Source: a virus. From it: a DNA stretch of 64,000 nt. Positions 1-64,000 of this stretch are shown here, piece by piece. The position numbers were made by a program, and so were the translations under genes. Positions within the stretch are counted from its first letter, which is position 1. Each line of letters begins with the position of its first letter. The notes under the pieces were generated by a model. The model was not told where the DNA came from. It made no database searches and was given only the letters and a program-made list of their open reading frames with translations. The DNA lies in IMG/VR virus record IMGVR_UViG_3300048035_000135, positions 1 to 64,000 of that record; one strand, given 5' to 3'.

Positions 1-310
1 TGAGTTGGGAATTCGATTGTAAATACTTTACTAAACTTGCATCAACTGAATTATCCAATGAAAGATGATTCAATAATGATTTGTTATCATACACATAACA
101 TTCGTTGAAATCAAAGTTGAATTTTTCCAATGTGGTTGTATGGTTGTCTATATTGTTTAAGTTGATTAGAATCTCTCTATCACCCTCTATATCGTATATA
201 TACAACAAAGATAACCCATCATTATGTGGGTGTACAGATACACTCTCCCATATAGGGTGAACATATACCTTATCCATTGAGATATTTCCTTCTTTAAGAA
301 ATTCAATCAT
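1..310 (-). CDS. Probable family-A DNA polymerase, N-terminal part (runs off window start)
   Basis: Open frame from ATG at 310 (MIEFLKEGNISMDKVYVHPIWESVSVHPHNDGLSLLYIYD...). Resembles from memory the N-terminus of PolA-like proteins of related phages. Host-type promoter directly upstream. Catalytic motifs lie outside the window. Confidence 0.45.
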   Translation of the reverse strand, partial: MIEFLKEGNISMDKVYVHPIWESVSVHPHNDGLSLLYIYDIEGDREILINLNNIDNHTTTLEKFNFDFNECYVYDNKSLLNHLSLDNSVDASLVKYLQSNSQL

Positions 311-314
311 ACAT

Positions 315-346
315 CAAATATACGAATTTATTTTGAGTTATCCAAA
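315..346 (-). promoter_or_regulatory. Bacteroidota primary-sigma-type promoter (-33 TTTG / -7 TAnnTTTG)
   Basis: Minus strand reads TTTG-N20-TATATTTG, an exact match to the Bacteroidetes consensus. ATG lies 4 nt downstream. Confidence 0.75.
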
Positions 347-504
347 CAAACCTTACATTCTTTTTCTAAATATACTTTTGTGTTTTTACAAACTCCACAA
401 TCAGTAACCTTACCTGCCGTTTTTACGAATAGTAACATTTCATCTAAAATTGTGTTTATTTCTTTGACTGGATTTCCACCAAACATATTATCTAAACTAC
501 TCAT
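328..504 (-). CDS. 58-aa hypothetical protein with two CxxC motifs (not in ORF track)
   Basis: Manual translation MSSLDNMFGGNPVKEINTILDEMLLFVKTAGKVTDCGVCKNTKVYLEKECKVCLDNSK; fills the gap between neighbouring genes. Confidence 0.6.
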   Translation of the reverse strand: MSSLDNMFGGNPVKEINTILDEMLLFVKTAGKVTDCGVCKNTKVYLEKECKVCLDNSK

Positions 505-507
505 ATC

Positions 508-783
508 TTAACTACAAAATAATTTAGTAGGAACTTCGATTCCTTTTTGTTTTTTGATTTGGTAGAAAACGTTGAAAAATGCTTTGTAAACTTTACCAGC
601 ATGTTCTAAGTAATCTGAATGTGGAGATTTCCACATCATCTGGCCACCACTCATATGGTGTTTATTAACAACTTTGATTTCATATCCTTTAAGGATTAAA
701 TCAACAATCTTTTTTTGAGCTGGAGTGAACTTAACACCCTCAATACTCTTTTCAAATTCTTTTACTTTATTCATATTATTCAT
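508..783 (-). CDS. Hypothetical protein
   Basis: 91-aa ORF with a host-type promoter upstream. Confidence 0.7.
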   Translation of the reverse strand: MNNMNKVKEFEKSIEGVKFTPAQKKIVDLILKGYEIKVVNKHHMSGGQMMWKSPHSDYLEHAGKVYKAFFNVFYQIKKQKGIEVPTKLFCS

Positions 784-801
784 TTCTCAATTATTACAGT
801 A

Positions 802-833
802 CTAATATACGAATAATATTTGAATTAACCAAA
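802..833 (-). promoter_or_regulatory. Bacteroidota-type promoter
   Basis: TTTG-N20-TATATTAG; spacer similar to that at 315-346. Confidence 0.65.
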
Positions 834-872
834 TTTTAATGTTAAGAAATTGTTAAGTTTTCAACAAAGTTA

Positions 873-950
873 TTAACAAATACCAATAATGAAGAATGTT
901 ACCATTAGTAGGATATATATGATTGTGCTAATATCTTTTTTTGGATTCAT
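873..950 (-). CDS. 25-aa hydrophobic peptide, possible single transmembrane helix
   Basis: MNPKKDISTIIYILLMVTFFIIGIC; starts 4 nt after the upstream stop. Confidence 0.4.
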   Translation of the reverse strand: MNPKKDISTIIYILLMVTFFIIGIC

Positions 951-954
951 AGTG

Positions 955-1587
955 TTATGGTTGATAGAATTCTAAATAATCAATGAACTTTGATTTTAAG
1001 GCTGGGTAATCCTCTGAAAGTAGTGCTATTGTTCGTTTATTGGTATCAAATACTCCAGATTCTATTATATTACCCATATCATCTTTAATATCGTATAGAT
1101 TACCAGTAATCTTCCATCTTATTTTTAATTTTTTGTAAAGTACATCTGATAATCCTTTATCAGTACCTATTTCACCAAATTTATCTTTGTTCAACTCAAT
1201 ACAAGTATCATCATATTTGTAAGCAACGTATCTAATAAAGAATCCGTTTTTTAAATCTTTTTCTTTAATCGGTTCTACAGATTTATTTGGAGTTTGAGTT
1301 TTTTTAACATCCACAGATTTAATTTCATCGTATATGAAATTTTTAGCGAAATCCATACCTTCTGAATTCTGAGTTCCGATGGTAGTTAAATCTACATATG
1401 GAATTAACTTTCTTGATTTTCCTTTTACAAAAGTAGATTTAGAAAATACTTCATCTGTAATGTATTTGTGGTATTGCCCTATATATTCAGTACCATCTAT
1501 GAACATCCATTCTTTACCCAATGTTACCAAACCACTATCAATTTGGTTTTTTGTGTAATATACTCTACGTCTTTTAAATTCACTCAT
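955..1587 (-). CDS. Hypothetical protein, likely virion/baseplate associated
   Basis: Likely start MSEFKRRR at 1587 (TAATG overlap with upstream stop); last gene of the baseplate run. Confidence 0.65.
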   Translation of the reverse strand: MSEFKRRRVYYTKNQIDSGLVTLGKEWMFIDGTEYIGQYHKYITDEVFSKSTFVKGKSRKLIPYVDLTTIGTQNSEGMDFAKNFIYDEIKSVDVKKTQTPNKSVEPIKEKDLKNGFFIRYVAYKYDDTCIELNKDKFGEIGTDKGLSDVLYKKLKIRWKITGNLYDIKDDMGNIIESGVFDTNKRTIALLSEDYPALKSKFIDYLEFYQP

Positions 1588-3566
1588 TACACTATCCTCA
1601 TTACAGTTTCCAATGAAGTTTCCCAACCACCTTGTCCATCAAAATTATGAGTTACACCTGTTATAGTAAAGAAACAATTATCTTTTTTAAATGGTTTAGG
1701 TAATCTATCAATAGTAATCGGTGCTAAGAATGGAATACCCCATATACCATCTATAGTAACACCAAGATTTAATGTATAAATCATTTCCCCATATCTACCA
1801 CCTTTTAAACCAGCATCTTTTTTACAATTCTGATTTATGTAGTTTCGCATAGCATTTTGATACGATTTGGTTTTTGGAGGGTCACATCCATCTTTACCCA
1901 TAGCCCAACGTTTTTCTTTTAACTTATCCATAGTTGCGCCAGCTTGTTGTTTTGAAATATCAATTGCCTTTCCAGATGGGGATGGTGGATATAACCCCCC
2001 ATTTGCTCCTGCGGGGTTTAATTTTAAAGTACCATCTTCTATTATTAGATGGCCGTTGGAAGTTCCCTTTTCTACACTTGTACGAGTAGCAGCTACTAAC
2101 ATATCAGAATCAAAATCACTATCTAAACTAACTGATTTAGTTATAGAACCCGCCCCCAATACTTTGAATGTATATGTACCTGATGTTGCGTTTGCTTTAG
2201 CATCATCAGAATTTGATACCATTCGTTTATTAGCAACCATCAACTCTATAGAACCTTCTTGATTATCTGGACTTAATACCTCACCATTTTTTGTTGGAAT
2301 TAATGATAATGAAATTAATCCACCTGTAACTGTTTCTAAATCTGAAAATAATGTATTTAGGAAATCTGATACTTTTACTGCTTTTTTGAAACCACCTACT
2401 CTTGGAGTATCCTTTTCTAAGCTTTCATAAGTATCAATAATATGTCTTATACTAATAGCTATTTTAGCGATTTCTCCTTTGAATTTATTACTAGAACTTT
2501 CATTTTCTAAGTTTTTCCCCCATCTAGAAAAGTTTGCTTCGTTTCCACCACCACCAAGTGATGGGTCTCCATATGCACCTTGCGGACCTGGTAAGAAAAA
2601 CTTATTAGGGTCAGCTGAACCAAAACCTACACCATCTGGATATTTCGAAATATCACCTGTTTCTGCGATAGAATATGTATTATCAGAACCTTTAATTTGT
2701 GCGTTCAAATACTGAATTAATGTATCTAAATTAGTGAACGCAATATAATTTTCAGTATCATTATACCATTTGGATTCTACAATCAATTCTGCTGCCCCAA
2801 ATAATCCATCTATATTAGCGACTTTACCACCACCTATCATTTTAGCACGTTTAAATCTTATTTTATTATCACCTAATTTACTAACATCAGATGCATCATC
2901 TTCAGAACCTAATCCGAATGCTTTTCTAAAACTATTTTCTAAGGATTCTAATAATTCTGGTGTTTTCTTTTCCCCTTCATCATCTGTTACCTCTTCAGCA
3001 GGAGTTCCCATTTCATCACCTGCCCATAATCCAGATGGAGACATACATTTAATTGTACAATCAAACGCACCATCATCTCCTAAACCAAAACTAAAATTAT
3101 ATACATTTGCTTTCACCGAACCCTTATTACATTTAGCACCAGTTCCACCTATCCAACCAAAATCAAATTGTATTTCAGCTCCAGGCCTCATATAAACTGA
3201 TTCGGCTAAATCTAAATCATCTTGTGTATAAACAGTGAATTGAGCTTCAATTTCATATATGTAAGAATCCGTATAATCTTGTGCTCCTTGATTTGATATA
3301 CTTACAGATTTCAATAATGGTTTGAATTTTTTTATACCATCTTCTGATGTGTATAAACTCTCAGGTGTACCACCATTAGTTCCATCACCCATCTTCATAC
3401 CAGGTATAGCCTCTATAATTGTTTTAGTATCACCAGTACCCTGCATTTTTATATAAGCATATTTTTCATAGTTCCAAGAAACACTTCGGTTTGCTATAGA
3501 ACCACTTCTCGCATTAAGCTCTTTAGCTAAATCATCAGGAAACGGCTTATCAAAGGATATACTCAT
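1587..3566 (-). CDS. Baseplate hub-like protein (gp27/P2 gpD-like)
   Basis: C-terminal FFTITGVTHNFDGQGGWETSLE is typical of hub/late-control D proteins; follows the LysM baseplate gene. Confidence 0.6.
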   Translation of the reverse strand: MSISFDKPFPDDLAKELNARSGSIANRSVSWNYEKYAYIKMQGTGDTKTIIEAIPGMKMGDGTNGGTPESLYTSEDGIKKFKPLLKSVSISNQGAQDYTDSYIYEIEAQFTVYTQDDLDLAESVYMRPGAEIQFDFGWIGGTGAKCNKGSVKANVYNFSFGLGDDGAFDCTIKCMSPSGLWAGDEMGTPAEEVTDDEGEKKTPELLESLENSFRKAFGLGSEDDASDVSKLGDNKIRFKRAKMIGGGKVANIDGLFGAAELIVESKWYNDTENYIAFTNLDTLIQYLNAQIKGSDNTYSIAETGDISKYPDGVGFGSADPNKFFLPGPQGAYGDPSLGGGGNEANFSRWGKNLENESSSNKFKGEIAKIAISIRHIIDTYESLEKDTPRVGGFKKAVKVSDFLNTLFSDLETVTGGLISLSLIPTKNGEVLSPDNQEGSIELMVANKRMVSNSDDAKANATSGTYTFKVLGAGSITKSVSLDSDFDSDMLVAATRTSVEKGTSNGHLIIEDGTLKLNPAGANGGLYPPSPSGKAIDISKQQAGATMDKLKEKRWAMGKDGCDPPKTKSYQNAMRNYINQNCKKDAGLKGGRYGEMIYTLNLGVTIDGIWGIPFLAPITIDRLPKPFKKDNCFFTITGVTHNFDGQGGWETSLETVMRIV

Positions 3567-3578
3567 AACTTATTCTAT

Positions 3579-3878
3579 TTAATTGTTTAACTTTTCATAT
3601 TCATCTTGTATTTCTACAAATCTATGTGGTATTCTTAGTTGTGTTCCGATTGGAACTTCTAAATCACCTTTACCTAAATTATTAGCTCTAGCTAATATCC
3701 ACCACAATCTTGCATCTTCATAGTATTTGAAAGCAAGATTATCTAACCTATCACCTTGTATTGATATAATGTATATATCATTAGATGTTTTTTCCATCTT
3801 TGGATATCTGATAGTTTTTTTGTATCGTTTACCCTTTTCGGTTTTTAGTATTTCTATATCTTCGTATCTATTTGCCAT
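3579..3878 (-). CDS. LysM-domain baseplate protein (gp53/P2 gpX-like)
   Basis: GDRLDNLAFKYYEDARLWWILARAN...GTQLRIP LysM signature. Confidence 0.8.
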   Translation of the reverse strand: MANRYEDIEILKTEKGKRYKKTIRYPKMEKTSNDIYIISIQGDRLDNLAFKYYEDARLWWILARANNLGKGDLEVPIGTQLRIPHRFVEIQDEYEKLNN

Positions 3879-3881
3879 ATC

Positions 3882-6782
3882 TTACCCTAAAAAGTCATAT
3901 ACTTTATTTGAATATTTTGGTTTTTCGTTAGCTAATAATTTTAATCCTATACTTACATCAACACCCATCGATGCACCCATATCAATATCCCAAGGAACTT
4001 CATCTGAGTATGTATATGATAAACTATCAATAAAAGTTAATTGGTCAACATACATTGAACCTAAAGTGAAATCCATAAGGATACCCTGATATCCATTTGT
4101 ACCATATTTAGGCATTGTCATAGATGCTAACCTAGATAGTTTTTCATACAATGGTACTAATTCTGCTTTTGTAGTTGGATATACTTGAAAATTAAAACTT
4201 AAACTTCTTTCAAAAGTAGAATACTTAAATGCTGAATCTGCTCTACCATTATATTTTTGCCCATCCCAACTTGGTGAGAATGTTTCCGTTAATCCACTAA
4301 TAGTACCTCTGAATTGTAATCTAGAACCACCACCACGTAAATTAAATATCAATTTAACTAAATCATTTGCCTCATCTGCATCTATTGCGCCAGATTGTAT
4401 AGGGTCAGCTGCGTGTGATATTTCATAATCTGTTCTATCCGCCCCAACAATTCCAGGATTCTGAAATCCGAATTTGGCTTCTAATGAGTTATCTACATAT
4501 TTTGCTTTTTCTGCTCTACTCTTATCTTGTCCAGGTTCTAATAAATCTCTAAAATCGTTTATTTGGTCATCACCAACACACCTATCAGGTCGGTTTCCAT
4601 AAGCAACAGTTTCATAGGATTTTATAAGTTCACCACCATCAAATCTATGTAATGGGTGTGGTGAATCATTTGTATTGATTGTTATATCATCAAAGTTACT
4701 AACACTAACATCATCATATTTAGTGTAATTACCATCTTTTAGTTTTTTTCCTAACCCAAAGTTTTCGGCTTCATCGGCATCTAATGGTGTATCATCACCA
4801 TAAGTATTAAATTCATCACCACCAGCAGGCCCCGCGTTGAATGGACTACCAACTGGGGTGTACCATTGATAATGATTTGCTCTATTAGAAGCTTCTCTTT
4901 GTGATTGATTATCAAATGTATCAGTACCTCTAGTCGTAAGACCAGGACCCATAATATTGATACCATATAAAGAATTGAACCCACCTTTTGCATCAGTTTG
5001 AGTTACAAATGGAGTTCCAACTAATGTAGTTGGTAAAAATAAATCAGTTTTATACATTGTCTCTAATTTATCTTTTACGATATTTAGAGTATTATCTTGA
5101 TATTGGAATGTATCATCTACTAATGGTATTAGACCAGGTCGCTGTGCTTTTAATCCAACATGCTGTCCACCAATAGCCGCTAACATACCAGCAGGTGTCC
5201 ATACTTTACCAAATTTCTGAGAACGTTGCATTCCAAATTGTTTTGCCCCCCATAGAATACCTGGAACGGATGCGAACCAACTACCAATTCTAGCAACATC
5301 TATAAGTGCTCTAACAGTTGATGTAACAATACCACCTCTGATAGCACCTTCATCATAATTAAATCCACCTAATCCCCAAACTTGCGGTTCACCTTTTGAT
5401 ATTTTCTTTCGTTGGATACCTCTTAATATAAATGGTTGTCTAAATAATCCCAACCCTCTATTAAATGAATCTTCTTTTAAATTAAATTTAGAATATTGTT
5501 CATCTAAGAAAGATGGTGATTGTCTTTTGGCATGTCCCATACCAATTCCAAATCCTTCTTCACCTGAATTTATACCACCTGCATCATTATATGAACCACC
5601 ATATGTTTTACCTAATGTAAATGAATTATTGGTTATATCACCAAATAATGATGTTGTACCATCAAATACAGTATTATCAGGATTTACACCAATGAATTTA
5701 CTAGCCTCTACTCCACCAAATTTAGAATTAAATCCTAATGCATGTATATCTGTAAGATTATTTACTTCTTGGAATTCTTTACCTTCATTTTCTAATTTAC
5801 CACTAAATGTGAAATCAGTTGGTGTTGTTTCACCTTTTTGTCTATCACCTTGCGTTATTGGTGTTGGTGTTGTTTCACCCAATCCCTTTTCACCATTTGG
5901 TATGTTCATTGGTATGGGTGTTGTTTCACCCAATCCCTTTTCACCATTTGGTATGTTCATTGGTGTTGGTGTTGTTTCACCTAAGAACTTAGAACTTCTA
6001 TCCGATTCTACAGGTGTTGTTTCACCTAAGAACTTAGAACTTCTATCCGATTCTACAGGCGTTGTTTCACCTAAGAATTGAGTTGAGTTATTCATTTCAT
6101 TAGGAGTAGTTTCACCTAAAAACTTAGAACTTCTATCTGATTCATTGGGTGTTGTTTCACCTAAGAATTGTTCAGAATTATTCATTTCATTAGGAGTAGT
6201 TTCCCCTAAGAATTTCTCTGAGTTGTTCATTTCTGTAGGATTTGTTTCACCTAAGAATCTTTCTTCTAAACTCATTGGTTTAGGAGTAGTTTCCCCTAAG
6301 AATTGCTCTGAGTTGTTCATTTCGTTAGGAGTAGTCTCACCTAAGAAGTTTTCAGAGTTGTTCATTTCCTTTGGTGATGTTTCACCTTTGAACTTTTCTG
6401 AGTTATCCATTTGGGTTGGTGATGTTTCACCTTTGAATTTTTCAGATTGATTAACCAATGTTGGGTCTGTTTGCCCTAAATATCGTTCTTCTAAACTCAT
6501 TGGTTTAGGAGTTGTTTCACCTTTGAATTTTTCTGAATTATCCATAGGTTGAGGTGTTGTCTCACCTTTAAATTTTTCTGATTGATTTACTTTTTGTGGA
6601 TTTACACCTTCTTTATTAGTAGTAGTTTGAGAACGTGGAATCTTTGGCGCTGAATCTACCATAGAACTTAATGGTGTTTTATTTAAGTTCTTATTAACAT
6701 CAACTCTTTCTTTAGATACCAACGGGTCTTTCTTTGGCATTCTAAATTTTGATAAATCCGATTTTAAATCTTTAAGCGCCAT
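3882..6782 (-). CDS. Baseplate/tube-initiator-like protein with N-terminal tandem repeats
   Basis: C-terminal tube-initiator-like segment (FRGTISGLTETFSPSW...GRAD...FERSLSFNF); lies between TMP and LysM gene; 17 GETTP repeats. Confidence 0.6.
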   Translation of the reverse strand: MALKDLKSDLSKFRMPKKDPLVSKERVDVNKNLNKTPLSSMVDSAPKIPRSQTTTNKEGVNPQKVNQSEKFKGETTPQPMDNSEKFKGETTPKPMSLEERYLGQTDPTLVNQSEKFKGETSPTQMDNSEKFKGETSPKEMNNSENFLGETTPNEMNNSEQFLGETTPKPMSLEERFLGETNPTEMNNSEKFLGETTPNEMNNSEQFLGETTPNESDRSSKFLGETTPNEMNNSTQFLGETTPVESDRSSKFLGETTPVESDRSSKFLGETTPTPMNIPNGEKGLGETTPIPMNIPNGEKGLGETTPTPITQGDRQKGETTPTDFTFSGKLENEGKEFQEVNNLTDIHALGFNSKFGGVEASKFIGVNPDNTVFDGTTSLFGDITNNSFTLGKTYGGSYNDAGGINSGEEGFGIGMGHAKRQSPSFLDEQYSKFNLKEDSFNRGLGLFRQPFILRGIQRKKISKGEPQVWGLGGFNYDEGAIRGGIVTSTVRALIDVARIGSWFASVPGILWGAKQFGMQRSQKFGKVWTPAGMLAAIGGQHVGLKAQRPGLIPLVDDTFQYQDNTLNIVKDKLETMYKTDLFLPTTLVGTPFVTQTDAKGGFNSLYGINIMGPGLTTRGTDTFDNQSQREASNRANHYQWYTPVGSPFNAGPAGGDEFNTYGDDTPLDADEAENFGLGKKLKDGNYTKYDDVSVSNFDDITINTNDSPHPLHRFDGGELIKSYETVAYGNRPDRCVGDDQINDFRDLLEPGQDKSRAEKAKYVDNSLEAKFGFQNPGIVGADRTDYEISHAADPIQSGAIDADEANDLVKLIFNLRGGGSRLQFRGTISGLTETFSPSWDGQKYNGRADSAFKYSTFERSLSFNFQVYPTTKAELVPLYEKLSRLASMTMPKYGTNGYQGILMDFTLGSMYVDQLTFIDSLSYTYSDEVPWDIDMGASMGVDVSIGLKLLANEKPKYSNKVYDFLG
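5821..6580 (-). repeat. Coding tandem repeat, about 17 copies of a 45-nt (15-aa) unit
   Basis: SE(K/Q)F(L/K)GETTPxxMxN units; two units are 17 aa. Confidence 0.9.
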
Positions 6783-9487
6783 TATGCCATTCCTCTTGTA
6801 CTTACGGCCTGTCTACTCTGTACTCTAGTAATTCGATGTACTGCTTTACCGTCAATGTTTAATACTATTGGTTGAGCTTGTAAATCACTTCTCAATCCTT
6901 TTATCTCATCTAATAATTCTGAATCAGAATCTCCACTATCATCACCACCGATTCCAAAGAAGTTTCCTAACCCTTCTAATGCGGGAGCTACAGCTGCTAA
7001 TCCCATCAATGCTCCGATGATTGGAATTGCCATCATTCCACTAAATGCCATAGTAGTTAATCCTGCACTTATAGACATTAACCCACCACCTAATGCATAT
7101 AATGGTGATACTAAACTTCCTAATCCAGTTAAAGAACTTGTAAGAATTGCTACGTGTGTAGCTACCTCTGCTAATCCTTCACCTGCTGCGGCAACTCCAG
7201 GCCCAATTGTTGATAGTTCTTTTATTTGGTCTATCACACCACCACCAAAGAATGATGCTATACCACCAACGGCTAACGCTGCTGAAAATGCAATCATACC
7301 AACTGATGCTGATAGTAGTGCTGGCCCTAACATCATCATTCCTAATACATTTTCTGGAGATATTGCTGTAAACATTGTTACAAATCCATCAGCTATAGCT
7401 CCAATAATAGGTGGAATCGCACTCATCACATTTACTACAATAGTACCAAATGCTTCTAATAATGGTGTTAGTAAAGATAATGCAAATGCGAATGGAATCA
7501 TAGCCACACCCAATGCCGCCATCAAACCAATTCCAATTAATACAAATAATGCTGTTGCTGGATTACCAAATGCCGCTAAACCTGCTGCTAATGCGGTGAA
7601 GTTTGTTGAAATTATCGGTCCTAAGCCGGGTATAGACATAAATAGTAAAAATGGTAATGCTAATAATCCTAATGCTAATGCCGGCCCTACCAACATCATT
7701 ACTAACGCACCAACCGCCGCTTGACTCATTGATTGTAAACCAGATGATAATCCCGTAAAGTTTTCTTCTAATGCTTTTAGTTTAATTTTACCCATAAACA
7801 ATAAAAATGGGATTGCTGGAAGTGCCATAACGAAAGCAGGTCCTGCTAATGCAACAACACCAACACCCGCCAATACTTTACCATCACCCATTTCTCTCAA
7901 ACCTTCGGCTAGTGATTTTAATCCACCACCAGAACCTTCAGCTGCTCCACCTACATCACCACCACCTTGATTTGTATTTGCAACATCTTGTGATACATCA
8001 CCGCCACCACCACCCATACCAAACATATTTTTAATACCGCCAGTAAATCCACCACCTTGCATAGCTGATAGAACTGAGTATTGTGCTATAAATCCGAGTA
8101 TCCCAGTGGTTGCTTCTTTAAGAAATCCTGGCATTCCACTCCAAGTTTCACCTAAGTAACCTATAGTTGAATCTACCCAATCAGGAGTAATTTGATTCGC
8201 AACAGCGTTTTGTTGAGTATAAACTTCTTGTAATTCTTTTTTAGTCATACCAACCATAGCAGCGTATTGTTGCATACCAAGAGGTCCTAACTCATTGAAA
8301 TCTTCTTGTGATATTAACATCTTTTCTATCGAGTGGCCAAATTCTTTGAGGTTCATTTCACCATTTTTATATGCCAATGCTTGAGCTCGGATACCATCTA
8401 CACCTTTAAACGCATCTTGTCCTAATTTTCCTGCTAACATAGCTCTGGCTTTTGCTTGAGCTTTCATAGAACCTTCTATATCTAACATATTATCAGCTAT
8501 AGATTCTAATTTTTCCATATTGAGGCCTTGCTTCCTCAATTCTATGTTTTGTTTAGCAAATGCTTCTAATGCTTCTTCAGATGCACCAACTAAATTCTCC
8601 ATATTACCCGCCATATCTTTCATAACGGCAGATGCGGCTATACCTTCTTTCTTAGCAAGTTCTTTTATGGTATCAGTCATCACACCAGCATCACCACTAG
8701 CGTTACTGAATATAGATTCTAACTGAACTGCGGATGCGGAATCGCCTGTAAGTTTTTGTAACTCTGCTATGTTTCCTATTAAATCTGCGGTTAACCCCCC
8801 AGCAGTACCATATATATCAACATACTCTTTTGCCGCAGTATTTAATTCTTCTTGAGAGAATCTCATATTCTGAATTTGTGCACCAATTGTTGCAGAAGTT
8901 ACTCTTCCTGCTTCATCAGCTGATAACCCTATTTCATATGTAAGTTCTGCTGCAAATCCTAATGTGTTTTTAAATCCTTCTTGTATTCCTTTGGTGACTG
9001 ATTCTAATAGAGCCAGAGAAGCACCTAATACAGTACCAGTTTTTAACATTTCACCTAAAGTACCTAAAGAACCATATAGATTATCTTTAGTTTTCTTTGT
9101 TGTTGCTTGAATCTGTTCTTCTGCCTTATTACGTTCAACAATTAAAGTTTGAACGCCTCTCATTCTTTCTAACTGTGCTAATAATTCTGAATTTATTTCA
9201 GTACCTGTTACGGCTTGTTCCTTTAGTAAATCAGCAATAGCTGTATCAATGGCTGTTAACGCATCTTTGGAGTTTGTTGTTTCTTTAATAGATTCAAGAT
9301 ATTTTTTTTGAATATCAAGACCTTTTTGGTTTAAGTTGTTGGATTTTGATGCACGTTCTTGAGCCGTTTTGGCAAACGATGTTAACTTTTGAGAAAGATT
9401 AACTTGCTCTTCTAACTTGGCAGTCTCTTTAGCTAAGTATTCAGCCCTTCGTTGTGCGTATTGTAATCTCTGTTTTTCAGAAGCCAT
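6782..9487 (-). CDS. Tail tape measure protein
   Basis: 901 aa, Ala/Gly/Leu-rich helical, hydrophobic C-terminal half; located downstream of the tube and chaperone genes. Confidence 0.8.
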   Translation of the reverse strand: MASEKQRLQYAQRRAEYLAKETAKLEEQVNLSQKLTSFAKTAQERASKSNNLNQKGLDIQKKYLESIKETTNSKDALTAIDTAIADLLKEQAVTGTEINSELLAQLERMRGVQTLIVERNKAEEQIQATTKKTKDNLYGSLGTLGEMLKTGTVLGASLALLESVTKGIQEGFKNTLGFAAELTYEIGLSADEAGRVTSATIGAQIQNMRFSQEELNTAAKEYVDIYGTAGGLTADLIGNIAELQKLTGDSASAVQLESIFSNASGDAGVMTDTIKELAKKEGIAASAVMKDMAGNMENLVGASEEALEAFAKQNIELRKQGLNMEKLESIADNMLDIEGSMKAQAKARAMLAGKLGQDAFKGVDGIRAQALAYKNGEMNLKEFGHSIEKMLISQEDFNELGPLGMQQYAAMVGMTKKELQEVYTQQNAVANQITPDWVDSTIGYLGETWSGMPGFLKEATTGILGFIAQYSVLSAMQGGGFTGGIKNMFGMGGGGGDVSQDVANTNQGGGDVGGAAEGSGGGLKSLAEGLREMGDGKVLAGVGVVALAGPAFVMALPAIPFLLFMGKIKLKALEENFTGLSSGLQSMSQAAVGALVMMLVGPALALGLLALPFLLFMSIPGLGPIISTNFTALAAGLAAFGNPATALFVLIGIGLMAALGVAMIPFAFALSLLTPLLEAFGTIVVNVMSAIPPIIGAIADGFVTMFTAISPENVLGMMMLGPALLSASVGMIAFSAALAVGGIASFFGGGVIDQIKELSTIGPGVAAAGEGLAEVATHVAILTSSLTGLGSLVSPLYALGGGLMSISAGLTTMAFSGMMAIPIIGALMGLAAVAPALEGLGNFFGIGGDDSGDSDSELLDEIKGLRSDLQAQPIVLNIDGKAVHRITRVQSRQAVSTRGMA

Positions 9488-9511
9488 TTCGTTAAACCCT
9501 TAATATTGATA

Positions 9512-9748
9512 TTATAAGTATTTTGCACCTTTTAAGAAATCAGCCATATCTTTTAGTGCTTTTCTTTCTTCTTCAGTAGGAGCAGATGAAATTACATCTT
9601 CTATATCACTATCTATAGCTGCTAATTTTTTCTTTGTGGATTTTGATACGTTACCTTTAGTTTTCTTTTTAAAGATATCAAATAACCCTTCTGATAATCC
9701 GAATTTTTCGAATAATTCTTTAAGTTGTGATTCTTTTATTGTTTTCAT
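9512..9748 (-). CDS. Hypothetical protein, possible head-packaged small protein
   Basis: 78 aa; N-terminus MKTIKE...LSEG; has its own late-type motif upstream. Confidence 0.6.
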   Translation of the reverse strand: MKTIKESQLKELFEKFGLSEGLFDIFKKKTKGNVSKSTKKKLAAIDSDIEDVISSAPTEEERKALKDMADFLKGAKYL

Positions 9749-9776
9749 AATAGTATATCCCGTTGTTCTTATATTC

Positions 9777-9784
9777 TATAAATA
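9777..9784 (-). promoter_or_regulatory. Putative late promoter motif TATTTATA
   Basis: Recurrent intergenic octamer upstream of structural genes. Confidence 0.6.
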
Positions 9785-9788
9785 TAGA

Positions 9789-9825
9789 AATACCCAACAA
9801 ATCATCAAAAAATCTGTTGGGTATT
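9789..9825 (-). terminator. Stem-loop after the gp51-like gene
   Basis: 11-bp inverted repeat AATACCCAACA...TGTTGGGTATT. Confidence 0.6.
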
Positions 9826-9828
9826 AAA

Positions 9829-10041
9829 TTATCTTCGTTTTGATTTAGCTTTCTGAGATTCTTTATCATATGCTTTCTTTTCTTCTTCTTTCCATTTTAT
9901 TATTTTACCAATATAAAACTTCCTAGCCCAAACAGGCATATTGTAAACATCCGAAAAAGTAAATCCACCATTTCCGTGGAATATTAAATCAAAAATTTGA
10001 GAATGCAGTAATTGTCTATAGTTAAGATTGAGGCCAAAAAA
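9829..10041 (-). CDS. gp51-like baseplate hub assembly protein, probably expressed by frameshift
   Basis: YRQLLHSQIFDLIFHG...SDVYNMPVWARKFYI resembles gp51-like proteins; the frame overlaps the end of the gp26-like gene at a T7 run. Confidence 0.6.
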   Translation of the reverse strand, partial: FFGLNLNYRQLLHSQIFDLIFHGNGGFTFSDVYNMPVWARKFYIGKIIKWKEEEKKAYDKESQKAKSKRR

Positions 10042-10906
10042 ACCCGATATCCATAGGCAGTAGCATATCTCTCCTTTCCCCGGTCTCTTCAGATATAAAT
10101 TCATATGTTAAATCAACATCTGGTATAACTGAACTAATATGCGCTCTGAGAGCCCTTGAATCTGCCGCAAATAGTTCATTGTTAACAAAGTTATCTATTA
10201 CACTCTGGTCGAAACTTCCATCAACTGATGTGATTGTGTTTTTTAATCTAATGGTTAGTTGCCTATCCGTTTTATCACCCATCTTTTTAGATGCTTTCTT
10301 TTGTGCTTCTAATTGATGTTTAATTTTTCTTTCTTTACTTTCAGTCAGTGCCATAAAAGTAATTTTTCTCTTAGATTGTGGTAAATCAAACTCAAACTCA
10401 TTCTTATGTAGTTCTACTTGCCCCGTACCATCATATTCAAATCCATCAAATTGAGTTAAATCAATAACTTCTTTTTGTTTTGTACCTGGTTGGGTTGGGT
10501 CATCAATCTCTACTTCATAATCTTTACCATATCCTAAGATTCTGGCTGCAATCATAATAGCGTTTTTATCACCTAAAGTAAGGTCTACATACTTTACCGC
10601 AACACCTTCACCATTTGATATAATAAGAGATTGGAATAATCTATCTAATACTGAACCATCTTTTATATAAGATTGGGTAGTTAAGATATCTTCTTCTTTA
10701 GCAGTCATATACTTCATCTCTATCTTTCCAGTTGATAAAGGATTATCTTTCGAATATATAAGACCCTTAGAAGGTAAATCTATGATTTCTGTTGGAAATT
10801 TGTAATCAGAAACCTGTTTTTGCTCATATTGCTTTTTAGCGAGCTCCACCATATCCTTATTGGAAACTGGTGCTTTGTAATCATCTTGTAATTCTTCTTT
10901 ACTCAT
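10022..10906 (-). CDS. gp26-like baseplate hub/tail assembly chaperone
   Basis: IDLPSKGLIY...MTAKEEDILT motif and C-terminal FFWP. Likely start MSKEEL at 10906, since the track start lies within the promoter motif. Confidence 0.75.
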   Translation of the reverse strand: MSKEELQDDYKAPVSNKDMVELAKKQYEQKQVSDYKFPTEIIDLPSKGLIYSKDNPLSTGKIEMKYMTAKEEDILTTQSYIKDGSVLDRLFQSLIISNGEGVAVKYVDLTLGDKNAIMIAARILGYGKDYEVEIDDPTQPGTKQKEVIDLTQFDGFEYDGTGQVELHKNEFEFDLPQSKRKITFMALTESKERKIKHQLEAQKKASKKMGDKTDRQLTIRLKNTITSVDGSFDQSVIDNFVNNELFAADSRALRAHISSVIPDVDLTYEFISEETGERRDMLLPMDIGFFWPQS

Positions 10907-10950
10907 AACGTTTCTCGTTTTAAAACTTATTTTAATATTGGTTAACCATA

Positions 10951-10958
10951 TATAAATA
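10951..10958 (-). promoter_or_regulatory. Putative late promoter motif TATTTATA
   Basis: About 45 nt upstream of the gp26-like start. Confidence 0.6.
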
Positions 10959-10980
10959 TACAAATATTATTAATTAAACG

Positions 10981-11010
10981 AAAAAACCTCAACATTTCTG
11001 CTGAGGTTTC
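10981..11010 (-). terminator. Intrinsic terminator after tail tube gene
   Basis: AAACCTCA...TGAGGTTT stem followed by a U-tract on the minus strand. Confidence 0.7.
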
Positions 11011-11051
11011 TCATTATTTAATTTCTAATATATAAATATAACAATCCGAAA

Positions 11052-11540
11052 TTAGTATTGTAGTATTGCGTAATCGTATGAAAGTGTTAAATCTACAGTT
11101 GCTAAATCTTCACCAGTATAGTCCATATCTGAGAACTTTGCTGTTTGAATGAATGCTCCTTTTAATGTCCACTCTTCTACTTTATCACCAACAGGACCCA
11201 AACTGTTAAATGTGATATCTTTTTTGTAGAAGTCGGAGTAACCATCTCTACCTGTTACTGATTCGTGATGTAATCTTACCCACTCCATTGCTGCTTGCGC
11301 TGCTGATGGAACTACTGGGTCGTACAATGAAATTGTTAAATCACTCCACTCACTTCTTCCTTTTACATATCTTCTAACATTGATATGGTCGATGGTAACT
11401 TTACCATTTCCTATTTCTGGTCTGTTGGCTGCCTTTATTAAGTACGCTGGAATACCCTCAATGTACATAATAAATCTGTTCGACATCTTCGGTTCGAATG
11501 ATGTGAACATTACTTCTGTTGGGTCTAATAATTGTGCCAT
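11052..11540 (-). CDS. Tail tube protein (T4 gp19-like)
   Basis: FEPKMSNRF...W...LYDP...EEWTLKGAF...LSYDYA pattern; adjacent to the sheath gene. Confidence 0.9.
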   Translation of the reverse strand: MAQLLDPTEVMFTSFEPKMSNRFIMYIEGIPAYLIKAANRPEIGNGKVTIDHINVRRYVKGRSEWSDLTISLYDPVVPSAAQAAMEWVRLHHESVTGRDGYSDFYKKDITFNSLGPVGDKVEEWTLKGAFIQTAKFSDMDYTGEDLATVDLTLSYDYAILQY

Positions 11541-11567
11541 TTAGTTTCTCCGTTTCTAATTCTTTAA

Positions 11568-11575
11568 TATAAATA
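11568..11575 (-). promoter_or_regulatory. Putative late promoter motif TATTTATA
   Basis: About 28 nt upstream of the tube gene. Confidence 0.6.
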
Positions 11576-11595
11576 TAGTTTATTTCAAAAAATAG

Positions 11596-11623
11596 TTAGT
11601 CCCCCTTAAAAAAGGGGAACTAA
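11596..11623 (-). terminator. Terminator after sheath gene
   Basis: TTAGTCCCCCTT-AAAA-AAGGGGAACTAA GC-rich stem. Confidence 0.7.
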
Positions 11624-11634
11624 ATTATTTTATA

Positions 11635-14037
11635 CTATTCTGGAAATGCTGCTCCAGTTGGTAATACATTGAAATCAAGTACTATAAACTCTGCTGTTTT
11701 CGCTGGTTGTAAGAATATCTCACCAACCATAATGTTTCTATCAATCACATCTGGAGTGTTGTTGGTTTCATCCATCTTCACTTTAAATGCGTATAAACCT
11801 TGTCTTTGTTGAATTGATTCTAAGTAAGGATTAACGATTGATAAGAATCTATTTCTCGTAGCTGCTGTGTTGTTTTCGAACACTAAGTAACGAGTAGATG
11901 ATGCGATGAATTTCTTCACTGCGATTAACAATCTTCTTACATTGATTCTATCCAATGCCGATGGTTTAGCTTGTAATGTTTTCTGTCCAAATACAGTAAC
12001 ACCTTGACCAGGGAATGTTGCGATAGGATTCAATCTACCTTCATAAAGTGAATCTCTCTCAACTCTAGTCAATCTTGTCTTAGCTTCAATTACTGAAGTT
12101 AATCCACCTCTATTCAATCCTGCAGGAGCGAACCACTCAGCGGCTACTTGGTCGTTAAATGCGATAACGCCAGGAAGTACAACTGATGGTGGCACCCATA
12201 CTGGTTTGTTTTTATCAGTATTAAGTATCTTAACCCAAGGATAGTAAGATGCTACATAGTTTGAATCAAATGCTTGAACTGCGTTAACAGCCGTTGAAAT
12301 TGAATCACTCCATGCAGATGCATCCATTACAAAGAATGTATCTTGTCTATCTTCACACATATCTTTAGCGAAAGTAGTTACTGCTGAGTGTAATCTGTGG
12401 ATAACACCTGGTAATACTAACATATTGATATCAAATTCATCAGGATTAGATACTGAATTGATTGCTTTTCTGTATGCTAATGTTCCTGCTGCTGTGTTAG
12501 ATGATAAATCATATCCTTGTGAGTTTCCTGATGATATATCGTTTCCTAATGAAACAACTCTCGATGGTTTGAATCCATCAAAACCACCTTGGAATGGTAC
12601 TAAGAACTTTCTAGAGTTAATAGAAGTTACTGCATCATTCAATGAAATTGCGCCTGTATTAGGTGCTGCTGATGATGGATAATTAGCTCCACTTTCTTGG
12701 TTGTAATCACCTAAGTAGAATGCCGTACCTACTGTAGCCGTAGCTGAATCAGGAGTTGGTGCTAAGAAGTTTCTATTATCTGTTACTGCAAAATCAAAAT
12801 CTAATCCGTAGAATTTCTTAGGATTGTATGAATTATTGATTTGTTGTGCTGATACATACGTTGGATTCGGTAATGAAAGTTTACTTCCGAATGGATTTTG
12901 TAATGCTCCAAATCCGAATGGTACTAATGATTCATCAATAGCTTTATTCTTAACTGCGTTTGAAGCTTCAACTCTAATATTTTCTGAGTTGTTAGCGTAA
13001 TCACCATTTGTTGATAATTTTCCATCTGCATCTACAGTAATGTATTTATCACCGATTACTCTAACAATGTAGTTTGGTGAATCAGGGTCTAAGTTAACAC
13101 CTTGGAAGGTTTCAACTAAGTTAGGTCTGATATCTGAATCAACTACACCTACGAATGGTGAACCAGCAATCTTATCTTGGTCAACTCTTCTTACTACTAC
13201 AGTAAATGAACCATACTCAGAACCTGGTACTGTACCAGCTGGTTTGATATCTTGAATACCGATTTTGAATTCGTAGTTAGTTGCTGTACCATGTGATAAG
13301 GTATGGAACTTAAATAAGTTAGTAGTGTTACCACCAACTTTTTGTGATGTAATAAATGGTGTTGATGCTTCCGTATATGCTTTACTATAATCAATATCTT
13401 TAGCAACATCAATTGTTACTACAGGAATCTCACCAGATTTAGCGAATGATGCTGATTGGAATGTTTTAAAGTTTGTTAAAACATAAGCTTCTTCCGAACC
13501 TCTAGGTGAAAATCCAAATGATTTAGTAAAATAATTATCATTTGTTGGATTTAACGATGCTGTAAAATCTTTTTCTGTTACTTCAGAACCATTTAATTTT
13601 AATGAGAACAACGATGCTGATACATCAGATGAACCATTATGGTCTGTAATTGTTGATGTGCCAAACACATCTGTATCTGATACCACTTCATGTGTTGGGT
13701 GTAATACTGCTACTACTTTACTACCATGCGATGATGATACTGTCAATGCTACTGGATTTTCAAGAGTATATCCATCTTGTCCTAATACCCTAACGATTGT
13801 TGCAGTACCAGCATCTTCCAAATAAGCTTGTGCAGTATATGGTAGATATGAATCTTCTGTCAATCCACCGAATACTTGTTGAAACTCTTGAAAAGATGAT
13901 ACTTTAGTTGGAACGAACGCAGGTCCTTTAACTGCTGAACCTATTAATGCTGCTCCAATTTCGCCAATCCCTTGAGGTAGAAATGACAAGTCCTTTTCTC
14001 TCGTAAATACTCCAGGACTTACTATTCTTTCTGCCAT
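11635..14037 (-). CDS. Tail sheath protein (T4 gp18-like)
   Basis: N-terminal SPGVFTREKD; C-terminal WFAPAGLNRG, GQKTLQ, DRINVRRL, FENN, PAKTAEFI motifs. Confidence 0.95.
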   Translation of the reverse strand: MAERIVSPGVFTREKDLSFLPQGIGEIGAALIGSAVKGPAFVPTKVSSFQEFQQVFGGLTEDSYLPYTAQAYLEDAGTATIVRVLGQDGYTLENPVALTVSSSHGSKVVAVLHPTHEVVSDTDVFGTSTITDHNGSSDVSASLFSLKLNGSEVTEKDFTASLNPTNDNYFTKSFGFSPRGSEEAYVLTNFKTFQSASFAKSGEIPVVTIDVAKDIDYSKAYTEASTPFITSQKVGGNTTNLFKFHTLSHGTATNYEFKIGIQDIKPAGTVPGSEYGSFTVVVRRVDQDKIAGSPFVGVVDSDIRPNLVETFQGVNLDPDSPNYIVRVIGDKYITVDADGKLSTNGDYANNSENIRVEASNAVKNKAIDESLVPFGFGALQNPFGSKLSLPNPTYVSAQQINNSYNPKKFYGLDFDFAVTDNRNFLAPTPDSATATVGTAFYLGDYNQESGANYPSSAAPNTGAISLNDAVTSINSRKFLVPFQGGFDGFKPSRVVSLGNDISSGNSQGYDLSSNTAAGTLAYRKAINSVSNPDEFDINMLVLPGVIHRLHSAVTTFAKDMCEDRQDTFFVMDASAWSDSISTAVNAVQAFDSNYVASYYPWVKILNTDKNKPVWVPPSVVLPGVIAFNDQVAAEWFAPAGLNRGGLTSVIEAKTRLTRVERDSLYEGRLNPIATFPGQGVTVFGQKTLQAKPSALDRINVRRLLIAVKKFIASSTRYLVFENNTAATRNRFLSIVNPYLESIQQRQGLYAFKVKMDETNNTPDVIDRNIMVGEIFLQPAKTAEFIVLDFNVLPTGAAFPE

Positions 14038-14077
14038 TTGATTCTCCTATTAATTTCTTTTGGTTTTTATTTATATC

Positions 14078-14085
14078 TATAAATA
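14078..14085 (-). promoter_or_regulatory. Putative late promoter motif TATTTATA
   Basis: Upstream of the sheath gene, which also has an AGGAG SD. Confidence 0.6.
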
Positions 14086-14111
14086 CATCAAAAAACTCAA
14101 AACGATTATAT

Positions 14112-14411
14112 TTATGGGATAGGAGTAAAAGTTCCGTTTTCAATATCAAACTCACCAGTACCATATTTCTCATTAAACTCTTTTGTTAATGATACTTCAT
14201 CAGTTCTTAGTTGTTTGAATGTGTTAACAAAATTATCTTTAGCCATTTTGATATTATCGACTATCATCATAGCGTTGATTAATTCTACCTCTACCTCACC
14301 CAATTTAGCAGTTACTTCTGCAAAGTCGCTTCGAAATTTTTTAACTCTTTCGATATCTTTTTCTTCTATTTTAACAACTTGTTTTTCTTCAATGTTTTTT
14401 ACTTCTGCCAT
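14112..14411 (-). CDS. Hypothetical coiled-coil protein
   Basis: 99 aa, ends KYGTGEFDIENGTFTP; late motif at 14455-14462. Confidence 0.7.
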   Translation of the reverse strand: MAEVKNIEEKQVVKIEEKDIERVKKFRSDFAEVTAKLGEVEVELINAMMIVDNIKMAKDNFVNTFKQLRTDEVSLTKEFNEKYGTGEFDIENGTFTPIP

Positions 14412-14482
14412 AACTTTTAGTTTTATAAATTTTTGGTTGTTATACTTTTATGTATATAAATATGATAATTTTTTTCTAAAGA

Positions 14483-15286
14483 TTAGATTTTAGGAGTTGT
14501 TTTCCAAACTATCTTCGATGTTCCGAATGCTTTTTGTGTATTTATCTTCAATCCAGTCTGTTCTGGAACTAAATACGCTTTAGCAGTTAGTGTTACATTA
14601 CTTCTAACAATTCTTTCCTCACCTACTCCATTTGTTGTATCAAATGAGTATGATTCACCTTTTATTTGGAACTTATATCTTTGCCCAAACGCACCACCTT
14701 GAAAATAAACTATTTGTTCTACAACCTTATTCAAATCTTCCATAAAATCACACCACACAATCACATCATATGCTATATTAACGTAATCTGGTCTATCTAC
14801 TATATATTTTTCTACAACAGGCCTCTGGTCTTGTAATATAGAAAATTGGTCGTATCTGTTTTCCTTAGAATACTTCTTTACAAATGATTGTGATGTATCT
14901 TCATCTGTCATCACTTTAAGTTTAGAGTATTCTGTATTGATATCTAAAGAATTTCTCTTAAATGAGATTAGTGGTGTTTGTACTTTACCATTGTTATCTC
15001 TTAAAAACCCTTCTCTTTGTGCCGATGCCCAATTCTCTGGAGATGCATACATAACAGGAACAGGAATAAACTTACCATTCTCTTCGATGATTGGTTTAAC
15101 ATCTCTTTCTAAGAAATCCTTAAATGCTAAATCAATATCATAGATACCAACCTGAACGTTTTTTACATCATCAGTTCTACGAGATATTTGCTTGGATTTA
15201 TCCAATTTAGGGTCATCTGTAAAAGAACTTTGGGTTCTCTTCAAATCAACCTTATCATCTCTTTGTATTCTATATCTTTGAGCCAT
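14483..15286 (-). CDS. Tail terminator/sheath stabiliser (gp15-like)
   Basis: VPVMYASPENW...PLISFKR...PDYVNIAYD motifs; synteny with neck genes. Confidence 0.65.
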   Translation of the reverse strand: MAQRYRIQRDDKVDLKRTQSSFTDDPKLDKSKQISRRTDDVKNVQVGIYDIDLAFKDFLERDVKPIIEENGKFIPVPVMYASPENWASAQREGFLRDNNGKVQTPLISFKRNSLDINTEYSKLKVMTDEDTSQSFVKKYSKENRYDQFSILQDQRPVVEKYIVDRPDYVNIAYDVIVWCDFMEDLNKVVEQIVYFQGGAFGQRYKFQIKGESYSFDTTNGVGEERIVRSNVTLTAKAYLVPEQTGLKINTQKAFGTSKIVWKTTPKI

Positions 15287-15287
15287 A

Positions 15288-15815
15288 TTAGATTCCTACT
15301 GGTAAATCATTGTTATCTTTATTAACACCTACTCTAAAATCATCTCTTAATTTTAGTTGACTTCTCTTTGCTACATGCGTTTCACAAATAATAGATACAC
15401 TATATCCTTGCTCATCACCACCATCCCAAGTAGTTGGGTTTTTACCTGCGAAGAATTGATTTTGGAACGTTACATCTACAATATGTTGTTCATCATTCCA
15501 TTCAATCACATCACCTAATTCAGGAAATATATTTTTTTCTACTAAAGTATCTCTCAAAAAGTAAAAGTTTACATTTCTAGTGTAAGATGTACCAAACTCA
15601 TCAAATATAGCTTCTGCATTTGTTCTATCAACTAATGTTGGTATTTTTACGGGATTATAGTAAACTTTGTTCTTACCTTCACCATATAAGTTAGCATTTG
15701 TATCATCTATAATAATTTTATAGTAATACACTTCGGTATCTATGATATCCGTTATTAGTTCTTTGTTTATTTTACTAAACAAAGCCATATCTCGCTTTCC
15801 ACCGAATAGTGCCAT
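15288..15815 (-). CDS. Neck/head-closure protein (gp14-like)
   Basis: NLYGE...FG...PELGDVI motifs; synteny. Confidence 0.65.
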   Translation of the reverse strand: MALFGGKRDMALFSKINKELITDIIDTEVYYYKIIIDDTNANLYGEGKNKVYYNPVKIPTLVDRTNAEAIFDEFGTSYTRNVNFYFLRDTLVEKNIFPELGDVIEWNDEQHIVDVTFQNQFFAGKNPTTWDGGDEQGYSVSIICETHVAKRSQLKLRDDFRVGVNKDNNDLPVGI

Positions 15816-15818
15816 TTT

Positions 15819-16979
15819 TTACCCTATATAAATTGCACGAGGAACTCTATTAAGAGTTAATTCCATCGCTTCAGATTCTTCTTGCTGTGCTTGTAATAAT
15901 GCTCTTCTAGAAGTAGCTTCTAAGTTTTCTCTTAACTCTGTAATTAAGATTTCTTTTTCAGATGCCGCCTCACTTCTTAAATCTGCCCCATCTAATGTTA
16001 CATCTGCGTTAGGAATTGGTATAGAACTAAATTTAGCTCTTACTGCACCTAACATTTCTTTAGCTAACGCTAATGTGTATTTTTCAATCCATCTTTTACC
16101 AACGTGATTGATGTGTTTATATTCAATTCTATCATATTTAGCATTTGAGTAATCAGATACTACTGATGCTTGTACGATTGGGTTGTTTCTTTCCGATTCC
16201 AATACATAATGAAAGTGTATTGTGTAATTATTTTGTGGAATAGGGAATATTCTGATTCTATTGTTTTGAATATCAAACCCATATTGTGATTTACGAACTT
16301 TATCGTTAAATTCAATCGCTTGTAATCTTAATAAATCATCGTAAAGTGGTTGCATCATAAATGATACACCAGGTGAGTAATTACCCCATCCAAATGTATC
16401 CATCATTTGTTGTGAACCTAAACCAGTTCCTACAAACGGGTCAAAATATCTAACCATAGCAGGTGGTGCGTTGTGCATCATCTTTTTGATTTCAAATTTA
16501 TCCGTACCAACAACACCATTTTCTAAAGATGCGCTTGAATCGGTTATATTTGTTAAATCATAAATTTGTTTTCCCTTTTTAGCTTCAAATGAACCTGTAT
16601 AATAGGTTATTGAACCACCACTACCAACTTCGCTACCATAATCTTTTGCTAATGTTACTAATCCACCTAAATTTGCGTTAAGTTGGGTTTGAGATAAGTT
16701 AGAACCAGTTGAATGCCCTTTTAATGAAAGTAAATTTTCTCTAATGTTGAATTGATTAACTTGAGATGAATATTCTGTTACCGCTTCTTCAAAACAAGCA
16801 TAGAAATTTATATCCTGTAGTTCAATATCAACTATAGGATAACCTAATCTCTTAGCACACCACCCAGCCGTTTTATCAACTGATGATTGAAACTCTGTAT
16901 CGGTATCATAATGCCCAAAAGGTGTTTTACCAGCTGAGAAAGATGATGAACCCGGCCATATTGGAATATTTACTGCCAT
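15819..16979 (-). CDS. Neck/adaptor protein (gp13-like)
   Basis: RLGYPIVDIEL, YTLALAKEMLGAVRAKF and VTLDG motifs. Confidence 0.75.
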   Translation of the reverse strand: MAVNIPIWPGSSSFSAGKTPFGHYDTDTEFQSSVDKTAGWCAKRLGYPIVDIELQDINFYACFEEAVTEYSSQVNQFNIRENLLSLKGHSTGSNLSQTQLNANLGGLVTLAKDYGSEVGSGGSITYYTGSFEAKKGKQIYDLTNITDSSASLENGVVGTDKFEIKKMMHNAPPAMVRYFDPFVGTGLGSQQMMDTFGWGNYSPGVSFMMQPLYDDLLRLQAIEFNDKVRKSQYGFDIQNNRIRIFPIPQNNYTIHFHYVLESERNNPIVQASVVSDYSNAKYDRIEYKHINHVGKRWIEKYTLALAKEMLGAVRAKFSSIPIPNADVTLDGADLRSEAASEKEILITELRENLEATSRRALLQAQQEESEAMELTLNRVPRAIYIG

Positions 16980-17001
16980 TTACTATCTCCTAAATCTTTT
17001 A

Positions 17002-17009
17002 TATAAATA
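17002..17009 (-). promoter_or_regulatory. Putative late promoter motif TATTTATA
   Basis: About 23 nt upstream of the gp13-like start. Confidence 0.6.
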
Positions 17010-17111
17010 TGGAAATCTTTAAGAATCACTTTGTTTTGTAAGTTATTGATACTCAACACGTTCCACTATCACTATCATAACCAATTGGTTATCAGATAGT
17101 TATGTTATTTT

Positions 17112-17582
17112 TTACTTTTTCTTCTCACTACAAGTATATGTTGCAGATACAACACTACTACTATTAATTTGAATACCAGTAGTTGTACTTAATGCTAAGA
17201 ATCCTGCTCCTGCTTCTGTAGCACCGCTTGAGTTTGTGTATATTGTATCACCAATCGTTGGATTTGTTCCACTTCCATTGTGATAATAGGTTGTATTGGG
17301 AGTATTTCCACATACCTGGGTATTGTTCGGACTACCATTTGCTGTAAACGCTTTGGTAGTAGTTTTATCGTGGTCATAAGAATAAAACTCACTCATAGCA
17401 TATGGAGCTGAACTATTAGGTCTATCGGTTGAAGCGTTTGCTGTATTGATTTCACCATTACTCCCTATAGACATTTGTCTCAAACTAATATTAGAATAGG
17501 TAGATGTAGAATCGTAATTATTATTACCAATCTCTCGTCTAATTCCTCTTAGTTTAAGTGCACCACTTGATGGAACTGCCAT
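17112..17582 (-). CDS. Small fibre-associated virion protein
   Basis: MAVPSSGALKL...MSEFYSYDH N-terminal type commonly found after chaperone-bearing fibres; translationally coupled to the upstream fibre gene. Confidence 0.55.
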   Translation of the reverse strand: MAVPSSGALKLRGIRREIGNNNYDSTSTYSNISLRQMSIGSNGEINTANASTDRPNSSAPYAMSEFYSYDHDKTTTKAFTANGSPNNTQVCGNTPNTTYYHNGSGTNPTIGDTIYTNSSGATEAGAGFLALSTTTGIQINSSSVVSATYTCSEKKK

Positions 17583-18781
17583 TATAGTTTCCCTTTTAGT
17601 TCTTCAATTTCTGCTTTTAAATCTTTAATTGATTCAATCAATAATGGAACTATCTTTTCGTACTTAACACCTTTATATCCATTTTCTCTTGTAGTTACTA
17701 CTTCAGGAAGAACTTCTTCTATTTCTTGTGCTATTACACCAACATCATGCCCTTCGTTACCATGCTGAGTTTTCTTTTCTTCTTCTGTAAGTTCTTTCCA
17801 ATCAAATTCGTATCCACCAATTTTTGATACTTTATCTAATGCGTTTTCGATTGGTTTAACATTTTTTTTCCATCTTTTATCGGATGATGAGTATGCTACA
17901 ATATCATTACCAGCATCAATCCTACCATCAGTTGAGGAAGCGGTTACGTTTACACCTATTGAATCATCTATTCTTACTCCATTAGCATTCAGATAGAATC
18001 TTTGAGTACCAGCAATTGATATTCCCATATAACTTGTACCAAAATAAAGCCCGGTGCTAGTTTGAGAACTGTATGCTAATGCTGGTGAAGATGTACTACC
18101 CGCTCCAATGTAATATCTAGTAGCTGTTAAGCTATTTGCAGATGCATTATAAAGTAATCCACTATCAGATGTAAGTGATGTACTCCCATTCCAAAGAGCT
18201 ATCCTACCACTTGAACCACCACCAGTTATAGTACCACTGTTAGTTGTATAACCTGCACCATTAGTTAGTTGGTTATTATTGGTAACATTAGTTGCCCCAT
18301 TAGCTACATTTAATGCACTTCTAACTTCAGCAGCAGTTAATGCATGAAGTGTACTACCATCACTAAATCTAGCAAATTCGTTTGCGTTAACAGCACCATC
18401 TATCTTCGTTATTACGGCAGCGGTTGTGTTTGTTGCTGAAGTTAGTCCTGTAACGTGCCCATAAGTATCTAATGTGATATCTTGAATAAAAGTGTTACCA
18501 CTATTATTTACGGATGATGCAGTTGATGTATCTTGATGATTGATTGTGATTGTTTCGTTTGAACTTTGATTTGTTGTAAAAGCCGCTCCACCAGTTAACG
18601 CATTTCCTGCTGATATTGTTATTGTTGCGTTATTTGCTGATGTACCTGTTGGTAAATTTGTTAGGTTACTACCATCACCTGAGAAAGATGTTGCAGTTAC
18701 ATTATTTAATACCGCATCACTTCCCGATACAATTACCTTTTTCCAACCACCTGTTGGTCCACCTGGTTCTCCACCTGCCAT
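17582..18781 (-). CDS. Fibre protein with C-terminal intramolecular chaperone (peptidase S74)
   Basis: SSDKRWKKNVKPIENALDKV...GVIAQEIEEVLPEVV...YEKIVPLLIESIKDL. Confidence 0.85.
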   Translation of the reverse strand: MAGGEPGGPTGGWKKVIVSGSDAVLNNVTATSFSGDGSNLTNLPTGTSANNATITISAGNALTGGAAFTTNQSSNETITINHQDTSTASSVNNSGNTFIQDITLDTYGHVTGLTSATNTTAAVITKIDGAVNANEFARFSDGSTLHALTAAEVRSALNVANGATNVTNNNQLTNGAGYTTNSGTITGGGSSGRIALWNGSTSLTSDSGLLYNASANSLTATRYYIGAGSTSSPALAYSSQTSTGLYFGTSYMGISIAGTQRFYLNANGVRIDDSIGVNVTASSTDGRIDAGNDIVAYSSSDKRWKKNVKPIENALDKVSKIGGYEFDWKELTEEEKKTQHGNEGHDVGVIAQEIEEVLPEVVTTRENGYKGVKYEKIVPLLIESIKDLKAEIEELKGKL

Positions 18782-18844
18782 AATTTATTCCTTTAAATGT
18801 TCAACGTTTTACTATAAATATTAAAAAATATTTTATTATAATAA

Positions 18845-18878
18845 AAAACCCCTACACATTTATATATGTAGGGGTTTT
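18845..18878 (-). terminator. Intrinsic terminator
   Basis: AAAACCCCTACA...TGTAGGGGTTTT 12-bp stem with A/T tracts on both sides. Confidence 0.8.
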
Positions 18879-18884
18879 ATGATT

Positions 18885-19079
18885 TTAAACTTTTGGTTTA
18901 ATTAACTTTTGTATCTTTACGGCTGTTTCATAAACAATCTGAACGTCTTTCCCCTCAAAAGTTGATTTAGCTATAAGAGATAAGAGAAACTCCAACTCTT
19001 CGGGTCTAAACTCAATTTCAGTGTCTACTTCTTTTTTCTGGTGAGCCCTAATTTCGGCTACTGTTGTTGCTTTTGCCAT
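18885..19079 (-). CDS. Hypothetical protein
   Basis: 64-aa ORF between fibre genes. Confidence 0.6.
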   Translation of the reverse strand: MAKATTVAEIRAHQKKEVDTEIEFRPEELEFLLSLIAKSTFEGKDVQIVYETAVKIQKLIKPKV

Positions 19080-19115
19080 AATATAACTTTTTTAATTAAA
19101 CTTAACGTATAATTA

Positions 19116-20234
19116 TTACGCCCAAATCCAAATATTACCATCTTGAGCTGCATCTACGTGGATGTTACCAATTTTTTGATAGTTTGTATCTGTTTTGGAA
19201 ATTGCCACTGCTGCTGCGTATGCATCTGATGCTATTGTTGTATCATTATAAGATGCTCCTGAGAAATCAAACGTCCATCTACTTGCTGATTCATCCCAAC
19301 CAAACGCTGTACCTTGTCCTTCAATAACAATACCACCATCTGCAGCAGAACCACCATCATTTAAGTTAATGAATTTGTCTGTTACATTTAAGTTAGTAGT
19401 ATTAACTGTAGTAGTTGTTCCGTTTACAGTAAAGTTTCCGGAAACTATAACATTATTTGAAAATGTTTTGTTACCAGCAACTGTTTGAGTTCCAGTTGTT
19501 CTTACAAAAGTAGATAAACTAGTAAGACCAGTACCACCATTTGCTACAGGTAGAGTACCTGTTACACCTGGAGCAATACTTGTTGTACCATCAAAGTTTA
19601 CAGCTGATGTACTTGCTAAGTTAGTTCTAATACTTGCACCACTTGCTAATGCTGTTGCAGTTGCTGCGTTACCAGTAGTATCTTGATTTAAAGTTCCTAC
19701 AACTAAATCTATATCTCCTGTACTATCTTGATATGTTGCTGTAATACCAGTTTCAGTATTAGTGGATGTGAACATCGCACCAACTATGTCTTGTACTTGC
19801 TCATTAGATAATTGGTCATTATCATTTGGAGTTGTTACTGAACCACCTAATGAAATAGCTGTACCATTAATTGTAATTGATGAGTTTGCTAATTCTGCGT
19901 TTGCAACACCACCATCTTTAATTGTTACTGCGCCTGATGATACACCGAAGTTAGCTGAACTAAACGATGCAACACCCTTTGCTGTTGTTGTTGCGTTATC
20001 TACTGATAATGCTACTGATGAATTACCACTTTGGTTAGCGGTGAATGTACCACTACCATTAAGTGCTCCTGACGTTGAAATGCTTAACTGTCCGTTTGCT
20101 GCGGATGTTAATCCTGTTAATTGTGAACCATCACCTACGAAGTAGGATGCGGTTACTGCTGCTAAATGTGCTTGTGAGCCAGATACGATTACTTTTTTCC
20201 AACCGCCTGTTGCTGCTCCTTCTCCACCTGCCAT
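19116..20234 (-). CDS. Fibre-like virion protein
   Basis: Shares N-terminus MAGGE..GGWKKVIVSGS with 17582-18781; GNFTVNGTTTTVNTTNLNVTDKFI fibre motif. Confidence 0.7.
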   Translation of the reverse strand: MAGGEGAATGGWKKVIVSGSQAHLAAVTASYFVGDGSQLTGLTSAANGQLSISTSGALNGSGTFTANQSGNSSVALSVDNATTTAKGVASFSSANFGVSSGAVTIKDGGVANAELANSSITINGTAISLGGSVTTPNDNDQLSNEQVQDIVGAMFTSTNTETGITATYQDSTGDIDLVVGTLNQDTTGNAATATALASGASIRTNLASTSAVNFDGTTSIAPGVTGTLPVANGGTGLTSLSTFVRTTGTQTVAGNKTFSNNVIVSGNFTVNGTTTTVNTTNLNVTDKFINLNDGGSAADGGIVIEGQGTAFGWDESASRWTFDFSGASYNDTTIASDAYAAAVAISKTDTNYQKIGNIHVDAAQDGNIWIWA

Positions 20235-20338
20235 AATTTTTCTCCTATTTTTTAAAATGAGTTGAAATCAACTCATAGTTTCTCTGTTAAAATTTCTTTT
20301 TATTTACTCTTATAAATATAGAGTTTTATTTTATTCCG

Positions 20339-20743
20339 TTAAATGTATATAAAAAAGTTACTTCCACTAACTGCTAATGCTCCTTTGTAAGAAGTGTTAT
20401 TATAATTAGGTAAAGTAGAAACCTCTTTTATCAACATTGTACCATCTGAATTTACTGTTACTTTATCTTCTCCACCAACTCTAATTGTAAACACATTCCC
20501 ACCTGGAGATTGATTTGTAATTAAAGTTAATGAAGATGTAACTGCTCCTGTCATTTCTATAGAACCAGTAATTTGTGCATTTGTAGTTACTATTGTTTCT
20601 ATTGATGATTCACCATTATTCCTTTCGAAGAATAGTTTTCCATCAAATGTATTGACAGCAAGTTCACCCAAAGATAAGCTTCCAACACTTGGAACATTAT
20701 TTTGAGTATTACTTCTTTTTAATTTTATCCTATTAGCTGCCAT
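20339..20743 (-). CDS. Virion protein with Mtd-N-like fibre attachment domain
   Basis: IKLKRS...P..L..GELAVNT.DGKLF motif. Confidence 0.6.
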   Translation of the reverse strand: MAANRIKLKRSNTQNNVPSVGSLSLGELAVNTFDGKLFFERNNGESSIETIVTTNAQITGSIEMTGAVTSSLTLITNQSPGGNVFTIRVGGEDKVTVNSDGTMLIKEVSTLPNYNNTSYKGALAVSGSNFFIYI

Positions 20744-20764
20744 TTGTGGAATCCCAATCTTTTA

Positions 20765-21922
20765 TTAAAAGTTTCCACCATCAATTTCTGTAAACGAAAA
20801 ACTCCCTGTTAAACTTAATGAACCAGTTATTTCGTGAGTATCTGTTAACTCATCACCAAATATAGTAGAACCACTAGCAAATGATATAGATTGACTGATA
20901 ACATTAGAAACAACTTTAGTTGCTGTTAATTCACCAACTGATATGTTCTGTCCTGCTAATGTACCTACTACCTGTGCTGATGAACTCATCACATTGTTAG
21001 GTATCGAAGTTAAATACGATTGTAAATCACTAATTTGTGATTCTGTAATTGTTACTTGCGCTGAACCACTAATTACACCTTCAGTATCTAACTTAGTTTT
21101 AACTCGTGCATCTGTATAATATTTGTTTGTACCTTCTGCTACATCAGCAGTATCAAAACCTGTCTTATCTGCACTATTTAATACTATTTGAGATGAACCA
21201 CTAACCAACCCAGCTGGTTTACCTGTTAAATCAGCGAATGAACTAGCTCCACCACCACCACCGATTGAACCATCATCTATTTGAGAACGAAGTGTTCTAC
21301 CGATATATTGATAAACTGATATATAAACATATTGATTTGAGGATGGTGCGTTTGATACCCAAGTTAAAACACCTGTTTTAAAATCGAATACATAATGAGA
21401 AGGGTCTGCTGGTGAAGATGAAATACTTCCTGCCGTAGCTGATGTATCTTTATATACTACAACTTTATAACCTGGAGTAGAACTCTCAGTATTATTTGGT
21501 GAATCACTTGCGATAATATATTTTGGTGATACAAAATTAGTTTGCTGGTCTGCTTCGATAAGTTGGTCGGATGTTACTGTATCTGAAACAGATGATGGGT
21601 CTGAAGTTGTAAAGTAATAAACTTCTCTTTGCCCATCTGCCGCTTGTTTTAATTTTTTTCTATAGTGATATTTTAGTACGTTTACATCAGTTTCGATTGA
21701 TGGGTTAACAACACTACCCGATACAATAGCACCATTCTGAGATGAACCACTATATGCTAATTGTGTACTTCCCGTAGGAATAAGACCATCATCTGTAAAT
21801 ATCTCACCTGCTCCTAAATCAAATACATCAGTAAATGCTTCCTGAGTAAGTGATAGATTATCCGTTGTAAATCTTCTACCTTGTAGTAATCTTTCCGACC
21901 TGTTACTTGTATTATATGCCAT
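20765..21922 (-). CDS. Virion structural/fibre protein
   Basis: SGS-rich modules, C-terminal IDGGNF. Confidence 0.55.
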   Translation of the reverse strand: MAYNTSNRSERLLQGRRFTTDNLSLTQEAFTDVFDLGAGEIFTDDGLIPTGSTQLAYSGSSQNGAIVSGSVVNPSIETDVNVLKYHYRKKLKQAADGQREVYYFTTSDPSSVSDTVTSDQLIEADQQTNFVSPKYIIASDSPNNTESSTPGYKVVVYKDTSATAGSISSSPADPSHYVFDFKTGVLTWVSNAPSSNQYVYISVYQYIGRTLRSQIDDGSIGGGGGASSFADLTGKPAGLVSGSSQIVLNSADKTGFDTADVAEGTNKYYTDARVKTKLDTEGVISGSAQVTITESQISDLQSYLTSIPNNVMSSSAQVVGTLAGQNISVGELTATKVVSNVISQSISFASGSTIFGDELTDTHEITGSLSLTGSFSFTEIDGGNF

Positions 21923-21937
21923 TTTTATTCCTCTTTA

Positions 21938-24439
21938 TTACGATACTGAAACCTGTATGCGTTCCAATGTATATGATGGTTCACCTTTATATCTAATTAA
22001 TAACCAAATTTTTGAATTTGATGAGTTAATAGTTTGACCACCTGCGTTATTCAATCCTAAAGTTAATGTACCATTCGAATTAGTAAATGATGAAAAATCA
22101 CCAACAACATCAACCGAATCACTAAATGGGTTGTTATTTCCACTCGATTGTGAGTTCAAAGAACCACCATACGATTGATTACCTTTTACTGCATCAAAGA
22201 TTTTTGAATCAGTAGCTTCAAATATAACACCAACTGCTATTTTGTTAGCCGCTGTACTATCCCACGTTACTAAATCGGATGATGAATTAGGGTCTAAGTT
22301 AATTGTTAAAGTACCTTTATTATTTCCAGCTGATGTTTCAAATTCTCTTAGATACCACTTATAATGTGATGCGTTATATGATGAATCATCATAAAAATAC
22401 CCATTGTTACCTTCAGGATTAACTAAGTAACCTGGCTTAACCTGCAATCCTTCACCATCTCCGAGAGTTAGTGCGGTTGAACTATTCCATGCATTTGATA
22501 ATGCCGTTGATGTACTAATAACTCTTCTATAAGTTTCGTTTGTAAATCTTTCATCCAATACCGATGATTGACTTCCACCACCATAATATCCCATTGAACC
22601 AAGACTTCCATTTTGTCCGAATGTTCCTGCTGTATGAAGGTTTACAGTTTTGGTTTCTAATGTTGATTGTGTACCACTTCTGTTTCTACCTTTTAGTGTT
22701 AATGTATATGATGTATCACCAATTCCACTTTCAGTAAAAGTATCACCTGTACCACTAATTGTATAAGTTGCATCAACTTCTACTATATCGTTTCTTACTG
22801 GAGTACCACTATTTCTTCTAGTAGTACCATCGGCTGATGTTACCATTCCTGATGTTTGGATTGAACCACCATTTGTTGATAATGTATCCAATCCTGATGT
22901 ATTTGAAATTGAGTATCCACTAGCTCCACCGATAGTTACATCTACTAATGAAGTTGATGATGCGTACATAGGTGCAAATAATCCACTAGCAGTTGCAACA
23001 TATTTCCAAGTACCACCATTAATAAATGGTGCTCCCGATAATGAACCTGATGTTAATGTTTGTGCCGTTACCGTTCCACCTGAAACTCCTAATGAGTTTG
23101 TACCAATATTTGAATCGATATTACTTACAGGTGCATAGAATATAGTTTCGTTTAGTGATTTTTCAACATATCCACTTTGAGAACCAGTTGCCAACCCAAT
23201 TGTTGTATCTATTTCATATTGTCCTGATGAAGATACAGAAGTTAATGTTTGTGCTGTCCAATTAACCAAATTTTGGTTATGTGTATTTACAAATTTACCA
23301 TCTTGGAAAGCGGCCGGTATAACTGCTGGATTTACAGTATTAATTTTTGCTAAAGTGATACCATTTGAAGTTCCAAATGATGAATGGGATAAAATTCTAG
23401 ATGAACTTGAAGTTTCAGTAGCAGTATCACCATTAATTGCCGTTTGATTTTGGAAAAACTTAAATGTATGTGAACCACTTACTCTAGCTACAGTAGCTCC
23501 ACCACTTGTTAATGAACCCAATCCAAATAATTCGTTATCAGCTGATGAACGAACTGATGTTGAACCTGCATCTACTGAAGAGTATCCAACTGCGTATGAT
23601 GTACTTGTTCTAATTGTTTTTCCTGGAAACAATGTTCCACCTACTGATGCGAATCCTTTATTTATTAAGTAATTAATATCAGCTATTGAATTTCCTTGTG
23701 GTACATACCCAGCTGGTGCCGTTCCAGTACTAGTACCACTCTTTACTTCACTAATATTACTAAATGTTTTTGTGTTTGGTGTTGGATTTGCTGCTGATGA
23801 GGATAATAATCCCGCAACAAATCTTAAAATTTCAGATACATCTGTATTTGAATCAAAATTGTTAAAATAAGAACCATCTAAATTACTTTGCCACGCATTT
23901 GATGTTGGATTACCTGCGTTTACGTTAAATGCTTTTATAGATTGAGATACATCTAATGCAATATCAGATGAACCTGTAATTTGTAAAGATTTTGTAGTTT
24001 TATATAATACAGCTGAAACAGATTCAAAAATACCACTACCACCAAACCCTGCAGCTGCTGCTGAAGATGAAACTTGTGTTGCAAAGTTCTGTAAAGATGA
24101 TGTAGTTATGGTAATCTCAGTATGTCCTGATGTACCATCTGCATGTGCACCTAACAAATATAATTTTTTGTTAGTAGTATCGTAGTATGGTAATCCATCT
24201 AAAGTAGTACCATAATTAGCAGTAGCTACTGCTGGTAATCCTGCACCAGTATATATTTTTGAAATCGGTACATAATCGTTAGCGGCAGTTGAACCACCCG
24301 GCTTTCCTATATAAACGATTGGTCCATCTACTTTTGAATCTATCGAACCACTACCAATTACAATCTCTGCTTCTCCAAATGAGGTGATATTCCTTACGGA
24401 TGCTACCGAACCTCTTCTATGTTTTATTGTTTGAGCCAT
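21938..24439 (-). CDS. Large Ser/Gly/Thr-rich virion protein
   Basis: MAQTIKHRRG fibre-type N-terminus; beta-rich composition; late motif at 24492-24499. Confidence 0.55.
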   Translation of the reverse strand: MAQTIKHRRGSVASVRNITSFGEAEIVIGSGSIDSKVDGPIVYIGKPGGSTAANDYVPISKIYTGAGLPAVATANYGTTLDGLPYYDTTNKKLYLLGAHADGTSGHTEITITTSSLQNFATQVSSSAAAAGFGGSGIFESVSAVLYKTTKSLQITGSSDIALDVSQSIKAFNVNAGNPTSNAWQSNLDGSYFNNFDSNTDVSEILRFVAGLLSSSAANPTPNTKTFSNISEVKSGTSTGTAPAGYVPQGNSIADINYLINKGFASVGGTLFPGKTIRTSTSYAVGYSSVDAGSTSVRSSADNELFGLGSLTSGGATVARVSGSHTFKFFQNQTAINGDTATETSSSSRILSHSSFGTSNGITLAKINTVNPAVIPAAFQDGKFVNTHNQNLVNWTAQTLTSVSSSGQYEIDTTIGLATGSQSGYVEKSLNETIFYAPVSNIDSNIGTNSLGVSGGTVTAQTLTSGSLSGAPFINGGTWKYVATASGLFAPMYASSTSLVDVTIGGASGYSISNTSGLDTLSTNGGSIQTSGMVTSADGTTRRNSGTPVRNDIVEVDATYTISGTGDTFTESGIGDTSYTLTLKGRNRSGTQSTLETKTVNLHTAGTFGQNGSLGSMGYYGGGSQSSVLDERFTNETYRRVISTSTALSNAWNSSTALTLGDGEGLQVKPGYLVNPEGNNGYFYDDSSYNASHYKWYLREFETSAGNNKGTLTINLDPNSSSDLVTWDSTAANKIAVGVIFEATDSKIFDAVKGNQSYGGSLNSQSSGNNNPFSDSVDVVGDFSSFTNSNGTLTLGLNNAGGQTINSSNSKIWLLIRYKGEPSYTLERIQVSVS

Positions 24440-24507
24440 ATTTTTATCCCATTACTTGTGTATAGTTTGTACTATTACTCTTTTAATCTCTTATAAATAT
24501 TGTTTGT

Positions 24508-25587
24508 TTAGAAAAACCCCCCACAATCTATCGTATCTTGCGTATTACCAATTTGAATTGATGCAGATGCGATATAATTTTCTAATTGTGCTTCTAAAAC
24601 TTTAATTCTACCATTAACTACAATAGCATTTCCAGCATTTGATGCTGATGTTTGTGTAAATATACTTTGCCCATTTACTGTAAAATCACCTTTGATGTCC
24701 ACACTACCCGTAACTTCTAAATTATTTGATGTCATTAACTTAGTGTATGTATTCGGGTCTTGAGAACCTGTATTCCAAATGGAAGTACCACTACCACCAC
24801 CACCACCTGCTAACGCAGATAAATTAACTGTGTTACCATTCGAAATACTTAAATTATTTCCTGCTAACGTTAATGTTTGAGAATCTGTTTCATTTTTTAA
24901 GAATCCCAAGTCTGTTATTTGAGCTGATGATGATATTATGTTTGCTGGTAATTGTGAACTACCACTAATTATACCCGATGGTAAATCAGAACCAGTTGGT
25001 ATCGTTACACTATTACCATTTGATATTGTTAACGTATCACCAACATAAGTAAGGGTCTGTGAATCAGTTTCAGATGTTATATAACCTAAATCAGCAATTT
25101 GAGCCGATGATGATATAGTTCCTGTCGGAACTGAAGTTAAATATGATTGTAAATCACTAATTTGTGATTCGGTTATCGTAATTTGAGATGAACCACTTAT
25201 TGTTCCGTTTGGTAGTAAACTTTTTACTTGTGTTGAACCACTAACTAATCCAATTGGTAATTGAGATGAACCACTAATTACACCTGATGGTAATAAACTT
25301 TTTATTTGGGCTGAACCACTAATTAGGTTATCACCTACTTCATTCCCATATCTTATATCAAATTCAGTTGTTAATTGGGCAGAAGAACTAATTACACCTT
25401 CTGCATTTAACCTCGTCTTAACATTAGATACAAAATTATCTCTAACAGAATTGTTAGCTAAGATTGAATTTTTCTGAAATGGTGTTATGGTTGTAGGTAA
25501 GTTGGATAAATTATAATAATCTATACTTTTTAAACCACTACCATTACCTTCAAATGAACCACTAAATGAACCTGTAAAATCTGGCAC
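24508..25587 (-). CDS. Virion fibre-like protein with SGS(S/A)Q repeats
   Basis: GTG start with AAGGGA SD; repeated LPSGVISGSSQ and ETDSQTL units; C-terminal IDCGGFF. Confidence 0.55.
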   Translation of the reverse strand: MPDFTGSFSGSFEGNGSGLKSIDYYNLSNLPTTITPFQKNSILANNSVRDNFVSNVKTRLNAEGVISSSAQLTTEFDIRYGNEVGDNLISGSAQIKSLLPSGVISGSSQLPIGLVSGSTQVKSLLPNGTISGSSQITITESQISDLQSYLTSVPTGTISSSAQIADLGYITSETDSQTLTYVGDTLTISNGNSVTIPTGSDLPSGIISGSSQLPANIISSSAQITDLGFLKNETDSQTLTLAGNNLSISNGNTVNLSALAGGGGGSGTSIWNTGSQDPNTYTKLMTSNNLEVTGSVDIKGDFTVNGQSIFTQTSASNAGNAIVVNGRIKVLEAQLENYIASASIQIGNTQDTIDCGGFF

Positions 25588-25635
25588 GCTTTTCCCTTAA
25601 TTATTTTTGTTAGTTACCTATAAATATAATAATTC

Positions 25636-26295
25636 TTAGTAATCGGTTAACAATGTTAAAATTTCATCCAAAGATTCATGCCTGTGGTTATCTTTTAACA
25701 TTATATCATATACATATTGTGAACCTTTTAACTTAGGAACTTCATGTACTGCCGAATCATTGTTGAATTTCAAATCAATCTGTTGCTTATCACCACATAG
25801 TATCATAGTAGAACCTTTTCCTACCCTACCCAATACCATTAATAGTTGTTGCTTAGTCAAGTTCTGAAACTCATCGACAATACATATGGAGTTATCGAAA
25901 GTTCTTCCTCTAAAATGTGATAATGATACCAATTCTATCGATTCATCAGATTCCATCTTCTGTAATATGTTTGGTTTGTTGTAAACCTTTCTCATATTAG
26001 CTCTAATTGGAACTAACCAAGGTTCCATCTTCTCTTCTAATGAACCTGGTAAAAATCCGTTATCCTCATTTGATACAGTTGGTCTTGTTATAACGATTTT
26101 GTTAACTTTTCTTTTAAAAAACATATCCAATCCAATTTGACATGCCAATAACGTTTTACCACTACCTGCTTTACCTATTACAAAATTGAAGGGATGATTT
26201 AAAATTTGAGCTTTTGCTCTTTTCTGTTCTTCCGATAGAGATATCGAAAATCTCACATTACCTTTTGGTGGAGTTTTGTCTTTGTTTTCAGCCAT
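25636..26295 (-). CDS. phoH: PhoH-like ATPase
   Basis: GKAGSGKT, GFLPGSLEEKMEPW, RGRTF, DEFQN, GDKQQID. Likely start MAENK at 26295 with AAGGA SD. Confidence 0.92.
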   Translation of the reverse strand: MAENKDKTPPKGNVRFSISLSEEQKRAKAQILNHPFNFVIGKAGSGKTLLACQIGLDMFFKRKVNKIVITRPTVSNEDNGFLPGSLEEKMEPWLVPIRANMRKVYNKPNILQKMESDESIELVSLSHFRGRTFDNSICIVDEFQNLTKQQLLMVLGRVGKGSTMILCGDKQQIDLKFNNDSAVHEVPKLKGSQYVYDIMLKDNHRHESLDEILTLLTDY

Positions 26296-26350
26296 ACTTT
26301 CCTTTTTCCAATAATTAAATAACTCTTTATAATAAGTATGAATTAAGCAT

Positions 26351-26377
26351 AAAAAAAGGGGGAATCTCTTCCCCCTT
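26351..26377 (-). terminator. Intrinsic terminator after major capsid gene
   Basis: AAGGGGGAA-TCTC-TTCCCCCTT stem followed by a U-tract on the minus strand. Confidence 0.85.
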
Positions 26378-26404
26378 AATTTAAAGTATATCAATAATCA
26401 ATGA

Positions 26405-28051
26405 TTACTGAATTCTGTTTAATGAATCAACAAATACTTTTCCGTAGAACTCACCTCTTAGCATTTTCTTAGCGTAACGAGTCATTACACCTTTTCTAGG
26501 AGTGAAGTTTTTCGGGTCATATACAAGAGGAGTCATAATTAACGGAATATATGGTGCATATACTGCTCCAGTTTCAAGGAATTGAGTTCCTCTATATCCC
26601 ATAAGGATTACGTTCTCTTTCATATAAGGATTCTTATAAACTTGGAATCTACTATTTAATGAACCAACTTTTGATACACCGAATGCAAATTGAGCATCAC
26701 CATTATCCGCTGAAGAAGCGTAACCTGGAATTGACTCAATGATTGTTGCAACATCTGGAGATACTACTAAGAAATTAGCACCACCTCTAAGAGTTTTTTG
26801 GTGAATAGAGTTAGATACACCAGCGATTACAGTTCCTAAAGTCTGGAACCATGCTCCCTGATTGAATGCAGATGCTCCATATTCTGAATCATCCATTGCT
26901 GCGAATGCAGAACCATTCCATACTCTACCAGCTTTAGCTGACCAGTATCCTACTGATTTAGCATCTTGCATTAACATGTCTAAGATTTCAAAATCAATTT
27001 CTTGCGAAATGTATTCTGATAACATAGAAGTTAATTCTGCTTCAGCATCAATTGAGTGATATGCGTTCAAATCTTGTGCGAATTCAGGAGTCCACTGTGC
27101 TTTTAACTTTCTAGTCTTAGCAACGATTGGTAAACTCTTCATTTCAACATTCAATTCTGGAATATCGATATCAGCTTCAGGATTGTTTCTTAAAGAAGTT
27201 CCTGTTGCTTCGAAATCACCTCTTGATGTATCAGTTGGTTGTGCGTGATACTTTACAGTAACATTATCAGCCGCATCAGCCACACCTTTTACTACGAAAG
27301 TTACATCGCCATCAGCGTTGATTGTAGTATATTGTGGGAATTGGTCTGTAATTTTAGAAGAAACAACTCTAAATCCTCTGATACCTTTTGAATCTGCATC
27401 AACGAATTCATCGTGGTGTACTGTTAATTTATATACTGAACCAGCAGCATCCATTAAACCAGCATTAGATGCTGAGAACGCTGTATCGTAGTTGTAATCA
27501 CCAGCAGATAAAGAACCAGTTGTGTATTGGTTTGCTGCTAATGTTCCGTTTACTACGTTGTTACCAGTTACTTTATCGTTGATTGAGTATCCGAATCTAC
27601 CAGCACCATACAAACCACCTGAAGGGTCTGAAGATGTTTCTGTGATACCGAATACAGAATCAGCTTGTGAATCTTTTCCAGAACCACTAGCGAAACCTGG
27701 CTGAGAAGTACCATATTTAAAGTCTAAGTAAAATACTAGACCTGATGGTAAGTTCATTGGTTGTACTGATACGAAATCTTTTGCTACGATTTCTGAGAAG
27801 ATTCTTCTTACTAATGGTAAAGCTACACCAGCCCACTCTTCAGAGTTTGCCGAAGTACCAGTAGCAGAAGCTTCTTTTACTAATTGTCTTGCTTGATTTT
27901 CTAAAAGAGTCGCAACACCAGCTTTTTCAACTTCGTTTCCGATTCCTTCAAGAAGACCGGTTTTCTCCCACTTACCAGCTAAAGCTCTTGTAGCTTCAGA
28001 TAGTCTCGCAGTGTGAGAAGAACCTTCATTTAAAATGTTTTTTAAATCCAT
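26405..28051 (-). CDS. Major capsid protein (T4 gp23-like)
   Basis: LLENQ, LPLVRR, VQPMNLPSGLVFYLDFKY, AKTRKLKAQWTPEFAQDLNAYHSIDAEAELT, YAPYIPL, GVMTRY. Confidence 0.97.
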   Translation of the reverse strand: MDLKNILNEGSSHTARLSEATRALAGKWEKTGLLEGIGNEVEKAGVATLLENQARQLVKEASATGTSANSEEWAGVALPLVRRIFSEIVAKDFVSVQPMNLPSGLVFYLDFKYGTSQPGFASGSGKDSQADSVFGITETSSDPSGGLYGAGRFGYSINDKVTGNNVVNGTLAANQYTTGSLSAGDYNYDTAFSASNAGLMDAAGSVYKLTVHHDEFVDADSKGIRGFRVVSSKITDQFPQYTTINADGDVTFVVKGVADAADNVTVKYHAQPTDTSRGDFEATGTSLRNNPEADIDIPELNVEMKSLPIVAKTRKLKAQWTPEFAQDLNAYHSIDAEAELTSMLSEYISQEIDFEILDMLMQDAKSVGYWSAKAGRVWNGSAFAAMDDSEYGASAFNQGAWFQTLGTVIAGVSNSIHQKTLRGGANFLVVSPDVATIIESIPGYASSADNGDAQFAFGVSKVGSLNSRFQVYKNPYMKENVILMGYRGTQFLETGAVYAPYIPLIMTPLVYDPKNFTPRKGVMTRYAKKMLRGEFYGKVFVDSLNRIQ

Positions 28052-28079
28052 TTTTTTTCTCCGTTATTAATCTTATTAA

Positions 28080-29147
28080 TTATTTTAAACCTGCTAGCTT
28101 TTTCCATCTAGCTGATAATTCATTGCCCTCAGAAATTATTTTCTTTGGTGCTGAACTTTTTGTTGCTTTTGAAGCAAATCCTTCTTTTACAACTGTTCTT
28201 TTCTTTTTAGCGACATTTAAGTTTTCAGCTAAAGTTGAGAATACTAATTTCACTTCTCTTACTGATGATGTTCTGTCGAAGTTTTCTAAAACTTTTACCT
28301 TTTGGTTTTCGTTTAAGTCGAAAGTTCTGAACAATTTGTTAGTATAAAGTAACTTAGCGTTCAACAAATTCACTTCATTAATAGTTTTTTGTAAACTCTT
28401 AATTGTTGAATATGCTTCTTCTAACTCAGTTGCCATATCTTCATCTTCTTCATCCATTTCATCTTCTTCATTCATGTCCTCATCAGATTCTTCCATCTCT
28501 TTCAAAGTTTTAATAACTTCTTCTAAATCGATGTTTTCATCTTCTTCGTCCATTTCATCTTCTTCGTCCATTTCATCAGCTGTTTCGTGATAATTTTCAT
28601 CATTTTCATCTGCTGATTCATAATTTTCATCATTTTCATCTGCAGATGCCATTTCAGCTTCTAATTCTTCGATTACAGATTCTAAGTCTAACTCATCATC
28701 TTCATCTTCTTCAGCTTCCATTTCTTCTTCAGCTTCTTCTGAATCCATATCATCCATTTCATCTTCCATAGAATCTTCTTCAGAATCATCAGACATTTCG
28801 CCTTCTTCTTCATCCATTTCATCCATTTCATCTTCTTCAGATACTACGTCATCATTTTCACTCTCTTCCGGAGCATCAATCAAATTATCATCATTTGGAA
28901 CATCAGATGAATCAGATGCGTCATCAGATGGTTCAGCGTTATCGCCAGCACCTAAATCAGATGAATCTAATTCTTCTTCCATTTCATCTTGCTCATCAGC
29001 ATCTTCTGCTAATTTAGCTGAAATCATTGATTGTAACTTCGGAGTGAATGCCTCTTCTAAAGCCAACTTAGCGTTTGCAAGAGCAGTTTCTTTAACGGCT
29101 TTAGCATCAGCGATAGCTTCAGATAACAAATCTTTTCTATTTGCCAT
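28080..29147 (-). CDS. Prohead core/scaffold protein (gp22-like)
   Basis: Highly acidic centre, ends WKKLAGLK, lies directly upstream of the capsid gene. Confidence 0.75.
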   Translation of the reverse strand: MANRKDLLSEAIADAKAVKETALANAKLALEEAFTPKLQSMISAKLAEDADEQDEMEEELDSSDLGAGDNAEPSDDASDSSDVPNDDNLIDAPEESENDDVVSEEDEMDEMDEEEGEMSDDSEEDSMEDEMDDMDSEEAEEEMEAEEDEDDELDLESVIEELEAEMASADENDENYESADENDENYHETADEMDEEDEMDEEDENIDLEEVIKTLKEMEESDEDMNEEDEMDEEDEDMATELEEAYSTIKSLQKTINEVNLLNAKLLYTNKLFRTFDLNENQKVKVLENFDRTSSVREVKLVFSTLAENLNVAKKKRTVVKEGFASKATKSSAPKKIISEGNELSARWKKLAGLK

Positions 29148-29175
29148 AGTTGTTCTCCTAAATTGTTTTTGGAAA

Positions 29176-29242
29176 TAAGATTATTGAGAATCTTAATAGA
29201 ATATTATTACTAATATATTTTAATCATCTATTGGGAGATGAT
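29176..29242 (-). promoter_or_regulatory. Twin hairpins in the scaffold/capsid leader
   Basis: Two 7-bp stems (29176-29195 and 29223-29242) with different stem sequences and near-identical 6-nt loops C(C/U)CAAU on the mRNA. Confidence 0.5.
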
Positions 29243-29301
29243 ATTTTTATCTACAATAAATAGTGTACTATAAATGAAAACACTAAAAAAGTGTTTACTA
29301 T

Positions 29302-29562
29302 TTAATTTTCAAGCATCCTACGTCTGTATTCTGCTCTCACTGCTTGTTGCATTTTCTTTCTTTTGACAGCTGAAGGTTTGATATACTCTTTCCTATCTTT
29401 GAGTTCTTCAATCTTACCACTATCCTTTAATTTTCTTTTGAATGCTTTTAAGGCTAGTTCAATATTACCATTAACTACTTTTACGCCTGTTGCACAACCT
29501 GGTATATCCATATCTTCTCGCCTAATTTTTTTGTAAGGTCTTTTTTGTCTGTTATCTTGCAT
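29302..29562 (-). CDS. rpsU: Phage-encoded 30S ribosomal protein bS21
   Basis: VKVVNGNIELALKAFKRKLKDSG..EELKDRKEYIKPSAVKRKK is the S21 signature; basic N-terminal extension. Confidence 0.9.
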   Translation of the reverse strand: MQDNRQKRPYKKIRREDMDIPGCATGVKVVNGNIELALKAFKRKLKDSGKIEELKDRKEYIKPSAVKRKKMQQAVRAEYRRRMLEN

Positions 29563-29573
29563 ATAATGTTATT

Positions 29574-29614
29574 TAAAAAAAATACACCTATCACATTATT
29601 GTGGTTAGGTGTAT
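29574..29614 (-). terminator. Terminator-like hairpin immediately upstream of bS21
   Basis: ATACACCTA...TAGGTGTAT stem followed by T8 on the minus strand. Confidence 0.65.
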
Positions 29615-29641
29615 ATAAATATCAAAATTATTTTAGTAAAA

Positions 29642-30871
29642 TTACTTCATTGCTTTAAAAGCTACACTTACCATCTTAGGTAATGGTAGGTTTACAAATT
29701 TTTCTTTTACTTTATCTTTTTTAAGTGCATCATATACAGCTACGATTGCTGATGCTGAATAGTTATCCACTTTGTGTTTCTTTCCTGTTTGAGGGTCTTT
29801 TATAGTTTGATAACCACCTTTTCTTAATTGTGTAATGATTTCTGGTTCTTCAGCTTCATTAATAGACTCAACGAGTTTAACATCTTTAGCTGGATAATAA
29901 TCTTCTGTACTACCATCAAATCTAATTAATTGATGCTTTTTACCTTTAATCTTTTTATCTTTACCTTTAACTAATTCACCTGTGCCATAAAGTTTTCCAT
30001 CTTTATAAACATGAACTAATTCAACAGCTTCGTTAAGTTCAACAATACTATCCATAAGTTCACCATTTAATACTATAGCTGCGCCAAAGTTGAAATTCCA
30101 CCATTCTCTGTGCATAACTTCAAGTCTTTTAACACCAGCCTTTGATGGTTTTTTAACTAACTTTTCTGTAAGTTTAAGAAGTTCTTTTAGTTTAGATTGA
30201 AACTTTTTTAAATCTGCTTCTTTACCAGGCATTGGTTTAAATTTGTGTTTGATAGTTGCTTTGATTGCATTAATCAATACAGGCCCCATTATACTCACTA
30301 CTTCTTTAGCATCTGCTTTATCATCTATTACCCTATCTACAATTGCATTGGCGTTATTATAAATAGCTCCTGCTATTCTAGCACCAACCTTATCTTTGGA
30401 TATGTGATACTTAGCTTCGTTTACTGATTCGAAGTATTGAATATCTTCTTTTAATGTTCCTTCTGCAAACATCATCAACTCTTTTACTTTCTTTTCCATA
30501 GCTGGAACTTTTAATCCATAGGTATTAGCCATTAAGGTTTTCATATACCCACTATCAAGAAAGTTTTGTAATTCTTTTTTAGTTGCTACTGATGAGTTGA
30601 AATCATTTTTTGCAATCTTATCTAATTCTTTTGCACTTACTTTACCTTTCATATATGCGTTCATCGCATCTTGTTTGGTATTGTACTTAGCTTCATTTAC
30701 TGATTCGGTTACTCCTTCAGATAAATCATCAACACCTTGCTTCATATCAACAAATAGTTTTGTAAATTCTTTTTGTTTTTTAGAATCTAACTTTTTGATA
30801 TTCTTCAAATGTTTCTTTATCATAAAAGATAAATCAACTGAGATGTCTTGTAATATATCTGAGTAATCCAT
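29642..30871 (-). CDS. Multi-module hypothetical protein (putative protease-processed internal head polyprotein)
   Basis: Segments separated by ESVNEA, ESVNEA, ELNEA and ESINEA. Confidence 0.6.
   Translation of the reverse strand: MDYSDILQDISVDLSFMIKKHLKNIKKLDSKKQKEFTKLFVDMKQGVDDLSEGVTESVNEAKYNTKQDAMNAYMKGKVSAKELDKIAKNDFNSSVATKKELQNFLDSGYMKTLMANTYGLKVPAMEKKVKELMMFAEGTLKEDIQYFESVNEAKYHISKDKVGARIAGAIYNNANAIVDRVIDDKADAKEVVSIMGPVLINAIKATIKHKFKPMPGKEADLKKFQSKLKELLKLTEKLVKKPSKAGVKRLEVMHREWWNFNFGAAIVLNGELMDSIVELNEAVELVHVYKDGKLYGTGELVKGKDKKIKGKKHQLIRFDGSTEDYYPAKDVKLVESINEAEEPEIITQLRKGGYQTIKDPQTGKKHKVDNYSASAIVAVYDALKKDKVKEKFVNLPLPKMVSVAFKAMK
30408..30707. repeat. 24-bp direct repeat (1 mismatch) at 30408-30431 and 30684-30707
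   Basis: TACTTAGCTTC(G/A)TTTACTGATTCG encodes ESVNEAKY; copies are 276 nt apart. Confidence 0.85.
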
Positions 30872-32901
30872 TATTTCTTTACCCTACCCTTATCAATATC
30901 CATTTTTAATTCTTCAGCGGCACCTACTACATAGTGTGCTGCTAAGTTGATATCAATGTTCTTATACTTCATTAGTTTTCTAACTGCTAATAGTACAATT
31001 CGTTTTTCTTCAGTAGAGTAACCTTCAACAATATTCTTAGTTGTTTTGTTATTCTTAACTGAATCCATCATATCTTTAGCTGATACTTTCATCTTCATTA
31101 ACTTTTCCGATGGTAACTCTCCCATCCCAAATGATTCATTTAACATAGAAGTAAGTTTCATTGATTTAGATTCTGTGGTTAATCTTTTTTTGTATTTCTT
31201 AGCCATCTGCATTGCGACTTTTATTGCACTTTTTAAATCTTTTGTATTTTTCTGTGCTATTTGGCCATCCTCAAAATGTTCTACACTAACATTGTACTCT
31301 TCATCATTTTCATCATAACCAACAAATAACATCATATCTTGGCCACCATCAAATATAAATTCGCTAGTACCACTGTTGTATCTTAAATCGCTAACATCAG
31401 TATCTACTCTAACACCTACTGCTCTTTGTAAAGATTTTCTAACTAACTCTTGCTCTTTATCTGTCAATGCTTCATCGTTAGATGCTTCATTTAACATAGA
31501 AGTAAGTTTCATTGATTTAGATTCGTTAGCGAACTTTTTTGCGTTCTCTTTATCATCCTTATCAACATTAGTTACTTTATATTTCTTCCCATCTACTTCA
31601 AATTCACTATCACCATTTGCGATTGCTTTTGCTCTAGCTGCACCGAATTCGTTTCCTTCTTCAACTTTTTCTTCTACTTCATTGATTTCGTAATACTTTC
31701 CTAATACTTCACCAATCTCATCATAAGTTGATTCTAATCTTTGTTGTAGTGTATGAACTTCTCTTAAAGTTTTTTCAAAGATTCTAAAAGATTCATTCAT
31801 TCTTTTTACGTGTCTACCAACTGTGATACCATCAAATGAACCTTCAGTTTCTTTAACCATATTTTTACCAGCAGTTTCTACTAAGTTTCTGATTGATTCA
31901 TAAACTTTTTCTAATCCTTCTTTTCTATATACAGTTTCACCAAATGATGTGTATGCTTTAACAGCTTCTAAGAAAGCTCCTTTTTGTTCAGTAGTCATTT
32001 CAGTAGTTTCATCTCTATCATTTTCCTTTACAAAAGGTGAGTGAAATGGGTTTGAATATACTTTCATATTTTCAAACGATTCGTTTAGTAAATCTTTTAG
32101 TTTCATAGTTCCCTCTAATTTTGCTTCCATCATTTTTTTAGCTTCAGCTTCTATTTGCTTTTTAATTTTAGATGGTAATTTTTTATCGTAATATTTTATT
32201 TTACCTTTAGTATCAATGTGGGCTACATTTTTGTAATCACCAGCTTCTTCTTCAGCTTTATTATAAATAGTTAATCCGTTTCCTTTACGAGCCATACCAA
32301 TATCGTATTTTGCTTCGTTCATCTTCATAGATTCCATCAAACCGATTGCGGTACTGCCCACTTCTCTATCACCTTTATCAACATACCTCTTATTAACGAT
32401 ACCAAATTTGAATCCATCGATTTCAATCTGATACATTGGCATCATCGTAGAACTATAGAAGTATTTCTTTTTGTAACCACCTTTATCTAATTCTTTACCG
32501 ATTGCAAAGAAATCCTTTGCCTTACCAACTAAATCAGCCAATCTATCTAAGTGAGTACCAGCATCATCTCTTTCGTTAAGTGATTCTTCGTTTACATTAT
32601 CTCTCATAGCTCTGGATAAATCTTTGATGTACTTTAATTCTTCTTTAGCACCTTTGTGTTTAGCGTATCTATCCAATCCCATACTACTCATAATACCTAA
32701 TGATAAATGTAATCTAGCTTTTGCAGCTTTTGGATACTTTCTACCATAAGGTGAAGAGTTAAACCAATCAATCATAGCTTGTGCCATTTCTTTTGATAGT
32801 TTGATTCCTTCTACTCTATCAGTATTACCTTTTACAACCTGCTTTAGTCCACCGATTGCTGAGATTTCGTTAAGTGAGTTTTTTATATCAGTTAATTTCA
32901 T
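30871..32901 (-). CDS. Multi-module hypothetical protein (putative internal head polyprotein)
   Basis: Repeated MKLxxxxxNE-type linkers; AGGAG SD; directly downstream of the prohead protease gene. Confidence 0.6.
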   Translation of the reverse strand: MKLTDIKNSLNEISAIGGLKQVVKGNTDRVEGIKLSKEMAQAMIDWFNSSPYGRKYPKAAKARLHLSLGIMSSMGLDRYAKHKGAKEELKYIKDLSRAMRDNVNEESLNERDDAGTHLDRLADLVGKAKDFFAIGKELDKGGYKKKYFYSSTMMPMYQIEIDGFKFGIVNKRYVDKGDREVGSTAIGLMESMKMNEAKYDIGMARKGNGLTIYNKAEEEAGDYKNVAHIDTKGKIKYYDKKLPSKIKKQIEAEAKKMMEAKLEGTMKLKDLLNESFENMKVYSNPFHSPFVKENDRDETTEMTTEQKGAFLEAVKAYTSFGETVYRKEGLEKVYESIRNLVETAGKNMVKETEGSFDGITVGRHVKRMNESFRIFEKTLREVHTLQQRLESTYDEIGEVLGKYYEINEVEEKVEEGNEFGAARAKAIANGDSEFEVDGKKYKVTNVDKDDKENAKKFANESKSMKLTSMLNEASNDEALTDKEQELVRKSLQRAVGVRVDTDVSDLRYNSGTSEFIFDGGQDMMLFVGYDENDEEYNVSVEHFEDGQIAQKNTKDLKSAIKVAMQMAKKYKKRLTTESKSMKLTSMLNESFGMGELPSEKLMKMKVSAKDMMDSVKNNKTTKNIVEGYSTEEKRIVLLAVRKLMKYKNIDINLAAHYVVGAAEELKMDIDKGRVKK
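31135..31524. repeat. Perfect 39-bp direct repeat at 31135-31173 and 31486-31524
   Basis: TTCATTTAACATAGAAGTAAGTTTCATTGATTTAGATTC encodes ESKSMKLTSMLNE; copies are 351 nt apart. Confidence 0.95.
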
Positions 32902-32911
32902 TTATTATCTC

Positions 32912-33529
32912 CTAAATAGAACAAACACCATCAATTTCACAGATGATATCTCGTACTAATGTATTAATCTTTTTATATGAAGGTGTTTTTGCCTTTCCAA
33001 CTACTGATTCGTTCATGGGTCTCATAAATGCGCCATGTGTTGATGGGTTTGAAACAAAATCCCAACAAATTAAATCAAAATCATCTTCTACAGTAACAGA
33101 TTTACCATTACTAGCTTCTTTTACAGAACCCATACCTCTTGAAGAGATACCAACAGTACAACCTGCCTCTAAAAGTTCTTTAAGGATGTTCCCTGCTGGA
33201 GTTTTAAGTATTTCTACCTTACCCATCACATCATCACCCTTCCAATATACTTCTCTGATGATATGTGAAGTGTTTTTTAGTTCAACTACCGAAGATTCAG
33301 GATGGTCTAACTCACCAAACGCTCTATTTTCTTTGATTTCTCTATTTTTGTATTTATCCACTTCTCTTTCTAAGATTGAACGTGGATAAACTCTACCATT
33401 TTGATTTTCAGCTTCAGCACGTTGCAGGACACCATTAACAATCAACCTACCATTGTTATCTTCCAATGATTCATTGATTTGCCTCTTAGTCATAGTAAAA
33501 GGAATTGTATCTATAAGTAATCTTCCCAT
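32912..33529 (-). CDS. Prohead protease (T4 gp21-like)
   Basis: NQNGRVYP, GELDHP, SHII, GISSRGMGS, DFVSNPS. Likely start MGRLL at 33529. Confidence 0.95.
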   Translation of the reverse strand: MGRLLIDTIPFTMTKRQINESLEDNNGRLIVNGVLQRAEAENQNGRVYPRSILEREVDKYKNREIKENRAFGELDHPESSVVELKNTSHIIREVYWKGDDVMGKVEILKTPAGNILKELLEAGCTVGISSRGMGSVKEASNGKSVTVEDDFDLICWDFVSNPSTHGAFMRPMNESVVGKAKTPSYKKINTLVRDIICEIDGVCSI

Positions 33530-33663
33530 TATGCTCCCCAAACTTTTCGTTTTCTATATAAATCAAACATGATTTGTGCTACTTCATATCTTATAAATAG
33601 ACGAATATTCTCCAAATCCTTATTTGAGAGTTCTTCTTTTAATATTTTCTTTTTGGAACTCAT
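33529..33663 (-). CDS. 44-aa hypothetical protein (not in ORF track)
   Basis: MSSKKKILKEELSNKDLENIRLFIRYEVAQIMFDLYRKRKVWGA; ATGA overlap upstream and TAATG overlap downstream. Confidence 0.7.
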   Translation of the reverse strand: MSSKKKILKEELSNKDLENIRLFIRYEVAQIMFDLYRKRKVWGA

Positions 33664-34148
33664 GCTGATAACTCTTTTAGGTTTCTAGCTACCTTTAACA
33701 TACGTTCTGAAATTTTTCCAAATCTTTTTTTAGTTGATTCCCAATATTGACCCGAATGAACACCAGCTTCTGTTTTCAATTTAGCGTTTTGATTAACCAT
33801 TCTTTCCAACTTAAACATCATACTATTGATTTCTTTAATAGAATCATTTATTTTTTGATGTTGCTTTCTTGAATCATCTTTTTTAAACTCTTTATAAGAA
33901 ATCTCATTGATTTTATTTTCTAACTTACGTTCTAATGATTCTAATTTTTTAGTATTCATTTTTTTCTCCTTTGATTTCTTATATCCTAAAACTTCAATAT
34001 GTTCATCATCCAAATCATCTTCATCTTTACTTTTAGCAAAGGCATGTGGGGTTTTAATAGGGCCCTCACCACCATCTAAATTAGCAGTTACGTTAGATTC
34101 TTCGATTTCTTCGAACTTATCTTCAATTTCTTTTATTAAACTTTTCAT
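33660..34148 (-). CDS. Hypothetical head-module protein
   Basis: 162 aa, coupled to neighbours, carries IEE and INE motifs. Confidence 0.65.
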   Translation of the reverse strand: MKSLIKEIEDKFEEIEESNVTANLDGGEGPIKTPHAFAKSKDEDDLDDEHIEVLGYKKSKEKKMNTKKLESLERKLENKINEISYKEFKKDDSRKQHQKINDSIKEINSMMFKLERMVNQNAKLKTEAGVHSGQYWESTKKRFGKISERMLKVARNLKELSA

Positions 34149-34993
34149 TTAAACACCCTTTTCAATTCAGATTTAAGTTCGTGATATCTAAGTAGTGATA
34201 AAATTTGAGATTCTGTAATTACTTTAGCTGCTTTTAACTTACTAATGAGTTTTAATACTTCATTTACTTTAATCTTAGTAACAGTATCTGTAACTTTTAC
34301 ATTTTCAATTTCTTTTTTAAGTAAATTACACTCTCTTATTACAAATTTCTTTAATTTTTGAGAATTATCTACTGAGTTGATGTATTCTCTCAAAATATTT
34401 TGTTGTTTATCAGTAAGATTTGTATATTTGTTGTTAAAATTCTCAACTAACATCTTCCATGCTAACAATCTCACCTCTTTTGGTTGTTTAGAATAATCTT
34501 CGTTAATGGTAGATGTTACTTTATCTTCTGATTTAGAATTGTTTGTTAACGATTCTAACAATGTTGATTTACATTCTACATATTCCTTTGGATTATCAGA
34601 TGTAGTATGTTCAAATAATTTATATATAGATGCATTTGCTTTATAGTTAGATACTCTATACTTAAAGAAATCTTCTAAAACAAAATTTTTCTTAATAGCT
34701 TTGATTAAATTGTACTTCTGTCTATTTAAAACAGATTCGTTTAATTTTTTTCTTTCACTAAGTATGATGTTTACAAACTCAGATGCTTTATACTCTGAAG
34801 AAAATGATTCTTCAATAAATACTTTATATAATTTAAGTTCCTTAGCTAATTCTGTACTCTTACCAAAGTGCTCTCTTATAATGTAAGTAGCTCTTGAATC
34901 TTTATTGTTCAAAGTATCGGTACTGATTTGTCTTACCAATAATTCGAATAAGATTCCTGTATTTTTGTACTTACTATGTTTCAATTTCTTCAT
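34145..34993 (-). CDS. Hypothetical head-module protein (possible prohead core component)
   Basis: Between portal and protease; GAGGA SD; late motif at 35035-35042. Confidence 0.65.
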   Translation of the reverse strand: MKKLKHSKYKNTGILFELLVRQISTDTLNNKDSRATYIIREHFGKSTELAKELKLYKVFIEESFSSEYKASEFVNIILSERKKLNESVLNRQKYNLIKAIKKNFVLEDFFKYRVSNYKANASIYKLFEHTTSDNPKEYVECKSTLLESLTNNSKSEDKVTSTINEDYSKQPKEVRLLAWKMLVENFNNKYTNLTDKQQNILREYINSVDNSQKLKKFVIRECNLLKKEIENVKVTDTVTKIKVNEVLKLISKLKAAKVITESQILSLLRYHELKSELKRVFK

Positions 34994-35050
34994 TTGTTTC
35001 CTCAGTTTTCGATAAAAGCAACTATATATTTTGTTATAAATATTATATTT

Positions 35051-36922
35051 TTAAGAATCCAATATGTTTTTCTCATCCAATAATGATAAACTTTCATCAT
35101 TGGTGTCCTCTTTTAACGATTCTATTATTATTTTTTTGGTTTTTCTATTAGATTTCATACGTCCAATAACTGCATCAATCTGTTCTTGATTGATAACGGA
35201 AGTAGCGTTATATCCTTCAGGTCTTATATCAATACTTTTGTTACCTAAAGGGTCTCTACCGAATGGTGATTTATCTTTACCATACGTTCCACCTTCCTTA
35301 GGTCTACCAGCACCTTCAAATCCCCCTTCAGGAGCTCCACCTTTGTTTTCACCGAATGCCCCACCAGCATCACCACCACCTTCTTGTGTTGTTAGTGCTG
35401 CTAAATCATGTGGTGTACCAAATGATTCTCCAGTCTTAACTGGGTCATTACCTTCTTGCTCAATCTGTTCGTGTCTGAATCCTAATTTCAAATCATTGAT
35501 AACTTTGAATTGTTCTTCTTTCCATTCATCTTCACTCATATTAAAGATGTTTTTGTAAACCCACTCTTGTGATACCATTCTTAAATCTTTGATATCACTT
35601 GCTAATGATACTTTTTCAGACCAAAGGTTTGCTTTTTCTTGCTCATAAATAATAGATGGAGTAGTAAGTTCTAATTCAAAGTTTACCAACTCTTCATCTG
35701 TATAACCTTGTGAGTATAAGTGTACAATTGCAATCTTAGTTAATTCTGAAAGTACAATCTTTTGGATTCTTTCTACAGAACGAGCAAATCTAATATCTTC
35801 TTGCGCTAATGTTGCTTTACCTTCAACACCTTCTTCGTATCCAATAAATGCTTTTGGAACTTTAAGTGCTGCCATCATTCTGTTTCTTAGGTATTCGATA
35901 TCATCAATACCACCAAACTCCATTCCACTTAGAGAATCAATCTCAGTACCACTTTGTCCACCTCTAACAGGTAAATAGTAATCTTCCAACATATTCTGCA
36001 TATTGAATTTAAGATTGTAATCACCAGTAGTTTCATCAATGTATGGAGTTTTCTTCATCTGGTCGATGATGTTACTCATATATGAATCAACCTCAGCAGG
36101 TGGAATATTACCAATATCAATTTTGAAAATTCTCTTTTCAGGTGCTCTCATAATTCGATGAATCATCATCGCATCTTCCATAAGAGTTAATTGTTTCCAA
36201 GTCTTTCTTGCACCTTCTAACAATGAACGTCCATAAGGTAGGAAGTTTGTATCTGTTAATAATCTGAAATGTGCTACTTGGAATGATTCTAAAAACTTAG
36301 TGTTGTTTCTTTGTGAAATTGCATTTGTGTTTTGTTCTTCAACCTCAAATCTTACTGAATAAGGATTATCTAAATCATATCCTTCTTCTCTTCTCGTTTC
36401 ATATGCCGATAGTGGTTGTGCGTTTACAACACCTAACTCATCATCAATATCTAAGTAAAGATAGTAATCACCATATTTGTTCATACCTCTTACCCAAGAC
36501 CATAAGTTGAACTCAATGTTCAATACATCATAGAATAAGTTTCTTAATGTTTTCTTTAATTTTTCATCAGATGATTTAACTCTAAGTACATCACCCATAT
36601 CGTTTTTAAGTGTACACTCATCTGAGTATATATCTAAGATTGATGAGATAATAGAATCTTTATCCATTGCCTCATAATCTGTATATAGTTCTAATTTATT
36701 CGAATGGTAGTTAAATCTTTCATTGTATGTTTGCCAATTCTTTCTTGAGTTAGAACCATGCAATCTTCCATACCTATCATAGTAAGCTGAACCTCTTCTA
36801 TTACCATCACTTTGTAATCTTGAAGAATCAACAACTTTTAATTTATCTTTACCGACTCTTCTAACAACTACCTGAGTTGAGAATAGTCTCTTTAATCTAC
36901 CGAATAATGAAGTATCTGCCAT
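35051..36922 (-). CDS. Portal protein (T4 gp20-like)
   Basis: LMEDAMMIHRIMRAPEKRIFKIDIGN, MLEDYYLP.RGG..GTEI..L.G, ALKVPK. Confidence 0.95.
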   Translation of the reverse strand: MADTSLFGRLKRLFSTQVVVRRVGKDKLKVVDSSRLQSDGNRRGSAYYDRYGRLHGSNSRKNWQTYNERFNYHSNKLELYTDYEAMDKDSIISSILDIYSDECTLKNDMGDVLRVKSSDEKLKKTLRNLFYDVLNIEFNLWSWVRGMNKYGDYYLYLDIDDELGVVNAQPLSAYETRREEGYDLDNPYSVRFEVEEQNTNAISQRNNTKFLESFQVAHFRLLTDTNFLPYGRSLLEGARKTWKQLTLMEDAMMIHRIMRAPEKRIFKIDIGNIPPAEVDSYMSNIIDQMKKTPYIDETTGDYNLKFNMQNMLEDYYLPVRGGQSGTEIDSLSGMEFGGIDDIEYLRNRMMAALKVPKAFIGYEEGVEGKATLAQEDIRFARSVERIQKIVLSELTKIAIVHLYSQGYTDEELVNFELELTTPSIIYEQEKANLWSEKVSLASDIKDLRMVSQEWVYKNIFNMSEDEWKEEQFKVINDLKLGFRHEQIEQEGNDPVKTGESFGTPHDLAALTTQEGGGDAGGAFGENKGGAPEGGFEGAGRPKEGGTYGKDKSPFGRDPLGNKSIDIRPEGYNATSVINQEQIDAVIGRMKSNRKTKKIIIESLKEDTNDESLSLLDEKNILDS

Positions 36923-36952
36923 AATGTTTTTCTTTTATATACTACTACAATA

Positions 36953-36986
36953 TATAAATATACAAAAAATATTTTTAATATCCAAA
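36953..36986 (-). promoter_or_regulatory. Overlapping host-type and late-type promoter motifs upstream of portal
   Basis: TTTG-N20-TATATTTA overlaps TATTTATA at 36953-36960. Confidence 0.55.
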
Positions 36987-36988
36987 TT

Positions 36989-38557
36989 TTATAGTAACCA
37001 ACTTATATCCTCATCACCTCTACCAGTATTAATCTTCCAAGCATCTTTTGCTTTAGATTGATTTGTTTTAAAAACACCCTGCTTAGATGTTAAGGATAAT
37101 GCTCTTTTATTTAATTCGATTCCCTGCTGTCTTAATTTAAGTGCCGTATCTCTTACCCAAAGTCCTGTTGAAAATGATAATACTAAATCATCATTATAAC
37201 CTTGTTGAGCTTCAGCTCTATTACCATTCCATATAAAAACAAAAAGTTCATCAATCAATCGTTTAGAACGAACAATCGGAACTCTTTCTCTCATATAAGT
37301 ATCTAACTTTGAGATAACTAATGGACGTGTTCTACTTGTCATTGAAAAACCAGGTACCATTTGTGATTTATCTTTTAAATCATATGCTTTTTGTAAATGA
37401 ATATCTTCATCTACATATCCAAACTCTTTGTATGAATAATATAAGTTTTTGTAATTTCTATCTATTGCTTCTTGGATTACTGCCCAACCAATATTTGCGT
37501 TCTCAATCACTAATAGAGCATCGTTCCATTCAGTTGCAACATTTACTAACATATTACCATAATCTTTAGTACCTATCTTACCTTTATATTCTGCTACTTG
37601 CTCTACACTTTCTACATCAAATACGTGAAACGCTGAATAATCTGCACCATCACCTCTCGCAACATCGGCAACCACTACATAATCTTTTGTATAGTTTGGT
37701 TGTGACCATAACCAATAATTACCATCGTATCCTCGTTTCTCTACTGGGTCTTGAACATGGGTTTCTTCATACCATTGTAGAAGTTGTCCATCTACGACTG
37801 TGTAACCAGATGAAATAAAATCACAATCACATTCTTGTGCTGCCATCTTCTCACCTAAGAGTTGAGTTTGTTCTGCTCTCCACTTATCATTTCTTTCAGG
37901 ATGTACAGTCCAATGAAGTTTGATTGGATTCCATCCATCACCCTCTTCACCTTTAATCCAAGTTTTATGAAAGAAGTTACCAACACCATTTGGAGTTGAT
38001 AATACGATTGCCTTTCCACCAGTTGATAATGTAGATTGAGCTGATGCCCATATCTCATCAATACCTTTAATAAATGCACCCTCATCTATAATCAACATTG
38101 ATAATGCTTCAGAACGACCTGCATCACCACTAGCTGATGTTGCTTTGATTGTTGAACCATTTCGTAATCGTAAGGATAGTTTGTTATCTTCTTCAGTATC
38201 ACCCCTTAACCAACTCGGTAAGTTTTCATGCATATACCTAACCTTAGTAACTAAGTTTTTAGCTACCTCTTGCTTAGTTGCGATTACCAATATATTTTTA
38301 TCATCGTGGAATAACATCATCCATAAAGAATAACCAGCGGATAATGTTGAGATACCTAATTGACGGGATTTAAGAATTACATTATATCTATGTTTATCTA
38401 ACTCACCCATTACATCTTCTTGAAATGGATACAAATCAAAAAGTATCTTACCTCTCTTTGGGTGTTGAATGTAACAATACTTTTTAAAAAAGTAAACTGG
38501 GTTTTTAGCACATTTAACGTACTCTTCCCTAATAAGTTCTTTTATGTTTTTGCTCAT
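36989..38557 (-). CDS. Terminase large subunit (T4 gp17-like)
   Basis: KSRQLGIST Walker A, LIIDE Walker B, STPNG, ADVARGDGADYS, NDDLV. Likely start MSKNIK at 38557 (ATGA overlap). Confidence 0.95.
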   Translation of the reverse strand: MSKNIKELIREEYVKCAKNPVYFFKKYCYIQHPKRGKILFDLYPFQEDVMGELDKHRYNVILKSRQLGISTLSAGYSLWMMLFHDDKNILVIATKQEVAKNLVTKVRYMHENLPSWLRGDTEEDNKLSLRLRNGSTIKATSASGDAGRSEALSMLIIDEGAFIKGIDEIWASAQSTLSTGGKAIVLSTPNGVGNFFHKTWIKGEEGDGWNPIKLHWTVHPERNDKWRAEQTQLLGEKMAAQECDCDFISSGYTVVDGQLLQWYEETHVQDPVEKRGYDGNYWLWSQPNYTKDYVVVADVARGDGADYSAFHVFDVESVEQVAEYKGKIGTKDYGNMLVNVATEWNDALLVIENANIGWAVIQEAIDRNYKNLYYSYKEFGYVDEDIHLQKAYDLKDKSQMVPGFSMTSRTRPLVISKLDTYMRERVPIVRSKRLIDELFVFIWNGNRAEAQQGYNDDLVLSFSTGLWVRDTALKLRQQGIELNKRALSLTSKQGVFKTNQSKAKDAWKINTGRGDEDISWLL

Positions 38558-39153
38558 TTCTTTCCCAATTTCCAAAGAAACTGAGTTGATATGATTGGTT
38601 GAAATTGGTCGTTTAATCCAATACCTAATCCAAACGCCTGCTTCTTTCTCGTTCTGTATAATATAGAACCACCAACATAGTTAAATTGTTTTGATGTTCC
38701 ATTTAATCCGAATCCTACATAGAATTCTCTTGGATTTATGTATTCAGTTTGAGTTACAGTAGTTGTAGGTATTATAAGTTCTGATTCAACTAACCTATTG
38801 AAGAGTGTGTTTTTCCATATTGTATCTGTGATGGTTACGAAACCTAATGAATCTAATTCAATCTTATCAACAAACACATTTTTAGCGTAATAATCTTTTA
38901 GAACTTCTAAAGTATCAATTGGAGTATTTACTAAAATAGAATCAACTTGTGTAACTATTTTTGTTTTCCATTTAGGAACATAAACTTTCTTGTCTATGGT
39001 AATTGTATCGTATTTCGTTTCTACCTTTGTAACAATAGTAGGCTCGGATGGGGTAATTTCTCCCCCATCTCCACTACATTGTCTAAGTAATAATATTACA
39101 ATTATTAAAACTAAGATTATTAGATTTCTAATATCTCCGAAATACTTTTTCAT
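38554..39153 (-). CDS. Membrane-anchored protein, possible spanin-like lysis protein
   Basis: N-terminal TM helix ending LLRQC, DT-rich linker, C-terminal amphipathic beta-strands. Confidence 0.45.
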   Translation of the reverse strand: MKKYFGDIRNLIILVLIIVILLLRQCSGDGGEITPSEPTIVTKVETKYDTITIDKKVYVPKWKTKIVTQVDSILVNTPIDTLEVLKDYYAKNVFVDKIELDSLGFVTITDTIWKNTLFNRLVESELIIPTTTVTQTEYINPREFYVGFGLNGTSKQFNYVGGSILYRTRKKQAFGLGIGLNDQFQPIISTQFLWKLGKK

Positions 39154-39161
39154 CGGCCACC

Positions 39162-39488
39162 TTATTTTTTAGTAGCTGATTTTCTTTTTGAAGGTTTTCT
39201 ACCTTTTCTGTTTCCACCTTTTGCAGCTTCAACAACATCTTTAGATTGTTTAGCTAAGTTTTTACCAGCAGCTTTAACGTCTTTGAGTTCTTCTTTAACT
39301 CTTTTAACTCTACGCTTAACTTCTGATTTTACTTCAGCTACATCTTCTTTGATATCTTCTACAGTATCTTCTACTACATCAGGAATAAAATCTCCATCTT
39401 TATCTTTGATTTTTCCTGTATATAATAATACTACATATGTTGCTACTGCAACTCCGATAACTAATGCTATGATTAATAATGTACTCAT
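39162..39488 (-). CDS. Small membrane protein
   Basis: N-terminal TM helix, DKDGDFIPD motif, coiled coil, basic tail; late motif at 39521-39528. Confidence 0.6.
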   Translation of the reverse strand: MSTLLIIALVIGVAVATYVVLLYTGKIKDKDGDFIPDVVEDTVEDIKEDVAEVKSEVKRRVKRVKEELKDVKAAGKNLAKQSKDVVEAAKGGNRKGRKPSKRKSATKK

Positions 39489-39553
39489 AATTTGCCTTTT
39501 TAAAATTAAACTTCTTATACTATAAATATGGTAATATATTTAATAAAACTATT

Positions 39554-41641
39554 TTACCAAGTTCTACACGCCCAATATCTTGCTTTCCACTTAGGGCCTG
39601 GATTATCACAATTCATTCTATCTCTAAATGCTTTTCTTCGAGCTGGGTCTGATTTTTTAATTCTCATTGTTTTCTCACCACCCTTGCCTTTGTGACCAAA
39701 GTTTACTTTCACTACATTACCTTTATCATTGTTAACATAAACTTTAAACTTCTTTACATCACCTTGCATAATTTTATTGAGTTCTACTTTTCTTCCTTGA
39801 TATTCTGCTTCGTTGATTGATTCGTGCATATCTTCGATAGTGGCTGCCATATCACCAATAGCCATAGTTACGTTTCCGTTTCTTTGGTATAGATAATACT
39901 TAACACCTTTTGGATTCTCTGGATTTTGTAGAATGATTCTTTCTACTTTTTGTTTACCAACTAAAGTTTTTCCTTTGGATACTACAAATTCCTTTTCAAC
40001 TCCACCTCTCATTGATGAACCATACTTAATCGTAATCTTATCACCTTTTTTGAGTTTATCGTAAACCTTTAATCTTTTTTTCATATCCATAGATTTGGCT
40101 TCGGTAAACAATGTTTCACCACTTTTTGATTCAACACTAATTTTTGCGTTTGGATATTTCTTTTGTAGAATCATAAATATAGCTGGAACTAATTGTGGAG
40201 TTTTTACTAACTCTTGATAAACCACCTTACCTTTTTCAGAAACCACTATAGTTGCTGGGTAGCTACCTTTTTTAGCTGCTTTATGAATCTCACCTCTAGT
40301 AGCTTCATCGATTGCTTTTGGATATGGAGTATTTTTAGCTAACTTCAAAAGAGCTTGTAAATCTGATGATTTATTTCTATTGTACTTATCTGCGTTCTTT
40401 TTATTTTTGAAGATAGCTGATACTTTCTTTCCGTTATCATCAATCATAATAATGATACCTTTTTTACCAAAGTGTCTTTCATCAGTTACAGATAATCCTT
40501 CTTCAACTTTCTCACCTGCTTTTAATGGTGCCATATCTTTATACATATTGTACAACCAATCCATAAAATCAGGAGTATTTTGGAATACTTTTCTATAATG
40601 TTTTTTGAATTTCTTTTTGAAATCTTCAAAATCTTTAGATGCATCAGCTAACAAATGAATGTTAGACATTACACCTTCTTCAATAGATTCTTTTGTAGTT
40701 CTCCATCCACCACCTGCTGCTTTGTATTGTTTAGCAGCCCAAGCATTAGCGTAAGCCGATGGATATACATCGAACTTTTGTTTAGCTTGTGATTTATAGT
40801 AAGACCATTTAGATGGATTTGTAGGAACATTCTTTTCTGTAAGTTCGATTACTCTTTCTTCTAACTTTTTACCTTCAACAGTTTTGGTAATTATATCAAC
40901 ATGCCCTTGAATATAGTGATGTTCTTTTTCCAATCCCATCATCTTTGCCATTTTCATAATGTTTTTTTGTAGATTCTTAGCTACCATTATGTAATCTTTT
41001 TCAGGTTTGTAACCATCTCTCTGAATATGTTCTTCTACAAAGAAAAGTACATCATGTAATCTTGCACTTCTTTCAGCCATATCCATATCAACACCTTTAG
41101 ATTCTATATCCATATATAGAGATGATGCGCCAGGACAAACGTGAAAGTATTTTGTGTGATAATTACCGATTCTAAAATCTTCTTTATCATTCTCATCTTC
41201 ATTTTGGCCACTCATAGTTTCGTATTCATATGAATGAGTTACTTCATTGATGAATTTATTTACAAACATTCTAATGTTTTCATTCATACCTTCTTTTAGT
41301 GAAGTAATTTTAGCACCTACAGGTCCACCAATAAACATCGATGCCCAATATGAAATAGCATCTATAATTTCATACCCATCCCATTTAGCTGCTTTAGCGA
41401 TTGGAACTCCGTGATTCATTTCTATTGAATCTTCCCATTCTCTTTTACCAGCGTGCTTAGCTTTATTCGCTTTAGGAAACATATTTGCTACTCTCTGAGA
41501 TTCAGAATGAAAGTTAGCATCTGTTAATGCACCTATTAGGATATGTTTTAATGCATGGTGTACTTCCGGCTCTGAACCTTTGTACCCTTTGAAGTATGCA
41601 TCTAAATCTTTTTTGACTTTTTTATTTAATCTGGTATTCAT
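39554..41641 (-). CDS. Multi-module hypothetical protein (putative internal head polyprotein)
   Basis: Modules separated by LKEG, INEV, LTEK, IEEG, VEEG, IDEA, FTEA and INEA. Includes YPSAYANAW...GGGW and NFG...RRKAFRDRMNC...ARYWAC modules. Confidence 0.6.
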   Translation of the reverse strand: MNTRLNKKVKKDLDAYFKGYKGSEPEVHHALKHILIGALTDANFHSESQRVANMFPKANKAKHAGKREWEDSIEMNHGVPIAKAAKWDGYEIIDAISYWASMFIGGPVGAKITSLKEGMNENIRMFVNKFINEVTHSYEYETMSGQNEDENDKEDFRIGNYHTKYFHVCPGASSLYMDIESKGVDMDMAERSARLHDVLFFVEEHIQRDGYKPEKDYIMVAKNLQKNIMKMAKMMGLEKEHHYIQGHVDIITKTVEGKKLEERVIELTEKNVPTNPSKWSYYKSQAKQKFDVYPSAYANAWAAKQYKAAGGGWRTTKESIEEGVMSNIHLLADASKDFEDFKKKFKKHYRKVFQNTPDFMDWLYNMYKDMAPLKAGEKVEEGLSVTDERHFGKKGIIIMIDDNGKKVSAIFKNKKNADKYNRNKSSDLQALLKLAKNTPYPKAIDEATRGEIHKAAKKGSYPATIVVSEKGKVVYQELVKTPQLVPAIFMILQKKYPNAKISVESKSGETLFTEAKSMDMKKRLKVYDKLKKGDKITIKYGSSMRGGVEKEFVVSKGKTLVGKQKVERIILQNPENPKGVKYYLYQRNGNVTMAIGDMAATIEDMHESINEAEYQGRKVELNKIMQGDVKKFKVYVNNDKGNVVKVNFGHKGKGGEKTMRIKKSDPARRKAFRDRMNCDNPGPKWKARYWACRTW

Positions 41642-41643
41642 TA

Positions 41644-42069
41644 TTATGCCCCTGTCTTACTATTAGTAGGTGATTTACCTTTGGTTCTATTTCCACCTTT
41701 TTTAGTATCACCTGCTTTCTTTTGGTCTGCTCGTTTTCTTCTTACAAATGCGGCTCTACCTTTCGGCCCTAACTTATTGGCTTTCTCTTTTGATAAACAA
41801 GCTGCATATGCATCACCTTTTTTACCATCACCACACTTACCTAACTTCTGGCCATCACTTCCGTATCTATCCCAGCCACCGCCATCGGTAGAACCTGTCT
41901 TACCTTTACCTAACCACTTTCTTAAATCTTCGTTCATAAGATTTTCTGTACAAAGATGTTCGTATAAATCAGACAAAGCAAATTCAACACATAATGTTGA
42001 ATCTGTTCCATTCGATGAATATGAATCAAATGATTCTTTTAAGAATTCTTTAATTTGATGTTTGTTCAT
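41644..42069 (-). CDS. Hypothetical basic protein
   Basis: MNEDLRKW...GGGW...KCG...ACL module following an xxE linker. Confidence 0.6.
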   Translation of the reverse strand: MNKHQIKEFLKESFDSYSSNGTDSTLCVEFALSDLYEHLCTENLMNEDLRKWLGKGKTGSTDGGGWDRYGSDGQKLGKCGDGKKGDAYAACLSKEKANKLGPKGRAAFVRRKRADQKKAGDTKKGGNRTKGKSPTNSKTGA

Positions 42070-42649
42070 TTTTAAGTTTTCCTATAAAGTTGTTTCTAAA
42101 GGTTTCAAAATCTTTATCAATTTTTTCTACCAACTCTTCTTCAGTCATACCTTCGGCCCATTCTTCAACAGAACCATCTTCATTTATGAATGAAGCTTTT
42201 AGAGTTGTTTTTAAAACTTCTTTTTCTAACTCAGCTTGTTTTAACCAAGCCTCAGCGTTAGCTAATAATTTCTTTCTTTCATATTCCTCATACTTACCTT
42301 CTAACTTTAATTTGTGTTCCATTTCTATAACACAATTTAAACACATACCATGTATAGCTTTCATTTTTAAATCAGCTGTACCTGGTTCGGTACAATTACA
42401 AGAACTATTTTCTTTGTTGCAGTTTGGAAAATCTTTTAATTCTTCTCTGAGTTTAGAAAGTTTTCCAACTTTAACTTTGTAACCTTTTCGTTGTTCCCAC
42501 TTTTGACCTTTATCATCAGTCCAAGTTTCCCCAACATCTCTTCTTTCTATAACCTTATCAGTAAATGAGATTGTTTTTTTTGTTTGGGTTTTATGCTTCC
42601 CATCCAACATCTCTTTTACTGCTTTTACATTCTTTAACTTATTTGACAT
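42050..42649 (-). CDS. Hypothetical protein with a Cys-rich possible Zn site
   Basis: CNKENSSCNC...HGMCLNC; late motif at 42663-42670. Confidence 0.65.
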   Translation of the reverse strand: MSNKLKNVKAVKEMLDGKHKTQTKKTISFTDKVIERRDVGETWTDDKGQKWEQRKGYKVKVGKLSKLREELKDFPNCNKENSSCNCTEPGTADLKMKAIHGMCLNCVIEMEHKLKLEGKYEEYERKKLLANAEAWLKQAELEKEVLKTTLKASFINEDGSVEEWAEGMTEEELVEKIDKDFETFRNNFIGKLKNEQTSN

Positions 42650-42681
42650 AACTTTGTTTTTATATAAATATGGAAATTAAT

Positions 42682-45006
42682 TTAAAAATACATTAATCCT
42701 AATATTTGATTCAATGATGCAAAAGTACCAGTTAGTTTATATGTTCCACCTTTATATGTAAACACAATTCCTTCATTTGGTACAATCTTATCTTTACCAC
42801 CTACTGCGGCTAATCTTTCCAATTCCATTCTTAGTTTTTCAATCTTTTTAACATCACCACTTTTCTGAACTGCTTTCACAGTTTTATCTAATTCAGATTT
42901 CATAGTTCTAAGCGCTTCATCAGGATTAACTGTTAATGCTGAACTCATAAATGAAAGTACATCTGCGCCAACACCTAAGAATATATCTTCAAACTTTCTA
43001 AGGTTTTGTTTAGATATCTTTGCTTTATCTTGCTTATCTGTTTTAGTTGCCCACGCTAATACTTTAGAATCTGAAATATTCTTTTTATTCAATCTGAATG
43101 AGTTATCAAAGAATGCCCATCTTTTAACTAATCCCATTTTGGTTTTGTTATCTAATGTAGATGGTGAATTTTTATCAACATATTGTTCCCACCATGCTTG
43201 ATGATAATCAGCAACACCATTAGAATCTTTTAGTTTAAATTCTTTTTGGATTTTGTTTAGTTCTGAATAGTATTTACCTTGCTTCTTTGAAAGTTCTTCC
43301 GATTGTGGTAACTTAACTACAGGTGGTCCTTGGATTGTATAATTTTTTTGAACATCTTGATTGATTTGTTTTATCATACCAGCTAAAATTTTAGCCGCTG
43401 ATGTATCAGCTCCAATTGCTTTCCCATCCATATTATATTGCATTGTTCCGTGGAATACTAATAAAGGTTGTCCGTAAGGAATTACATTTACTGATGTTGG
43501 GAATATAACTTCTATATTCATAAAGGATGAACCTTGATTGAATATTTTATCTCTTTGTGCTTTTGATAATGATTTGATTGCTTTGGATAAATCTTCCATA
43601 GCAAAATTGTATGCATCTGTTAGTCCACCTCTACCTTGAAACTTAGATGCTACTCCACTAATATCCAATGCGTTTTCACCACTATTCTTCAGATGACCAC
43701 CATTACGAGCAGCGATTAAACCTTTATCATCTCTCCAACTAATAGCAAGTGCTTGTCCATCTGTTTTTTCTCTAGCGAATTCTAACTTACCATTTAATGC
43801 GTTTGATATAATTGTTTTTAAATCACCAAATGTTAGATTCATTTGTGTATCGAATGGGTGAGCCATATGTCCATATGCCCCACCTTCGGTAATCAATCCT
43901 TCGTGAATCTGAGTTTGTTCATCATCGCCATCTTTTAATCTTTGTTTTGGTGATGGTGCTTTTACTGGTGCATCTTTTGTATCATCGATAGATTCTTCTG
44001 CACCTAAGAAATCAATTAACTTATATCCAACAGATGTAGCTACACCTTTGATTTTATCAACCCAACTTTTGTATGCTTTAGTACCTCTTAAATCAATGTA
44101 TCTTTGGGATGCCGCATCTAACCCATCAATACCAGATGGAAAGTATGATACTGGATATTTATCATCAATACTTCTTGCATCATCTGCATATATAGAATCT
44201 TCATCAGTATCTAATATATAATCAACTACCATCCAACCCAATCTTCTTGCGGTTTCATCACCAACGGCTTTATATGATTTAGAATTACCATATGAAAATC
44301 CTGGCCCATCATCAACACCTTGTGAGTTACCACCAATTCCAACTTTAGTTGAACTTGATTCAGATATTAACTTATTAAAATCAAATGTAGATAAAAATCT
44401 TTCCATTGTGATTTCAATCTTACCTAATCTATTTGTTAAGAACTTATATATCTTTGGGTCGAACTTACCATAAGCTCTTTTGAATCCTGCTTTTCTGATT
44501 TCATCATCGCCTGATGATAGTGATTTCCTAACTTCAGTTCCACTAATACCTTCACCTTGCGCTGGTGCTACATAAACATATCCCTTTTCTTCATATCCTT
44601 TTTCAATTTTATCAGGATGATATGGTTCAAAGTATTTACCTTTTAATCTATATCTATCTTTTTCACCAACAACAGTAACAAATGCCGTTTTATCTTTATC
44701 GAACTTACCTATAATTTCTTTTGGGGCGTATGGGTTTTTGATTTGAACAATCTTAGATGCTGGAACTCCAAACATCTTTATCATTACCATTTTCTTTTCT
44801 TTAAACTTAAATGGTGATTTAATATTATCTGTTTTATTAGATGTACCAATATAAACATTATCTCTACCAAATTGTTTTACCAAATGGTCGTAAGTTAAAT
44901 AATGTCCTTTATGAAACGGTTGAAATCTACCAGCGTAAACTACTACCTTTTTTTCTATTCCTTCAGTTAAGATTCCCTTAACCCATTCTTTAATTAATTT
45001 TCCCAT
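42682..45006 (-). CDS. HxGH (cytidylyltransferase/NMNAT-like) domain fused to a ligase-like nucleotidyltransferase domain
   Basis: N-terminal GRFQPFHKGH and ISGTEVRK; C-terminal EKTDG, AARN, NIEVI, LVFH, EGIVF, YKLTG. Confidence 0.7.
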   Translation of the reverse strand: MGKLIKEWVKGILTEGIEKKVVVYAGRFQPFHKGHYLTYDHLVKQFGRDNVYIGTSNKTDNIKSPFKFKEKKMVMIKMFGVPASKIVQIKNPYAPKEIIGKFDKDKTAFVTVVGEKDRYRLKGKYFEPYHPDKIEKGYEEKGYVYVAPAQGEGISGTEVRKSLSSGDDEIRKAGFKRAYGKFDPKIYKFLTNRLGKIEITMERFLSTFDFNKLISESSSTKVGIGGNSQGVDDGPGFSYGNSKSYKAVGDETARRLGWMVVDYILDTDEDSIYADDARSIDDKYPVSYFPSGIDGLDAASQRYIDLRGTKAYKSWVDKIKGVATSVGYKLIDFLGAEESIDDTKDAPVKAPSPKQRLKDGDDEQTQIHEGLITEGGAYGHMAHPFDTQMNLTFGDLKTIISNALNGKLEFAREKTDGQALAISWRDDKGLIAARNGGHLKNSGENALDISGVASKFQGRGGLTDAYNFAMEDLSKAIKSLSKAQRDKIFNQGSSFMNIEVIFPTSVNVIPYGQPLLVFHGTMQYNMDGKAIGADTSAAKILAGMIKQINQDVQKNYTIQGPPVVKLPQSEELSKKQGKYYSELNKIQKEFKLKDSNGVADYHQAWWEQYVDKNSPSTLDNKTKMGLVKRWAFFDNSFRLNKKNISDSKVLAWATKTDKQDKAKISKQNLRKFEDIFLGVGADVLSFMSSALTVNPDEALRTMKSELDKTVKAVQKSGDVKKIEKLRMELERLAAVGGKDKIVPNEGIVFTYKGGTYKLTGTFASLNQILGLMYF

Positions 45007-45042
45007 AGTAATAAATATCCCATTTTAAATTTAAAACCCAAT

Positions 45043-45405
45043 TTATGGTTTTGGATTAGAATCTTTTACATTTTTTATAGTAGTAAACCAATTTCCAGAT
45101 GTTGATAACGAACCTGATTCGTTAAGTTCGTGAAATATCATATCAAATTGTTCACGCATTGATGGATAACTCACTCTTCTATTTTCAATAGAATTAGATT
45201 GGCTTGTTATTAATGCTGCTTCTGCTAAATTACTATCTGAATTTAATTGTTCATCTGTTGGTTGTGGAATTCCATTTACATTCCAATAAGTTATAAATAT
45301 ATTCGTACCATCACTTTCCATTGTAAGATTTGAATCATCACCAGTATCTAATGAACCACTCCCATTTAACTTTAGATAAGCTTTTACTTTTTTATTAAAA
45401 TCCAT
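45043..45405 (-). CDS. XkdW-like/fibre assembly protein
   Basis: FITYWN...PQPTDEQL and RRVSYPSMREQFDMIFH...VKDSNPKP. ATG start MDFNK at 45405. Confidence 0.6.
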   Translation of the reverse strand: MDFNKKVKAYLKLNGSGSLDTGDDSNLTMESDGTNIFITYWNVNGIPQPTDEQLNSDSNLAEAALITSQSNSIENRRVSYPSMREQFDMIFHELNESGSLSTSGNWFTTIKNVKDSNPKP

Positions 45406-45420
45406 AATATTTTTCTCCAA

Positions 45421-45996
45421 TTAGTTATTTAGTGTATAATGTAATGCATCGAACTCTGAATAATCACCAGGACCTACATAGAATCCTTCAAAAGAAGACC
45501 ATCCCGCACTAGCGTACATAGCTACATTCCCATCACGTGATTTTAAGTAAACTTCAACAAATTCCCCTTCTTTCAGTCTAACTAATTGTGAATGTCTCAA
45601 TGTATGATATTTTGCAGTACCATCCATATCAGCTGCAGTATATAATCTTTGTGGATAAGTAATAGTTTCTCCATTCTTACGGAAAACACAATCAAATCTT
45701 TTTTGGTCTAAATTAGCATTTGCAAACATTATTAGAGTTTGGCAATAATAAACTCCACCTAATCCAATTCGGAATCTTTTATTACTTGTATCAATTCCCA
45801 TATATCCAGAATAACCATTTCCTTCTTCCCATCCATAGCTAGTTGAACTAAAATCAACTTTCGTCCAAGTTTCATCGTTGAATGTTTGTGCACCACTACT
45901 TTTTGTCATTCTCCAACTAGGTGGAATACCAGTGATATCAACGTTATAACTAGTATGAGTATCATCTAATGGGTTTGTATATCTTCCTCTTGCCAT
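45421..45996 (-). CDS. C1q/TNF-like beta-sandwich fibre tip protein
   Basis: WTKVDF...F....GVYY...LVRLKEGEFVEVY...FEGF pattern. Confidence 0.6.
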   Translation of the reverse strand: MARGRYTNPLDDTHTSYNVDITGIPPSWRMTKSSGAQTFNDETWTKVDFSSTSYGWEEGNGYSGYMGIDTSNKRFRIGLGGVYYCQTLIMFANANLDQKRFDCVFRKNGETITYPQRLYTAADMDGTAKYHTLRHSQLVRLKEGEFVEVYLKSRDGNVAMYASAGWSSFEGFYVGPGDYSEFDALHYTLNN

Positions 45997-46019
45997 ATTA
46001 TTTTCCTTTTTTATTAATT

Positions 46020-49000
46020 TTATGCAGATGGGAAGTTTTCAGCTGATACTAATGTTGCTGCTGTACTACCCATTGATGTTTGTGATAACGGTCTCGTTGC
46101 TATTATATCTAATCCTTTAAAATAAGCACCACACCTAGTCGCTTGAATTCCACCACCTGAACTACCATCTAATGCTAAATTCATAAATAATTGAACTCTA
46201 CAATATTGTGATTGCGCTTCTTCAGGTATTGTGTATGAAATTACACTACTACCTACCCTAAACCTAGTTTTAAATACATCATCTGCTCCGTTTAAATCAA
46301 ATCCACTATTTGTTATATCTGAATTTACTCTTTTCCAAACACCATGAGTATCACCAGTGACATAATACACACCCATTGGAGAATCAGGAATATCAGTAGC
46401 TGTATAATATTGGTTAGCGCTAGTTCTTTTAAGATAATCTAATTGTAATGCAAAATCTGCATTAGCGTGCATTCCAGTGGTTGTAGAGAATGAACCCACT
46501 GCTGACATTCCTGAAATTGTAAGTCTTGTTTCATATGGTAGTAAATGAAAATACCATTGTTTCATAAGAATCATTGTAGAACTATCTCTATCTGTCATAT
46601 AATACAAATCGCCATCATTAACAACCTGTCTACCAATATTTTTAGCTTCTATTAATCCAATTTCAGTATCGAATATTTTATACACAACACCACCAGCAAC
46701 TTTTCTAACATATAAGTTAGAACCTGAGATTTCACCTGATGAGTTAAGTTCGAATGCTGGTGATGAATCTGGCGAAGCTAAATTTGTTGATGATTCAATA
46801 GAATTAGAACCTATAGTAAGTCCACCAATTGTACCATCATTTGCGTTTACAGTACCATCTACTTCTAATTTAGTACCATTCCAAGATAATTTAGAATTAG
46901 AACCAGTACCACCTAAGAAGAATGTTCCTGCATCTAAATCAATTCTTGAACCTGCGGTTGGTGATACGTTGGTTGAATCTATTCTACCTGTTGATATAGC
47001 GTTACCTGATAGTGTAGTTGTTTTTGGAGTACCATTAACATTAAAACTTTCAATACCTATTTGCTTACCCCCAGTATCGTGGTACAACAACATAGCTGGG
47101 AAATAATCTTCATTAGTATTTAATCCACCATAACTTGTATTTGTATCATACGACCAAGCTGGTGTTGAAAAATCACTATTTACAAATATTCTATATGTAG
47201 CCCCACCATCGGACTTAAGTGTGATTTCGATTCTTAATTTTGTATCTGTTCCAGTTACCCAAGGAACATTTCCTTCTTTTGGTCCTCCTGTATATCCGAT
47301 GGAATTAGATTCCCAATCCACAGTGTTAGCATTAAGAATACTACCATTTTCTATCACTCTTACATCATTGTAATATTGAGAAGAGTCTTGAACCGAAGTC
47401 AGATAAACACCATGTCCTATATGGTTATAGCTATCTGCTGTGGTTAAATCTAAATCTGAATCTATATCCGTAAATCCAATGAATACATATACACCCTCAG
47501 TAGTTGTACCACGACTAGAACCACCCCCACCATCATTTACAAGAACATCCCAAACTGCAGTTGTATTGGTACTTCTTTGGAATGGTTTTCTTGTTACAAT
47601 TCCTTTAGTCCATCCATTTGCATTACTACCTTGATATCGGTTATACCCTACTTGCCCAGCTGTCGATGGTATTTTGTTTTCCGTAAGATTTTGAATACGC
47701 CATCTTAGAGTAGAATCAACTGCTTGACCAAATAATTGGTCAAATGTACTAGCTGCGAAATCTTCTGGATTGGTTACTGTAACATTACCTGTAATATTTA
47801 ATGTTGAGTTACCAGCATCCCAAGCAAATGCATTTGTTAATGAGAAATCTCCATTATCTCCTATATACAAAGGAGTATCTGCTTTACTATAGTTACCTAC
47901 TCCAGTAAATATTTTACCAGAATCAAATTTGATTCCAGCAATATCACCACCTGTTAGATGAATAGCTGAACCAGTCATCTCTCCATTTGATTTTAATCGT
48001 AAATTACCATTTGTTGAATCTATTGATGTGTTTGATATAGTAAACCCACCAATCGAACCAGCTGATGCGTTTACAGTACCTGACATACTTACATTACCTG
48101 CTGAATCTAAATGGAAGTTAGAACCTGATATTTCTATTACTCCATTAGAACCGCTAATAAATTGAGTGTTAGTATTTCCAACAAAAAACTTATCTACTTC
48201 AATGTTTACATTAGAACCACTAATTAATAATGACCTATCAGTATTATTCCAAGCTAAGTAACCACTAGTCGCTGCACTTCCACTCATTCCACTACCATTT
48301 CCACCTAAGTAGAAATTTCCACTACTATCTAAAAATGATGTGAAATCGGAAAGTAAACCATCGGTTCCTTGAATTCCATTGTGGAATCCAAACACCTGTG
48401 AATTCATTAATAATCCCGGAGAACCAATTGGTCCGATACCACTTAAACTCGCATCTAAGTATGAGAAGTCTTGGTTATTATCACCTTGCTGCCCTTGAGC
48501 TCCCTGCTTAGATTTAGATAAACTCATAGTTTTATCAACCTTTACAGTTCCAGCTGATAAATTACCACTACCATCTTTTACTTCTTTAATTTCAATATAA
48601 TCTAATCTAACTATTCCACTTTCATCAGGATGACTGGATATAAACAGTGGTGATATGTAAGCTGCGTTTGTATGAATATTTTTTGGATTATTAATATCAG
48701 GAGCTTCACCACTATTAGTTCCAGCTGATGTACCATGACCTGAGAAGTAACCTCTCTTAGTTACCCAATCTGTACCCTCTCCATCACCAAATGAAAACCC
48801 AGCCGCTCCTATATAATGTTGACTACTAAAACTGTTAGTACCACTACTATTACGTTTTGTGGTTTCATTACTCCAACCATTTACACCTATATATACTAAC
48901 CCACTACCAGCAACTCTTTTAAACCTAGCTTCAACATAATAAGTTTTAGTATCATCATAGGCAACTATATCTTTACCTACTATCCAAGCCCTATCATTAT

Positions 49001-52000
49001 CAGCATCATTACCAAATTCAACATAGTTGTTTCTTAATTCACCATCACCCGTTCCAACATTTATAGTATCAGGATTATCAACTAAGTACCAATCGTTATC
49101 AGTTCCATTAATATCACCAGTACCATTAGTTACAAATTGATTAGTTGACCAATTCTCACCGGCGTTAGCCCCCCACCCAGTATGAGGAACACCACCACTA
49201 ATTGAAGTGATTGTTACAGAACCACTATCATGCCCCATAGCAGTAACATTTAAGGATGATGAATTAAATGAATTAAAATCGTTATCAATTGTAACTCCTG
49301 TAGAAGGTACTCCATGTGTAAAGTATTCTGTTGTTTTATCGGTTACACCTTCAAATATTGTAACATCTGTTTCTGCCCCAACAAAACCACCTGATGGTAC
49401 TGTCCCATCGCTATCAGCTCCTATAGTATGTGATTCGTTACTTAGTATAACAGTTAGTCCACCAGAACCATCAGCCCCATCAGTACCATCAGCCCCACCA
49501 TCCAATGTAAATATTTTCGTACTATCACTTACACCATCTTTTGTTACACTAATTGTGATTGGGAATTTAGTTTTATTAGTTGGTGTGTTTGTTGAAAATA
49601 CTAAACTACCACTAACAATCCCAGTTCCATCCGTTAGTGAAGATGGCGCTAATGTAGGTACAGTATGAGTAGCACCCGTCCCATCTGTAATCGTAACATC
49701 ACTTGCTCCGATAGTACCATTAAGATTTTGTTGATTGAAAAATAATTCAATAGTGTTATCATCAGGCGTTGTTACAGAAGCTGATGCGAATGTGAATACT
49801 TGCGAATCAGATGTTAATGTAACTAACTTAGCACTAGAACCTGGAGTTCCATCATCTCCATCATCACCTTGCAACGCTTGTGATATTGACATTGTTTTAG
49901 ATAATTGAACTTGACCACCACCAGAACCTGATTCTGCTGTTATTACAATTGAACCAGTAAAAGGTGTTGTAGAAGCTGTAAGTGTAATTGTACCATTAAC
50001 TTTTGTTGTTGTCATATGTGATGGAGCAGTTCTTTCAAAAGTATAATTAGAACTTCTATCTGAAGTACCTTCAAATACAATCATTTCTGTATTTGCTCCA
50101 GCAAATGATATAACATTACCTGATGAACTTACAGGAAGTGTATGTGAATCATTAGTTAGTAATGCCGTTACTGCGTTTGTACCCGCAGCTCCATCTGCTC
50201 CACCAACAACTTTAAATATTTTTACTGAATCCGATAACCCATCTTTTGTAGCCGTAATTGTAATAGGAAGTTTGGCTGTATTACCACCAACACCACCTGC
50301 TGATGGGCTTGATGCGAATGTGATAGAACCACTAACAATACCTGTTCCGTTTGTAACATCATTATTATCAAATCCAAATCCAGTGATTGAATCGTTATTA
50401 ACATCTCTTACATCTATATCAGAACTACCAATTGTTAAGAATCCTAAAGAACCACTTAGGTTTTGTTGTTGGAAACTGAACTCAATTGATAATGGGTCTG
50501 CCGTATTAGAGGTACTATCTTCAAACGCAAATACTTGAGAATTTAAACTACCAATTAATAATTTAGCAGCCGTTCCATCCGAACCATCTGAACCCTGTCT
50601 TGCTTTTGTTAACGACATTGTTTTAGTGATACTAACTTGCCCACCTCCTGAACCTGATGTAGCGGTTATATCAACAGAACCACTATCGTGTCCTAATGCT
50701 GATATCGTTAATACATTTTTAGTTGCTCCAGTACCTAATGCGGAAGTAACTCCAGTTCCATCCGATTTGCTATATGTGTAGATTGAAGTTCTATCGGTAA
50801 CTCCTTCGAATACACTCATAGTTGTTGTACCACCAACAAACGATGCTATATTTCCATTTGAATCTGCAGGGAAGGTGTGAGATTCATTCGATAAGAATCC
50901 ATTTATTGCATCAGTACCATCAGTACCACCCGTACCACCTTCTACTTTAAATATTTTTAAACTATCTTCTAATCCATCTTGAGTAACTGTAATCTCTAAT
51001 GGTAACTTAGTTTTATCACCACTAACAGTTCCACTAAATGTAATAGAACCACTAACTAATCCAGTATTATTATTTAACGATGATGGGGCTAATGTAGGGT
51101 CGGTTAAAGGATTACCACTTTTATCTTTAATTACTATATCATTAACATCTACAGTAGCACTTAAATTTTGTTGATTGATTATTAGTTCTATAGTATCATC
51201 TATTGCAGTTGATGAGGATGCTGATGCAAATGAGAATACAGGTGAATCAGATGTGATTGTTAACATCTTAGCCGAATCACCAGGTAATCCTGCTGCTCCT
51301 TGCTTAGATTTAGATAAACTCATAGTTTTAACTAATTGAACTTGTGCTCCACCTGAACCTGAAGTTGCTGTGATTTTTACACTTCCACTATCGTGTGATA
51401 ATGCTGATATGGTAACTCTGTTATTACTATCAGATGCAGTTCCATCCCCAAACGAAGATGAAATTACATAGTTAGAAGTTACATTTGTTAAACCCTCAAA
51501 AACTTCCATATCGGTGAACGCACCATTGAAAGATACAATGTTTCCATCATTATCAGATGCGAATGTATGGGCCTCATTAGTTAAGAACGCAGTAACTGCA
51601 TCTGTACCATCAGAACCTGCCGTACCACCCTCTACTTTAAATACTTTTATTGAATCTGTTAAACCATCTTTAGTTGCTGAGATAGTTACAGGTAATTTAT
51701 CTTTATCAGAACCTAAACCACCAGAATTGGTTGCTGCTGAGAATGATAAACTACCGCTTACAATACCACTAAAGTTAGAATCAACATCATTATTATCTAA
51801 ACTAAAGTTAGTGATGTTTGTTCCATCAGCGCCTGTAATTGTGATATCACCACTACCAATCGTAGCGTTGTTTAAGTTTTGTTGATTGAATGAGAATATA
51901 ACAGATGTTGGTTCTGCAGTGTTATCACTCGCACTTAGGAATGAAAATACTTGCGAATCTACAGATGCTACAATATTTTTAGCATTAGCTCCACTTAAAC

Positions 52001-55000
52001 CTTGTGGACCTGCTACACCACCAACATTTAACGACCATGTCGTTTGTGTTCCACCACCAGTAATTGTATCTACATTCAACGACATCGCACCATTGGCTGA
52101 GTTGTATGAGTTTACCGTACCATTTACAAAATTAGAACTATCGTAAGAAAGAACTGCTGTTAATCCTGCAGTCCAAGCTAATCCAGTATCTGCTGTAAAT
52201 GTTAGTGTATCATCTCTTTGTAATGTTGTTAAGTTTATTGTTGTTGTAATTGAAGTATCAGCAAACTTATCACCATCTTGTCCTTGCTTAGCTTTGGTTA
52301 AACTCATTACTTTATCAATGGCAATACTACCACTAGCTATTCCAATTGTAACCGAACCACTATCTTCAGTCATTCCCGTTACAACCACACTTGCGTTAGA
52401 ATCTCCAGATGAATATGTACCACTATCCCCTATAAGATTTGTTGATACACCCGACCCATTTGTTCTACTAATTGTATAAGCTGAAGTTTTATCTGTAATA
52501 CCTTCGAATACAGTTATATCGGTTTCCGCGCCTGAAAATGAGATTACCGTACCATCTGGCTGTGCGGCTAATGTGTGTGATTCATTACTAAGAATTACTT
52601 GAACAGAATCTGCTCCAGCCTCACCATCGGCTCCACCATCCAATGCAAATACTTTGAATGAATCGGTTAAACCATTTTTTGATACACTAATCGTAATTGG
52701 GAATTTATTTTTATTAGAACCATTTGGTGTATTTGTTCCAAATACTAAACTACCACTAATTACCCCAGTACTATTTAATAATGTTGTAGGAGCAAATGTT
52801 GGTACAGTCAAAGAACCACCATCAGTATCTACCATCGTAACATCACTTGCTGTAATGGTTTCTCCTAAATTTTGTTGATTGATAAATAATTCAATAGTGT
52901 TATCTTCAGGATTTGTTGCTGATGCAGATACAAATGCGAACACTTGGGAATCTGCGGTTATACTTAATGTTTTAGCGTTTGCACCTGGCGTTCCATCATC
53001 CCCATCATCTCCCTGTCTACTTACACCAACCGACATTATCTTAGAAAGTGATACACTTTCCGATACTGCGGTGATTGTTACTGAACCACTATGTGGGGTT
53101 GTTGTATTTGTTATAGTAAATGTATTTGATGAAGATACTACCGTCATATATGATGGTGAACTTTCGGTATATGTATAATTTGATGTAGAATCTGTTATAC
53201 CTTCAAATACTTTTATTTGAGTATTAGCACCTGCGTATGATTGAATCACACCAGAACTACTTAATGGTAGTGTATGAGCTTCATTAGTTAAAAATGTAGT
53301 TACTGCATCTTGCCCCTCAGTTCCATCAGAACCTGGCTGAATACCGAATAATGTTAAAGAATCTGCAGTTAGGGATGTTCCACCAGAAGAACCTGTAAAT
53401 GTTTTTACTTCATATGTTTTTGGAGTAGAGGCAGTTGGTTTTTCTGCTACAGTATCAACAGTAAATGTGTTTGTTGTACTTCTACTTCCTTGTAGTGTAG
53501 AATCTTTATAAAATTCATAATATACAGTATCAGAACCAAAGTTTTGTGCTGTGGCGGTTAGTGTTATTGATTGAGCCGCAGGGTCTTCGTTACCATCCGA
53601 ATCAAATGTAATAACATATTTATCAGCTGATAATTCTACTGTTCTTCCCGCAGAACCCGTTGCTATATTTTCAATAGCAGTTTCTACTGATGTTCCATCT
53701 GCAAAGTTTAGTTGCCCAACAATTGTTAGTGTAGATGTTGATGGATTCCAAGATAATTTATTACCTAATGAGAAATTAGAACCTGAATCTACATAGAACC
53801 CAGTGTTTGAATTGTTGTAATTACCGGCTCCAGTAAATAATTTACCATCATCCATATTGATTCCACCAATGGAACCTGTTCTTGCTATTATACCACCTTG
53901 TAGGAATACGTTATCTGTTGCTAATCCAAAACCAGGATTAGGATTTCCAAATACATAAGTTGAATTAGCTAATCCACTTAAATCACCTAATCTAGCTTTC
54001 AAAGCCACATCGTATAATCCACTACCCGTTCTTTCTACTATATCAATAAATGGTGTTGCCGTATCATTTGGATTGGCATTCATTTTGATATAACCAGTGT
54101 TTAATTTACCAGTCGATACAACTACCTGTCCATCTTCATAAGCTTGAGCTGAAGATGCTAAATCACCAACGAAATCACCTTGCTGTCCACTACCATATGC
54201 TCGTTGTACATATATTCTACCAAAAGTTTCATCTTCATTTGAGTTATCACCCTCAACTGATGCTGATTCTAATAAAAGATATTCTGTTTGGAATCCAGTA
54301 TTATCTACTTTTTTAGCCAAAAGTATTTCACCTGCGGAAAATCCACTAGCATTCTTAACAGACATTGTTGTATCTGTTGCTGTTATAGAACCTGTAATGG
54401 TAGTAGCGTTAGCAACCCATAATTGTCCACCAACTGCATTTACCGATTCTTTCTCAAAGGTAGTTGTTCTTAATGTACCTCTTATTCTAATATTTTCAAA
54501 TTCTGCCGTTCCGTTTCCTTCGGATGAAATCTTCCAACCTTTTAAACCACTAGCGAAATCTCTTGTCTGTAAGATACCTTCTGGTTTCATCAAAAGGTTT
54601 CCACCTTCGATTGATGAGGTAGTTATTCCCCAACCACCAATTGATGCTGATACGAATCTTGCGAAACCATCTGCTTTTATAGATGATGATGAGTTTGTTT
54701 CAGTTGAGGCAACTCCACCAATTGATGCGGGTGTTCTAAGATTATCAACTGTTAAATCTGCGTTAATTGTTGCGTTTGCTCCAATAACCAAACTACCCGC
54801 CCCACCATTAGCAGAAGGATTTAAGTGGAATATTGAAGAACTAATTTCTATAGCTCCATCAGAACCACTTATAAATTGTGTATTTTCTGTACCTATGAAA
54901 AACTTATCAGTTTTAACATCTAATAAACCGCCATCATCAGTTGTAAAGATAAGGTGTCTTGCATCATTATCACCGATAAACTGCATACCAACACCATTTA

Positions 55001-56384
55001 AGAAATCTTCACCCATCTTTAAGTTACCAGAACCACTATAGATTACAAATCCACCTGGCGCTTTACCTAAAGATGCTGAGGTTTGTCCATCAAATCCAAC
55101 TGAACGGATGAATCCACTACTAGCACCACCAATCTCAATACCAGTTCCCAATGTGTTTGATATATAGATAGAACCACTAATTAAGTTTTCAGAACCACCA
55201 ATGTAAACATTATCACCATCAAACACAAATGGTTTAGATAGTGTTTGGGTTCTTGATATACTACCTTCAGAGTTTAGATATAATAATTTTAATATCTTAG
55301 GGTCTTTTAAGTTTTTAGATGGTATCGGTACTTTGATACTTGCTGAAGAACTGAATGGAACTTCTACTTCATTTAATAATTCAAAATCACCTGGCAATCC
55401 ATCAGATTTATGTAATATTTTTATTTTATCAACAACACCAGTTATAGGGTCTATGTTGTTTAAAGTTATGTTTGCAAAGTTTCGTTTGTTCTCTGTATTT
55501 ACATTTGAACCAGTTTGAATATATTCAATTTTATAATCAGCTTCACTTACAAAATCAAATGTATGAGTTAAATCTGCTCTATCGCTAAATGATGTTGTAA
55601 AGTTTGTAGTTGGTTTTAATACTTTATTCGTTAATACTTCTTTAATAGATGAACTAAAGAATGTAGAACTTAATGGGTTTTCAATATTAGATATTGGTTC
55701 GGCTGGTTTGGTGAAGTTATTTAGTATGATAGAACCACCAACCATCTCACCATTCAATGTACCTGAATCTTTGATTTCTATTATGGGAGTTTCCCCTTTA
55801 AATATGTATTGTACTTTACCTGTTTGGCTTGTTAAATTTAAACCATCTCCTGATTGAGGTTGGTTTTGGTATGCTTCAACACTTTGAGAAACTATTAATG
55901 AAGGAATTACATTAGGGTCAAAAATAATTTCAGATGTATTATCTCGTTCCCTATCAACAGTAACAGTAGTTTGCCACTTTACATTTAATTTACCTCTATG
56001 TTTTTGTGGTAATGGGTTTCCATCCATATCCACATTAGCAATACCCACTAATGTAATTGTAGCTTCACCATTTGGAGTGTTATCTTCACCTTTGTCGTGA
56101 TAAACCCAAATAGATATAACCCTACTTTTATCGTTTTCTAAGTAATCAGGTATCTCATAGTATATAGGATTCCCATTAGAATCTCTAACATCAACATAAA
56201 CTTGAGTACCAGGTACCAAATTTGTTGGATGCGCAGTAATTCTTAAAAGGTTTTTACCTTTCTGTAAAACTTGTGGTACGTCAGAAACTCTAAAATACTT
56301 TGTTGATTTTGGCGTATTATCAACAATGTATGTTTGTATATCTGTTACGTTATCTCGTACCGAACTTTTATAAACTAAGGACAT
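46020..56384 (-). CDS. Giant (3454 aa) fibre/baseplate adhesin with tandem Ig-like repeats
   Basis: Six alternating DSQVF-type and NE(A/S)HT-type units with Gly-x-Asp-Gly linkers; GSIGG repeats; GGAG SD; late motif at 56416-56423. Confidence 0.7.
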   Translation of the reverse strand: MSLVYKSSVRDNVTDIQTYIVDNTPKSTKYFRVSDVPQVLQKGKNLLRITAHPTNLVPGTQVYVDVRDSNGNPIYYEIPDYLENDKSRVISIWVYHDKGEDNTPNGEATITLVGIANVDMDGNPLPQKHRGKLNVKWQTTVTVDRERDNTSEIIFDPNVIPSLIVSQSVEAYQNQPQSGDGLNLTSQTGKVQYIFKGETPIIEIKDSGTLNGEMVGGSIILNNFTKPAEPISNIENPLSSTFFSSSIKEVLTNKVLKPTTNFTTSFSDRADLTHTFDFVSEADYKIEYIQTGSNVNTENKRNFANITLNNIDPITGVVDKIKILHKSDGLPGDFELLNEVEVPFSSSASIKVPIPSKNLKDPKILKLLYLNSEGSISRTQTLSKPFVFDGDNVYIGGSENLISGSIYISNTLGTGIEIGGASSGFIRSVGFDGQTSASLGKAPGGFVIYSGSGNLKMGEDFLNGVGMQFIGDNDARHLIFTTDDGGLLDVKTDKFFIGTENTQFISGSDGAIEISSSIFHLNPSANGGAGSLVIGANATINADLTVDNLRTPASIGGVASTETNSSSSIKADGFARFVSASIGGWGITTSSIEGGNLLMKPEGILQTRDFASGLKGWKISSEGNGTAEFENIRIRGTLRTTTFEKESVNAVGGQLWVANATTITGSITATDTTMSVKNASGFSAGEILLAKKVDNTGFQTEYLLLESASVEGDNSNEDETFGRIYVQRAYGSGQQGDFVGDLASSAQAYEDGQVVVSTGKLNTGYIKMNANPNDTATPFIDIVERTGSGLYDVALKARLGDLSGLANSTYVFGNPNPGFGLATDNVFLQGGIIARTGSIGGINMDDGKLFTGAGNYNNSNTGFYVDSGSNFSLGNKLSWNPSTSTLTIVGQLNFADGTSVETAIENIATGSAGRTVELSADKYVITFDSDGNEDPAAQSITLTATAQNFGSDTVYYEFYKDSTLQGSRSTTNTFTVDTVAEKPTASTPKTYEVKTFTGSSGGTSLTADSLTLFGIQPGSDGTEGQDAVTTFLTNEAHTLPLSSSGVIQSYAGANTQIKVFEGITDSTSNYTYTESSPSYMTVVSSSNTFTITNTTTPHSGSVTITAVSESVSLSKIMSVGVSRQGDDGDDGTPGANAKTLSITADSQVFAFVSASATNPEDNTIELFINQQNLGETITASDVTMVDTDGGSLTVPTFAPTTLLNSTGVISGSLVFGTNTPNGSNKNKFPITISVSKNGLTDSFKVFALDGGADGEAGADSVQVILSNESHTLAAQPDGTVISFSGAETDITVFEGITDKTSAYTISRTNGSGVSTNLIGDSGTYSSGDSNASVVVTGMTEDSGSVTIGIASGSIAIDKVMSLTKAKQGQDGDKFADTSITTTINLTTLQRDDTLTFTADTGLAWTAGLTAVLSYDSSNFVNGTVNSYNSANGAMSLNVDTITGGGTQTTWSLNVGGVAGPQGLSGANAKNIVASVDSQVFSFLSASDNTAEPTSVIFSFNQQNLNNATIGSGDITITGADGTNITNFSLDNNDVDSNFSGIVSGSLSFSAATNSGGLGSDKDKLPVTISATKDGLTDSIKVFKVEGGTAGSDGTDAVTAFLTNEAHTFASDNDGNIVSFNGAFTDMEVFEGLTNVTSNYVISSSFGDGTASDSNNRVTISALSHDSGSVKITATSGSGGAQVQLVKTMSLSKSKQGAAGLPGDSAKMLTITSDSPVFSFASASSSTAIDDTIELIINQQNLSATVDVNDIVIKDKSGNPLTDPTLAPSSLNNNTGLVSGSITFSGTVSGDKTKLPLEITVTQDGLEDSLKIFKVEGGTGGTDGTDAINGFLSNESHTFPADSNGNIASFVGGTTTMSVFEGVTDRTSIYTYSKSDGTGVTSALGTGATKNVLTISALGHDSGSVDITATSGSGGGQVSITKTMSLTKARQGSDGSDGTAAKLLIGSLNSQVFAFEDSTSNTADPLSIEFSFQQQNLSGSLGFLTIGSSDIDVRDVNNDSITGFGFDNNDVTNGTGIVSGSITFASSPSAGGVGGNTAKLPITITATKDGLSDSVKIFKVVGGADGAAGTNAVTALLTNDSHTLPVSSSGNVISFAGANTEMIVFEGTSDRSSNYTFERTAPSHMTTTKVNGTITLTASTTPFTGSIVITAESGSGGGQVQLSKTMSISQALQGDDGDDGTPGSSAKLVTLTSDSQVFTFASASVTTPDDNTIELFFNQQNLNGTIGASDVTITDGTGATHTVPTLAPSSLTDGTGIVSGSLVFSTNTPTNKTKFPITISVTKDGVSDSTKIFTLDGGADGTDGADGSGGLTVILSNESHTIGADSDGTVPSGGFVGAETDVTIFEGVTDKTTEYFTHGVPSTGVTIDNDFNSFNSSSLNVTAMGHDSGSVTITSISGGVPHTGWGANAGENWSTNQFVTNGTGDINGTDNDWYLVDNPDTINVGTGDGELRNNYVEFGNDADNDRAWIVGKDIVAYDDTKTYYVEARFKRVAGSGLVYIGVNGWSNETTKRNSSGTNSFSSQHYIGAAGFSFGDGEGTDWVTKRGYFSGHGTSAGTNSGEAPDINNPKNIHTNAAYISPLFISSHPDESGIVRLDYIEIKEVKDGSGNLSAGTVKVDKTMSLSKSKQGAQGQQGDNNQDFSYLDASLSGIGPIGSPGLLMNSQVFGFHNGIQGTDGLLSDFTSFLDSSGNFYLGGNGSGMSGSAATSGYLAWNNTDRSLLISGSNVNIEVDKFFVGNTNTQFISGSNGVIEISGSNFHLDSAGNVSMSGTVNASAGSIGGFTISNTSIDSTNGNLRLKSNGEMTGSAIHLTGGDIAGIKFDSGKIFTGVGNYSKADTPLYIGDNGDFSLTNAFAWDAGNSTLNITGNVTVTNPEDFAASTFDQLFGQAVDSTLRWRIQNLTENKIPSTAGQVGYNRYQGSNANGWTKGIVTRKPFQRSTNTTAVWDVLVNDGGGGSSRGTTTEGVYVFIGFTDIDSDLDLTTADSYNHIGHGVYLTSVQDSSQYYNDVRVIENGSILNANTVDWESNSIGYTGGPKEGNVPWVTGTDTKLRIEITLKSDGGATYRIFVNSDFSTPAWSYDTNTSYGGLNTNEDYFPAMLLYHDTGGKQIGIESFNVNGTPKTTTLSGNAISTGRIDSTNVSPTAGSRIDLDAGTFFLGGTGSNSKLSWNGTKLEVDGTVNANDGTIGGLTIGSNSIESSTNLASPDSSPAFELNSSGEISGSNLYVRKVAGGVVYKIFDTEIGLIEAKNIGRQVVNDGDLYYMTDRDSSTMILMKQWYFHLLPYETRLTISGMSAVGSFSTTTGMHANADFALQLDYLKRTSANQYYTATDIPDSPMGVYYVTGDTHGVWKRVNSDITNSGFDLNGADDVFKTRFRVGSSVISYTIPEEAQSQYCRVQLFMNLALDGSSGGGIQATRCGAYFKGLDIIATRPLSQTSMGSTAATLVSAENFPSA

Positions 56385-56414
56385 TCATTACTCCCATATA
56401 TTTCTTTACTATAA

Positions 56415-59400
56415 CTATAAATATCTAATTGATGAAAATCCACCTAATTTTGTAATATCTATAATTTGGTCTACCATATCTCTCGTTTTATCAATGTGAG
56501 ATATAGTAACTATGAAATCAAATTGATTCTTCAGGTAATCAAATAATAAATATAAAGAATTAAAGTTATCAGTATCTAATGAACCAAACCCCTCATCAAT
56601 TGCGATAAAGTTTGGACGGGGTAAATTTGATACATTTACCAATGCCGTTCTGATGGCTACTGATGAAATAAACTTTTCCATCCCACTAGTCAATTCTAAT
56701 GGCCAATATTCTTCAGTTCCATATGCAATATATGAATTAATATTCTTACCATCTGTATTTAGAAGGATTTGGAAATCTACAATTGGTTGTAATATATTAT
56801 TAATCTCTACTTCTAATTTAGGAAGTATCTCTGAGATTAATTCATATGGGATTCCATCTCTTCTAACACATTGTAAGTAGTATTCATATCCTTCATACTT
56901 TTGTTCCATCTCTTCTAACTTATCGATAGAATCATTTACAGTTTGTATTACATTCTCTGAAATACGAATATCACCATTGATATCAATTATATCATCATTT
57001 AAGTTAGAAATATCAACATCTAAATTATCTAAAGAATCTTTTGCTTTATCAATTTTTTGTTGTATCTTTGTATTATGCTTTACTGATGCTTTTTGTTCTA
57101 ATGATTTATTTATATTATTTTCTGTTGAATCTAATTTACTTTTTAACTCTGATAGTTCTAAGTTGCAAGATTTATTTGTTAATTGTAATTTTTCTATTTG
57201 ATTAGTTAAATCATCGGATTGTGTTTTCAGTTCTTGAACTGTAACCAACACTTCTCTAACATCGTACTTAAACATTTCCGATTTCATATCGATGATTTCT
57301 TCACTTAATCTATTTGATTTTAGTTTTAACTTTTCGATATCATCAGATAATGTTTTTGATTTTTTAGCGAATGGTGTATTTTGATTCTTTACACAATGTT
57401 CACAATTATCATCAAATGTTAACTGCCCAATTCCTTCTAAATGTTCTTCTTTATGGTCTATATCAGTATTAATAGAATCTAAAGAATGAGTAATCTCTTC
57501 CAATCTGTTAACATAGGATTGGTGTTTTAAGTGATTTTGTTTTAAAAGGTTTAAATCATATGATGTGTATGTTTCATTGACTCTATCTAAATCTTTAGTT
57601 AAAGTTTCAATATCTGTAACATACCCATTACATTCTTTTGATTTATCTACTATTTGTTGTTTTAATTCTTTTTTAAGTTCTCTAAGAGAATTTGTATCTA
57701 TTATTGTATCATCTACAGGTTTTAAATCTGATACTAAATTATCTTTGGTTTCTCTTAACTGATTTCTTTTATCTTTTAACTTAGATAACTTATCATTATG
57801 TTTAATTAGTACCTTTTCATTCTTTTGTAAATCTTCTTTTGCTTCCACTAACTTATCAGTAAAGTTTTGATTCTTATAATCTTTTAGTAAAGCACTTAAC
57901 TCTCTAATCTCATCATTAGCTATTTGATACAATTCTTCAAATACATTCATATCTAAAAATTGAGCAAGAAGTTCTTTCTTCTCTCTTTGTGATTTCTCAA
58001 TGAACCCACCACTATTAGATTGATTAGACATTGCTGTAAGAATGAAATCTTCATACGAACCAACATACTGTCTGATTATAGAGTTTGTATCTCTTCTCTC
58101 TTCACCATTTAGAGATTCAGTAGAACCATCTTCGTTTATCCTATAGAAGTTTACATCAACCTTTACAGTTCCCCTCTTAGGCGATTTCTTACCAACTCTT
58201 TCTATAAAGTAATCAATACCATTAATCTCAAAGTTAAACTTACAATCAAACTTTGATTTAGAATAGTTCAATACATCTAATGCTTTATTTGTACGAGAAC
58301 ACTTATCAAATAAACAGAATGATAGAGCATCCCATAATGATGATTTACCACTAGCGTTTGGGGCAAAGATTCCATATGCTCCTTTCATTTGTGAAAAATC
58401 AACTATGTTGTTTGTACCATATGAAAACATATTAGAGAACTCAAATGTTTTTGGTTTCCATATAATGTTTTTCATTCCGTGAACACCACCCAACTTATTG
58501 TTTATATCTTGATTGATGTTTCGTATCACTTCCATTTGTTCATCAGCGATGATGTACTTATCCGATAGATACTTTTCCATCATTTTATTTTGGAAACCAA
58601 TATCTCTTACGTTTTGTAATGTAATGTTTGAATCACCAATAGAATCTTTTCTATCTGATAATACTTTTTGAATCGTTAGTTCTTGTACTTTTCTACCAAT
58701 CTTAACCTCTGATATAATTTTCTTTAGTTGTGATTGAGTTGTATCTTTTACTCTAACTCTCATACGAGGTTTGTTAGGTATCGTTGGATTACCTATCAAC
58801 TTACCATTGTCAACATCTAAGGTTACATATCCATAATCGTTATGAATCGGAACAAACTCTGATTCTTTGGTTTCAACATCCCATACCAAAATACCATGCT
58901 CAGGATATTTAGCTTCGGCATGATTCTGCATAATCGTAGAACCACAATACTTAATCGTACCCTCATCATTTAGTGATTGATTTGGAACGTGGATATCACC
59001 CAATAGAACTAAATCATATCCATCGAATGAATCTACCTTTACGTTTTTGTTTTCTAATTGAAACCCATATTCTGTTTTTACCTTATCTACAGGAGCATGA
59101 TATAAAGCAATCTTATAATCACCATGCACTTCTTCAGATGGGATAATCTCTTTTACATCACCAAAAACAGATGAGTGTGAAAAGGAAATTCCACCCATTT
59201 TCCAAACTCCATCATCTTTTAGATAATGTAGATTTGAATGATTCAATGCGTTTACGATTGGTGATAATGCATCTAATCTATTTGGATTGTTTAGATTGGC
59301 ATCGTGATTACCTGGTATCATAATTGTTGGTAATAAATCCGATAGGTTTTTTAGAAATGTTTGAGTCATTTCTATAACCTCAGGAGTCATATCCGTTTTT

Positions 59401-59588
59401 GCGTGAACAATATCTCCACATAATACAATGATGGAATCATCAGTCTTTGTAGTGGAAATATAATCATAAAGATGGGAAAATACTTCCCTATATTCTTTAT
59501 GTCTTTTTAAATTTCTGATATGTACATCAGCGATGTGGTAAATCTTTTTGATTGTACCATCATACTTTATTCTCTTCGATTTTCTCAT
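56415..59588 (-). CDS. Fused Mre11/SbcD nuclease and Rad50/SbcC ATPase (gp47-gp46-like)
   Basis: ADVH, GDIVH, GNHD, GDIH phosphoesterase motifs; APNASGKS Walker A; CEHC zinc hook; SGMEKF signature; IDEGFGSLD Walker B. Confidence 0.92.
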   Translation of the reverse strand: MRKSKRIKYDGTIKKIYHIADVHIRNLKRHKEYREVFSHLYDYISTTKTDDSIIVLCGDIVHAKTDMTPEVIEMTQTFLKNLSDLLPTIMIPGNHDANLNNPNRLDALSPIVNALNHSNLHYLKDDGVWKMGGISFSHSSVFGDVKEIIPSEEVHGDYKIALYHAPVDKVKTEYGFQLENKNVKVDSFDGYDLVLLGDIHVPNQSLNDEGTIKYCGSTIMQNHAEAKYPEHGILVWDVETKESEFVPIHNDYGYVTLDVDNGKLIGNPTIPNKPRMRVRVKDTTQSQLKKIISEVKIGRKVQELTIQKVLSDRKDSIGDSNITLQNVRDIGFQNKMMEKYLSDKYIIADEQMEVIRNINQDINNKLGGVHGMKNIIWKPKTFEFSNMFSYGTNNIVDFSQMKGAYGIFAPNASGKSSLWDALSFCLFDKCSRTNKALDVLNYSKSKFDCKFNFEINGIDYFIERVGKKSPKRGTVKVDVNFYRINEDGSTESLNGEERRDTNSIIRQYVGSYEDFILTAMSNQSNSGGFIEKSQREKKELLAQFLDMNVFEELYQIANDEIRELSALLKDYKNQNFTDKLVEAKEDLQKNEKVLIKHNDKLSKLKDKRNQLRETKDNLVSDLKPVDDTIIDTNSLRELKKELKQQIVDKSKECNGYVTDIETLTKDLDRVNETYTSYDLNLLKQNHLKHQSYVNRLEEITHSLDSINTDIDHKEEHLEGIGQLTFDDNCEHCVKNQNTPFAKKSKTLSDDIEKLKLKSNRLSEEIIDMKSEMFKYDVREVLVTVQELKTQSDDLTNQIEKLQLTNKSCNLELSELKSKLDSTENNINKSLEQKASVKHNTKIQQKIDKAKDSLDNLDVDISNLNDDIIDINGDIRISENVIQTVNDSIDKLEEMEQKYEGYEYYLQCVRRDGIPYELISEILPKLEVEINNILQPIVDFQILLNTDGKNINSYIAYGTEEYWPLELTSGMEKFISSVAIRTALVNVSNLPRPNFIAIDEGFGSLDTDNFNSLYLLFDYLKNQFDFIVTISHIDKTRDMVDQIIDITKLGGFSSIRYL

Positions 59589-60517
59589 ACACCTAATAAC
59601 TTATACTCCATTAACTTTCTTAACGAAAGTAATTCGGTATTGCCTATTTCATTATAAATTTTTTCAAAACCTAATTCTGATGGGTCTGAATCTCCCATCT
59701 CAACAATGTGTACATCAATACCATTGTTCATTAATTCTTCTGCAAATCTAAGTGAGTTTTTAAATGCATCTGAATCTAATGCCAAATACACTTTTCTTAC
59801 ACCTTTACTGATTATCTTCTTTTGTAATTCTGATTGTGGTGATTTACCGAATAGTGGAATACTATTCATTCGGATTGCCATAGCATCAAATGCCCCCTCA
59901 CATATAACAATTGGTAAATCCCAATTGATAAACATCTCAAATCCCACAACATCTTTTGATACATTTGGGTTCTTATGTTTAAAACTACTATCGTAAAAAC
60001 TTCTACCCACAAAATAGTTTAACATACCATACTCATCATAAGATGGTACAATTACTTTATGTTTGTACGGGCCTTCTTCACAATAACCTATTTGGTACTT
60101 TATTATCTCTAATGAGGTTACACCCCTTCTATCTAAATAAGACAACGCATGCTTTCTTATAACGGATGTGGAAGGTTTCCATAACGGAATATATTCTTTG
60201 GGTAATTGAACTACCTTAGATTCTTCGGTAGTTACATCAGTTCTGTATCTATATTTTCTACTGAAAATAGAATTATGTTCATCCCAAATCTCTTTAGATA
60301 CTTTAAGTTTTCTAAATAGAGAACGGATTGATTTACCTTTTTCATCAGAAATCCAACAATGCCAAGGGTTATCTGCATTAGAGTTTAACTTAATGTTTAT
60401 CTCTAATTTAGGTTTATGATGGTTCACAAATGGTGACCAAAAGGCATAATTATCACCTGATGTTTTCTTAGCTTTTCCTAAGACAGATTCTAATAAAGAG
60501 AGTAGTCTTTCTTCCAT
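59585..60517 (-). CDS. DNA primase (DnaG/gp61-like)
   Basis: YLDRRG, YFVGR, ICEGAFDAM, LALDSDA TOPRIM motifs. Likely start MEERLL at 60517. Confidence 0.85.
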   Translation of the reverse strand: MEERLLSLLESVLGKAKKTSGDNYAFWSPFVNHHKPKLEINIKLNSNADNPWHCWISDEKGKSIRSLFRKLKVSKEIWDEHNSIFSRKYRYRTDVTTEESKVVQLPKEYIPLWKPSTSVIRKHALSYLDRRGVTSLEIIKYQIGYCEEGPYKHKVIVPSYDEYGMLNYFVGRSFYDSSFKHKNPNVSKDVVGFEMFINWDLPIVICEGAFDAMAIRMNSIPLFGKSPQSELQKKIISKGVRKVYLALDSDAFKNSLRFAEELMNNGIDVHIVEMGDSDPSELGFEKIYNEIGNTELLSLRKLMEYKLLGV

Positions 60518-60524
60518 ATTAAAG

Positions 60525-60556
60525 TAAATATACAAAAAATATTTGAATTATCCAAA
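60525..60556 (-). promoter_or_regulatory. Bacteroidota-type promoter for primase and Mre11-Rad50
   Basis: TTTG-N20-TATATTTA; ATG 7 nt downstream. Confidence 0.65.
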
Positions 60557-60973
60557 AAATTTCTTAGTTGGTTTTTCATCTATCCATTCTTGTGGGATTT
60601 CTTTCTTTGCCCATTTGAATCCGTTCTTCTCACACCATTGTGCATATGTGGTTTTAGAACCTTTGTATATTTTACCATTTGGGGATTGTAATACGAACCT
60701 TAAATCCATATCAGGATTTTGTTCTTTGATTAATAAATGCTTCTTTCTATCTTCGGGTAAAAACCATCCTTTAGATTCTATATAAATATCGTTAGGTAAT
60801 CTAAAATCGGGTTTGTAAGAATGAGTAGTTGCTGGAATTGTATAGGATACTTCGTGCTCTTCGTATTCACCATCAATACCTTGTGCTTTAAGTTGTTCAT
60901 CTATGCGAGTTTCCAACCCACTTTTGTGTCCCTTCATCTTTTGGATGTGAGACCAATTTCCTTTTTTATTCAT
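60548..60973 (-). CDS. T7 endonuclease I-like Holliday junction resolvase
   Basis: KSGLE, YKPDF.L, IESKG.F..EDRKKHLLIKEQ.P..DLRFV, TTYAQWCEKNGF. Confidence 0.9.
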   Translation of the reverse strand: MNKKGNWSHIQKMKGHKSGLETRIDEQLKAQGIDGEYEEHEVSYTIPATTHSYKPDFRLPNDIYIESKGWFLPEDRKKHLLIKEQNPDMDLRFVLQSPNGKIYKGSKTTYAQWCEKNGFKWAKKEIPQEWIDEKPTKKFFG

Positions 60974-60988
60974 AACTTATTCTTTTTT

Positions 60989-63052
60989 TTATTTTGCGTA
61001 TCCACCATAATTTACATTAGGGTCTTTTGGATTATTCGTTGGTTTTCCTGGAGGTTCGGTTGGGGTTTCATCAGGTAAAACATTATCTTGCTGTAACTGA
61101 TTTTCATCCATTGATTGAGTATCAAAAGCTTCTCCAAAATTACCATCAACTAAAATATCAGGTTTATCTAACTTATTCCAAATGAATCTACCATCACCCA
61201 TATCAGTAATAGTTGCAGTTCTACCACTCATTAAAGAACCAGTGCCTGGTGCTCCAAACGGGCCATCCATATCTAATCTAACCTTAACAGTTATATCTAC
61301 ATCACTTCTATTTTGAATAGCTGATGCTAGTTTACCAATTGCAACTAAATCACCATTTGGATTGTATAATCCAATTGTTGTAAAGTAGTTTCTGAAATCA
61401 GAACCTGTAACAAATGATTTTAGTATCGAACTATTAACATCATTGTTCTTTTTTAATGTTGGGTTTTGAGATACGTTAAATTCATTCTGACCAACTTCAC
61501 ATAATATGTTTACTTCATGTAGTTGTTTGGTTGATTTATATTTTGTTTGCCAACCATAGTTAGAACCTATTCCCTCTTGTCCACTTTGAATATTACCATA
61601 ATCCCACGTACCAGTTTGCCCAGTCCAAACATATCTGTATTTTGGTCTTGGGTCTGATACTACCATTATTCCGTGATTGTAAAATACTTCACCAACTACA
61701 TTCGTTTGATATGCTGAACCAGTTAGGTAATCATTGTTTGATAATCCTTCAATTTCAGATTTAGTTAATCCCCTATTGTATATACGGAACTCATCCAATG
61801 AACCACTAAGTGAATTATGACTTGATAATACATCAAATCCACCTGGTAAGGTTTTACTACCTAACAAAATATCATATTCGTTGGATATACCTCTGAGTGT
61901 TATAGAACCACTATCATCAGTTGGTAACGAACCCGTTACTTCTTTAACACCATCAACCCATAGTTCCATATGAGAACCTGTTTTGTTAAAACATATATGA
62001 TGTGCCGTATTATCATTTATTTTGGTTGTTGAATCTGTAATGATACTAGTGTTTCCGTTTGATAAGGATATTCTAACTTTTCCGTTATTAGAACTTTGAT
62101 TTTGGTTGTGAACTTCTATATCAAATGGAAATATTGGAGTTTCTCTATTTCTTCTAAACAGAGTTGGGTATGCATATCTATTTTCTCCAAACTCTTTGTT
62201 AGTACCCCTTTTAGATACTATTGAATTATAATTTTTCGAAACATCTTTTTGTTGTGTTGGTAAAACTGCCCATATTGATACTGAGTAATCTGATGTTGCG
62301 AAGAAGTTATAATTTTTGTTATGGTCTATTCTAATATAAGAATCAGAACCATTGAATGTTGCTTTAGTTCCAGATGGTAATTGGAAATCGCCTGTTGTTT
62401 TTATACCATCTGTATATGATATATTACTTCCATATGCGTGATGAATATAACCACTCCTATCTTCTATTATTTTATCAAGCTTAGTAGTTCTATTTACAAC
62501 CTCATCATTGAATCCCCAATAACCAACCAAATTTCCAAATGGAACATATGAACCAGTATCCAATCCATCATCATATAAATGGCCGTGAAACTCATCAACT
62601 TTTTTATCTTTTATAATTATGGAATCACAATTAGATGAGGTCATAGAAAAATCTATAACTTCAATTGTATTACATCTTATACCATCACCTAATCTGTTTT
62701 GAGGAATAGAGAATATAGATGCGGATGCGTATAAATCTCTTTCAGCTCTAGGTCTATGTTTAAAAAACATTTGGTTAAGGCTTGACCATACAACCTTTTG
62801 ATGTTTTATTTTTAAAAAATCTGTATTGGAAGAATCAGAGTTATCAATCTGGTCAATTTCTCTGTACGCTGGTAAACTTATTGATTCCGAAACATTTATT
62901 TTTTCACCAAAGTTTGGGGATATACCTTTTATTACGGATGTCTGATATGAATCTGTTCGTTGATTTATATCAGTAACTACCCATCTTTTATAGGTGTTGA
63001 ATGGTCTTAGTTGTATGCCACCCCCATTGATTGGTTTGTAAGCTGTTGCCAT
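60989..63052 (-). CDS. LamG/concanavalin-domain virion (baseplate-type) protein
   Basis: LVGYWGFND, ATFNGSDSYI, LDEFRIYNRGL LamG motifs; C-terminal TTIGLYN..GDLVAIGKL. Confidence 0.7.
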   Translation of the reverse strand: MATAYKPINGGGIQLRPFNTYKRWVVTDINQRTDSYQTSVIKGISPNFGEKINVSESISLPAYREIDQIDNSDSSNTDFLKIKHQKVVWSSLNQMFFKHRPRAERDLYASASIFSIPQNRLGDGIRCNTIEVIDFSMTSSNCDSIIIKDKKVDEFHGHLYDDGLDTGSYVPFGNLVGYWGFNDEVVNRTTKLDKIIEDRSGYIHHAYGSNISYTDGIKTTGDFQLPSGTKATFNGSDSYIRIDHNKNYNFFATSDYSVSIWAVLPTQQKDVSKNYNSIVSKRGTNKEFGENRYAYPTLFRRNRETPIFPFDIEVHNQNQSSNNGKVRISLSNGNTSIITDSTTKINDNTAHHICFNKTGSHMELWVDGVKEVTGSLPTDDSGSITLRGISNEYDILLGSKTLPGGFDVLSSHNSLSGSLDEFRIYNRGLTKSEIEGLSNNDYLTGSAYQTNVVGEVFYNHGIMVVSDPRPKYRYVWTGQTGTWDYGNIQSGQEGIGSNYGWQTKYKSTKQLHEVNILCEVGQNEFNVSQNPTLKKNNDVNSSILKSFVTGSDFRNYFTTIGLYNPNGDLVAIGKLASAIQNRSDVDITVKVRLDMDGPFGAPGTGSLMSGRTATITDMGDGRFIWNKLDKPDILVDGNFGEAFDTQSMDENQLQQDNVLPDETPTEPPGKPTNNPKDPNVNYGGYAK

Positions 63053-63082
63053 GCGTGTTCATTATCGTTCTTAAAATATTAT

Positions 63083-64000
63083 TTAAAAGTCTAACTTAAC
63101 TTTCACCAATACTTCATTTGAAAATGATTTTAGAATTGGTTTAGATAACTTAGCCACTGCTAATAGTTGTTGTGTACTATTATACAATCCAACAGTTGTA
63201 ATGTACGATTTAGGATTGTTAGCAAATGTTGGTTGTCTAAACGAACCATTCGAACCTGTTACATATGATGGATTATTTGAGAAATTATACTCACCATTTT
63301 TAGCTCTTACGAAATAGAATGTTGATTGTACTCTTTCTTCGTTTCTTGCTGCAAATCCGTTGTTTGCGTTAATTACAGCTGCTCCACTAATAGATGTGAA
63401 TAATCTAAATGCGTTATCACCATCTGTGTTTGAAGTTTTAACAGTACCAAAATTAAGTTGTGCTAAATCTAACTTATCTGCGTTTAGGATAATAACACCC
63501 TGCTCAGGATATACAGAACCATACTCAATAGCTGAATTGAAAACTCCGTTTAGGATTGAACCTGAAACTAAGCTATATACTCTACCAATTTGTGTTGCTG
63601 CTTGTTGAGTATCACCACTATTATCAATTAATGAGATTACTAAGTCATCACCATGTATTGCTGGAGTTGATGCTCCTGTTAGTTTAGCTAAGTGAAGTTC
63701 AAAGTTACCAGGGTCAAGTCTATCTTTCAACCTAGCTCTGTTCATATTGATTGCGTAAATCTGCTGAGTTGTTGTGTTATTAAACTTAAATACTCTTTGA
63801 TTATCTGGAAGTAGGATTTGTGCGTACTGAGAATAGATAGCATTAGATGGAGAATCTTCATTCTGACCTAATGAACCACTACCTTGATTGTGTCCGTATG
63901 TTACTGAAAACTGAGATTCTGATGTAGCATCAGTTGATATCTTATTGAAAATCTCATAATAATATTGTTTCTGAGTATCTGATTGTGCCGAAGATGTAAA
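63083..64000 (-). CDS. Virion/baseplate protein, partial (start beyond window end)
   Basis: Frame stays open to 64000. C-terminal ITTVGLYN..QLLAVAKLSKP...VKVKLDF is paralogous to the downstream gene. Confidence 0.7.
   Translation of the reverse strand, partial: FTSSAQSDTQKQYYYEIFNKISTDATSESQFSVTYGHNQGSGSLGQNEDSPSNAIYSQYAQILLPDNQRVFKFNNTTTQQIYAINMNRARLKDRLDPGNFELHLAKLTGASTPAIHGDDLVISLIDNSGDTQQAATQIGRVYSLVSGSILNGVFNSAIEYGSVYPEQGVIILNADKLDLAQLNFGTVKTSNTDGDNAFRLFTSISGAAVINANNGFAARNEERVQSTFYFVRAKNGEYNFSNNPSYVTGSNGSFRQPTFANNPKSYITTVGLYNSTQQLLAVAKLSKPILKSFSNEVLVKVKLDF

Follow-up and report, generated by a model that had tools for sequence, protein, structure and literature searches.

A bS21 gene in the head-gene block of a T4-like phage

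The window, i.e. the whole 64-kb stretch of DNA analysed here, was the first part of a 96-kb T4-like phage fragment in which every gene was on the minus strand. A tRNA scan of the window detected none, and two tRNAs were found elsewhere in the fragment. By PHROG annotation and Shine-Dalgarno (SD) pairing energies, a late (virion) gene block was located at 1587–56384 (minus strand). It contained genes for a gp23-type major capsid protein (26405–28051, minus strand; Pfam Gp23, E 1e-77) and an acidic scaffold-like protein (28080–29147, minus strand), and a small gene of 86 aa (29302–29562, minus strand) lay between the protease/polyprotein genes and these two. A non-virion island without SDs (56415–63052, minus strand) encoded an SbcC-like nuclease, a primase, an endonuclease and a LamG-domain protein. 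The last of these, a 687-aa ORF (60989–63052), had been called a polymerase in the initial annotation but contained a ConA-like/LamG lectin domain instead.

The 86-aa product had been named ribosomal protein bS21, and this was confirmed by a match to Pfam PF01165 (E 7e-12; 45.3 bits against a curated cut-off of 27; profile positions 2–54 of 55). Searching with phmmer matched it to bS21 chains from many solved ribosomes, the best being 9i5v (top; chain 9i5v_9; source organism not named by the tool) and Flavobacterium johnsoniae 7jil (7jil_z). A basic N-terminal extension of ~22 aa stood ahead of the S21 core, and 36 residues preceded the conserved Ala, versus 14 in 7jil_z. The phage protein is a bS21 core plus a basic N-terminal extension and, with 86 aa, differs from the Bacteroidia type, which has a minimal length of ~63–64 aa and no extension. 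An AF2 model (pLDDT 85) predicted helices at residues 34–48, 50–56 and 63–85.

Alignment with Bacteroidia bS21 also verified the substitution that had been pointed out initially: Arg76 of the phage protein occupied the column of F. johnsoniae Tyr54 (7jil_z) and of the corresponding Tyr of 9i5v_9, the signature residue of Bacteroidia-type, anti-SD-sequestering bS21. A Tyr (Tyr79) was found at +3 from Arg76 (RAEY). Bacteroidia-type bS21 has a C-terminal part that is less basic than that of other phyla. Of the 22 residues after the KPS motif of the phage protein, 8 were basic and 2 acidic, versus 4 basic and 1 acidic in the aligned 19 residues of F. johnsoniae; the 9i5v protein likewise had KRKK in its C-terminal part.

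The bS21 translation start region (29563–29582, minus strand) consisted of T and A only and had no SD (dG +2.3), as had been proposed, and an SD was also missing from the bS21 leader in 86% of 78 relatives. A late-promoter-like TATTTATA (29614–29621, minus strand) preceded the bS21 ATG by 52 nt, and a conserved hairpin with a T8 run (29575–29614, minus strand) lay between this motif and the start. In an RNAalifold analysis of 15 relatives the predicted hairpin comprised 12 pairs, and compensatory changes were seen at 8; it was missed by a terminator scanner because its loop was >8 nt. From its sequence the hairpin looks like a terminator, and it is probably an insulator against upstream read-through.

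SD motifs, promoters and host

SDs were called where the predicted pairing with ACCUCCUUU at −20 to −4 had an energy of at most −4.5 kcal/mol, and starts were taken as the first ATG, picked independently of SD. SDs were found at 33% of starts, versus 13% of other coding-strand ATGs and 5% on the antisense strand. The pairing energies split sharply between late and other starts, SDs preceding 54% of the 54 late-block genes but 5% of the 39 other genes (Fisher p=3.8e-7). The motifs were complementary to the 16S 3′ end, were located 5–10 nt upstream of the start and exceeded background; SD enrichment in this genome is above chance.

All the individual motifs listed in the initial annotation were present: AGGAG before the starts at 14037 (sheath), 16979 (gp13-like), 20234, 29147 (scaffold; −12 to −8, 29155–29159) and 32901 (polyprotein); GGAG before 28051 (capsid; −11 to −8, 28059–28062), 11540 (tube) and 56384 (giant fibre); and GAGGA or AAGGA before 21922, 34993, 18781, 45996 and PhoH (ATG 26295). 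The protease (33529) and a second polyprotein gene (30871) were also preceded by SDs. Within the late block, SDs were missing from the portal (36922), the genes at 42649, 14411, 19079 and 3566, and bS21. The primase (60517) and the endonuclease/resolvase (60973) lacked them too, so that the portal, primase and resolvase were all SD-less as described.

Of 24 copies of TATTTATA in the window, 22 were on the coding strand, and none of 100 shuffles reached 24 copies; in the genome, 20 of 25 copies ended ≤120 nt upstream of a start. The early promoters of the phage followed a TTG-N19-TTCGTATATTTG pattern that was also present in Flavobacterium phage immuto. One early Bacteroidota-type promoter had its −7 element TTCGTATATTAG at 802–813 (minus strand) with TTG 20 nt upstream, and further −7 elements of such promoters were at 315–326, 60525–60536, 36955–36966 and 10953–10964. 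A loose pattern (TTG-N18-21-TAnnTTWG) was uninformative, its antisense matches being equally common, but the extended consensus TTYGTAYWTTWR with the upstream TTG was strand-specific. The full −33/−7 motif had coding:antisense counts of 11:1 in this genome; the counts for two close relatives were 25:0 and 14:0, and immuto gave 11:0. By promoter class, SDs were found at 10/19 genes behind TATTTATA versus 0/8 behind host-type promoters; in the count based on the full early motif, none of the 9 genes directly following it had an SD.

Because the early promoter consensus was common to this phage and to immuto, a proven Flavobacterium phage, the Bacteroidota host assumed at the outset is likely, and we infer from sequence that the host is probably a member of the Bacteroidota, Flavobacteriia in particular. 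The best bS21 matches fit this, F. johnsoniae 7jil being one of them and 9i5v having the same signature Tyr. A scan of cellular genomes for thymidylate synthase gave only 7 matches, the best in a Flavobacteriaceae MAG (49% identity) and three further ones in Rhodothermales or Bacteroidetes MAGs, a weak and method-limited hint of the host. None of the bS21-encoding relatives had a proven Bacteroidota host; the single cultured one, Mel-JY01, was deposited as a Microcystis phage, and no paper on it was found in the literature.

Co-distribution of bS21 and SDs among relatives

The comparison set, drawn from IMG/VR, comprised 136 related, non-redundant loci, of which 85 had bS21 and 51 lacked it. 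SD presence followed bS21 presence, the mean fraction of SD genes being 0.49 in the former and 0.08 in the latter. The capsid gene had an SD in 95% of the bS21+ loci versus 4% of the bS21− loci, and the scaffold-like family in 93% of the bS21+ loci. SD status was gene-specific: capsid and scaffold nearly always had one, in line with the suggestion that SDs follow high-copy virion proteins, and portal, terminase and bS21 nearly never did. In bS21+ loci (1071 genes) G frequency reached 0.32–0.37 at −11 to −8, the canonical SD geometry; in bS21− loci (638 genes) it was ≤0.11, and A peaked at −12/−11 and −3. Two complete bS21-less genomes kept the late promoter motif and had SDs at 0/24 and 0/21 genes. 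Three bS21-less lineages nested in the bS21+ clade (the L069 group, L085 and the L262 group) were likewise without SDs.

An independent-pairs test on the capsid tree yielded ~5 independent contrasts, with the expected direction in 3.7 on average and the opposite direction never; the sign test was underpowered (median p 0.125). Counter-examples were L292 and L297, with a capsid-gene SD but bS21 absent nearby, and L065, with bS21 but almost no SDs. SD enrichment was not seen in three genomes of other bS21 phage lineages (LR756501, LR756502 and LR756508), and the bS21–SD link is therefore specific to the present clade. This co-distribution is the support for a possible role of phage bS21 in retuning the ribosome.

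The same association would arise from ancestry or host clade if bS21+ phages infected hosts that read SDs unaided, being not SD-blind Bacteroidia or only partially blind. SDs would then tune late yield, and bS21 would do something else, e.g. supply ribosomes after host shut-off or compete for ribosomes. The small number of contrasts, the SDs of L292 and L297 and the other bS21 phages without enrichment fit such hosts, as does Mel-JY01, with a cyanobacterial host on deposit, SDs at 24% of early genes and AAGGA before its own bS21. We nevertheless consider this explanation unlikely, if worth keeping in view. The early promoter consensus of this phage, G001 and G002 was of the Bacteroidota type, as in a proven Flavobacterium phage, and genes behind such promoters were nearly all SD-less (SDs at 0/9 here, 1/21 in G001 and 1/11 in G002). 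Early leaders fell below the SD background (5% versus 13%), which is unexpected for an SD-reading host, and half of the bS21 proteins of the clade carried the Bacteroidia signature Tyr/Phe.

A second explanation, which we regard as improbable, is that host bS21 is lost in infection by shut-off or by a phage protease such as ClpP, and that bS21-free ribosomes read the late SDs; late phage bS21 would serve otherwise, e.g. by restoring function or by blocking host rpsU feedback. F. johnsoniae ribosomes without bS21 do read SDs (PMC9976891, PMC13000457), and McNutt et al. speculated on a protease aimed at host bS21. ClpP, a MoxR-like AAA protein and a 716-aa peptidase-like protein were present in all 4 bS21+ genomes examined and in neither of 2 bS21− genomes, but the ClpP co-occurrence is at the clade level only. 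Loss of host bS21 would leave both the tracking of SDs with bS21 and the SD-less bS21 leader unexplained, and bS21 is essential in F. johnsoniae.

The substitution at Arg76 had itself been put forward as the cause of anti-SD release. Tyr54 of bS21, a phylum signature, stacks on A1534 (PMC7797042); on this reading, replacing it with Arg would abolish the stacking. Among relatives this column held R (33), Y (35), F (11) or K (4), and SDs were as frequent in the 46 Tyr/Phe loci (48% of genes) as in the 33 Arg loci (50%; p 0.24); half of the SD-rich relatives retained the Tyr/Phe thought to hold the anti-SD. L031, a close relative (82% capsid identity), was of the Tyr type with 53% SD genes, and most Arg-type proteins had W or Y at +3. 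Loci of the Arg type had a slight excess of strong SDs (0.24 against 0.19; p 0.04 with no phylogenetic correction), but since Tyr/Phe relatives were just as SD-rich, the substitution was ruled out as the explanatory variable and is not the determinant; that it alone frees the anti-SD is highly improbable. The N-terminal extension, or other features common to all SD-associated phage bS21 proteins, are better candidates. Hardly credible is a reading of the G-rich motif as a late RNA-processing or protein-binding signal. In its favour, the motif is found at late genes only, and LR756508 has a weak GAGA-like motif in the same place; against it, the motif complements the 16S 3′ end, is fixed at −14 to −8 from start codons at a distance from TATTTATA that varies from 14 to 77 nt, and also stands ahead of internal operon genes.

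Proposed role of phage bS21 and known systems

bS21 is the ribosomal protein most frequently found in phages. The anti-SD is conserved in Bacteroidia, yet to our knowledge rpsU is the only cellular gene that uses it. Our preferred reading, advanced tentatively, is that the bS21 of this T4-like myophage of a Bacteroidota host may retune the 30S subunit so that SD-led late mRNAs initiate better. The bS21 gene would form its own late transcription unit inside the head-gene block, and ordinary SD-blind host ribosomes could translate it because its start has no SD. We infer that the product would occupy the position of bS21 in the host 30S subunit. The 16S rRNA 3′ tail might then stay available for pairing, and late mRNAs with a 4–6 nt SD at −14 to −8 would be better initiated. 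Output would be graded gene by gene, from capsid and scaffold, nearly always with an SD, to portal and terminase, nearly never with one.

With somewhat more reserve, we suggest that it is the N-terminally extended phage bS21 that unlocks the sequestered Bacteroidia anti-SD: native SD-blind ribosomes would read early genes, converted SD-reading ribosomes would prefer late virion genes, and SD presence would set the yield of each gene. In F. johnsoniae, pocket mutations with bS21 still bound released the 3′ tail and allowed weaker SDs to work (PMC13000457). No paper tying phage bS21 to SD-led late genes was found in the literature. If phage bS21 opens the anti-SD, it would have a defined function, and phages would have a new form of takeover, remodelling the mRNA-selection site of the ribosome instead of destroying host mRNA; initiation would then also be a step at which the phage programme is controlled in time.

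Freshwater Bacteroidetes myophages (Chen et al. 2022, ISME Commun 2:31, PMC9723584) carry bS21 in a terminase–portal–protease–capsid block, as here, but with an orientation opposite to that of the structural genes; in the present phage all genes, bS21 included, share one strand. Tyr54 or another aromatic residue is present in all 61 of their proteins, unlike Arg76 here. Their hosts were predicted to be Bacteroidetes, bS21 was expressed late and was proposed to favour structural-gene translation; the terms "RBS" and "ribosome binding" do not occur in that paper, which has no ribosome-binding-site analysis (PMC9723584). The rpS21 proteins of huge phages have basic or aromatic N-terminal extensions, a feature common to the present bS21 (Al-Shayeb et al. 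2020, PMC7162821). That study raised the idea that phage mRNA is initiated preferentially and linked rpS1, but not S21, to SDs, namely to their absence; SD enrichment near bS21 was not seen in the huge phages that we examined.

Flavobacterium phage vB_FspM_immuto (MW353175) resembles the present phage in its capsid (56% identity), syntenic head block, early promoter consensus and TATTTATA late motif. It differs in that bS21 is absent genome-wide, SDs are depleted at starts (4.6% versus 19% background) and the capsid, tube and sheath leaders are G-free. For the bS21 paralogs of Francisella tularensis (PMC9578407, PMC12262407), exchanging the variant in the ribosome reportedly changes which mRNAs are translated well; that system is cellular and phage-free, and its host is not SD-blind.

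The closest parallel in logic is anti-SD sequestration and rpsU autoregulation in F. johnsoniae (PMC7797042, PMC9976891, PMC13000457, PMC13000453). The ribosomal site is the same as that proposed here: the 16S 3′ tail held by bS21, bS18 and bS6 decides whether SDs are read, and altered ribosome composition redirects translation. In the F. johnsoniae cell, ribosomes lacking bS21 read a single gene, rpsU, whose SD extends over 13 bp; in the present phage, short SDs stand before dozens of late genes, and the agent proposed is an additional, phage-encoded bS21.

Late genes, SD sites and the bS21 gene of this phage

The IMG/VR virus record comprises 95,863 bp (CheckV completeness estimate 52%), of which the window covers the first 64 kb, and all real genes in the record lie on the minus strand; coordinates follow plus-strand numbering. 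Late genes identified by PHROG and Pfam searches encoded a gp23-type capsid (26405-28051), portal (35051-36922), large terminase (36989-38557), prohead protease (32912-33529), sheath (11635-14037) and tube (11052-11540), together with several baseplate and fibre proteins in the window and others outside it at 64-80 kb. An island of primase, endonuclease and SbcC-like nuclease genes was located at 56415-60973. The stretch at 80-96 kb, also outside the window, carried small non-virion genes (ThyA, ClpP, GroES, Hsp20, a MoxR-like AAA protein and an endonuclease) and two tRNAs; tRNA-Ala(TGC) adjoined tRNA-Ser(TGA) at genome 95257-95421 (minus strand). ORF 60989-63052 (minus strand), initially annotated as a polymerase, instead contained a ConA-like/LamG lectin domain and weakly matched a virion-protein PHROG, and no DNA polymerase was found anywhere in the 96 kb of the record.

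The first ATG of each ORF was taken as its start without reference to Shine-Dalgarno (SD) sites, and an SD was scored when positions -20 to -4 formed a duplex of <= -4.5 kcal/mol with ACCUCCUUU. SDs were found at 33% of starts vs 13% of other coding-strand ATGs. With position and homology used to class the genes, an SD preceded 54% of the 54 genes in the late block but 5% of the 39 others (p = 3.8e-7), confirming the late-gene enrichment proposed in the initial annotation. SDs occurred in 10 of 19 genes behind the late-promoter-like motif TATTTATA and in none of eight behind host-type (Bacteroidota-type) promoters. The G frequency of late leaders was 0.39-0.57 at -11 to -8; early leaders had G <=0.08 and A 0.56-0.77 at -13 to -10. 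Ahead of the SD-less portal gene, an early-type promoter motif (TTTGG-N-TTTGTATATTTA) overlapped a late one (TATTTATA) at window 36953-36966 (minus strand), suggesting that expression of this gene starts before the late phase and continues in it.

ORF 29302-29562 was identified as bS21 (Pfam, 45 bits vs a cut-off of 27). In this subclade, TATTTATA 5' of bS21 ran straight into a hairpin and U-run ~20 nt before the ATG (window 29575-29621, minus strand). Compensatory changes were seen in 8 of 12 stem pairs of the hairpin among 15 relatives, and by sequence comparison the promoter-hairpin-U-run unit is conserved. The predicted hairpin may terminate transcripts running on from the polyprotein genes upstream, while those begun at TATTTATA escape it, or may act as an attenuator.

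SD sites in related loci with and without bS21

IMG/VR was scanned three times by capsid, which yielded 136 usable loci after removal of redundancy. In 85 of these (bS21+), bS21 was located ~1.4 kb 5' of the capsid gene; the 51 bS21- loci were counted only where the sequence extended at least 4 kb on that side of the gene. The mean SD-gene fraction was 0.49 in bS21+ vs 0.08 in bS21- loci, and the G frequency at -11 to -8 was 0.32-0.37 (1071 genes) vs <=0.11 (638 genes). In bS21- loci A peaked at -12/-11 and at -3, the latter a Kozak-like determinant in F. johnsoniae (PMC6847099). Two complete bS21-less genomes contained no S21 match anywhere and no SDs behind their late promoters (0/24 and 0/21), and SDs were mostly absent too from bS21-less lineages nested within the bS21+ clade. 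In many late genes of G003 (a complete genome with Tyr-type bS21) and Flavobacterium phage vB_FspM_immuto (MW353175, without bS21), TATTTATA stood just 4 nt before the start (TATTTATAGTAT ATG), suggesting leaderless or near-leaderless late mRNAs.

SD status was kept by gene family among bS21+ loci: an SD preceded the capsid gene in 95% (vs 4% of bS21- loci), scaffold in 93%, gp13-like in 61%, PhoH in 59%, protease in 56%, bS21 in 14% (the group of the cultured relative Mel-JY01 only), terminase in 8% and portal in 4%. This pattern fits an enhancer that is used during infection and graded by copy number, and the low value for bS21 fits a message whose translation has to precede any conversion of ribosomes.

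On the capsid tree each trait changed ~6 times. The 5-6 independent pairs put significance out of reach of a sign test (median p 0.125); SD changed in the same direction in 3.7 of them on average, and never in the opposite one. Counter-examples were two loci with capsid SDs and no bS21 nearby (L292 and L297) and one with bS21 but no SDs (L065). G003 had only weak AAGGA sites, mainly on head-block genes, and no SD enrichment was seen in the other bS21 phage lineages checked. In one 735-kb phage (LR756501.1; L298 ~19940-20160), AAGGAGG preceded the bS21 gene, as in host rpsU, and GGAGG occurred on a family of small genes neighbouring bS21.

The Tyr54 position and the N-terminus of bS21

The closest relatives of solved structure were 9i5v bS21 and F. 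johnsoniae 7jil bS21. Arg76 of the phage protein aligned with Tyr54 of both, so the initial annotation was correct in placing Arg there. Tyr54 is a phylum signature; its stacking partner is A1534, at the point where the 3' tail of 16S rRNA bends into the platform pocket (PMC7797042). The further proposal that Tyr-to-Arg is the switch freeing the anti-SD did not hold. Residues in this column among relatives were R (33), Y (35), F (11) and K (4), and SD fractions were 0.50 in Arg-type vs 0.48 in Tyr/Phe-type loci (p 0.24); for strong SDs they were 0.24 vs 0.19 (p 0.04, uncorrected for relatedness). Locus L031, which has Tyr, 53% SD genes and a capsid 82% identical to that of this phage, also contradicted such a switch. 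Most Arg-type proteins had W or Y at +3 from the Arg.

The phage bS21 had ~22 additional N-terminal residues (AF2 pLDDT 82-87), which were kept among relatives; such extensions on phage S21 were pointed out earlier by Al-Shayeb et al. (PMC7162821). At least 24 residues preceded the conserved Ala in all SD-rich loci vs 14 in the cell protein; the SD-poor L065 and LR756508 had 21 and 14, respectively. A non-minimal bS21 is the feature going with SDs, an association with very few cases behind it.

Host and possible mechanism

Early-gene promoters had the consensus TTG-N19-20-TTCGTATATTTG/TAG, which includes TAnnTTTG, the Bacteroidota -7 element consensus. The full motif had 11 coding-strand occurrences and one antisense occurrence. 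For the same extended consensus, coding:antisense counts were 25:0 and 14:0 in two close relatives with near-complete genomes, and immuto, a phage with a proven host, gave 11:0. Immuto also resembled this phage in its capsid (56% identical), head-block synteny and TATTTATA late motif. A Bacteroidota host is therefore quite probable for this phage. Several early promoters had a CAATTTCTTAACAT box directly upstream of the -33 element (window 839-852, minus strand; elsewhere in the genome, 5' of the starts at 83904, 88925 and 91780), a candidate UP-like element or regulator-binding site. Among deposited relatives the closest is Mel-JY01 (PP395634.1), which is labelled a Microcystis phage; it belongs to one capsid family with immuto (61% and 56% identity, respectively, to the window's capsid) and contained three well-formed Bacteroidota-type promoter motifs, and its host label may be worth checking.

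One alternative to replacement of host bS21 by phage bS21 is loss of host bS21, perhaps through ClpP. ClpP (genome 80923-81564; PF00574, E 2e-31), a MoxR/CbbQ-like AAA protein (87642-88925) and a 716-aa peptidase-like protein (89323-91473), all outside the window, were present in 4/4 bS21+ genomes examined and 0/2 complete bS21-less genomes, and ClpP thus co-occurs with bS21 at clade level. The other alternative is a host that is itself SD-competent. For replacement of host bS21 by phage bS21, we infer both this step and the timing of ribosome conversion.

No paper uniting phage bS21, SDs and late genes was found in the literature, and Chen et al. 2022 did not analyse ribosome-binding sites (PMC9723584). 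The capsid, tube, sheath and protease leaders contained GGAG or AGGAG in this phage and Mel-JY01, whereas those of the immuto orthologues were G-free. On F. johnsoniae ribosomes, contacts between pocket and tail counterbalance the free energy of SD pairing; when bS6 or bS18 is mutated in ways that keep bS21 bound, the tail is released and weakened SDs become functional, and ribosomes without bS21 read SDs (PMC13000457). Therefore, a phage bS21 variant that bound the ribosome without helping to hold the tail would be sufficient.

What the first reader, a model, noticed from the sequence alone, without database searches (positions are those of the whole stretch)
29642..32901. Polyproteins of small domains joined by prohead-protease-like cleavage linkers: a possible capsid-delivered cargo system
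Seen: two ORFs beside the protease gene are strings of unrelated segments of roughly 45-150 aa. They are separated by recurring linkers: ESVNEA twice, ELNEA, ESINEA; and SLNEI, SLNER, KMNEA, LLNES, VEEG, MLNEA, MLNES, IVEG. Several linkers repeat the protein's own N-terminus (MKLTDIKNSLNE, MKLKDLLNE, MKLTSMLNE). Established: T4 gp21 cleaves after (I/L)-x-E, and T4 internal proteins carry a roughly 10-aa N-terminal capsid-targeting peptide ending in Glu; IPI* is an injected anti-restriction factor. Inference: these ORFs are concatenated internal proteins, packaged once, cut into many small effectors and injected with the DNA, possibly as anti-defence factors.
Basis: partly seen in the sequence, partly recalled or inferred. 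Interest (0 to 1): 0.82.

Follow-up and report, generated by a model that had tools for sequence, protein, structure and literature searches.

The report
Shuffled polyprotein cargo for phage heads
Next to the head-maturation protease of a marine T4-like phage lie two genes that string together many small, unrelated protein domains joined by what look like the protease's own cutting sites, and related phages carry different sets and orders of these domains, which suggests a swappable load of small proteins packed into the capsid.

Summary
ORFs 30871-32901(-) (676 aa) and 29642-30871(-) (409 aa) follow a Peptidase_S77 (T4 gp21-like) protease. They precede bS21, an acidic scaffold and a Gp23 capsid gene.

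- **Motif enrichment:** [LIVMF]NE is about 10 times enriched in both ORFs (shuffles 0/5000 and 2/5000).
- **Site consensus:** over 586 contexts it is E-S-[VLI]-N-E followed by A/S/G, the T4 gp21 pattern. The same motif is conserved at the capsid protein N-terminus and at both ends of the protease domain.
- **Structure:** AlphaFold2 gives separate confident small domains (pTM 0.24 and 0.34). Nearly all motifs lie in low-confidence stretches, mostly between domains.
- **Relatives:** phages with 91-98% identical proteases carry almost as many module orders as there are loci. The interval ranges from 0.6 to 4.1 kb, and one module is a 351-nt indel flanked by a perfect 39-nt linker repeat.

**Corrections:**
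- The RMNE|S site lies inside a conserved ~134-aa core module that is a stand-alone gene in distant relatives.
- A third polyprotein (39554-41641) belongs to the same system.

Cleavage, packaging and injection are inferred. The anti-defence role is speculation, and no module has a recognisable function. I found no published description. I class it as a new variant of the T4 internal-protein principle. Earlier notes of this scan on this same genome had already flagged the repeats and the third locus.

The parts
32912..33541 (-). Prohead protease, T4 gp21-like (Peptidase_S77). The likely true start is ATG at 33529, preceded by GGGAG. Conserved QINE|S near the N-terminus and PMNE|S after the protease domain are candidate self-processing sites.
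   Evidence: Pfam PF03420 E=3.9e-35. phrog_207 head maturation protease E=1.8e-53. 32% identity to T4 gp21, E=4e-29, with T4 ITE|S aligned to MNE|S. Flanking sites are conserved in relatives. Start context.
30871..32901 (-). Polyprotein 1, 676 aa, AGGAG ribosome-binding site. Module string: leader, B, Ag, F, core(E-S), NEFGAARAK module, V, G-like peptide, C-terminal helical module.
   Evidence: ORF. No Pfam or PHROG hit. At least 741 unannotated relatives of 371-1183 aa. AF2 pTM 0.24 with separate confident blocks. Module strings.
32866..32901 (-). N-terminal leader MKLTDIKNSLNE (residues 1-12). Candidate capsid-targeting and cleavage peptide.
   Evidence: Sequence. pLDDT below 50. N11 and E12 are at least 90% conserved. 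Resembles the capsid protein N-terminus MDLKNILNE|G.
32572..32865 (-). Module B (residues 13-110), helical, pI 9.7. Ends NVNE|ESLNE|.
   Evidence: AF2 block 13-98 with pLDDT 56-80. N-terminal in most relatives but C-terminal in L026, L044, L056 and L069. pI.
32314..32571 (-). Module Ag (residues 111-196), alpha+beta. Ends KMNE|A.
   Evidence: AF2 block 112-195 with pLDDT 70-85. Present in only some relatives, or in a separate ORF in L052 and L055.
32080..32313 (-). Module F (residues 197-274), with the MKLKDLLNE| linker at 266-274.
   Evidence: AF2 block 199-260. Found in 24 of the locus proteins. M266, K267, L268 and E274 are invariant. GAGGGA lies 4 nt before the internal ATG.
31678..32079 (-). 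Conserved core module E-S (residues 275-408). Predicted long helices. Contains RMNE|S at 370, which is internal to the domain.
   Evidence: Holds nearly all invariant columns of alignment A1. 601 representatives of 126-800 aa, both stand-alone and embedded. Stand-alone forms carry M-K-x-L-K-x-I-L-N-E leaders. Mel-JY01 has a 154-aa stand-alone gene with KLSES at the equivalent position.
31486..31677 (-). Module of residues 409-472 (VEEKVEEG|NEFGAARAK...), ending in the linker ESKSMKLTSMLNE|.
   Evidence: AF2 block 417-460 with pLDDT 74-77. Always follows the core module in relatives (family S, Av or Bh).
31135..31485 (-). Module V (residues 473-589) plus the second copy of the linker. A 351-nt cassette-like indel.
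   Evidence: AF2 block 477-577 with pLDDT 76-90. Absent from the closest relative L009, which has a single linker. Sits at a different position in L033. No stand-alone form found.
31135..31173 (.). Perfect 39-nt direct repeat, copy 1, encoding ESKSMKLTSMLNE.
   Evidence: (family D1).
31486..31524 (.). Perfect 39-nt direct repeat, copy 2.
30874..31134 (-). Residues 590-676: a short peptide SFGMGELPSEKLMKMK... (590-627, ending NIVE|G) and a C-terminal helical module (628-676).
   Evidence: AF2: 578-627 low confidence, 628-676 pLDDT 84-91. In relatives the same junction reads ESVINE|GYSTEE, so IVE|G is a variant of a canonical linker.
29642..30871 (-). Polyprotein 2, 409 aa. Its start overlaps the stop of polyprotein 1 (TAATG). 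Module string: D leader, W, Ai, Aj, P.
   Evidence: ORF. 334 relatives. AF2 pTM 0.34. Module strings.
30692..30871 (-). D leader (residues 1-60), helical, ends ESVNE|A. Always N-terminal and followed by different modules in relatives.
   Evidence: D-W, D-K, D-X, D-Ao, D-Ac, D-Bc, D-Bn. Relative position 0.00-0.01 in 40 proteins.
30416..30691 (-). Module W (residues 61-152), flanked by ESVNE|AKY on both sides. The linker is encoded by a 24-nt repeat at 30408-30431 and 30684-30707.
   Evidence: (family D6, 96% identity, spacing 276).
30029..30415 (-). Module Ai (residues 153-281), four-helix bundle, pI 9.7.
   Evidence: AF2 pLDDT 70-95. VIA-align Z about 11 to generic four-helix bundles, which is not diagnostic. 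Found inside polyprotein 1 in L033 and inside third-locus-type proteins in relatives.
29855..30028 (-). Module Aj (residues 282-339), small beta domain. Ends ESINE|A.
   Evidence: AF2 pLDDT 71-84. Absent from the closest full-length relatives P0123-P0127.
29645..29854 (-). Module P (residues 340-409), alpha/beta, pI 9.7.
   Evidence: AF2 pLDDT 74-87. Its homologue lies upstream of the terminase in many relatives, inside the third-locus polyprotein.
39554..41641 (-). Third polyprotein (695 aa), upstream of the terminase and outside the finding. Linkers include MNE|N, INE|V, IEE|G, VEE|G, IDE|A, FTE|A and ESINE|A.
   Evidence: Translation, sites. Its modules occur together with modules Ai and P of polyprotein 2 in single proteins of relatives.
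28025..28051 (-). Capsid protein N-terminus MDLKNILNE|G. Same leader type as the polyproteins.
   Evidence: conserved as M[DN]LxxIL[NS]E|G down to 62% identical capsid proteins.
28080..29147 (-). Acidic scaffold-like protein (pI 4.05), in the position of T4 gp22.
   Evidence: Synteny with T4 gp21-gp22-gp23.

Best explanation
The two ORFs, and a third at 39554-41641, are precursors of prohead-internal proteins written as polyproteins.

**Proposed steps**
1. Each polyprotein is made late in infection from the head operon.
2. It co-assembles into the scaffolding core of the prohead. Targeting would use a conserved element: the MKLxxxLNE leader, which it shares with the capsid protein. The helical core module E-S and the D leader of the second ORF may also take part.
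3. The adjacent gp21-type serine protease is activated and cuts after Glu in [V/L/I/M]-x-E followed by A/G/S. In this lineage x is nearly always Asn.
4. About 14 folded pieces of 4-16 kDa are released, many of them lysine-rich and basic.
5. These pieces are too large to leave a closed shell, so they stay with the DNA as T4 IPI*-IPIII* do. They are expected to leave with the DNA at infection.

The linker-coding DNA repeats also serve as in-frame recombination points. Modules can therefore be gained, lost and permuted, which makes the cargo set hypervariable among otherwise near-identical phages.

**Shown here:** modular architecture, motif enrichment, conservation of the motif, motif placement at domain borders, module shuffling, and the repeat-flanked indel.

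**Inferred:** targeting, cleavage, retention and ejection.

**Speculative:** that the pieces act against host defences or take over the host.
For: **Gene context**
- The order is portal, 282-aa ORF, 162-aa ORF, S77 protease, polyprotein 1, polyprotein 2, bS21, acidic scaffold, Gp23 capsid protein. This parallels T4 genes 20-67-68-21-22-23.
- The protease is 32% identical to T4 gp21, E=4e-29.

**Motif**
- About 10-fold enriched. Shuffles reach the count in 0/5000 and 2/5000 trials.
- Logo over 586 unique contexts: P5 E 39%, P4 S 41%, P3 V/L/I/M 98%, P1' A+S+G 67% against a 20% background.
- P1 Glu and P3 are invariant or at least 90% conserved at linkers 12, 105, 196, 274, 408 and 589. P2 can change, for example LLKE|S or ILSE|G. 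This fits a specificity of hydrophobic-x-Glu.
- The same motif is conserved at the capsid protein N-terminus and on both sides of the protease domain.
- In T4 itself, LTE|A at gp23 residue 65 and four [LI]xE sites in gp67 follow this pattern.

**Structure**
- AF2 gives pTM 0.24 and 0.34, with confident blocks at 13-98, 112-195, 199-260, 417-460, 477-577 and 628-676 in the first ORF and at 159-260, 283-334 and 341-409 in the second.
- In the 676-aa ORF, sites 12, 105, 110, 196, 274, 408, 415, 472, 589 and 626 fall in segments with pLDDT below 50. In the 409-aa ORF, sites 281 and 339 fall in short low-pLDDT gaps between confident blocks, while sites 60 and 152 lie in a 158-residue low-confidence stretch and are not informative.

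**Leaders and ORF boundaries**
- Stand-alone homologues of the core module begin with M-K-x-L-K-x-I-L-N-E.
- In L044 and L069 the polyprotein is split into two ORFs exactly at an MKL linker.

**Plasticity**
- 15 loci whose proteases are 91-98% identical show 14 or more different module strings. The protease-to-S21 interval ranges from 567 to 4081 bp.
- Roughly 113 segment clusters occur in 289 proteins.
- The same architectures are recovered from independent metagenomes: L020, L021 and L022; L005 and L006; L017 and L018.
- Module V is a 351-nt indel between perfect 39-nt repeats. L009 has a single copy of the linker.

**Product properties:** 4-16 kDa, many with pI 9-10, 13.5-17% Lys and no Cys. 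This resembles T4 internal proteins, whose lysines contact the DNA (PMC3012670).

**Precedent:** T4 IPs share only a capsid-targeting sequence and are diverse defence-countering proteins (PMC3012670). Ip2 and Ip3 also inhibit Type IV restriction enzymes (PMC12373910).
Against: - There is no proteomic, biochemical or structural evidence that these proteins are in virions or are cut. I found no paper on this lineage that addresses it.
- No module has a recognisable function or fold with functional meaning.
- The best-conserved part, the core E-S module, is acidic and is predicted as long low-confidence helices. That looks like a scaffold component, not an effector.
- At least one motif (RMNE|S at 370) is inside a conserved domain, so the presence of the motif does not prove cutting.
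- Only 4 of about 13 linkers in the first ORF carry the MKL leader, so targeting by each linker is not supported.
- AF2 alignments were shallow (44 and 32 rows). Low pLDDT at linkers partly reflects alignment gaps.
- The phage's host is unknown. Flavobacterium phage immuto, whose capsid protein is 56% identical, lacks the locus.
Confidence: 0.6

Rival explanations
1. The ORFs are accessory scaffold or core proteins. Like T4 gp22 and gp67, they are chopped up during maturation and the fragments are lost or inert, so nothing is delivered and nothing acts in the next host. The variability would be neutral cassette drift in a tolerant, structurally undemanding protein.
For: The ORFs sit between the protease and the scaffold gene. 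The conserved core module is helical, acidic and present in all relatives. T4 gp67 is an 80-aa core protein with four [LI]xE sites, annotated as a precursor to internal peptides. No effector-like domain was detected.
Against: Most modules are predicted as compact folded domains of 6-15 kDa. That is far larger than peptides that could escape a closed shell, and they are basic and lysine-rich like retained T4 internal proteins. Very high turnover of module content among near-identical phages is more typical of conflict genes than of assembly parts.
Confidence: 0.2
2. The proteins are multi-domain virion or non-virion proteins that are not cleaved. The ES-x-NE and MKL...LNE stretches would be only flexible spacers, kept alike because they serve as recombination junctions at the DNA level.
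For: Perfect and near-perfect DNA repeats encode some linkers. Modules move as units bounded by them. One motif lies inside a domain.
Against: The motif is conserved at the protein level across 586 different sequence contexts, with a P1' preference for A/S/G that a DNA-level role does not explain. The identical motif sits at the capsid protein N-terminus and at both ends of the protease domain, where no modules are exchanged. P1 Glu is kept when P2 changes.
Confidence: 0.12
3. The apparent module shuffling is an artefact of metagenome assembly across short linker repeats, and the real genes are uniform.
For: Most comparison sequences are metagenomic contigs, and the linkers are repeated DNA.
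Against: Exact repeats are at most 39 nt. The same architectures recur in independent samples, and different ones are each recovered several times. Many modules have no counterpart at all in other contigs, which chimeric joining cannot create.
Confidence: 0.03

Closest known systems
T4 internal proteins IPI, IPII, IPIII and Alt (cargo with a capsid-targeting sequence, processed by gp21)
   Same: The phage has a gp21-family protease. There is a short N-terminal leader ending in hydrophobic-x-Glu. Predicted products are small, basic and lysine-rich. The gene content is hyperplastic, with only the leader and linker conserved (PMC3012670).
   Different: In T4 each internal protein is a separate gene with one leader, and the genes lie away from the head operon. 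Here 5-12 modules are fused in one reading frame with repeated internal leaders and cleavage linkers, directly after the protease gene. P2 is almost always Asn. Homology to the T4 proteins was not tested. Packaging and injection are unproven.
T4 gp67, gp68 and gp22 prohead core and scaffold proteins
   Same: Similar position in the head operon. Multiple [LI]xE sites occur in a single small protein, gp67. The conserved core module is helical.
   Different: No detectable similarity of the core module to gp67 or gp68 (hhalign probability below 1%), nor of the 162-aa ORF to gp68. The polyproteins contain many globular, variable domains that T4 core proteins lack.
Polyvalent proteins of phages and conjugative elements (Iyer et al. 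2017, PMC5512222)
   Same: Many unrelated domains in one polypeptide that is predicted to travel with the DNA and to be released by proteolysis. A few polyvalent proteins carry an assemblin-like peptidase.
   Different: Polyvalent proteins are defined by recognisable enzymatic and DNA-binding domains and usually by an embedded peptidase (a zincin-like MPTase in about 36%). Here no known domain and no embedded peptidase is present. Processing would be in trans by the head protease at short, repeated, sequence-defined linkers.
Ejection and inner-body proteins of giant phages (phiKZ, 201phi2-1, SPN3US), processed by a gp21-like protease
   Same: Many head proteins are cut by a T4-like prohead protease after Glu, and a large protein mass is ejected into the host (abstracts of PMC5694885, PMC7411985 and PMC10052503).
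   Different: In those phages the substrates are individual genes, often paralogue families, with propeptides removed. A beads-on-a-string polyprotein with permutable modules is not described in the papers I could search.

Membership tests
Peptidase S77 (T4 gp21 prohead protease), for the neighbouring gene | Match to the family profile above the curated threshold | tested here: met
   PF03420 at 121.6 bits against a cut-off of 27, E=3.9e-35, covering 176 of 198 profile positions. phrog_207 E=1.8e-53.
Peptidase S77 (T4 gp21 prohead protease), for the neighbouring gene | Direct similarity to T4 gp21, including the His- and Ser-containing blocks | tested here: met
   BLASTP gives 32% identity, E=4e-29. 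GELDHP aligns with GELNHP and GISSRGMGS with GVSSRGLGS. That these blocks hold the catalytic residues rests on my own knowledge.
T4-type internal proteins (cargo with a capsid-targeting sequence) | N-terminal peptide of about 10 aa ending in (L/I)-x-E, followed by a small residue | tested here: met
   MKLTDIKNSLNE|I at the N-terminus. Internal copies are MKLKDLLNE|S and MKLTSMLNE|A/S. Stand-alone homologues carry the same leader type. This is sequence evidence only.
T4-type internal proteins (cargo with a capsid-targeting sequence) | Cleavage by the prohead protease in the prohead | not testable with these tools
   Only indirect support: motif logo, conservation and placement at domain borders.
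T4-type internal proteins (cargo with a capsid-targeting sequence) | Presence in the mature head and ejection with the DNA | not testable with these tools
   No virion proteome of this lineage was found.
T4-type internal proteins (cargo with a capsid-targeting sequence) | One protein per gene | tested here: not met
   There are 9 and 5 segments in single ORFs. This is the feature that makes it a variant.
T4 gp67/gp68 prohead core proteins | Sequence or profile similarity | tested here: inconclusive
   hhalign of the 34-sequence core-module profile against gp68 gives probability 0.5% and against gp67 0.1%. BLASTP of the 162-aa ORF against gp68 gives E=1.1. These short, fast-evolving proteins could be beyond detection.
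Polyvalent proteins (Iyer et al. 2017) | Several domains of different families in one polypeptide of a phage | tested here: met
   AF2 shows independent blocks. Modules cluster into unrelated families.
Polyvalent proteins (Iyer et al. 2017) | Contains the characteristic domains (MPTase or another peptidase, ART, ParB, methylase, helicase and so on) | tested here: not met
   No Pfam family at E<=0.01 in either ORF or in the third ORF apart from a sub-threshold PLAT hit. No PHROG family.

The most novel reading that the evidence does not exclude
A combinatorial system for delivering small proteins in tailed phages. Cassettes encoding small proteins are strung into polyproteins and loaded into the prohead through a shared leader or core module. 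The head protease cuts them into a dozen or more proteins, which are injected with the genome to counter host defences or take over the host. The linker-coding repeats would work like attachment sites of an in-frame cassette array, so each phage lineage carries its own cargo set.
Probability: 0.25. Interest if true: 0.85.

Novelty: new variant of a known kind. Interest (0 to 1): 0.72.

Why it matters
If the reading holds, three things follow.

- **A new way to carry effectors.** Tailed dsDNA phages would be using a polyprotein strategy, usually associated with RNA viruses, to load many small proteins into the capsid in fixed proportion from one targeting event. Their repertoire would evolve by in-frame cassette exchange at the cleavage linkers.
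- **Scale.** The family is large but wholly unannotated. At least 741 and 334 clusters match the two ORFs, and the core module has 601 representatives at 50% identity.
- **Practical use.** The linker grammar (E-S-V-N-E followed by A/S/G, and MKLxxxLNE) gives a simple way to predict processed head cargo and protease sites from sequence. It also supplies about a hundred small orphan domains as candidates for host-interaction screens.

It would extend the T4 internal-protein paradigm, recently broadened by the finding that Ip2 and Ip3 are also anti-restriction proteins (PMC12373910), to an uncultured marine lineage.

Tried and rejected
**Function of the modules: nothing usable**
- Pfam and PHROGs on both ORFs and on the third ORF found nothing.
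- Foldseek of the 676-aa model against PDB and BFVD gave no match at E<=1e-3. There were only ~90-residue resemblances to uncharacterised phage proteins.
- VIA-align of the 409-aa model gave only generic four-helix bundles at Z about 11, below the level that is meaningful for helical bundles.
- The ESM Atlas returned only hypothetical viral clusters.
- A PDB profile search with the core module gave a best E of 0.15.

**Core module as T4 gp67 or gp68:** no detectable similarity.

**Internal MKL codons as retained translation starts:** only the one at residue 266 has a Shine-Dalgarno-like GAGGGA. Those at 464 and 581 have none. This is weak and left open.

**Stand-alone form of module V:** none found. 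The single hit is a fragment of a polyprotein on a 1.5-kb contig.

**HSP breakpoint analysis:** breakpoints are enriched near the motifs (24% within 5 aa against 11% at random, with a maximum of 13% in 200 trials). The result is noisy because the linkers themselves are homologous.

**Single-linkage clustering of segments:** it chained families through shared linkers, so the family counts are rough.

**My first assumption that this is a pelagimyophage:** dropped. By capsid protein the nearest isolates are Microcystis phage Mel-JY01 (61%) and Flavobacterium phage immuto (56%). No cyanomyophage or T4 record passed E<=1e-30.

**Literature:** I found no description of these polyproteins.

Full report
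**1. What is there**

All genes in this part of the window lie on the minus strand. In order they are:

| Coordinates | Gene | Evidence |
|---|---|---|
| 36989-38575 | large terminase | |
| 35051-36922 | T4-type portal | PF07230 |
| 34145-34993 | 282-aa ORF | |
| 33660-34148 | 162-aa ORF | |
| 32912-33541 | prohead serine protease | PF03420 Peptidase_S77, E=3.9e-35 |
| 30871-32901 | 676-aa ORF (the finding) | |
| 29642-30871 | 409-aa ORF (the finding) | |
| 29302-29562 | ribosomal protein bS21 | |
| 28080-29147 | very acidic scaffold-like protein | pI 4.05 |
| 26405-28051 | Gp23-type major capsid protein | PF07068, E=1.3e-77 |
| 25636-26394 | PhoH | |

This is the T4 order 20-67-68-21-22-23 with two extra ORFs and bS21 inserted between the protease and the scaffold. 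The protease is 32% identical to T4 gp21 (E=4e-29). Its real start is probably the ATG at 33529, behind GGGAG. The two ORFs have no Pfam or PHROG match.

**2.

Three more were missed: NVNE|E at 105, RMNE|S at 370 and EINE|V at 408.

- [LIVMF]NE occurs 13.3 and 9.8 times per 1000 residues in the two ORFs, against 1.14 in the other 19,222 residues of window ORFs.
- Residue shuffles reach the observed count in 0/5000 and 2/5000 trials.
- On the whole 95.9-kb contig these two ORFs rank first and second.
- Most other occurrences in the window are in head-module proteins: the protease, the two small ORFs before it, the scaffold, and the first nine residues of the capsid protein.

**3. The motif looks like the protease's site**

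I collected 586 distinct sequence contexts from the window, from 80 related IMG/VR loci and from 240 database relatives. The consensus is P5 Glu (39%), P4 Ser (41%), P3 Val/Leu/Ile/Met (98%), P2 Asn, P1 Glu, and P1' Ala/Ser/Gly (67% against a 20% background).

In the 44-sequence alignment of the first ORF, the P1 Glu and the P3 residue of linkers 12, 105, 196, 274, 408 and 589 are invariant or at least 90% conserved. P2 can change, for example LLKE|S or ILSE|G. That is what one expects if the rule is hydrophobic-x-Glu followed by a small residue, the pattern known for T4 gp21.

T4's own sequences fetched here show the same pattern. LTE|A sits at gp23 residue 65, and gp67 has four [LI]xE sites and is annotated as a precursor to internal peptides.

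The same motif is conserved where processing is expected in this lineage:
- M[DN]LxxIL[NS]E|G at the capsid protein N-terminus.
- QINE|S just before the protease domain.
- P[MV]NE|S just after the protease domain. This last site aligns with ITE|S of T4 gp21.

**4. Beads on a string**

AlphaFold2 with alignments of relatives gives low global confidence (pTM 0.24 and 0.34) but separate confident blocks:
- First ORF: 13-98, 112-195, 199-260, 417-460, 477-577 and 628-676.
- Second ORF: 159-260, 283-334 and 341-409.

In the first ORF, the segments with pLDDT below 50 contain sites 12, 105, 110, 196, 274, 408, 415, 472, 589 and 626. In the second ORF, sites 281 and 339 fall in short low-pLDDT gaps between confident blocks. 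Sites 60 and 152 fall in a 158-residue low-confidence stretch and are therefore uninformative.

The exception is RMNE|S at 370, which sits in a predicted long helix. Predicted products are 4-16 kDa. Many are basic (pI 9-10). The ORFs contain 13.5-17% Lys and no Cys.

**5. Relatives show that modules are the unit of evolution**

A protease-based scan returned 80 loci. The flanking head genes are conserved: protease 62-98%, portal 55-94%, capsid protein 56-98%. The protease-to-bS21 interval, by contrast, varies from 567 to 4081 bp and holds ORFs of 99-1001 aa.

Written as module strings:

| Source | Module string |
|---|---|
| Window, ORF 1 | B-Ag-F-E-S-V-M |
| Window, ORF 2 | D-W-Ai-Aj-P |
| L010 | B-Ah-Y-L-F-E-S-G-I |
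| L017 | B-T-F-E-S-M |
| L026 | E-S-Aa-H-F-G-B |
| L056 | E-S-Bi-Bj-Bk-Bl-Ah-Bm-F-G-B |
| L033 | B-V-H-F-Ai-E-A-Av-I |

- Fifteen loci with proteases 91-98% identical show at least fourteen different strings.
- The same strings recur in independent metagenomes (L020, L021 and L022; L005 and L006; L017 and L018). This argues against assembly artefacts.
- In L044 and L069 the string is broken into two ORFs exactly at an MKL linker. The second ORF then starts MMKLKDILNE.
- The second ORF always begins with the 57-60-aa D leader ending ESVNE or NINE, followed by different modules.
- A rough count gives about 113 segment clusters in 289 proteins, 57 of them singletons.
- Database searches find at least 741 and 334 unannotated clusters related to the two ORFs.

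**6. A conserved core**

Nearly all invariant columns of the first ORF fall in residues 266-390. This module, E-S at residues 275-408, has 601 representatives at 50% identity. They range from 126 to about 800 aa, and the module sits at the start, middle or end of the protein.

In distant relatives it is a stand-alone gene directly after the protease. Examples are the 161-aa gene in L074-L078 and the 154-aa gene in Microcystis phage Mel-JY01.

The stand-alone forms start with leaders such as MKLKDLLNES or MKTSLKNILNES. The internal linkers of the polyproteins are therefore the same element as the N-terminal leader of single-module proteins. This fits an origin by gene fusion, with expansion in the clade whose proteases are at least 68% identical to the window's.

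In these alignments the RMNE|S position is part of the conserved fold (RHMKxLxES; KLSES in Mel-JY01). It should not be counted as a linker.

The module shows no similarity to T4 gp67 or gp68, to any PHROG with a function or to any solved structure. It is acidic and is predicted as long helices of low confidence. I read it as a scaffold-associated anchor. That reading is an inference.

**7. Linker DNA as a recombination point**

The linker ESKSMKLTSMLNE is encoded twice by a perfect 39-nt repeat (31135-31173 and 31486-31524). The copies are 351 nt apart and bracket module V.

The closest relative over this stretch, L009 (91% identity), has a single copy joining the same two neighbours. In L033, V lies elsewhere in the string. 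No stand-alone V was found.

A second repeat of 24 nt with one mismatch encodes ESVNEAKY on both sides of module W. Earlier notes of this scan on this genome had flagged both repeats, and I confirm them.

**8. A third locus**

The 695-aa ORF at 39554-41641, upstream of the terminase, has the same build. Its linkers include MNE|N, INE|V, IEE|G, VEE|G, IDE|A, FTE|A and ESINE|A.

In relatives its modules occur in one polypeptide together with modules Ai and P of the window's second ORF. Module P lies upstream of the terminase in many loci. The loci therefore share one module pool.

**9. Interpretation**

The best-supported reading is that these are prohead-internal polyproteins. They would be loaded through the leader and/or the core module, then cut by the S77 protease into small, mostly basic proteins that stay with the DNA. 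This resembles T4 internal proteins, which share only a targeting peptide and are otherwise a diverse set of defence-countering proteins (PMC3012670 and PMC12373910).

Packaging, cleavage and ejection are inferred from sequence logic and analogy. An anti-defence role has no direct support. The main rival is that these are disposable core or scaffold material. The size, foldedness and rapid turnover of the modules argue against this, but nothing here excludes it.

**10. Comparison and novelty**

The closest known systems are:
- T4 internal proteins. The principle is the same, but there it is one protein per gene.
- Polyvalent proteins (PMC5512222). The idea of many domains delivered together is the same, but they are defined by known enzymatic domains and embedded peptidases, which are absent here.
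- The protease-processed ejection proteins of giant phages.

I found no description of permutable, linker-delimited head polyproteins in the searchable literature. I class it as a new variant of a known kind.

**11. Lineage**

By capsid protein the nearest isolates are Microcystis phage Mel-JY01 (61%), Flavobacterium phage immuto (56%), which has no polyprotein locus, and Rhodothermus phage RM378 (36%). The host of the window's phage is unknown. The related contigs are named only by IMG/VR and metagenome record numbers, and I did not check their sample origin; some database relatives carry Tara Oceans labels.

Noticed in passing
window 39554-42069 (-): Third polyprotein (695 aa), with a neighbouring 141-aa ORF, upstream of the terminase. 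It has the same kind of Glu-ending linkers. Its modules are shared with the second-locus polyproteins of relatives, including a Trp- and Cys-containing C-terminal module ending ...NCDNPGPKWKARYWACRTW.
   Followed up: partly
window 29302-29562 (-): A ribosomal protein bS21 gene (PF01165, E=7e-12) sits inside the head operon between the polyproteins and the scaffold gene. It is syntenic in Mel-JY01 and in most related loci.
   Followed up: no
window 33529-33541 (-): The protease ORF is listed from a TTG start. An ATG four codons downstream is preceded by GGGAG and is the more likely start.
   Followed up: partly
L010:13307-14629 (+): In one relative a 440-aa ORF is inserted between the second polyprotein ORF and bS21. 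It contains a DPFAGGS-type motif, which suggests a DNA methyltransferase. I did not check it against profiles.
   Followed up: no
alignment A3 (P0305, P0312, P0333, P0383) and L073:10829-11344: Several stand-alone core-module proteins carry a C-terminal tail with a DIDNDGDxDxSDxYL motif that resembles a calcium-binding loop. A few PHROG hits of these members probably come from this tail.
   Followed up: no
P0163, P0166 and P0169 (relatives of the 409-aa ORF): Some relatives replace the D leader with an N-terminal module that carries a precomputed PF11450 hit. This is the only Pfam family seen in any member of these polyprotein families.
   Followed up: no
window 46020-56384 (-): A 3454-aa ORF lies in the structural region. 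I did not examine it.
   Followed up: no
window 42682-45006 (-): A 774-aa ORF with an N-terminal cytidylyltransferase-like domain (PF01467, E=5e-7) lies next to the third polyprotein locus.
   Followed up: no

What the first reader, a model, noticed from the sequence alone, without database searches (positions are those of the whole stretch)
42682..45006. HxGH nucleotidyltransferase fused to an RNA-ligase-like domain, with protease-type linkers
Seen: the N-terminal domain has GRFQPFHKGH and ISGTEVRK (NMNAT/PPAT/cytidylyltransferase type). The C-terminal domain has, in order, EKTDG, AARN, NIEVI, LVFH, EGIVF and YKLTG. Established: this order matches motifs I (KxDG), Ia, III, IIIa, IV and V of covalent nucleotidyltransferases (RNA/DNA ligases, capping enzymes). 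The three regions begin after ILTEG, LISES and LITEG. Inference: a virion-packaged and possibly cleaved enzyme set for NAD+ regeneration and RNA repair (countering NAD-depleting and anticodon-nuclease defences), or a new nucleotide-transfer pathway.
Basis: partly seen in the sequence, partly recalled or inferred. Interest (0 to 1): 0.72.

Follow-up and report, generated by a model that had tools for sequence, protein, structure and literature searches.

The report
Head-module polyprotein with new RNA-ligase-like enzyme
A marine T4-type phage encodes one protein that joins an NMNAT-like nucleotidyltransferase to a previously unclassified RNA-ligase-shaped enzyme, with the parts meeting at sites like those cut by the phage's head protease, so it is probably an enzyme kit packed in the capsid, though cutting, packaging and activity are all untested.

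Summary

- **N-terminal domain (aa 18-195):** a real HxGH (HIGH) nucleotidyltransferase. NMNAT is its nearest relative, but it scores far below NMNAT family cut-offs.
- **C-terminal module (aa 375-774):** it folds confidently (pLDDT 90.6). Two independent fold searches rank ATP-dependent RNA ligases first (Z 8.0-8.5). Motif I, Ia, III, IIIa, IV and V residues are about 99% conserved across 150 divergent representatives.
- **What is unusual about the module:** no Pfam, PHROG, NCBIfam or PDB sequence model recognises it. It carries a helical insert of about 175 aa between motifs IIIa and IV, has no OB domain, and has a single motif V lysine.
- **Distribution:** at least 1,752 clusters at 50% identity, effectively phage-only. 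In 160 of 160 fetched loci it lies just upstream of TerL, portal and a gp21-type protease.
- **Relatives:** they keep HxGH first and the ligase module last, with HD, CCA-adding and other domains inserted between.
- **Junctions:** the LTE, ISE and ITE sites are conserved down to 21-33% identity and match T4 gp21 sites. Leaders resemble T4 capsid-targeting sequences.

Packaging and cleavage are plausible but unproven. The NAD-salvage reading is weak, because complete relatives lack NadV. Earlier agents of this scan reached the same reading on other genomes.

The parts
42682..45006 (-). Whole ORF, 774 aa (P0001), including the stop codon
44962..45006 (-). N-terminal 15-aa amphipathic leader ending in I-L-T-E|G. 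Candidate capsid-targeting propeptide and first protease-type site.
   Evidence: The leader is conserved (M..L...LV..IL.E) in homologues down to about 21% identity, whatever domain follows it. Leaders of this kind occur only on head-module ORFs of the window. They resemble T4 gp22, gp24 and IP leaders.
44422..44955 (-). HxGH (HIGH-superfamily) nucleotidyltransferase domain, aa 18-195. HxGH motif at aa 26-35, ISGTxxR at aa 154-161.
   Evidence: PF01467, 30.4 bits against a cut-off of 21. phrog_395 and phrog_3041. Best PDB match is NadM/NMNAT 2qjt, E 7.5e-6, over aa 21-75 only. NMNAT NCBIfam models score far below their cut-offs.
44356..44370 (-). Second junction, L-I-S-E|S (aa 213-217)
   Evidence: An h-x-E is conserved here in 18 of 19 same-architecture homologues and as 'EWLI(N/K)E|S/A' in the long forms. 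The segment after it is disordered in the model.
43900..44358 (-). Conserved middle module of unknown fold, aa 217-369
   Evidence: It is conserved among homologues. The AF2 model is poor, mean pLDDT 55.8. There is no Pfam, PHROG or Atlas hit.
43882..43908 (-). Third junction, a tandem I-H-E|G and L-I-T-E|G (aa 367-375), immediately before the ligase-like module
   Evidence: [LI][IL]xE precedes the conserved GGxxGH in 339 of 368 family proteins. 26 have C or M in place of E. pLDDT is below 50 here.
42685..43884 (-). Covalent-nucleotidyltransferase (RNA-ligase-like) module, aa 375-774
   Evidence: AF2 pLDDT 90.6, pTM 0.87. Foldseek top hits are RNA ligases. VIA-align: NgrRnl Z 8.5, REL1 8.4, Trl1 8.2, T4 Rnl1 8.0, T4 Rnl2 8.0. 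Motif conservation.
43756..43770 (-). Motif I, E-K-T-D-G. K414 is the predicted nucleotidyl-accepting lysine.
   Evidence: K is conserved in 145 of 146 representatives, D in 146 of 146 and G in 146 of 146. hhalign aligns it with K35 of T4 Rnl2.
42784..43314 (-). All-helical insertion of about 175 aa between motif IIIa and motif IV (aa ~565-741)
   Evidence: Secondary structure and pLDDT 86-97 in the model. Fold matches to ligases skip it and span model residues 7-400 with only about 190 aligned residues.
42727..42774 (-). Motif IV (E-G-I-V-F) and motif V (Y-K-L-T-G) beta-hairpin
   Evidence: E376 is conserved in 146 of 147, G377 in 147 of 147 and K388 in 146 of 146. Numbering is by module.
32912..33541 (-). 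gp21-type prohead serine protease, the candidate processing enzyme
   Evidence: PF03420 Peptidase_S77, E 3.9e-35. phrog_207.
42050..42649 (-). Conserved downstream neighbour (199 aa, Cys-rich with a coiled coil). Function unknown.
   Evidence: It follows the ligase module in most of the first 80 IMG/VR loci. No family hit.

Best explanation
This is a late, head-module polyprotein of an uncultured marine phage with a T4-type head.

**Shown**
- It has three conserved parts:
  - an HxGH nucleotidyltransferase;
  - a conserved module of unknown fold;
  - a 400-aa enzyme with the covalent nucleotidyltransferase fold.
- The third part's closest solved relatives are ATP-dependent RNA ligases. It keeps the motif I lysine (K414) and motifs Ia, III, IIIa, IV and V.
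- It belongs to a clade that no sequence model recognises. The helical domain is inserted between motifs IIIa and IV, there is no OB domain, and there is one motif V lysine.

**Inferred mechanism, with my estimated probability for each step**
1. The 15-aa leader takes the protein into the prohead core, as T4 capsid-targeting sequences do (about 0.55).
2. The gp21-type protease cuts after LTE-15, ISE-216 and ITE-374, releasing three proteins that stay in the head and enter the cell with the DNA (about 0.5).
3. The ligase module forms a Lys414-NMP adduct and seals or end-modifies broken polynucleotides. Active enzyme: about 0.9. RNA, such as nuclease-cut tRNA, as substrate: about 0.55.
4. The HxGH enzyme makes an adenylylated small molecule such as NAD+, or acts in the same nucleic-acid end chemistry (NMNAT proper: about 0.3).
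For: **Fold and motifs**
- Model pLDDT 90.6.
- RNA ligases top both Foldseek and the Foldseek-independent VIA search. They score Z 8.0-8.5 with 181-207 aligned residues, against 5.2-6.9 for DNA ligases and capping enzymes.
- Catalytic residues are about 99% conserved across 150 representatives.
- hhalign places EKTDG..AARN on T4 Rnl2 EKIHG..CAKR.

**Head context**
- The window encodes an S77 protease, a Gp23 capsid protein and a T4-type portal, and TerL.
- In 160 of 160 IMG/VR loci the order is HxGH...lig, then TerL, portal and protease, all on one strand.
- Mel-JY01 has the same order.

**Cleavage logic**
- The window's capsid protein has LVKE|AS at aa 58-63, where T4 gp23 is cut.
- Junction sites are conserved, including in Mel-JY01 at 33% identity (IFSE|D and IIAE|GG).
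- T4 Alt, a packaged enzyme, is cut at ITE-6 and LTE-619, and gp21 carries LIE-9 (PMC5694885, PMC9026906).
- Stand-alone ligase homologues carry leaders such as MKTFLDFSKQTLVE|GG and MITFRQYISE|GG. These closely resemble T4 IPIII MKTYQEFIAE|A and IPI MKTFKEF....
- Such leaders occur only on head-module ORFs of the window.

**RNA theme**
- Relatives insert CCA-adding (PF01743), HD (PF01966) and Pol-beta-palm domains between the same two end domains.
Against: - There is no proteomic, cleavage or enzymatic evidence for any family member. Only one cultured phage carries the module.
- Foldseek E-values are only about 1e-2, and Z of about 8 is near the background ceiling that the tool itself describes.
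- No sequence model of any ligase family matches.
- About 7% of family members have C or M instead of E at the ligase junction. Cleavage there is therefore not universal.
- One conserved h-x-E lies inside the HxGH fold, so the motif alone is not diagnostic.
- Motif V lacks the second lysine found in classical ligases.
- Relatives G002 and Mel-JY01 also carry a canonical Rnl2-family ligase next to a kinase elsewhere in the genome. The module is therefore not their only RNA ligase.
- NadV is absent from complete relatives.
Confidence: 0.5

Rival explanations
1. The enzymes are the same, but the protein is not packaged. It is a cytoplasmic late multi-domain protein for RNA repair or nucleotide metabolism. 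The h-x-E junctions are flexible linkers, or conserved recombination joints where domains are swapped, and are not protease sites.
For: - Domain content varies between the constant end domains exactly at these joints.
- About 7% of members lack Glu at the ligase junction.
- T4's own RNA ligases are cytoplasmic, and rnlB also sits beside head genes.
- No packaging evidence exists.
Against: - The N-terminal leader is conserved regardless of the domain that follows. It resembles T4 capsid-targeting leaders.
- Leaders of this type are confined to head-module ORFs.
- The gene is invariably placed with TerL, portal and protease in 160 of 160 loci.
Confidence: 0.25
2. The ligase-like module acts on the phage's own DNA during or after packaging. 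It might seal nicks, or adenylylate or cap genome ends for protection. It is not an RNA repair enzyme.
For: - The gene is always 0.6-5 kb upstream of TerL on the same strand.
- DNA ligases are also among the fold matches, at Z 5.4-6.9.
- The only on-target sequence hint is a non-significant match of motif I to LigA, E 3.3.
Against: - RNA ligases outrank DNA ligases in both fold searches.
- The module has no OB or other DNA-clamping domain.
- Fused partners in relatives are RNA-end enzymes: CCA-adding and HD.
Confidence: 0.12
3. The protein has a mainly morphogenetic role, like the tail-fibre attachment activity of T4 gp63 (Rnl1), and catalysis is incidental.
For: - The gene lies between the giant fibre gene and the head genes.
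- The precedent of T4 gp63 rests on established knowledge and was not tested here.
Against: - Near-invariant catalytic residues across at least 150 divergent clusters argue for selected catalysis.
- There is no sequence relationship to Rnl1.
Confidence: 0.05

Closest known systems
ATP-dependent RNA ligases of the covalent nucleotidyltransferase superfamily: Naegleria NgrRnl (Rnl5), T. brucei REL1, fungal Trl1-LIG, T4 Rnl1, T4 Rnl2
   Same: - Same nucleotidyltransferase fold: Z 8.0-8.5, about 190 aligned residues.
- Same order of motifs I, Ia, III, IIIa, IV and V, with a conserved KxDG lysine.
- Phage origin and a likely polynucleotide end-joining chemistry.
   Different: - No detectable sequence similarity to any of them.
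- A helical domain of about 175 aa is inserted between motifs IIIa and IV, instead of a terminal accessory domain.
- Motif V is K-x-T rather than K-x-K.
- A conserved GGxxGHxxHPFD segment lies upstream of motif I.
- The module is embedded in a polyprotein in the head module.
T4 packaged head proteins with capsid-targeting leaders: Alt, IPI, IPII, IPIII, processed by gp21
   Same: - A short N-terminal leader ending in I/L-x-E.
- A gp21-type protease in the genome.
- Enzyme cargo, as with Alt.
- Site types ITE and LTE (PMC5694885, PMC9026906).
   Different: - Here up to three parts, and in relatives many more, are strung in one polypeptide with internal sites.
- The cargo is nucleotidyltransferases, not an ADP-ribosyltransferase or a restriction inhibitor.
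- Packaging is unproven.
Phage polyvalent proteins (Iyer et al. 2017, PMC5512222)
   Same: Large multidomain phage proteins with variable enzymatic domains. Relatives reach 2,137 aa with five or more recognisable domains. They are predicted to be delivered with the DNA.
   Different: - That paper reports no association with RNA ligases.
- The architecture here has fixed ends (HxGH first, ligase module last) and gp21-type junctions rather than MuF or portal fusions.
NadM / archaeal NMNAT (HIGH-superfamily adenylyltransferases)
   Same: GRFQPFHxGH and ISGTxxR motifs. Best PDB and NCBIfam matches.
   Different: - Similarity covers only about 60 residues.
- Scores are 26-31 bits against cut-offs of 127-449.
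- There is no Nudix domain.
- No NadV partner in complete relatives. Phage NadM is reported always to co-occur with NadV (PMC9503650).
T4 tRNA repair pathway (Pnkp plus Rnl1)
   Same: The proposed biological logic is the same: phage enzymes that heal and seal nuclease-cut tRNA. Relatives add CCA-adding and HD end-healing domains.
   Different: - No polynucleotide kinase domain was recognised in the polyprotein.
- Some relatives have a separate canonical Rnl2 plus kinase pair elsewhere in the genome.
- The proposed delivery route, pre-made in the capsid, is different.

Membership tests
Covalent nucleotidyltransferase superfamily (ligases / capping enzymes) | Motif I KxDG with a nucleotidyl-accepting lysine | tested here: met
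   EKTDG at aa 413-417. K is conserved in 145 of 146, D in 146 of 146 and G in 146 of 146 representatives.
Covalent nucleotidyltransferase superfamily (ligases / capping enzymes) | Collinear motifs Ia, III, IIIa, IV and V lying on the expected beta-strands | tested here: met
   R65, E130, F149/H150, E376-G377 and K388 (module numbering) are about 99% conserved. They lie on strands 60-64, 125-132, 146-155, 377-382 and 385-389 of the model. Motif V has one lysine (K-x-T) rather than K-x-K.
Covalent nucleotidyltransferase superfamily (ligases / capping enzymes) | Nucleotidyltransferase domain fold | tested here: met
   The top ten VIA-align hits are all ligases, Z 6.9-8.5. Foldseek top hits are RNA ligases, with probability up to 0.98 but E of about 1e-2.
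Covalent nucleotidyltransferase superfamily (ligases / capping enzymes) | Formation of a covalent enzyme-NMP intermediate | not testable with these tools
   Needs a labelled-nucleotide adduct assay with a K414 mutant as control.
Named RNA ligase families (Pfam RNA_ligase PF09414, RNA_lig_T4_1 PF09511; Rnl1-Rnl5) | A significant match to a family sequence model, or the family-specific accessory domain | tested here: not met
   No Pfam, PHROG or NCBIfam hit on aa 370-774 at E up to 1. No significant PDB sequence hit, even with 20- and 42-sequence profiles. The accessory helical domain is inserted, not terminal.
DNA ligases / mRNA capping enzymes | An OB-fold domain following motif V | tested here: not met
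   The protein ends 14 residues after motif V. These families also score lower in the fold search, Z 5.2-6.9.
CTP_transf_like (PF01467, HIGH nucleotidyltransferases) | A Pfam match above the gathering score, with the HxGH motif | tested here: met
   30.4 bits against a cut-off of 21, over aa 23-161. HKGH lies at aa 32-35.
NMN adenylyltransferase (NadM / archaeal NMNAT) | A score above the curated equivalog or subfamily cut-off | tested here: not met
   Best scores are 30.8 bits against 418, 28.9 against 127 and 26.2 against 181. All matches cover only aa ~21-78.
NMN adenylyltransferase (NadM / archaeal NMNAT) | Co-occurrence with NadV in phage genomes (PMC9503650) | tested here: not met
   PF04095 is absent from complete relatives G001 and G002 and from Mel-JY01. 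It is also absent from the window's own genome, but that genome is only 52% complete.
T4-type capsid-targeted, gp21-processed head proteins | A gp21-type (S77) protease and T4-type head genes in the same phage | tested here: met
   PF03420 E 3.9e-35, Gp23 E 1.3e-77, Portal_T4 E 3e-72.
T4-type capsid-targeted, gp21-processed head proteins | A short N-terminal leader ending in I/L-x-E, plus I/L-x-E at the processed borders | tested here: met
   LTE-15, ISE-216 and ITE-374. They are conserved in homologues. Compare the T4 leaders and Alt sites ITE-6 and LTE-619 (PMC5694885).
T4-type capsid-targeted, gp21-processed head proteins | Presence of the processed protein in virions | not testable with these tools
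   No proteome was found for the one cultured carrier, Mel-JY01.
Pfam DUF6267 (PF19782) | An HMM match | tested here: not met
   The Atlas's nearest cluster has this family on 24% of its members. The HMM hits neither this protein, nor 20 homologues, nor four related genomes. A distant relationship remains possible.
Polyvalent proteins (Iyer et al. 2017) | A single polypeptide with many unrelated effector domains, in a phage virion or packaging context | tested here: inconclusive
   Relatives have 3-5 or more recognisable domains in proteins of up to 2,137 aa, in the head module. This window's protein has only three parts. The MuF or portal fusions typical of that class were not seen.

The most novel reading that the evidence does not exclude
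The two constant end domains form a new coupled nucleotide-transfer pathway that is delivered pre-made in the capsid. There are two versions of the coupling. In one, the HxGH enzyme regenerates NAD+, which this ligase clade uses as its AMP donor, as LigA does. In the other, the HxGH enzyme directly pre-adenylylates 5'-phosphate RNA ends for the ligase module to seal. Either way, the phage could repair host-cleaved tRNA within seconds of injection, before any phage gene is expressed.
Probability: 0.12. Interest if true: 0.85.

Novelty: new variant of a known kind. Interest (0 to 1): 0.66.

Why it matters
If the reading holds, three things follow.

1. **An unclassified ligase clade.** It defines a large, phage-restricted clade of RNA-ligase-like enzymes that current sequence models do not recognise. 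It covers at least 1,752 clusters at 50% identity but appears in only 3 of 50,697 GenBank phage records. It also has an unusual insertion topology.

2. **A wider role for T4-style packaging.** It extends the T4 scheme of capsid-targeting leader plus gp21 cleavage from small internal proteins and Alt to modular enzyme polyproteins. Their domains (CCA-adding, HD, Pol-beta-like, cupin) are exchanged between fixed end modules.

3. **A testable counter-defence idea.** It suggests that abundant marine phages inject RNA-repair enzymes against tRNA-cleaving defences. This can be tested directly in Microcystis phage Mel-JY01.

The ligase module could also be of practical interest as a new ligase scaffold.

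Tried and rejected
**Sequence searches on the C-terminal module**
- Pfam, PHROG and NCBIfam gave nothing.
- PDB sequence searches with the single protein and with two profiles gave only spurious lysine-rich eS6 hits, plus a non-significant LigA motif I hit at E 3.3.
- hhalign against T4 Rnl2 aligned only motifs I and Ia, with P 0.076. This is suggestive, not significant.
- DUF6267 was a lead from the Atlas, but its HMM matched nothing relevant.

**Middle module**
- The AF2 model was too poor to search (pLDDT 55.8).
- The Atlas gave no usable hit.

**Genome context**
- NadV, CCA-adding enzyme and tRNA genes were not found in the window or its genome. The record is only 52% complete, so this is uninformative.
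Context was taken from IMG/VR loci instead.
- No paper on Mel-JY01, DUF6267 or this family was found.
- The genome-contig scan found only 13 loci, all on MAG contigs and none in an isolate genome. I rejected a cellular origin on that basis.

**Chance**
- I rejected a chance explanation for the motifs on conservation grounds.
Full report
**1. The observation**

The minus-strand ORF 42682..45006 encodes 774 aa.
- GRFQPFHKGH at aa 26-35 and ISGTEVRK at aa 154-161.
- EKTDG at 413-417, AARN at 432-435, NIEVI at 497-501, LVFH at 516-519, EGIVF at 745-749 and YKLTG at 756-760.
- Junction strings ILTEG at 12-16, LISES at 213-217 and LITEG at 371-375.

**2. Setting**

The window is part of a 95.9-kb IMG/VR virus record estimated to be 52% complete. 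It has about 33% GC and nearly all genes lie on the minus strand.

It encodes a T4-type head:
- Peptidase_S77 (gp21-type) at 32912..33541.
- Gp23-type capsid protein at 26405..28051.
- T4-type portal at 35051..36922.
- TerL at 36989..38575.

The ORF lies between a 3,454-aa fibre-like gene and this head block.

**3. N-terminal domain**

- aa 18-195 match CTP_transf_like (30.4 bits, cut-off 21) and two phage 'cytidyltransferase' PHROGs.
- The nearest solved proteins are NadM and archaeal NMNATs, but only over aa ~21-87.
- All NMNAT NCBIfam models score 26-31 bits against cut-offs of 127-449.

It is therefore a genuine HIGH-superfamily nucleotidyltransferase with NMNAT as nearest neighbour, but not a demonstrable NMNAT.

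NadV is reported to accompany every phage NadM (PMC9503650). It is missing from two complete 271-276 kb relatives and from Mel-JY01.

**4. C-terminal module**

*Sequence searches.* No Pfam, PHROG, NCBIfam or PDB sequence model matches aa 370-774.

*Distribution.* An exhaustive phmmer search found 1,752 representative clusters at 50% identity.
- The module starts at query residues 1-3, exactly at the LITEG junction.
- In most representatives it lies at the extreme C-terminus of proteins of 400-1,900 aa.
- A few carry it internally or at the N-terminus, for example P0143.

*Structure.* With a 20-sequence alignment, AlphaFold2 gave pLDDT 90.6 and pTM 0.87.
- Foldseek's top matches are almost all RNA ligases: Rnl3, Trl1, T4 Rnl2 and T4 Rnl1. 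Probabilities reach 0.98 but E is about 1e-2.
- VIA-align does not depend on Foldseek. It also put RNA ligases first.

| Match | Z |
|---|---|
| NgrRnl | 8.5 |
| TbREL1 | 8.4 |
| Trl1 | 8.2 |
| T4 Rnl1 | 8.0 |
| T4 Rnl2 | 8.0 |
| DNA ligases | 5.4-6.9 |
| Capping enzymes | 5.2-5.4 |

- The RNA-ligase matches align 181-207 residues, spanning model residues 7-400.

*Catalytic residues.* The residues that define covalent nucleotidyltransferases sit on the expected strands. They are each conserved in 145-148 of about 147 informative representatives. Protein numbering:

| Motif | Residues |
|---|---|
| I | K414, D416, G417 |
| Ia | R434, N435 |
| III | E499 |
| IIIa | F518, H519 |
| IV | E745, G746 |
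| V | K757 |

hhalign places EKTDGQ..AARN on T4 Rnl2 EKIHGT..CAKR, whose K35 is the adenylylated lysine. The statistic is weak, P 0.076.

*Differences from all known ligase families.*
- An all-helical insertion of about 175 aa between motifs IIIa and IV.
- No OB or terminal accessory domain.
- Motif V is K-x-T.
- A near-invariant GGxxGHxxHPFD segment begins the module.

I conclude that it is an active covalent nucleotidyltransferase of an unclassified, RNA-ligase-like clade. Substrate and nucleotide donor are unknown.

**5. Middle module**

aa 217-369 are conserved among homologues but folded poorly, with mean pLDDT 55.8. No family or Atlas match was found. Its function is unknown.

**6. Family architecture and range**

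*Related architectures.*
- Close relatives (78-98% identity) have the same HxGH...ligase layout.
- Longer relatives, up to 2,137 aa, keep HxGH at the N-terminus and the ligase module at the C-terminus.
- Between these they insert HD, PolyA_pol/CCA-adding (with its RNA-binding domain), DUF5661, cupin and ROS/MucR zinc-finger domains. One begins instead with a Pol-beta palm.

*Range.*
- Only 3 of 50,697 GenBank phage records carry the module. They are two 'huge phage' metagenomic genomes and Microcystis phage Mel-JY01, the only cultured one.
- Among 185,579 species genomes only 13 loci appeared. All are MAG contigs, four of them binned as Pelagibacter, and none comes from an isolate.

*Synteny.* Two sets of 80 IMG/VR loci were fetched, one at 64-98% identity to the window's module and one from a more divergent branch. 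In 160 of 160 the order is (fibre) - HxGH...ligase - TerL - portal - protease on one strand. Mel-JY01 shares it.

**7. Are the linkers protease-type?**

*What is known from T4.*
- Published T4 work shows gp21 cuts after Glu in I/L-x-E.
- Alt, a packaged enzyme, is cut at ITE-6 and LTE-619, and gp21 carries LIE-9.
- The first 10 residues of IPIII suffice for capsid targeting (PMC5694885; PMC9026906).

*What this protein shows.*
- The three sites are LTE-15, ISE-216 and ITE-374.
- The window's own capsid protein has LVKE|AS at aa 58-63, the position where T4 gp23 is processed.
- The junction upstream of the ligase module is [LI][IL]xE|GG in 339 of 368 family proteins.
- The leader (M..L...LV..IL.E) and the post-HxGH site are conserved down to about 21% identity. 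They are also conserved in Mel-JY01 at 33% identity, as IFSE|D and IIAE|GG.
- Residues around the sites are of low confidence in the models.
- Stand-alone ligase homologues have 7-42-aa leaders ending in h-x-E|GG in 15 of 19 cases. Some are strikingly like T4 IP leaders: MKTFLDFSKQTLVE|GG and MITFRQYISE|GG, against T4 MKTYQEFIAE|A and MKTFKEF....
- Within the window, such leaders occur only on head-module ORFs: capsid, scaffold-like and core-like proteins, the 141-aa ORF and this one. They do not occur on tail ORFs.

*Caveats.*
- 26 of 368 members have C or M in place of Glu at the ligase junction.
- One conserved h-x-E, at aa ~70, is inside the HxGH fold.
- Overall motif enrichment is modest: 4 observed against 1.4 expected.
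- Nothing shows actual cleavage or packaging.

**8. Function**

- The CCA-adding and HD domains fused into relatives point to RNA, especially tRNA, end repair. Phage literature links CCA-adding enzymes and ligases to repair of nuclease-cut tRNA (PMC7824862).
- Against simple redundancy, G002 and Mel-JY01 also carry a canonical Rnl2-family ligase beside a P-loop kinase elsewhere in the genome. G001 has the kinase but no Rnl2-family ligase.
- The polyvalent-protein survey reports no RNA-ligase association (PMC5512222). I found no paper describing this family.

**9. Verdict**

- The ligase-fold inference is well supported.
- The packaged-and-cleaved inference is plausible and consistent with several independent lines of evidence, but it is unproven.
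- The NAD-regeneration inference is weak.

This is a new variant of known kinds: a new RNA-ligase-like clade, inside a T4-style polyprotein with a capsid-targeting leader and protease-type junctions.

Earlier agents of this scan reached essentially the same reading on relatives in other genomes. My tests here were run independently of those notes.

Noticed in passing
window 41644-42069 (-): The 141-aa ORF begins MNKHQIKEFLKE|S, a leader like the T4 capsid-targeting sequences. A basic Cys-containing body follows. It may be another packaged internal protein.
   Followed up: partly
window 39554-41641 (-): The 695-aa ORF has several h-x-E-[GSA] sites (aa 115, 320, 379, 444, 609) separating small basic modules. 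Only two unnamed PHROGs hit it. It looks like another processed polyprotein, and parts of it recur beside TerL and portal in related loci.
   Followed up: partly
window 42050-42649 (-): A 199-aa Cys-rich (C..C.C...C..C) coiled-coil protein with no family hit follows the ligase module in most related loci. It is a conserved partner of unknown role.
   Followed up: partly
window 38554-39488 (-): An Rz-like i-spanin (phrog_739) and a 199-aa ORF lie directly upstream of TerL and overlap its start. The 199-aa ORF has an N-terminal hydrophobic segment ending in a lipobox-like LLRQC. This looks like a possible spanin pair inside the packaging module.
   Followed up: no
window-wide; e.g. 42663-42670, 39521-39528, 36953-36960, 35035-35042, 33592-33599: TATAAATA occurs 24 times against 13.5 expected, and 22 of the 24 are on the + strand. 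On the coding strand it therefore reads TATTTATA, mostly in short gaps just upstream of structural genes, which makes it a candidate late-promoter element. A one-mismatch copy, TATTTATT, ends 3 nt before this ORF's ATG.
   Followed up: partly
L158, L160, L169-L173, L179-L182 (IMG/VR loci); also P0140 and P0142: A sub-branch has ...KELLLM|GG instead of ...LLxE|GG at the ligase junction. Two database proteins start M|GGAYGH. This may be internal initiation replacing proteolysis, or a gene-calling artefact.
   Followed up: no
window 46020-56384 (-): A 3,454-aa fibre-like protein contains many internally repeated modules of about 230 aa (…FEG(I/V)TD(K/R)TS.Y…GSVTI…).
   Followed up: no
window 25636-26394 (-): A PhoH-like gene sits immediately beside the major capsid gene.
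   Followed up: no
L090, L091, L094, L100 (genome contigs): Four of the 13 cellular-genome hits are contigs binned into Pelagibacter or Pelagibacteraceae MAGs. They are probably mis-binned phage contigs. This is a weak hint at a SAR11 host.
   Followed up: no
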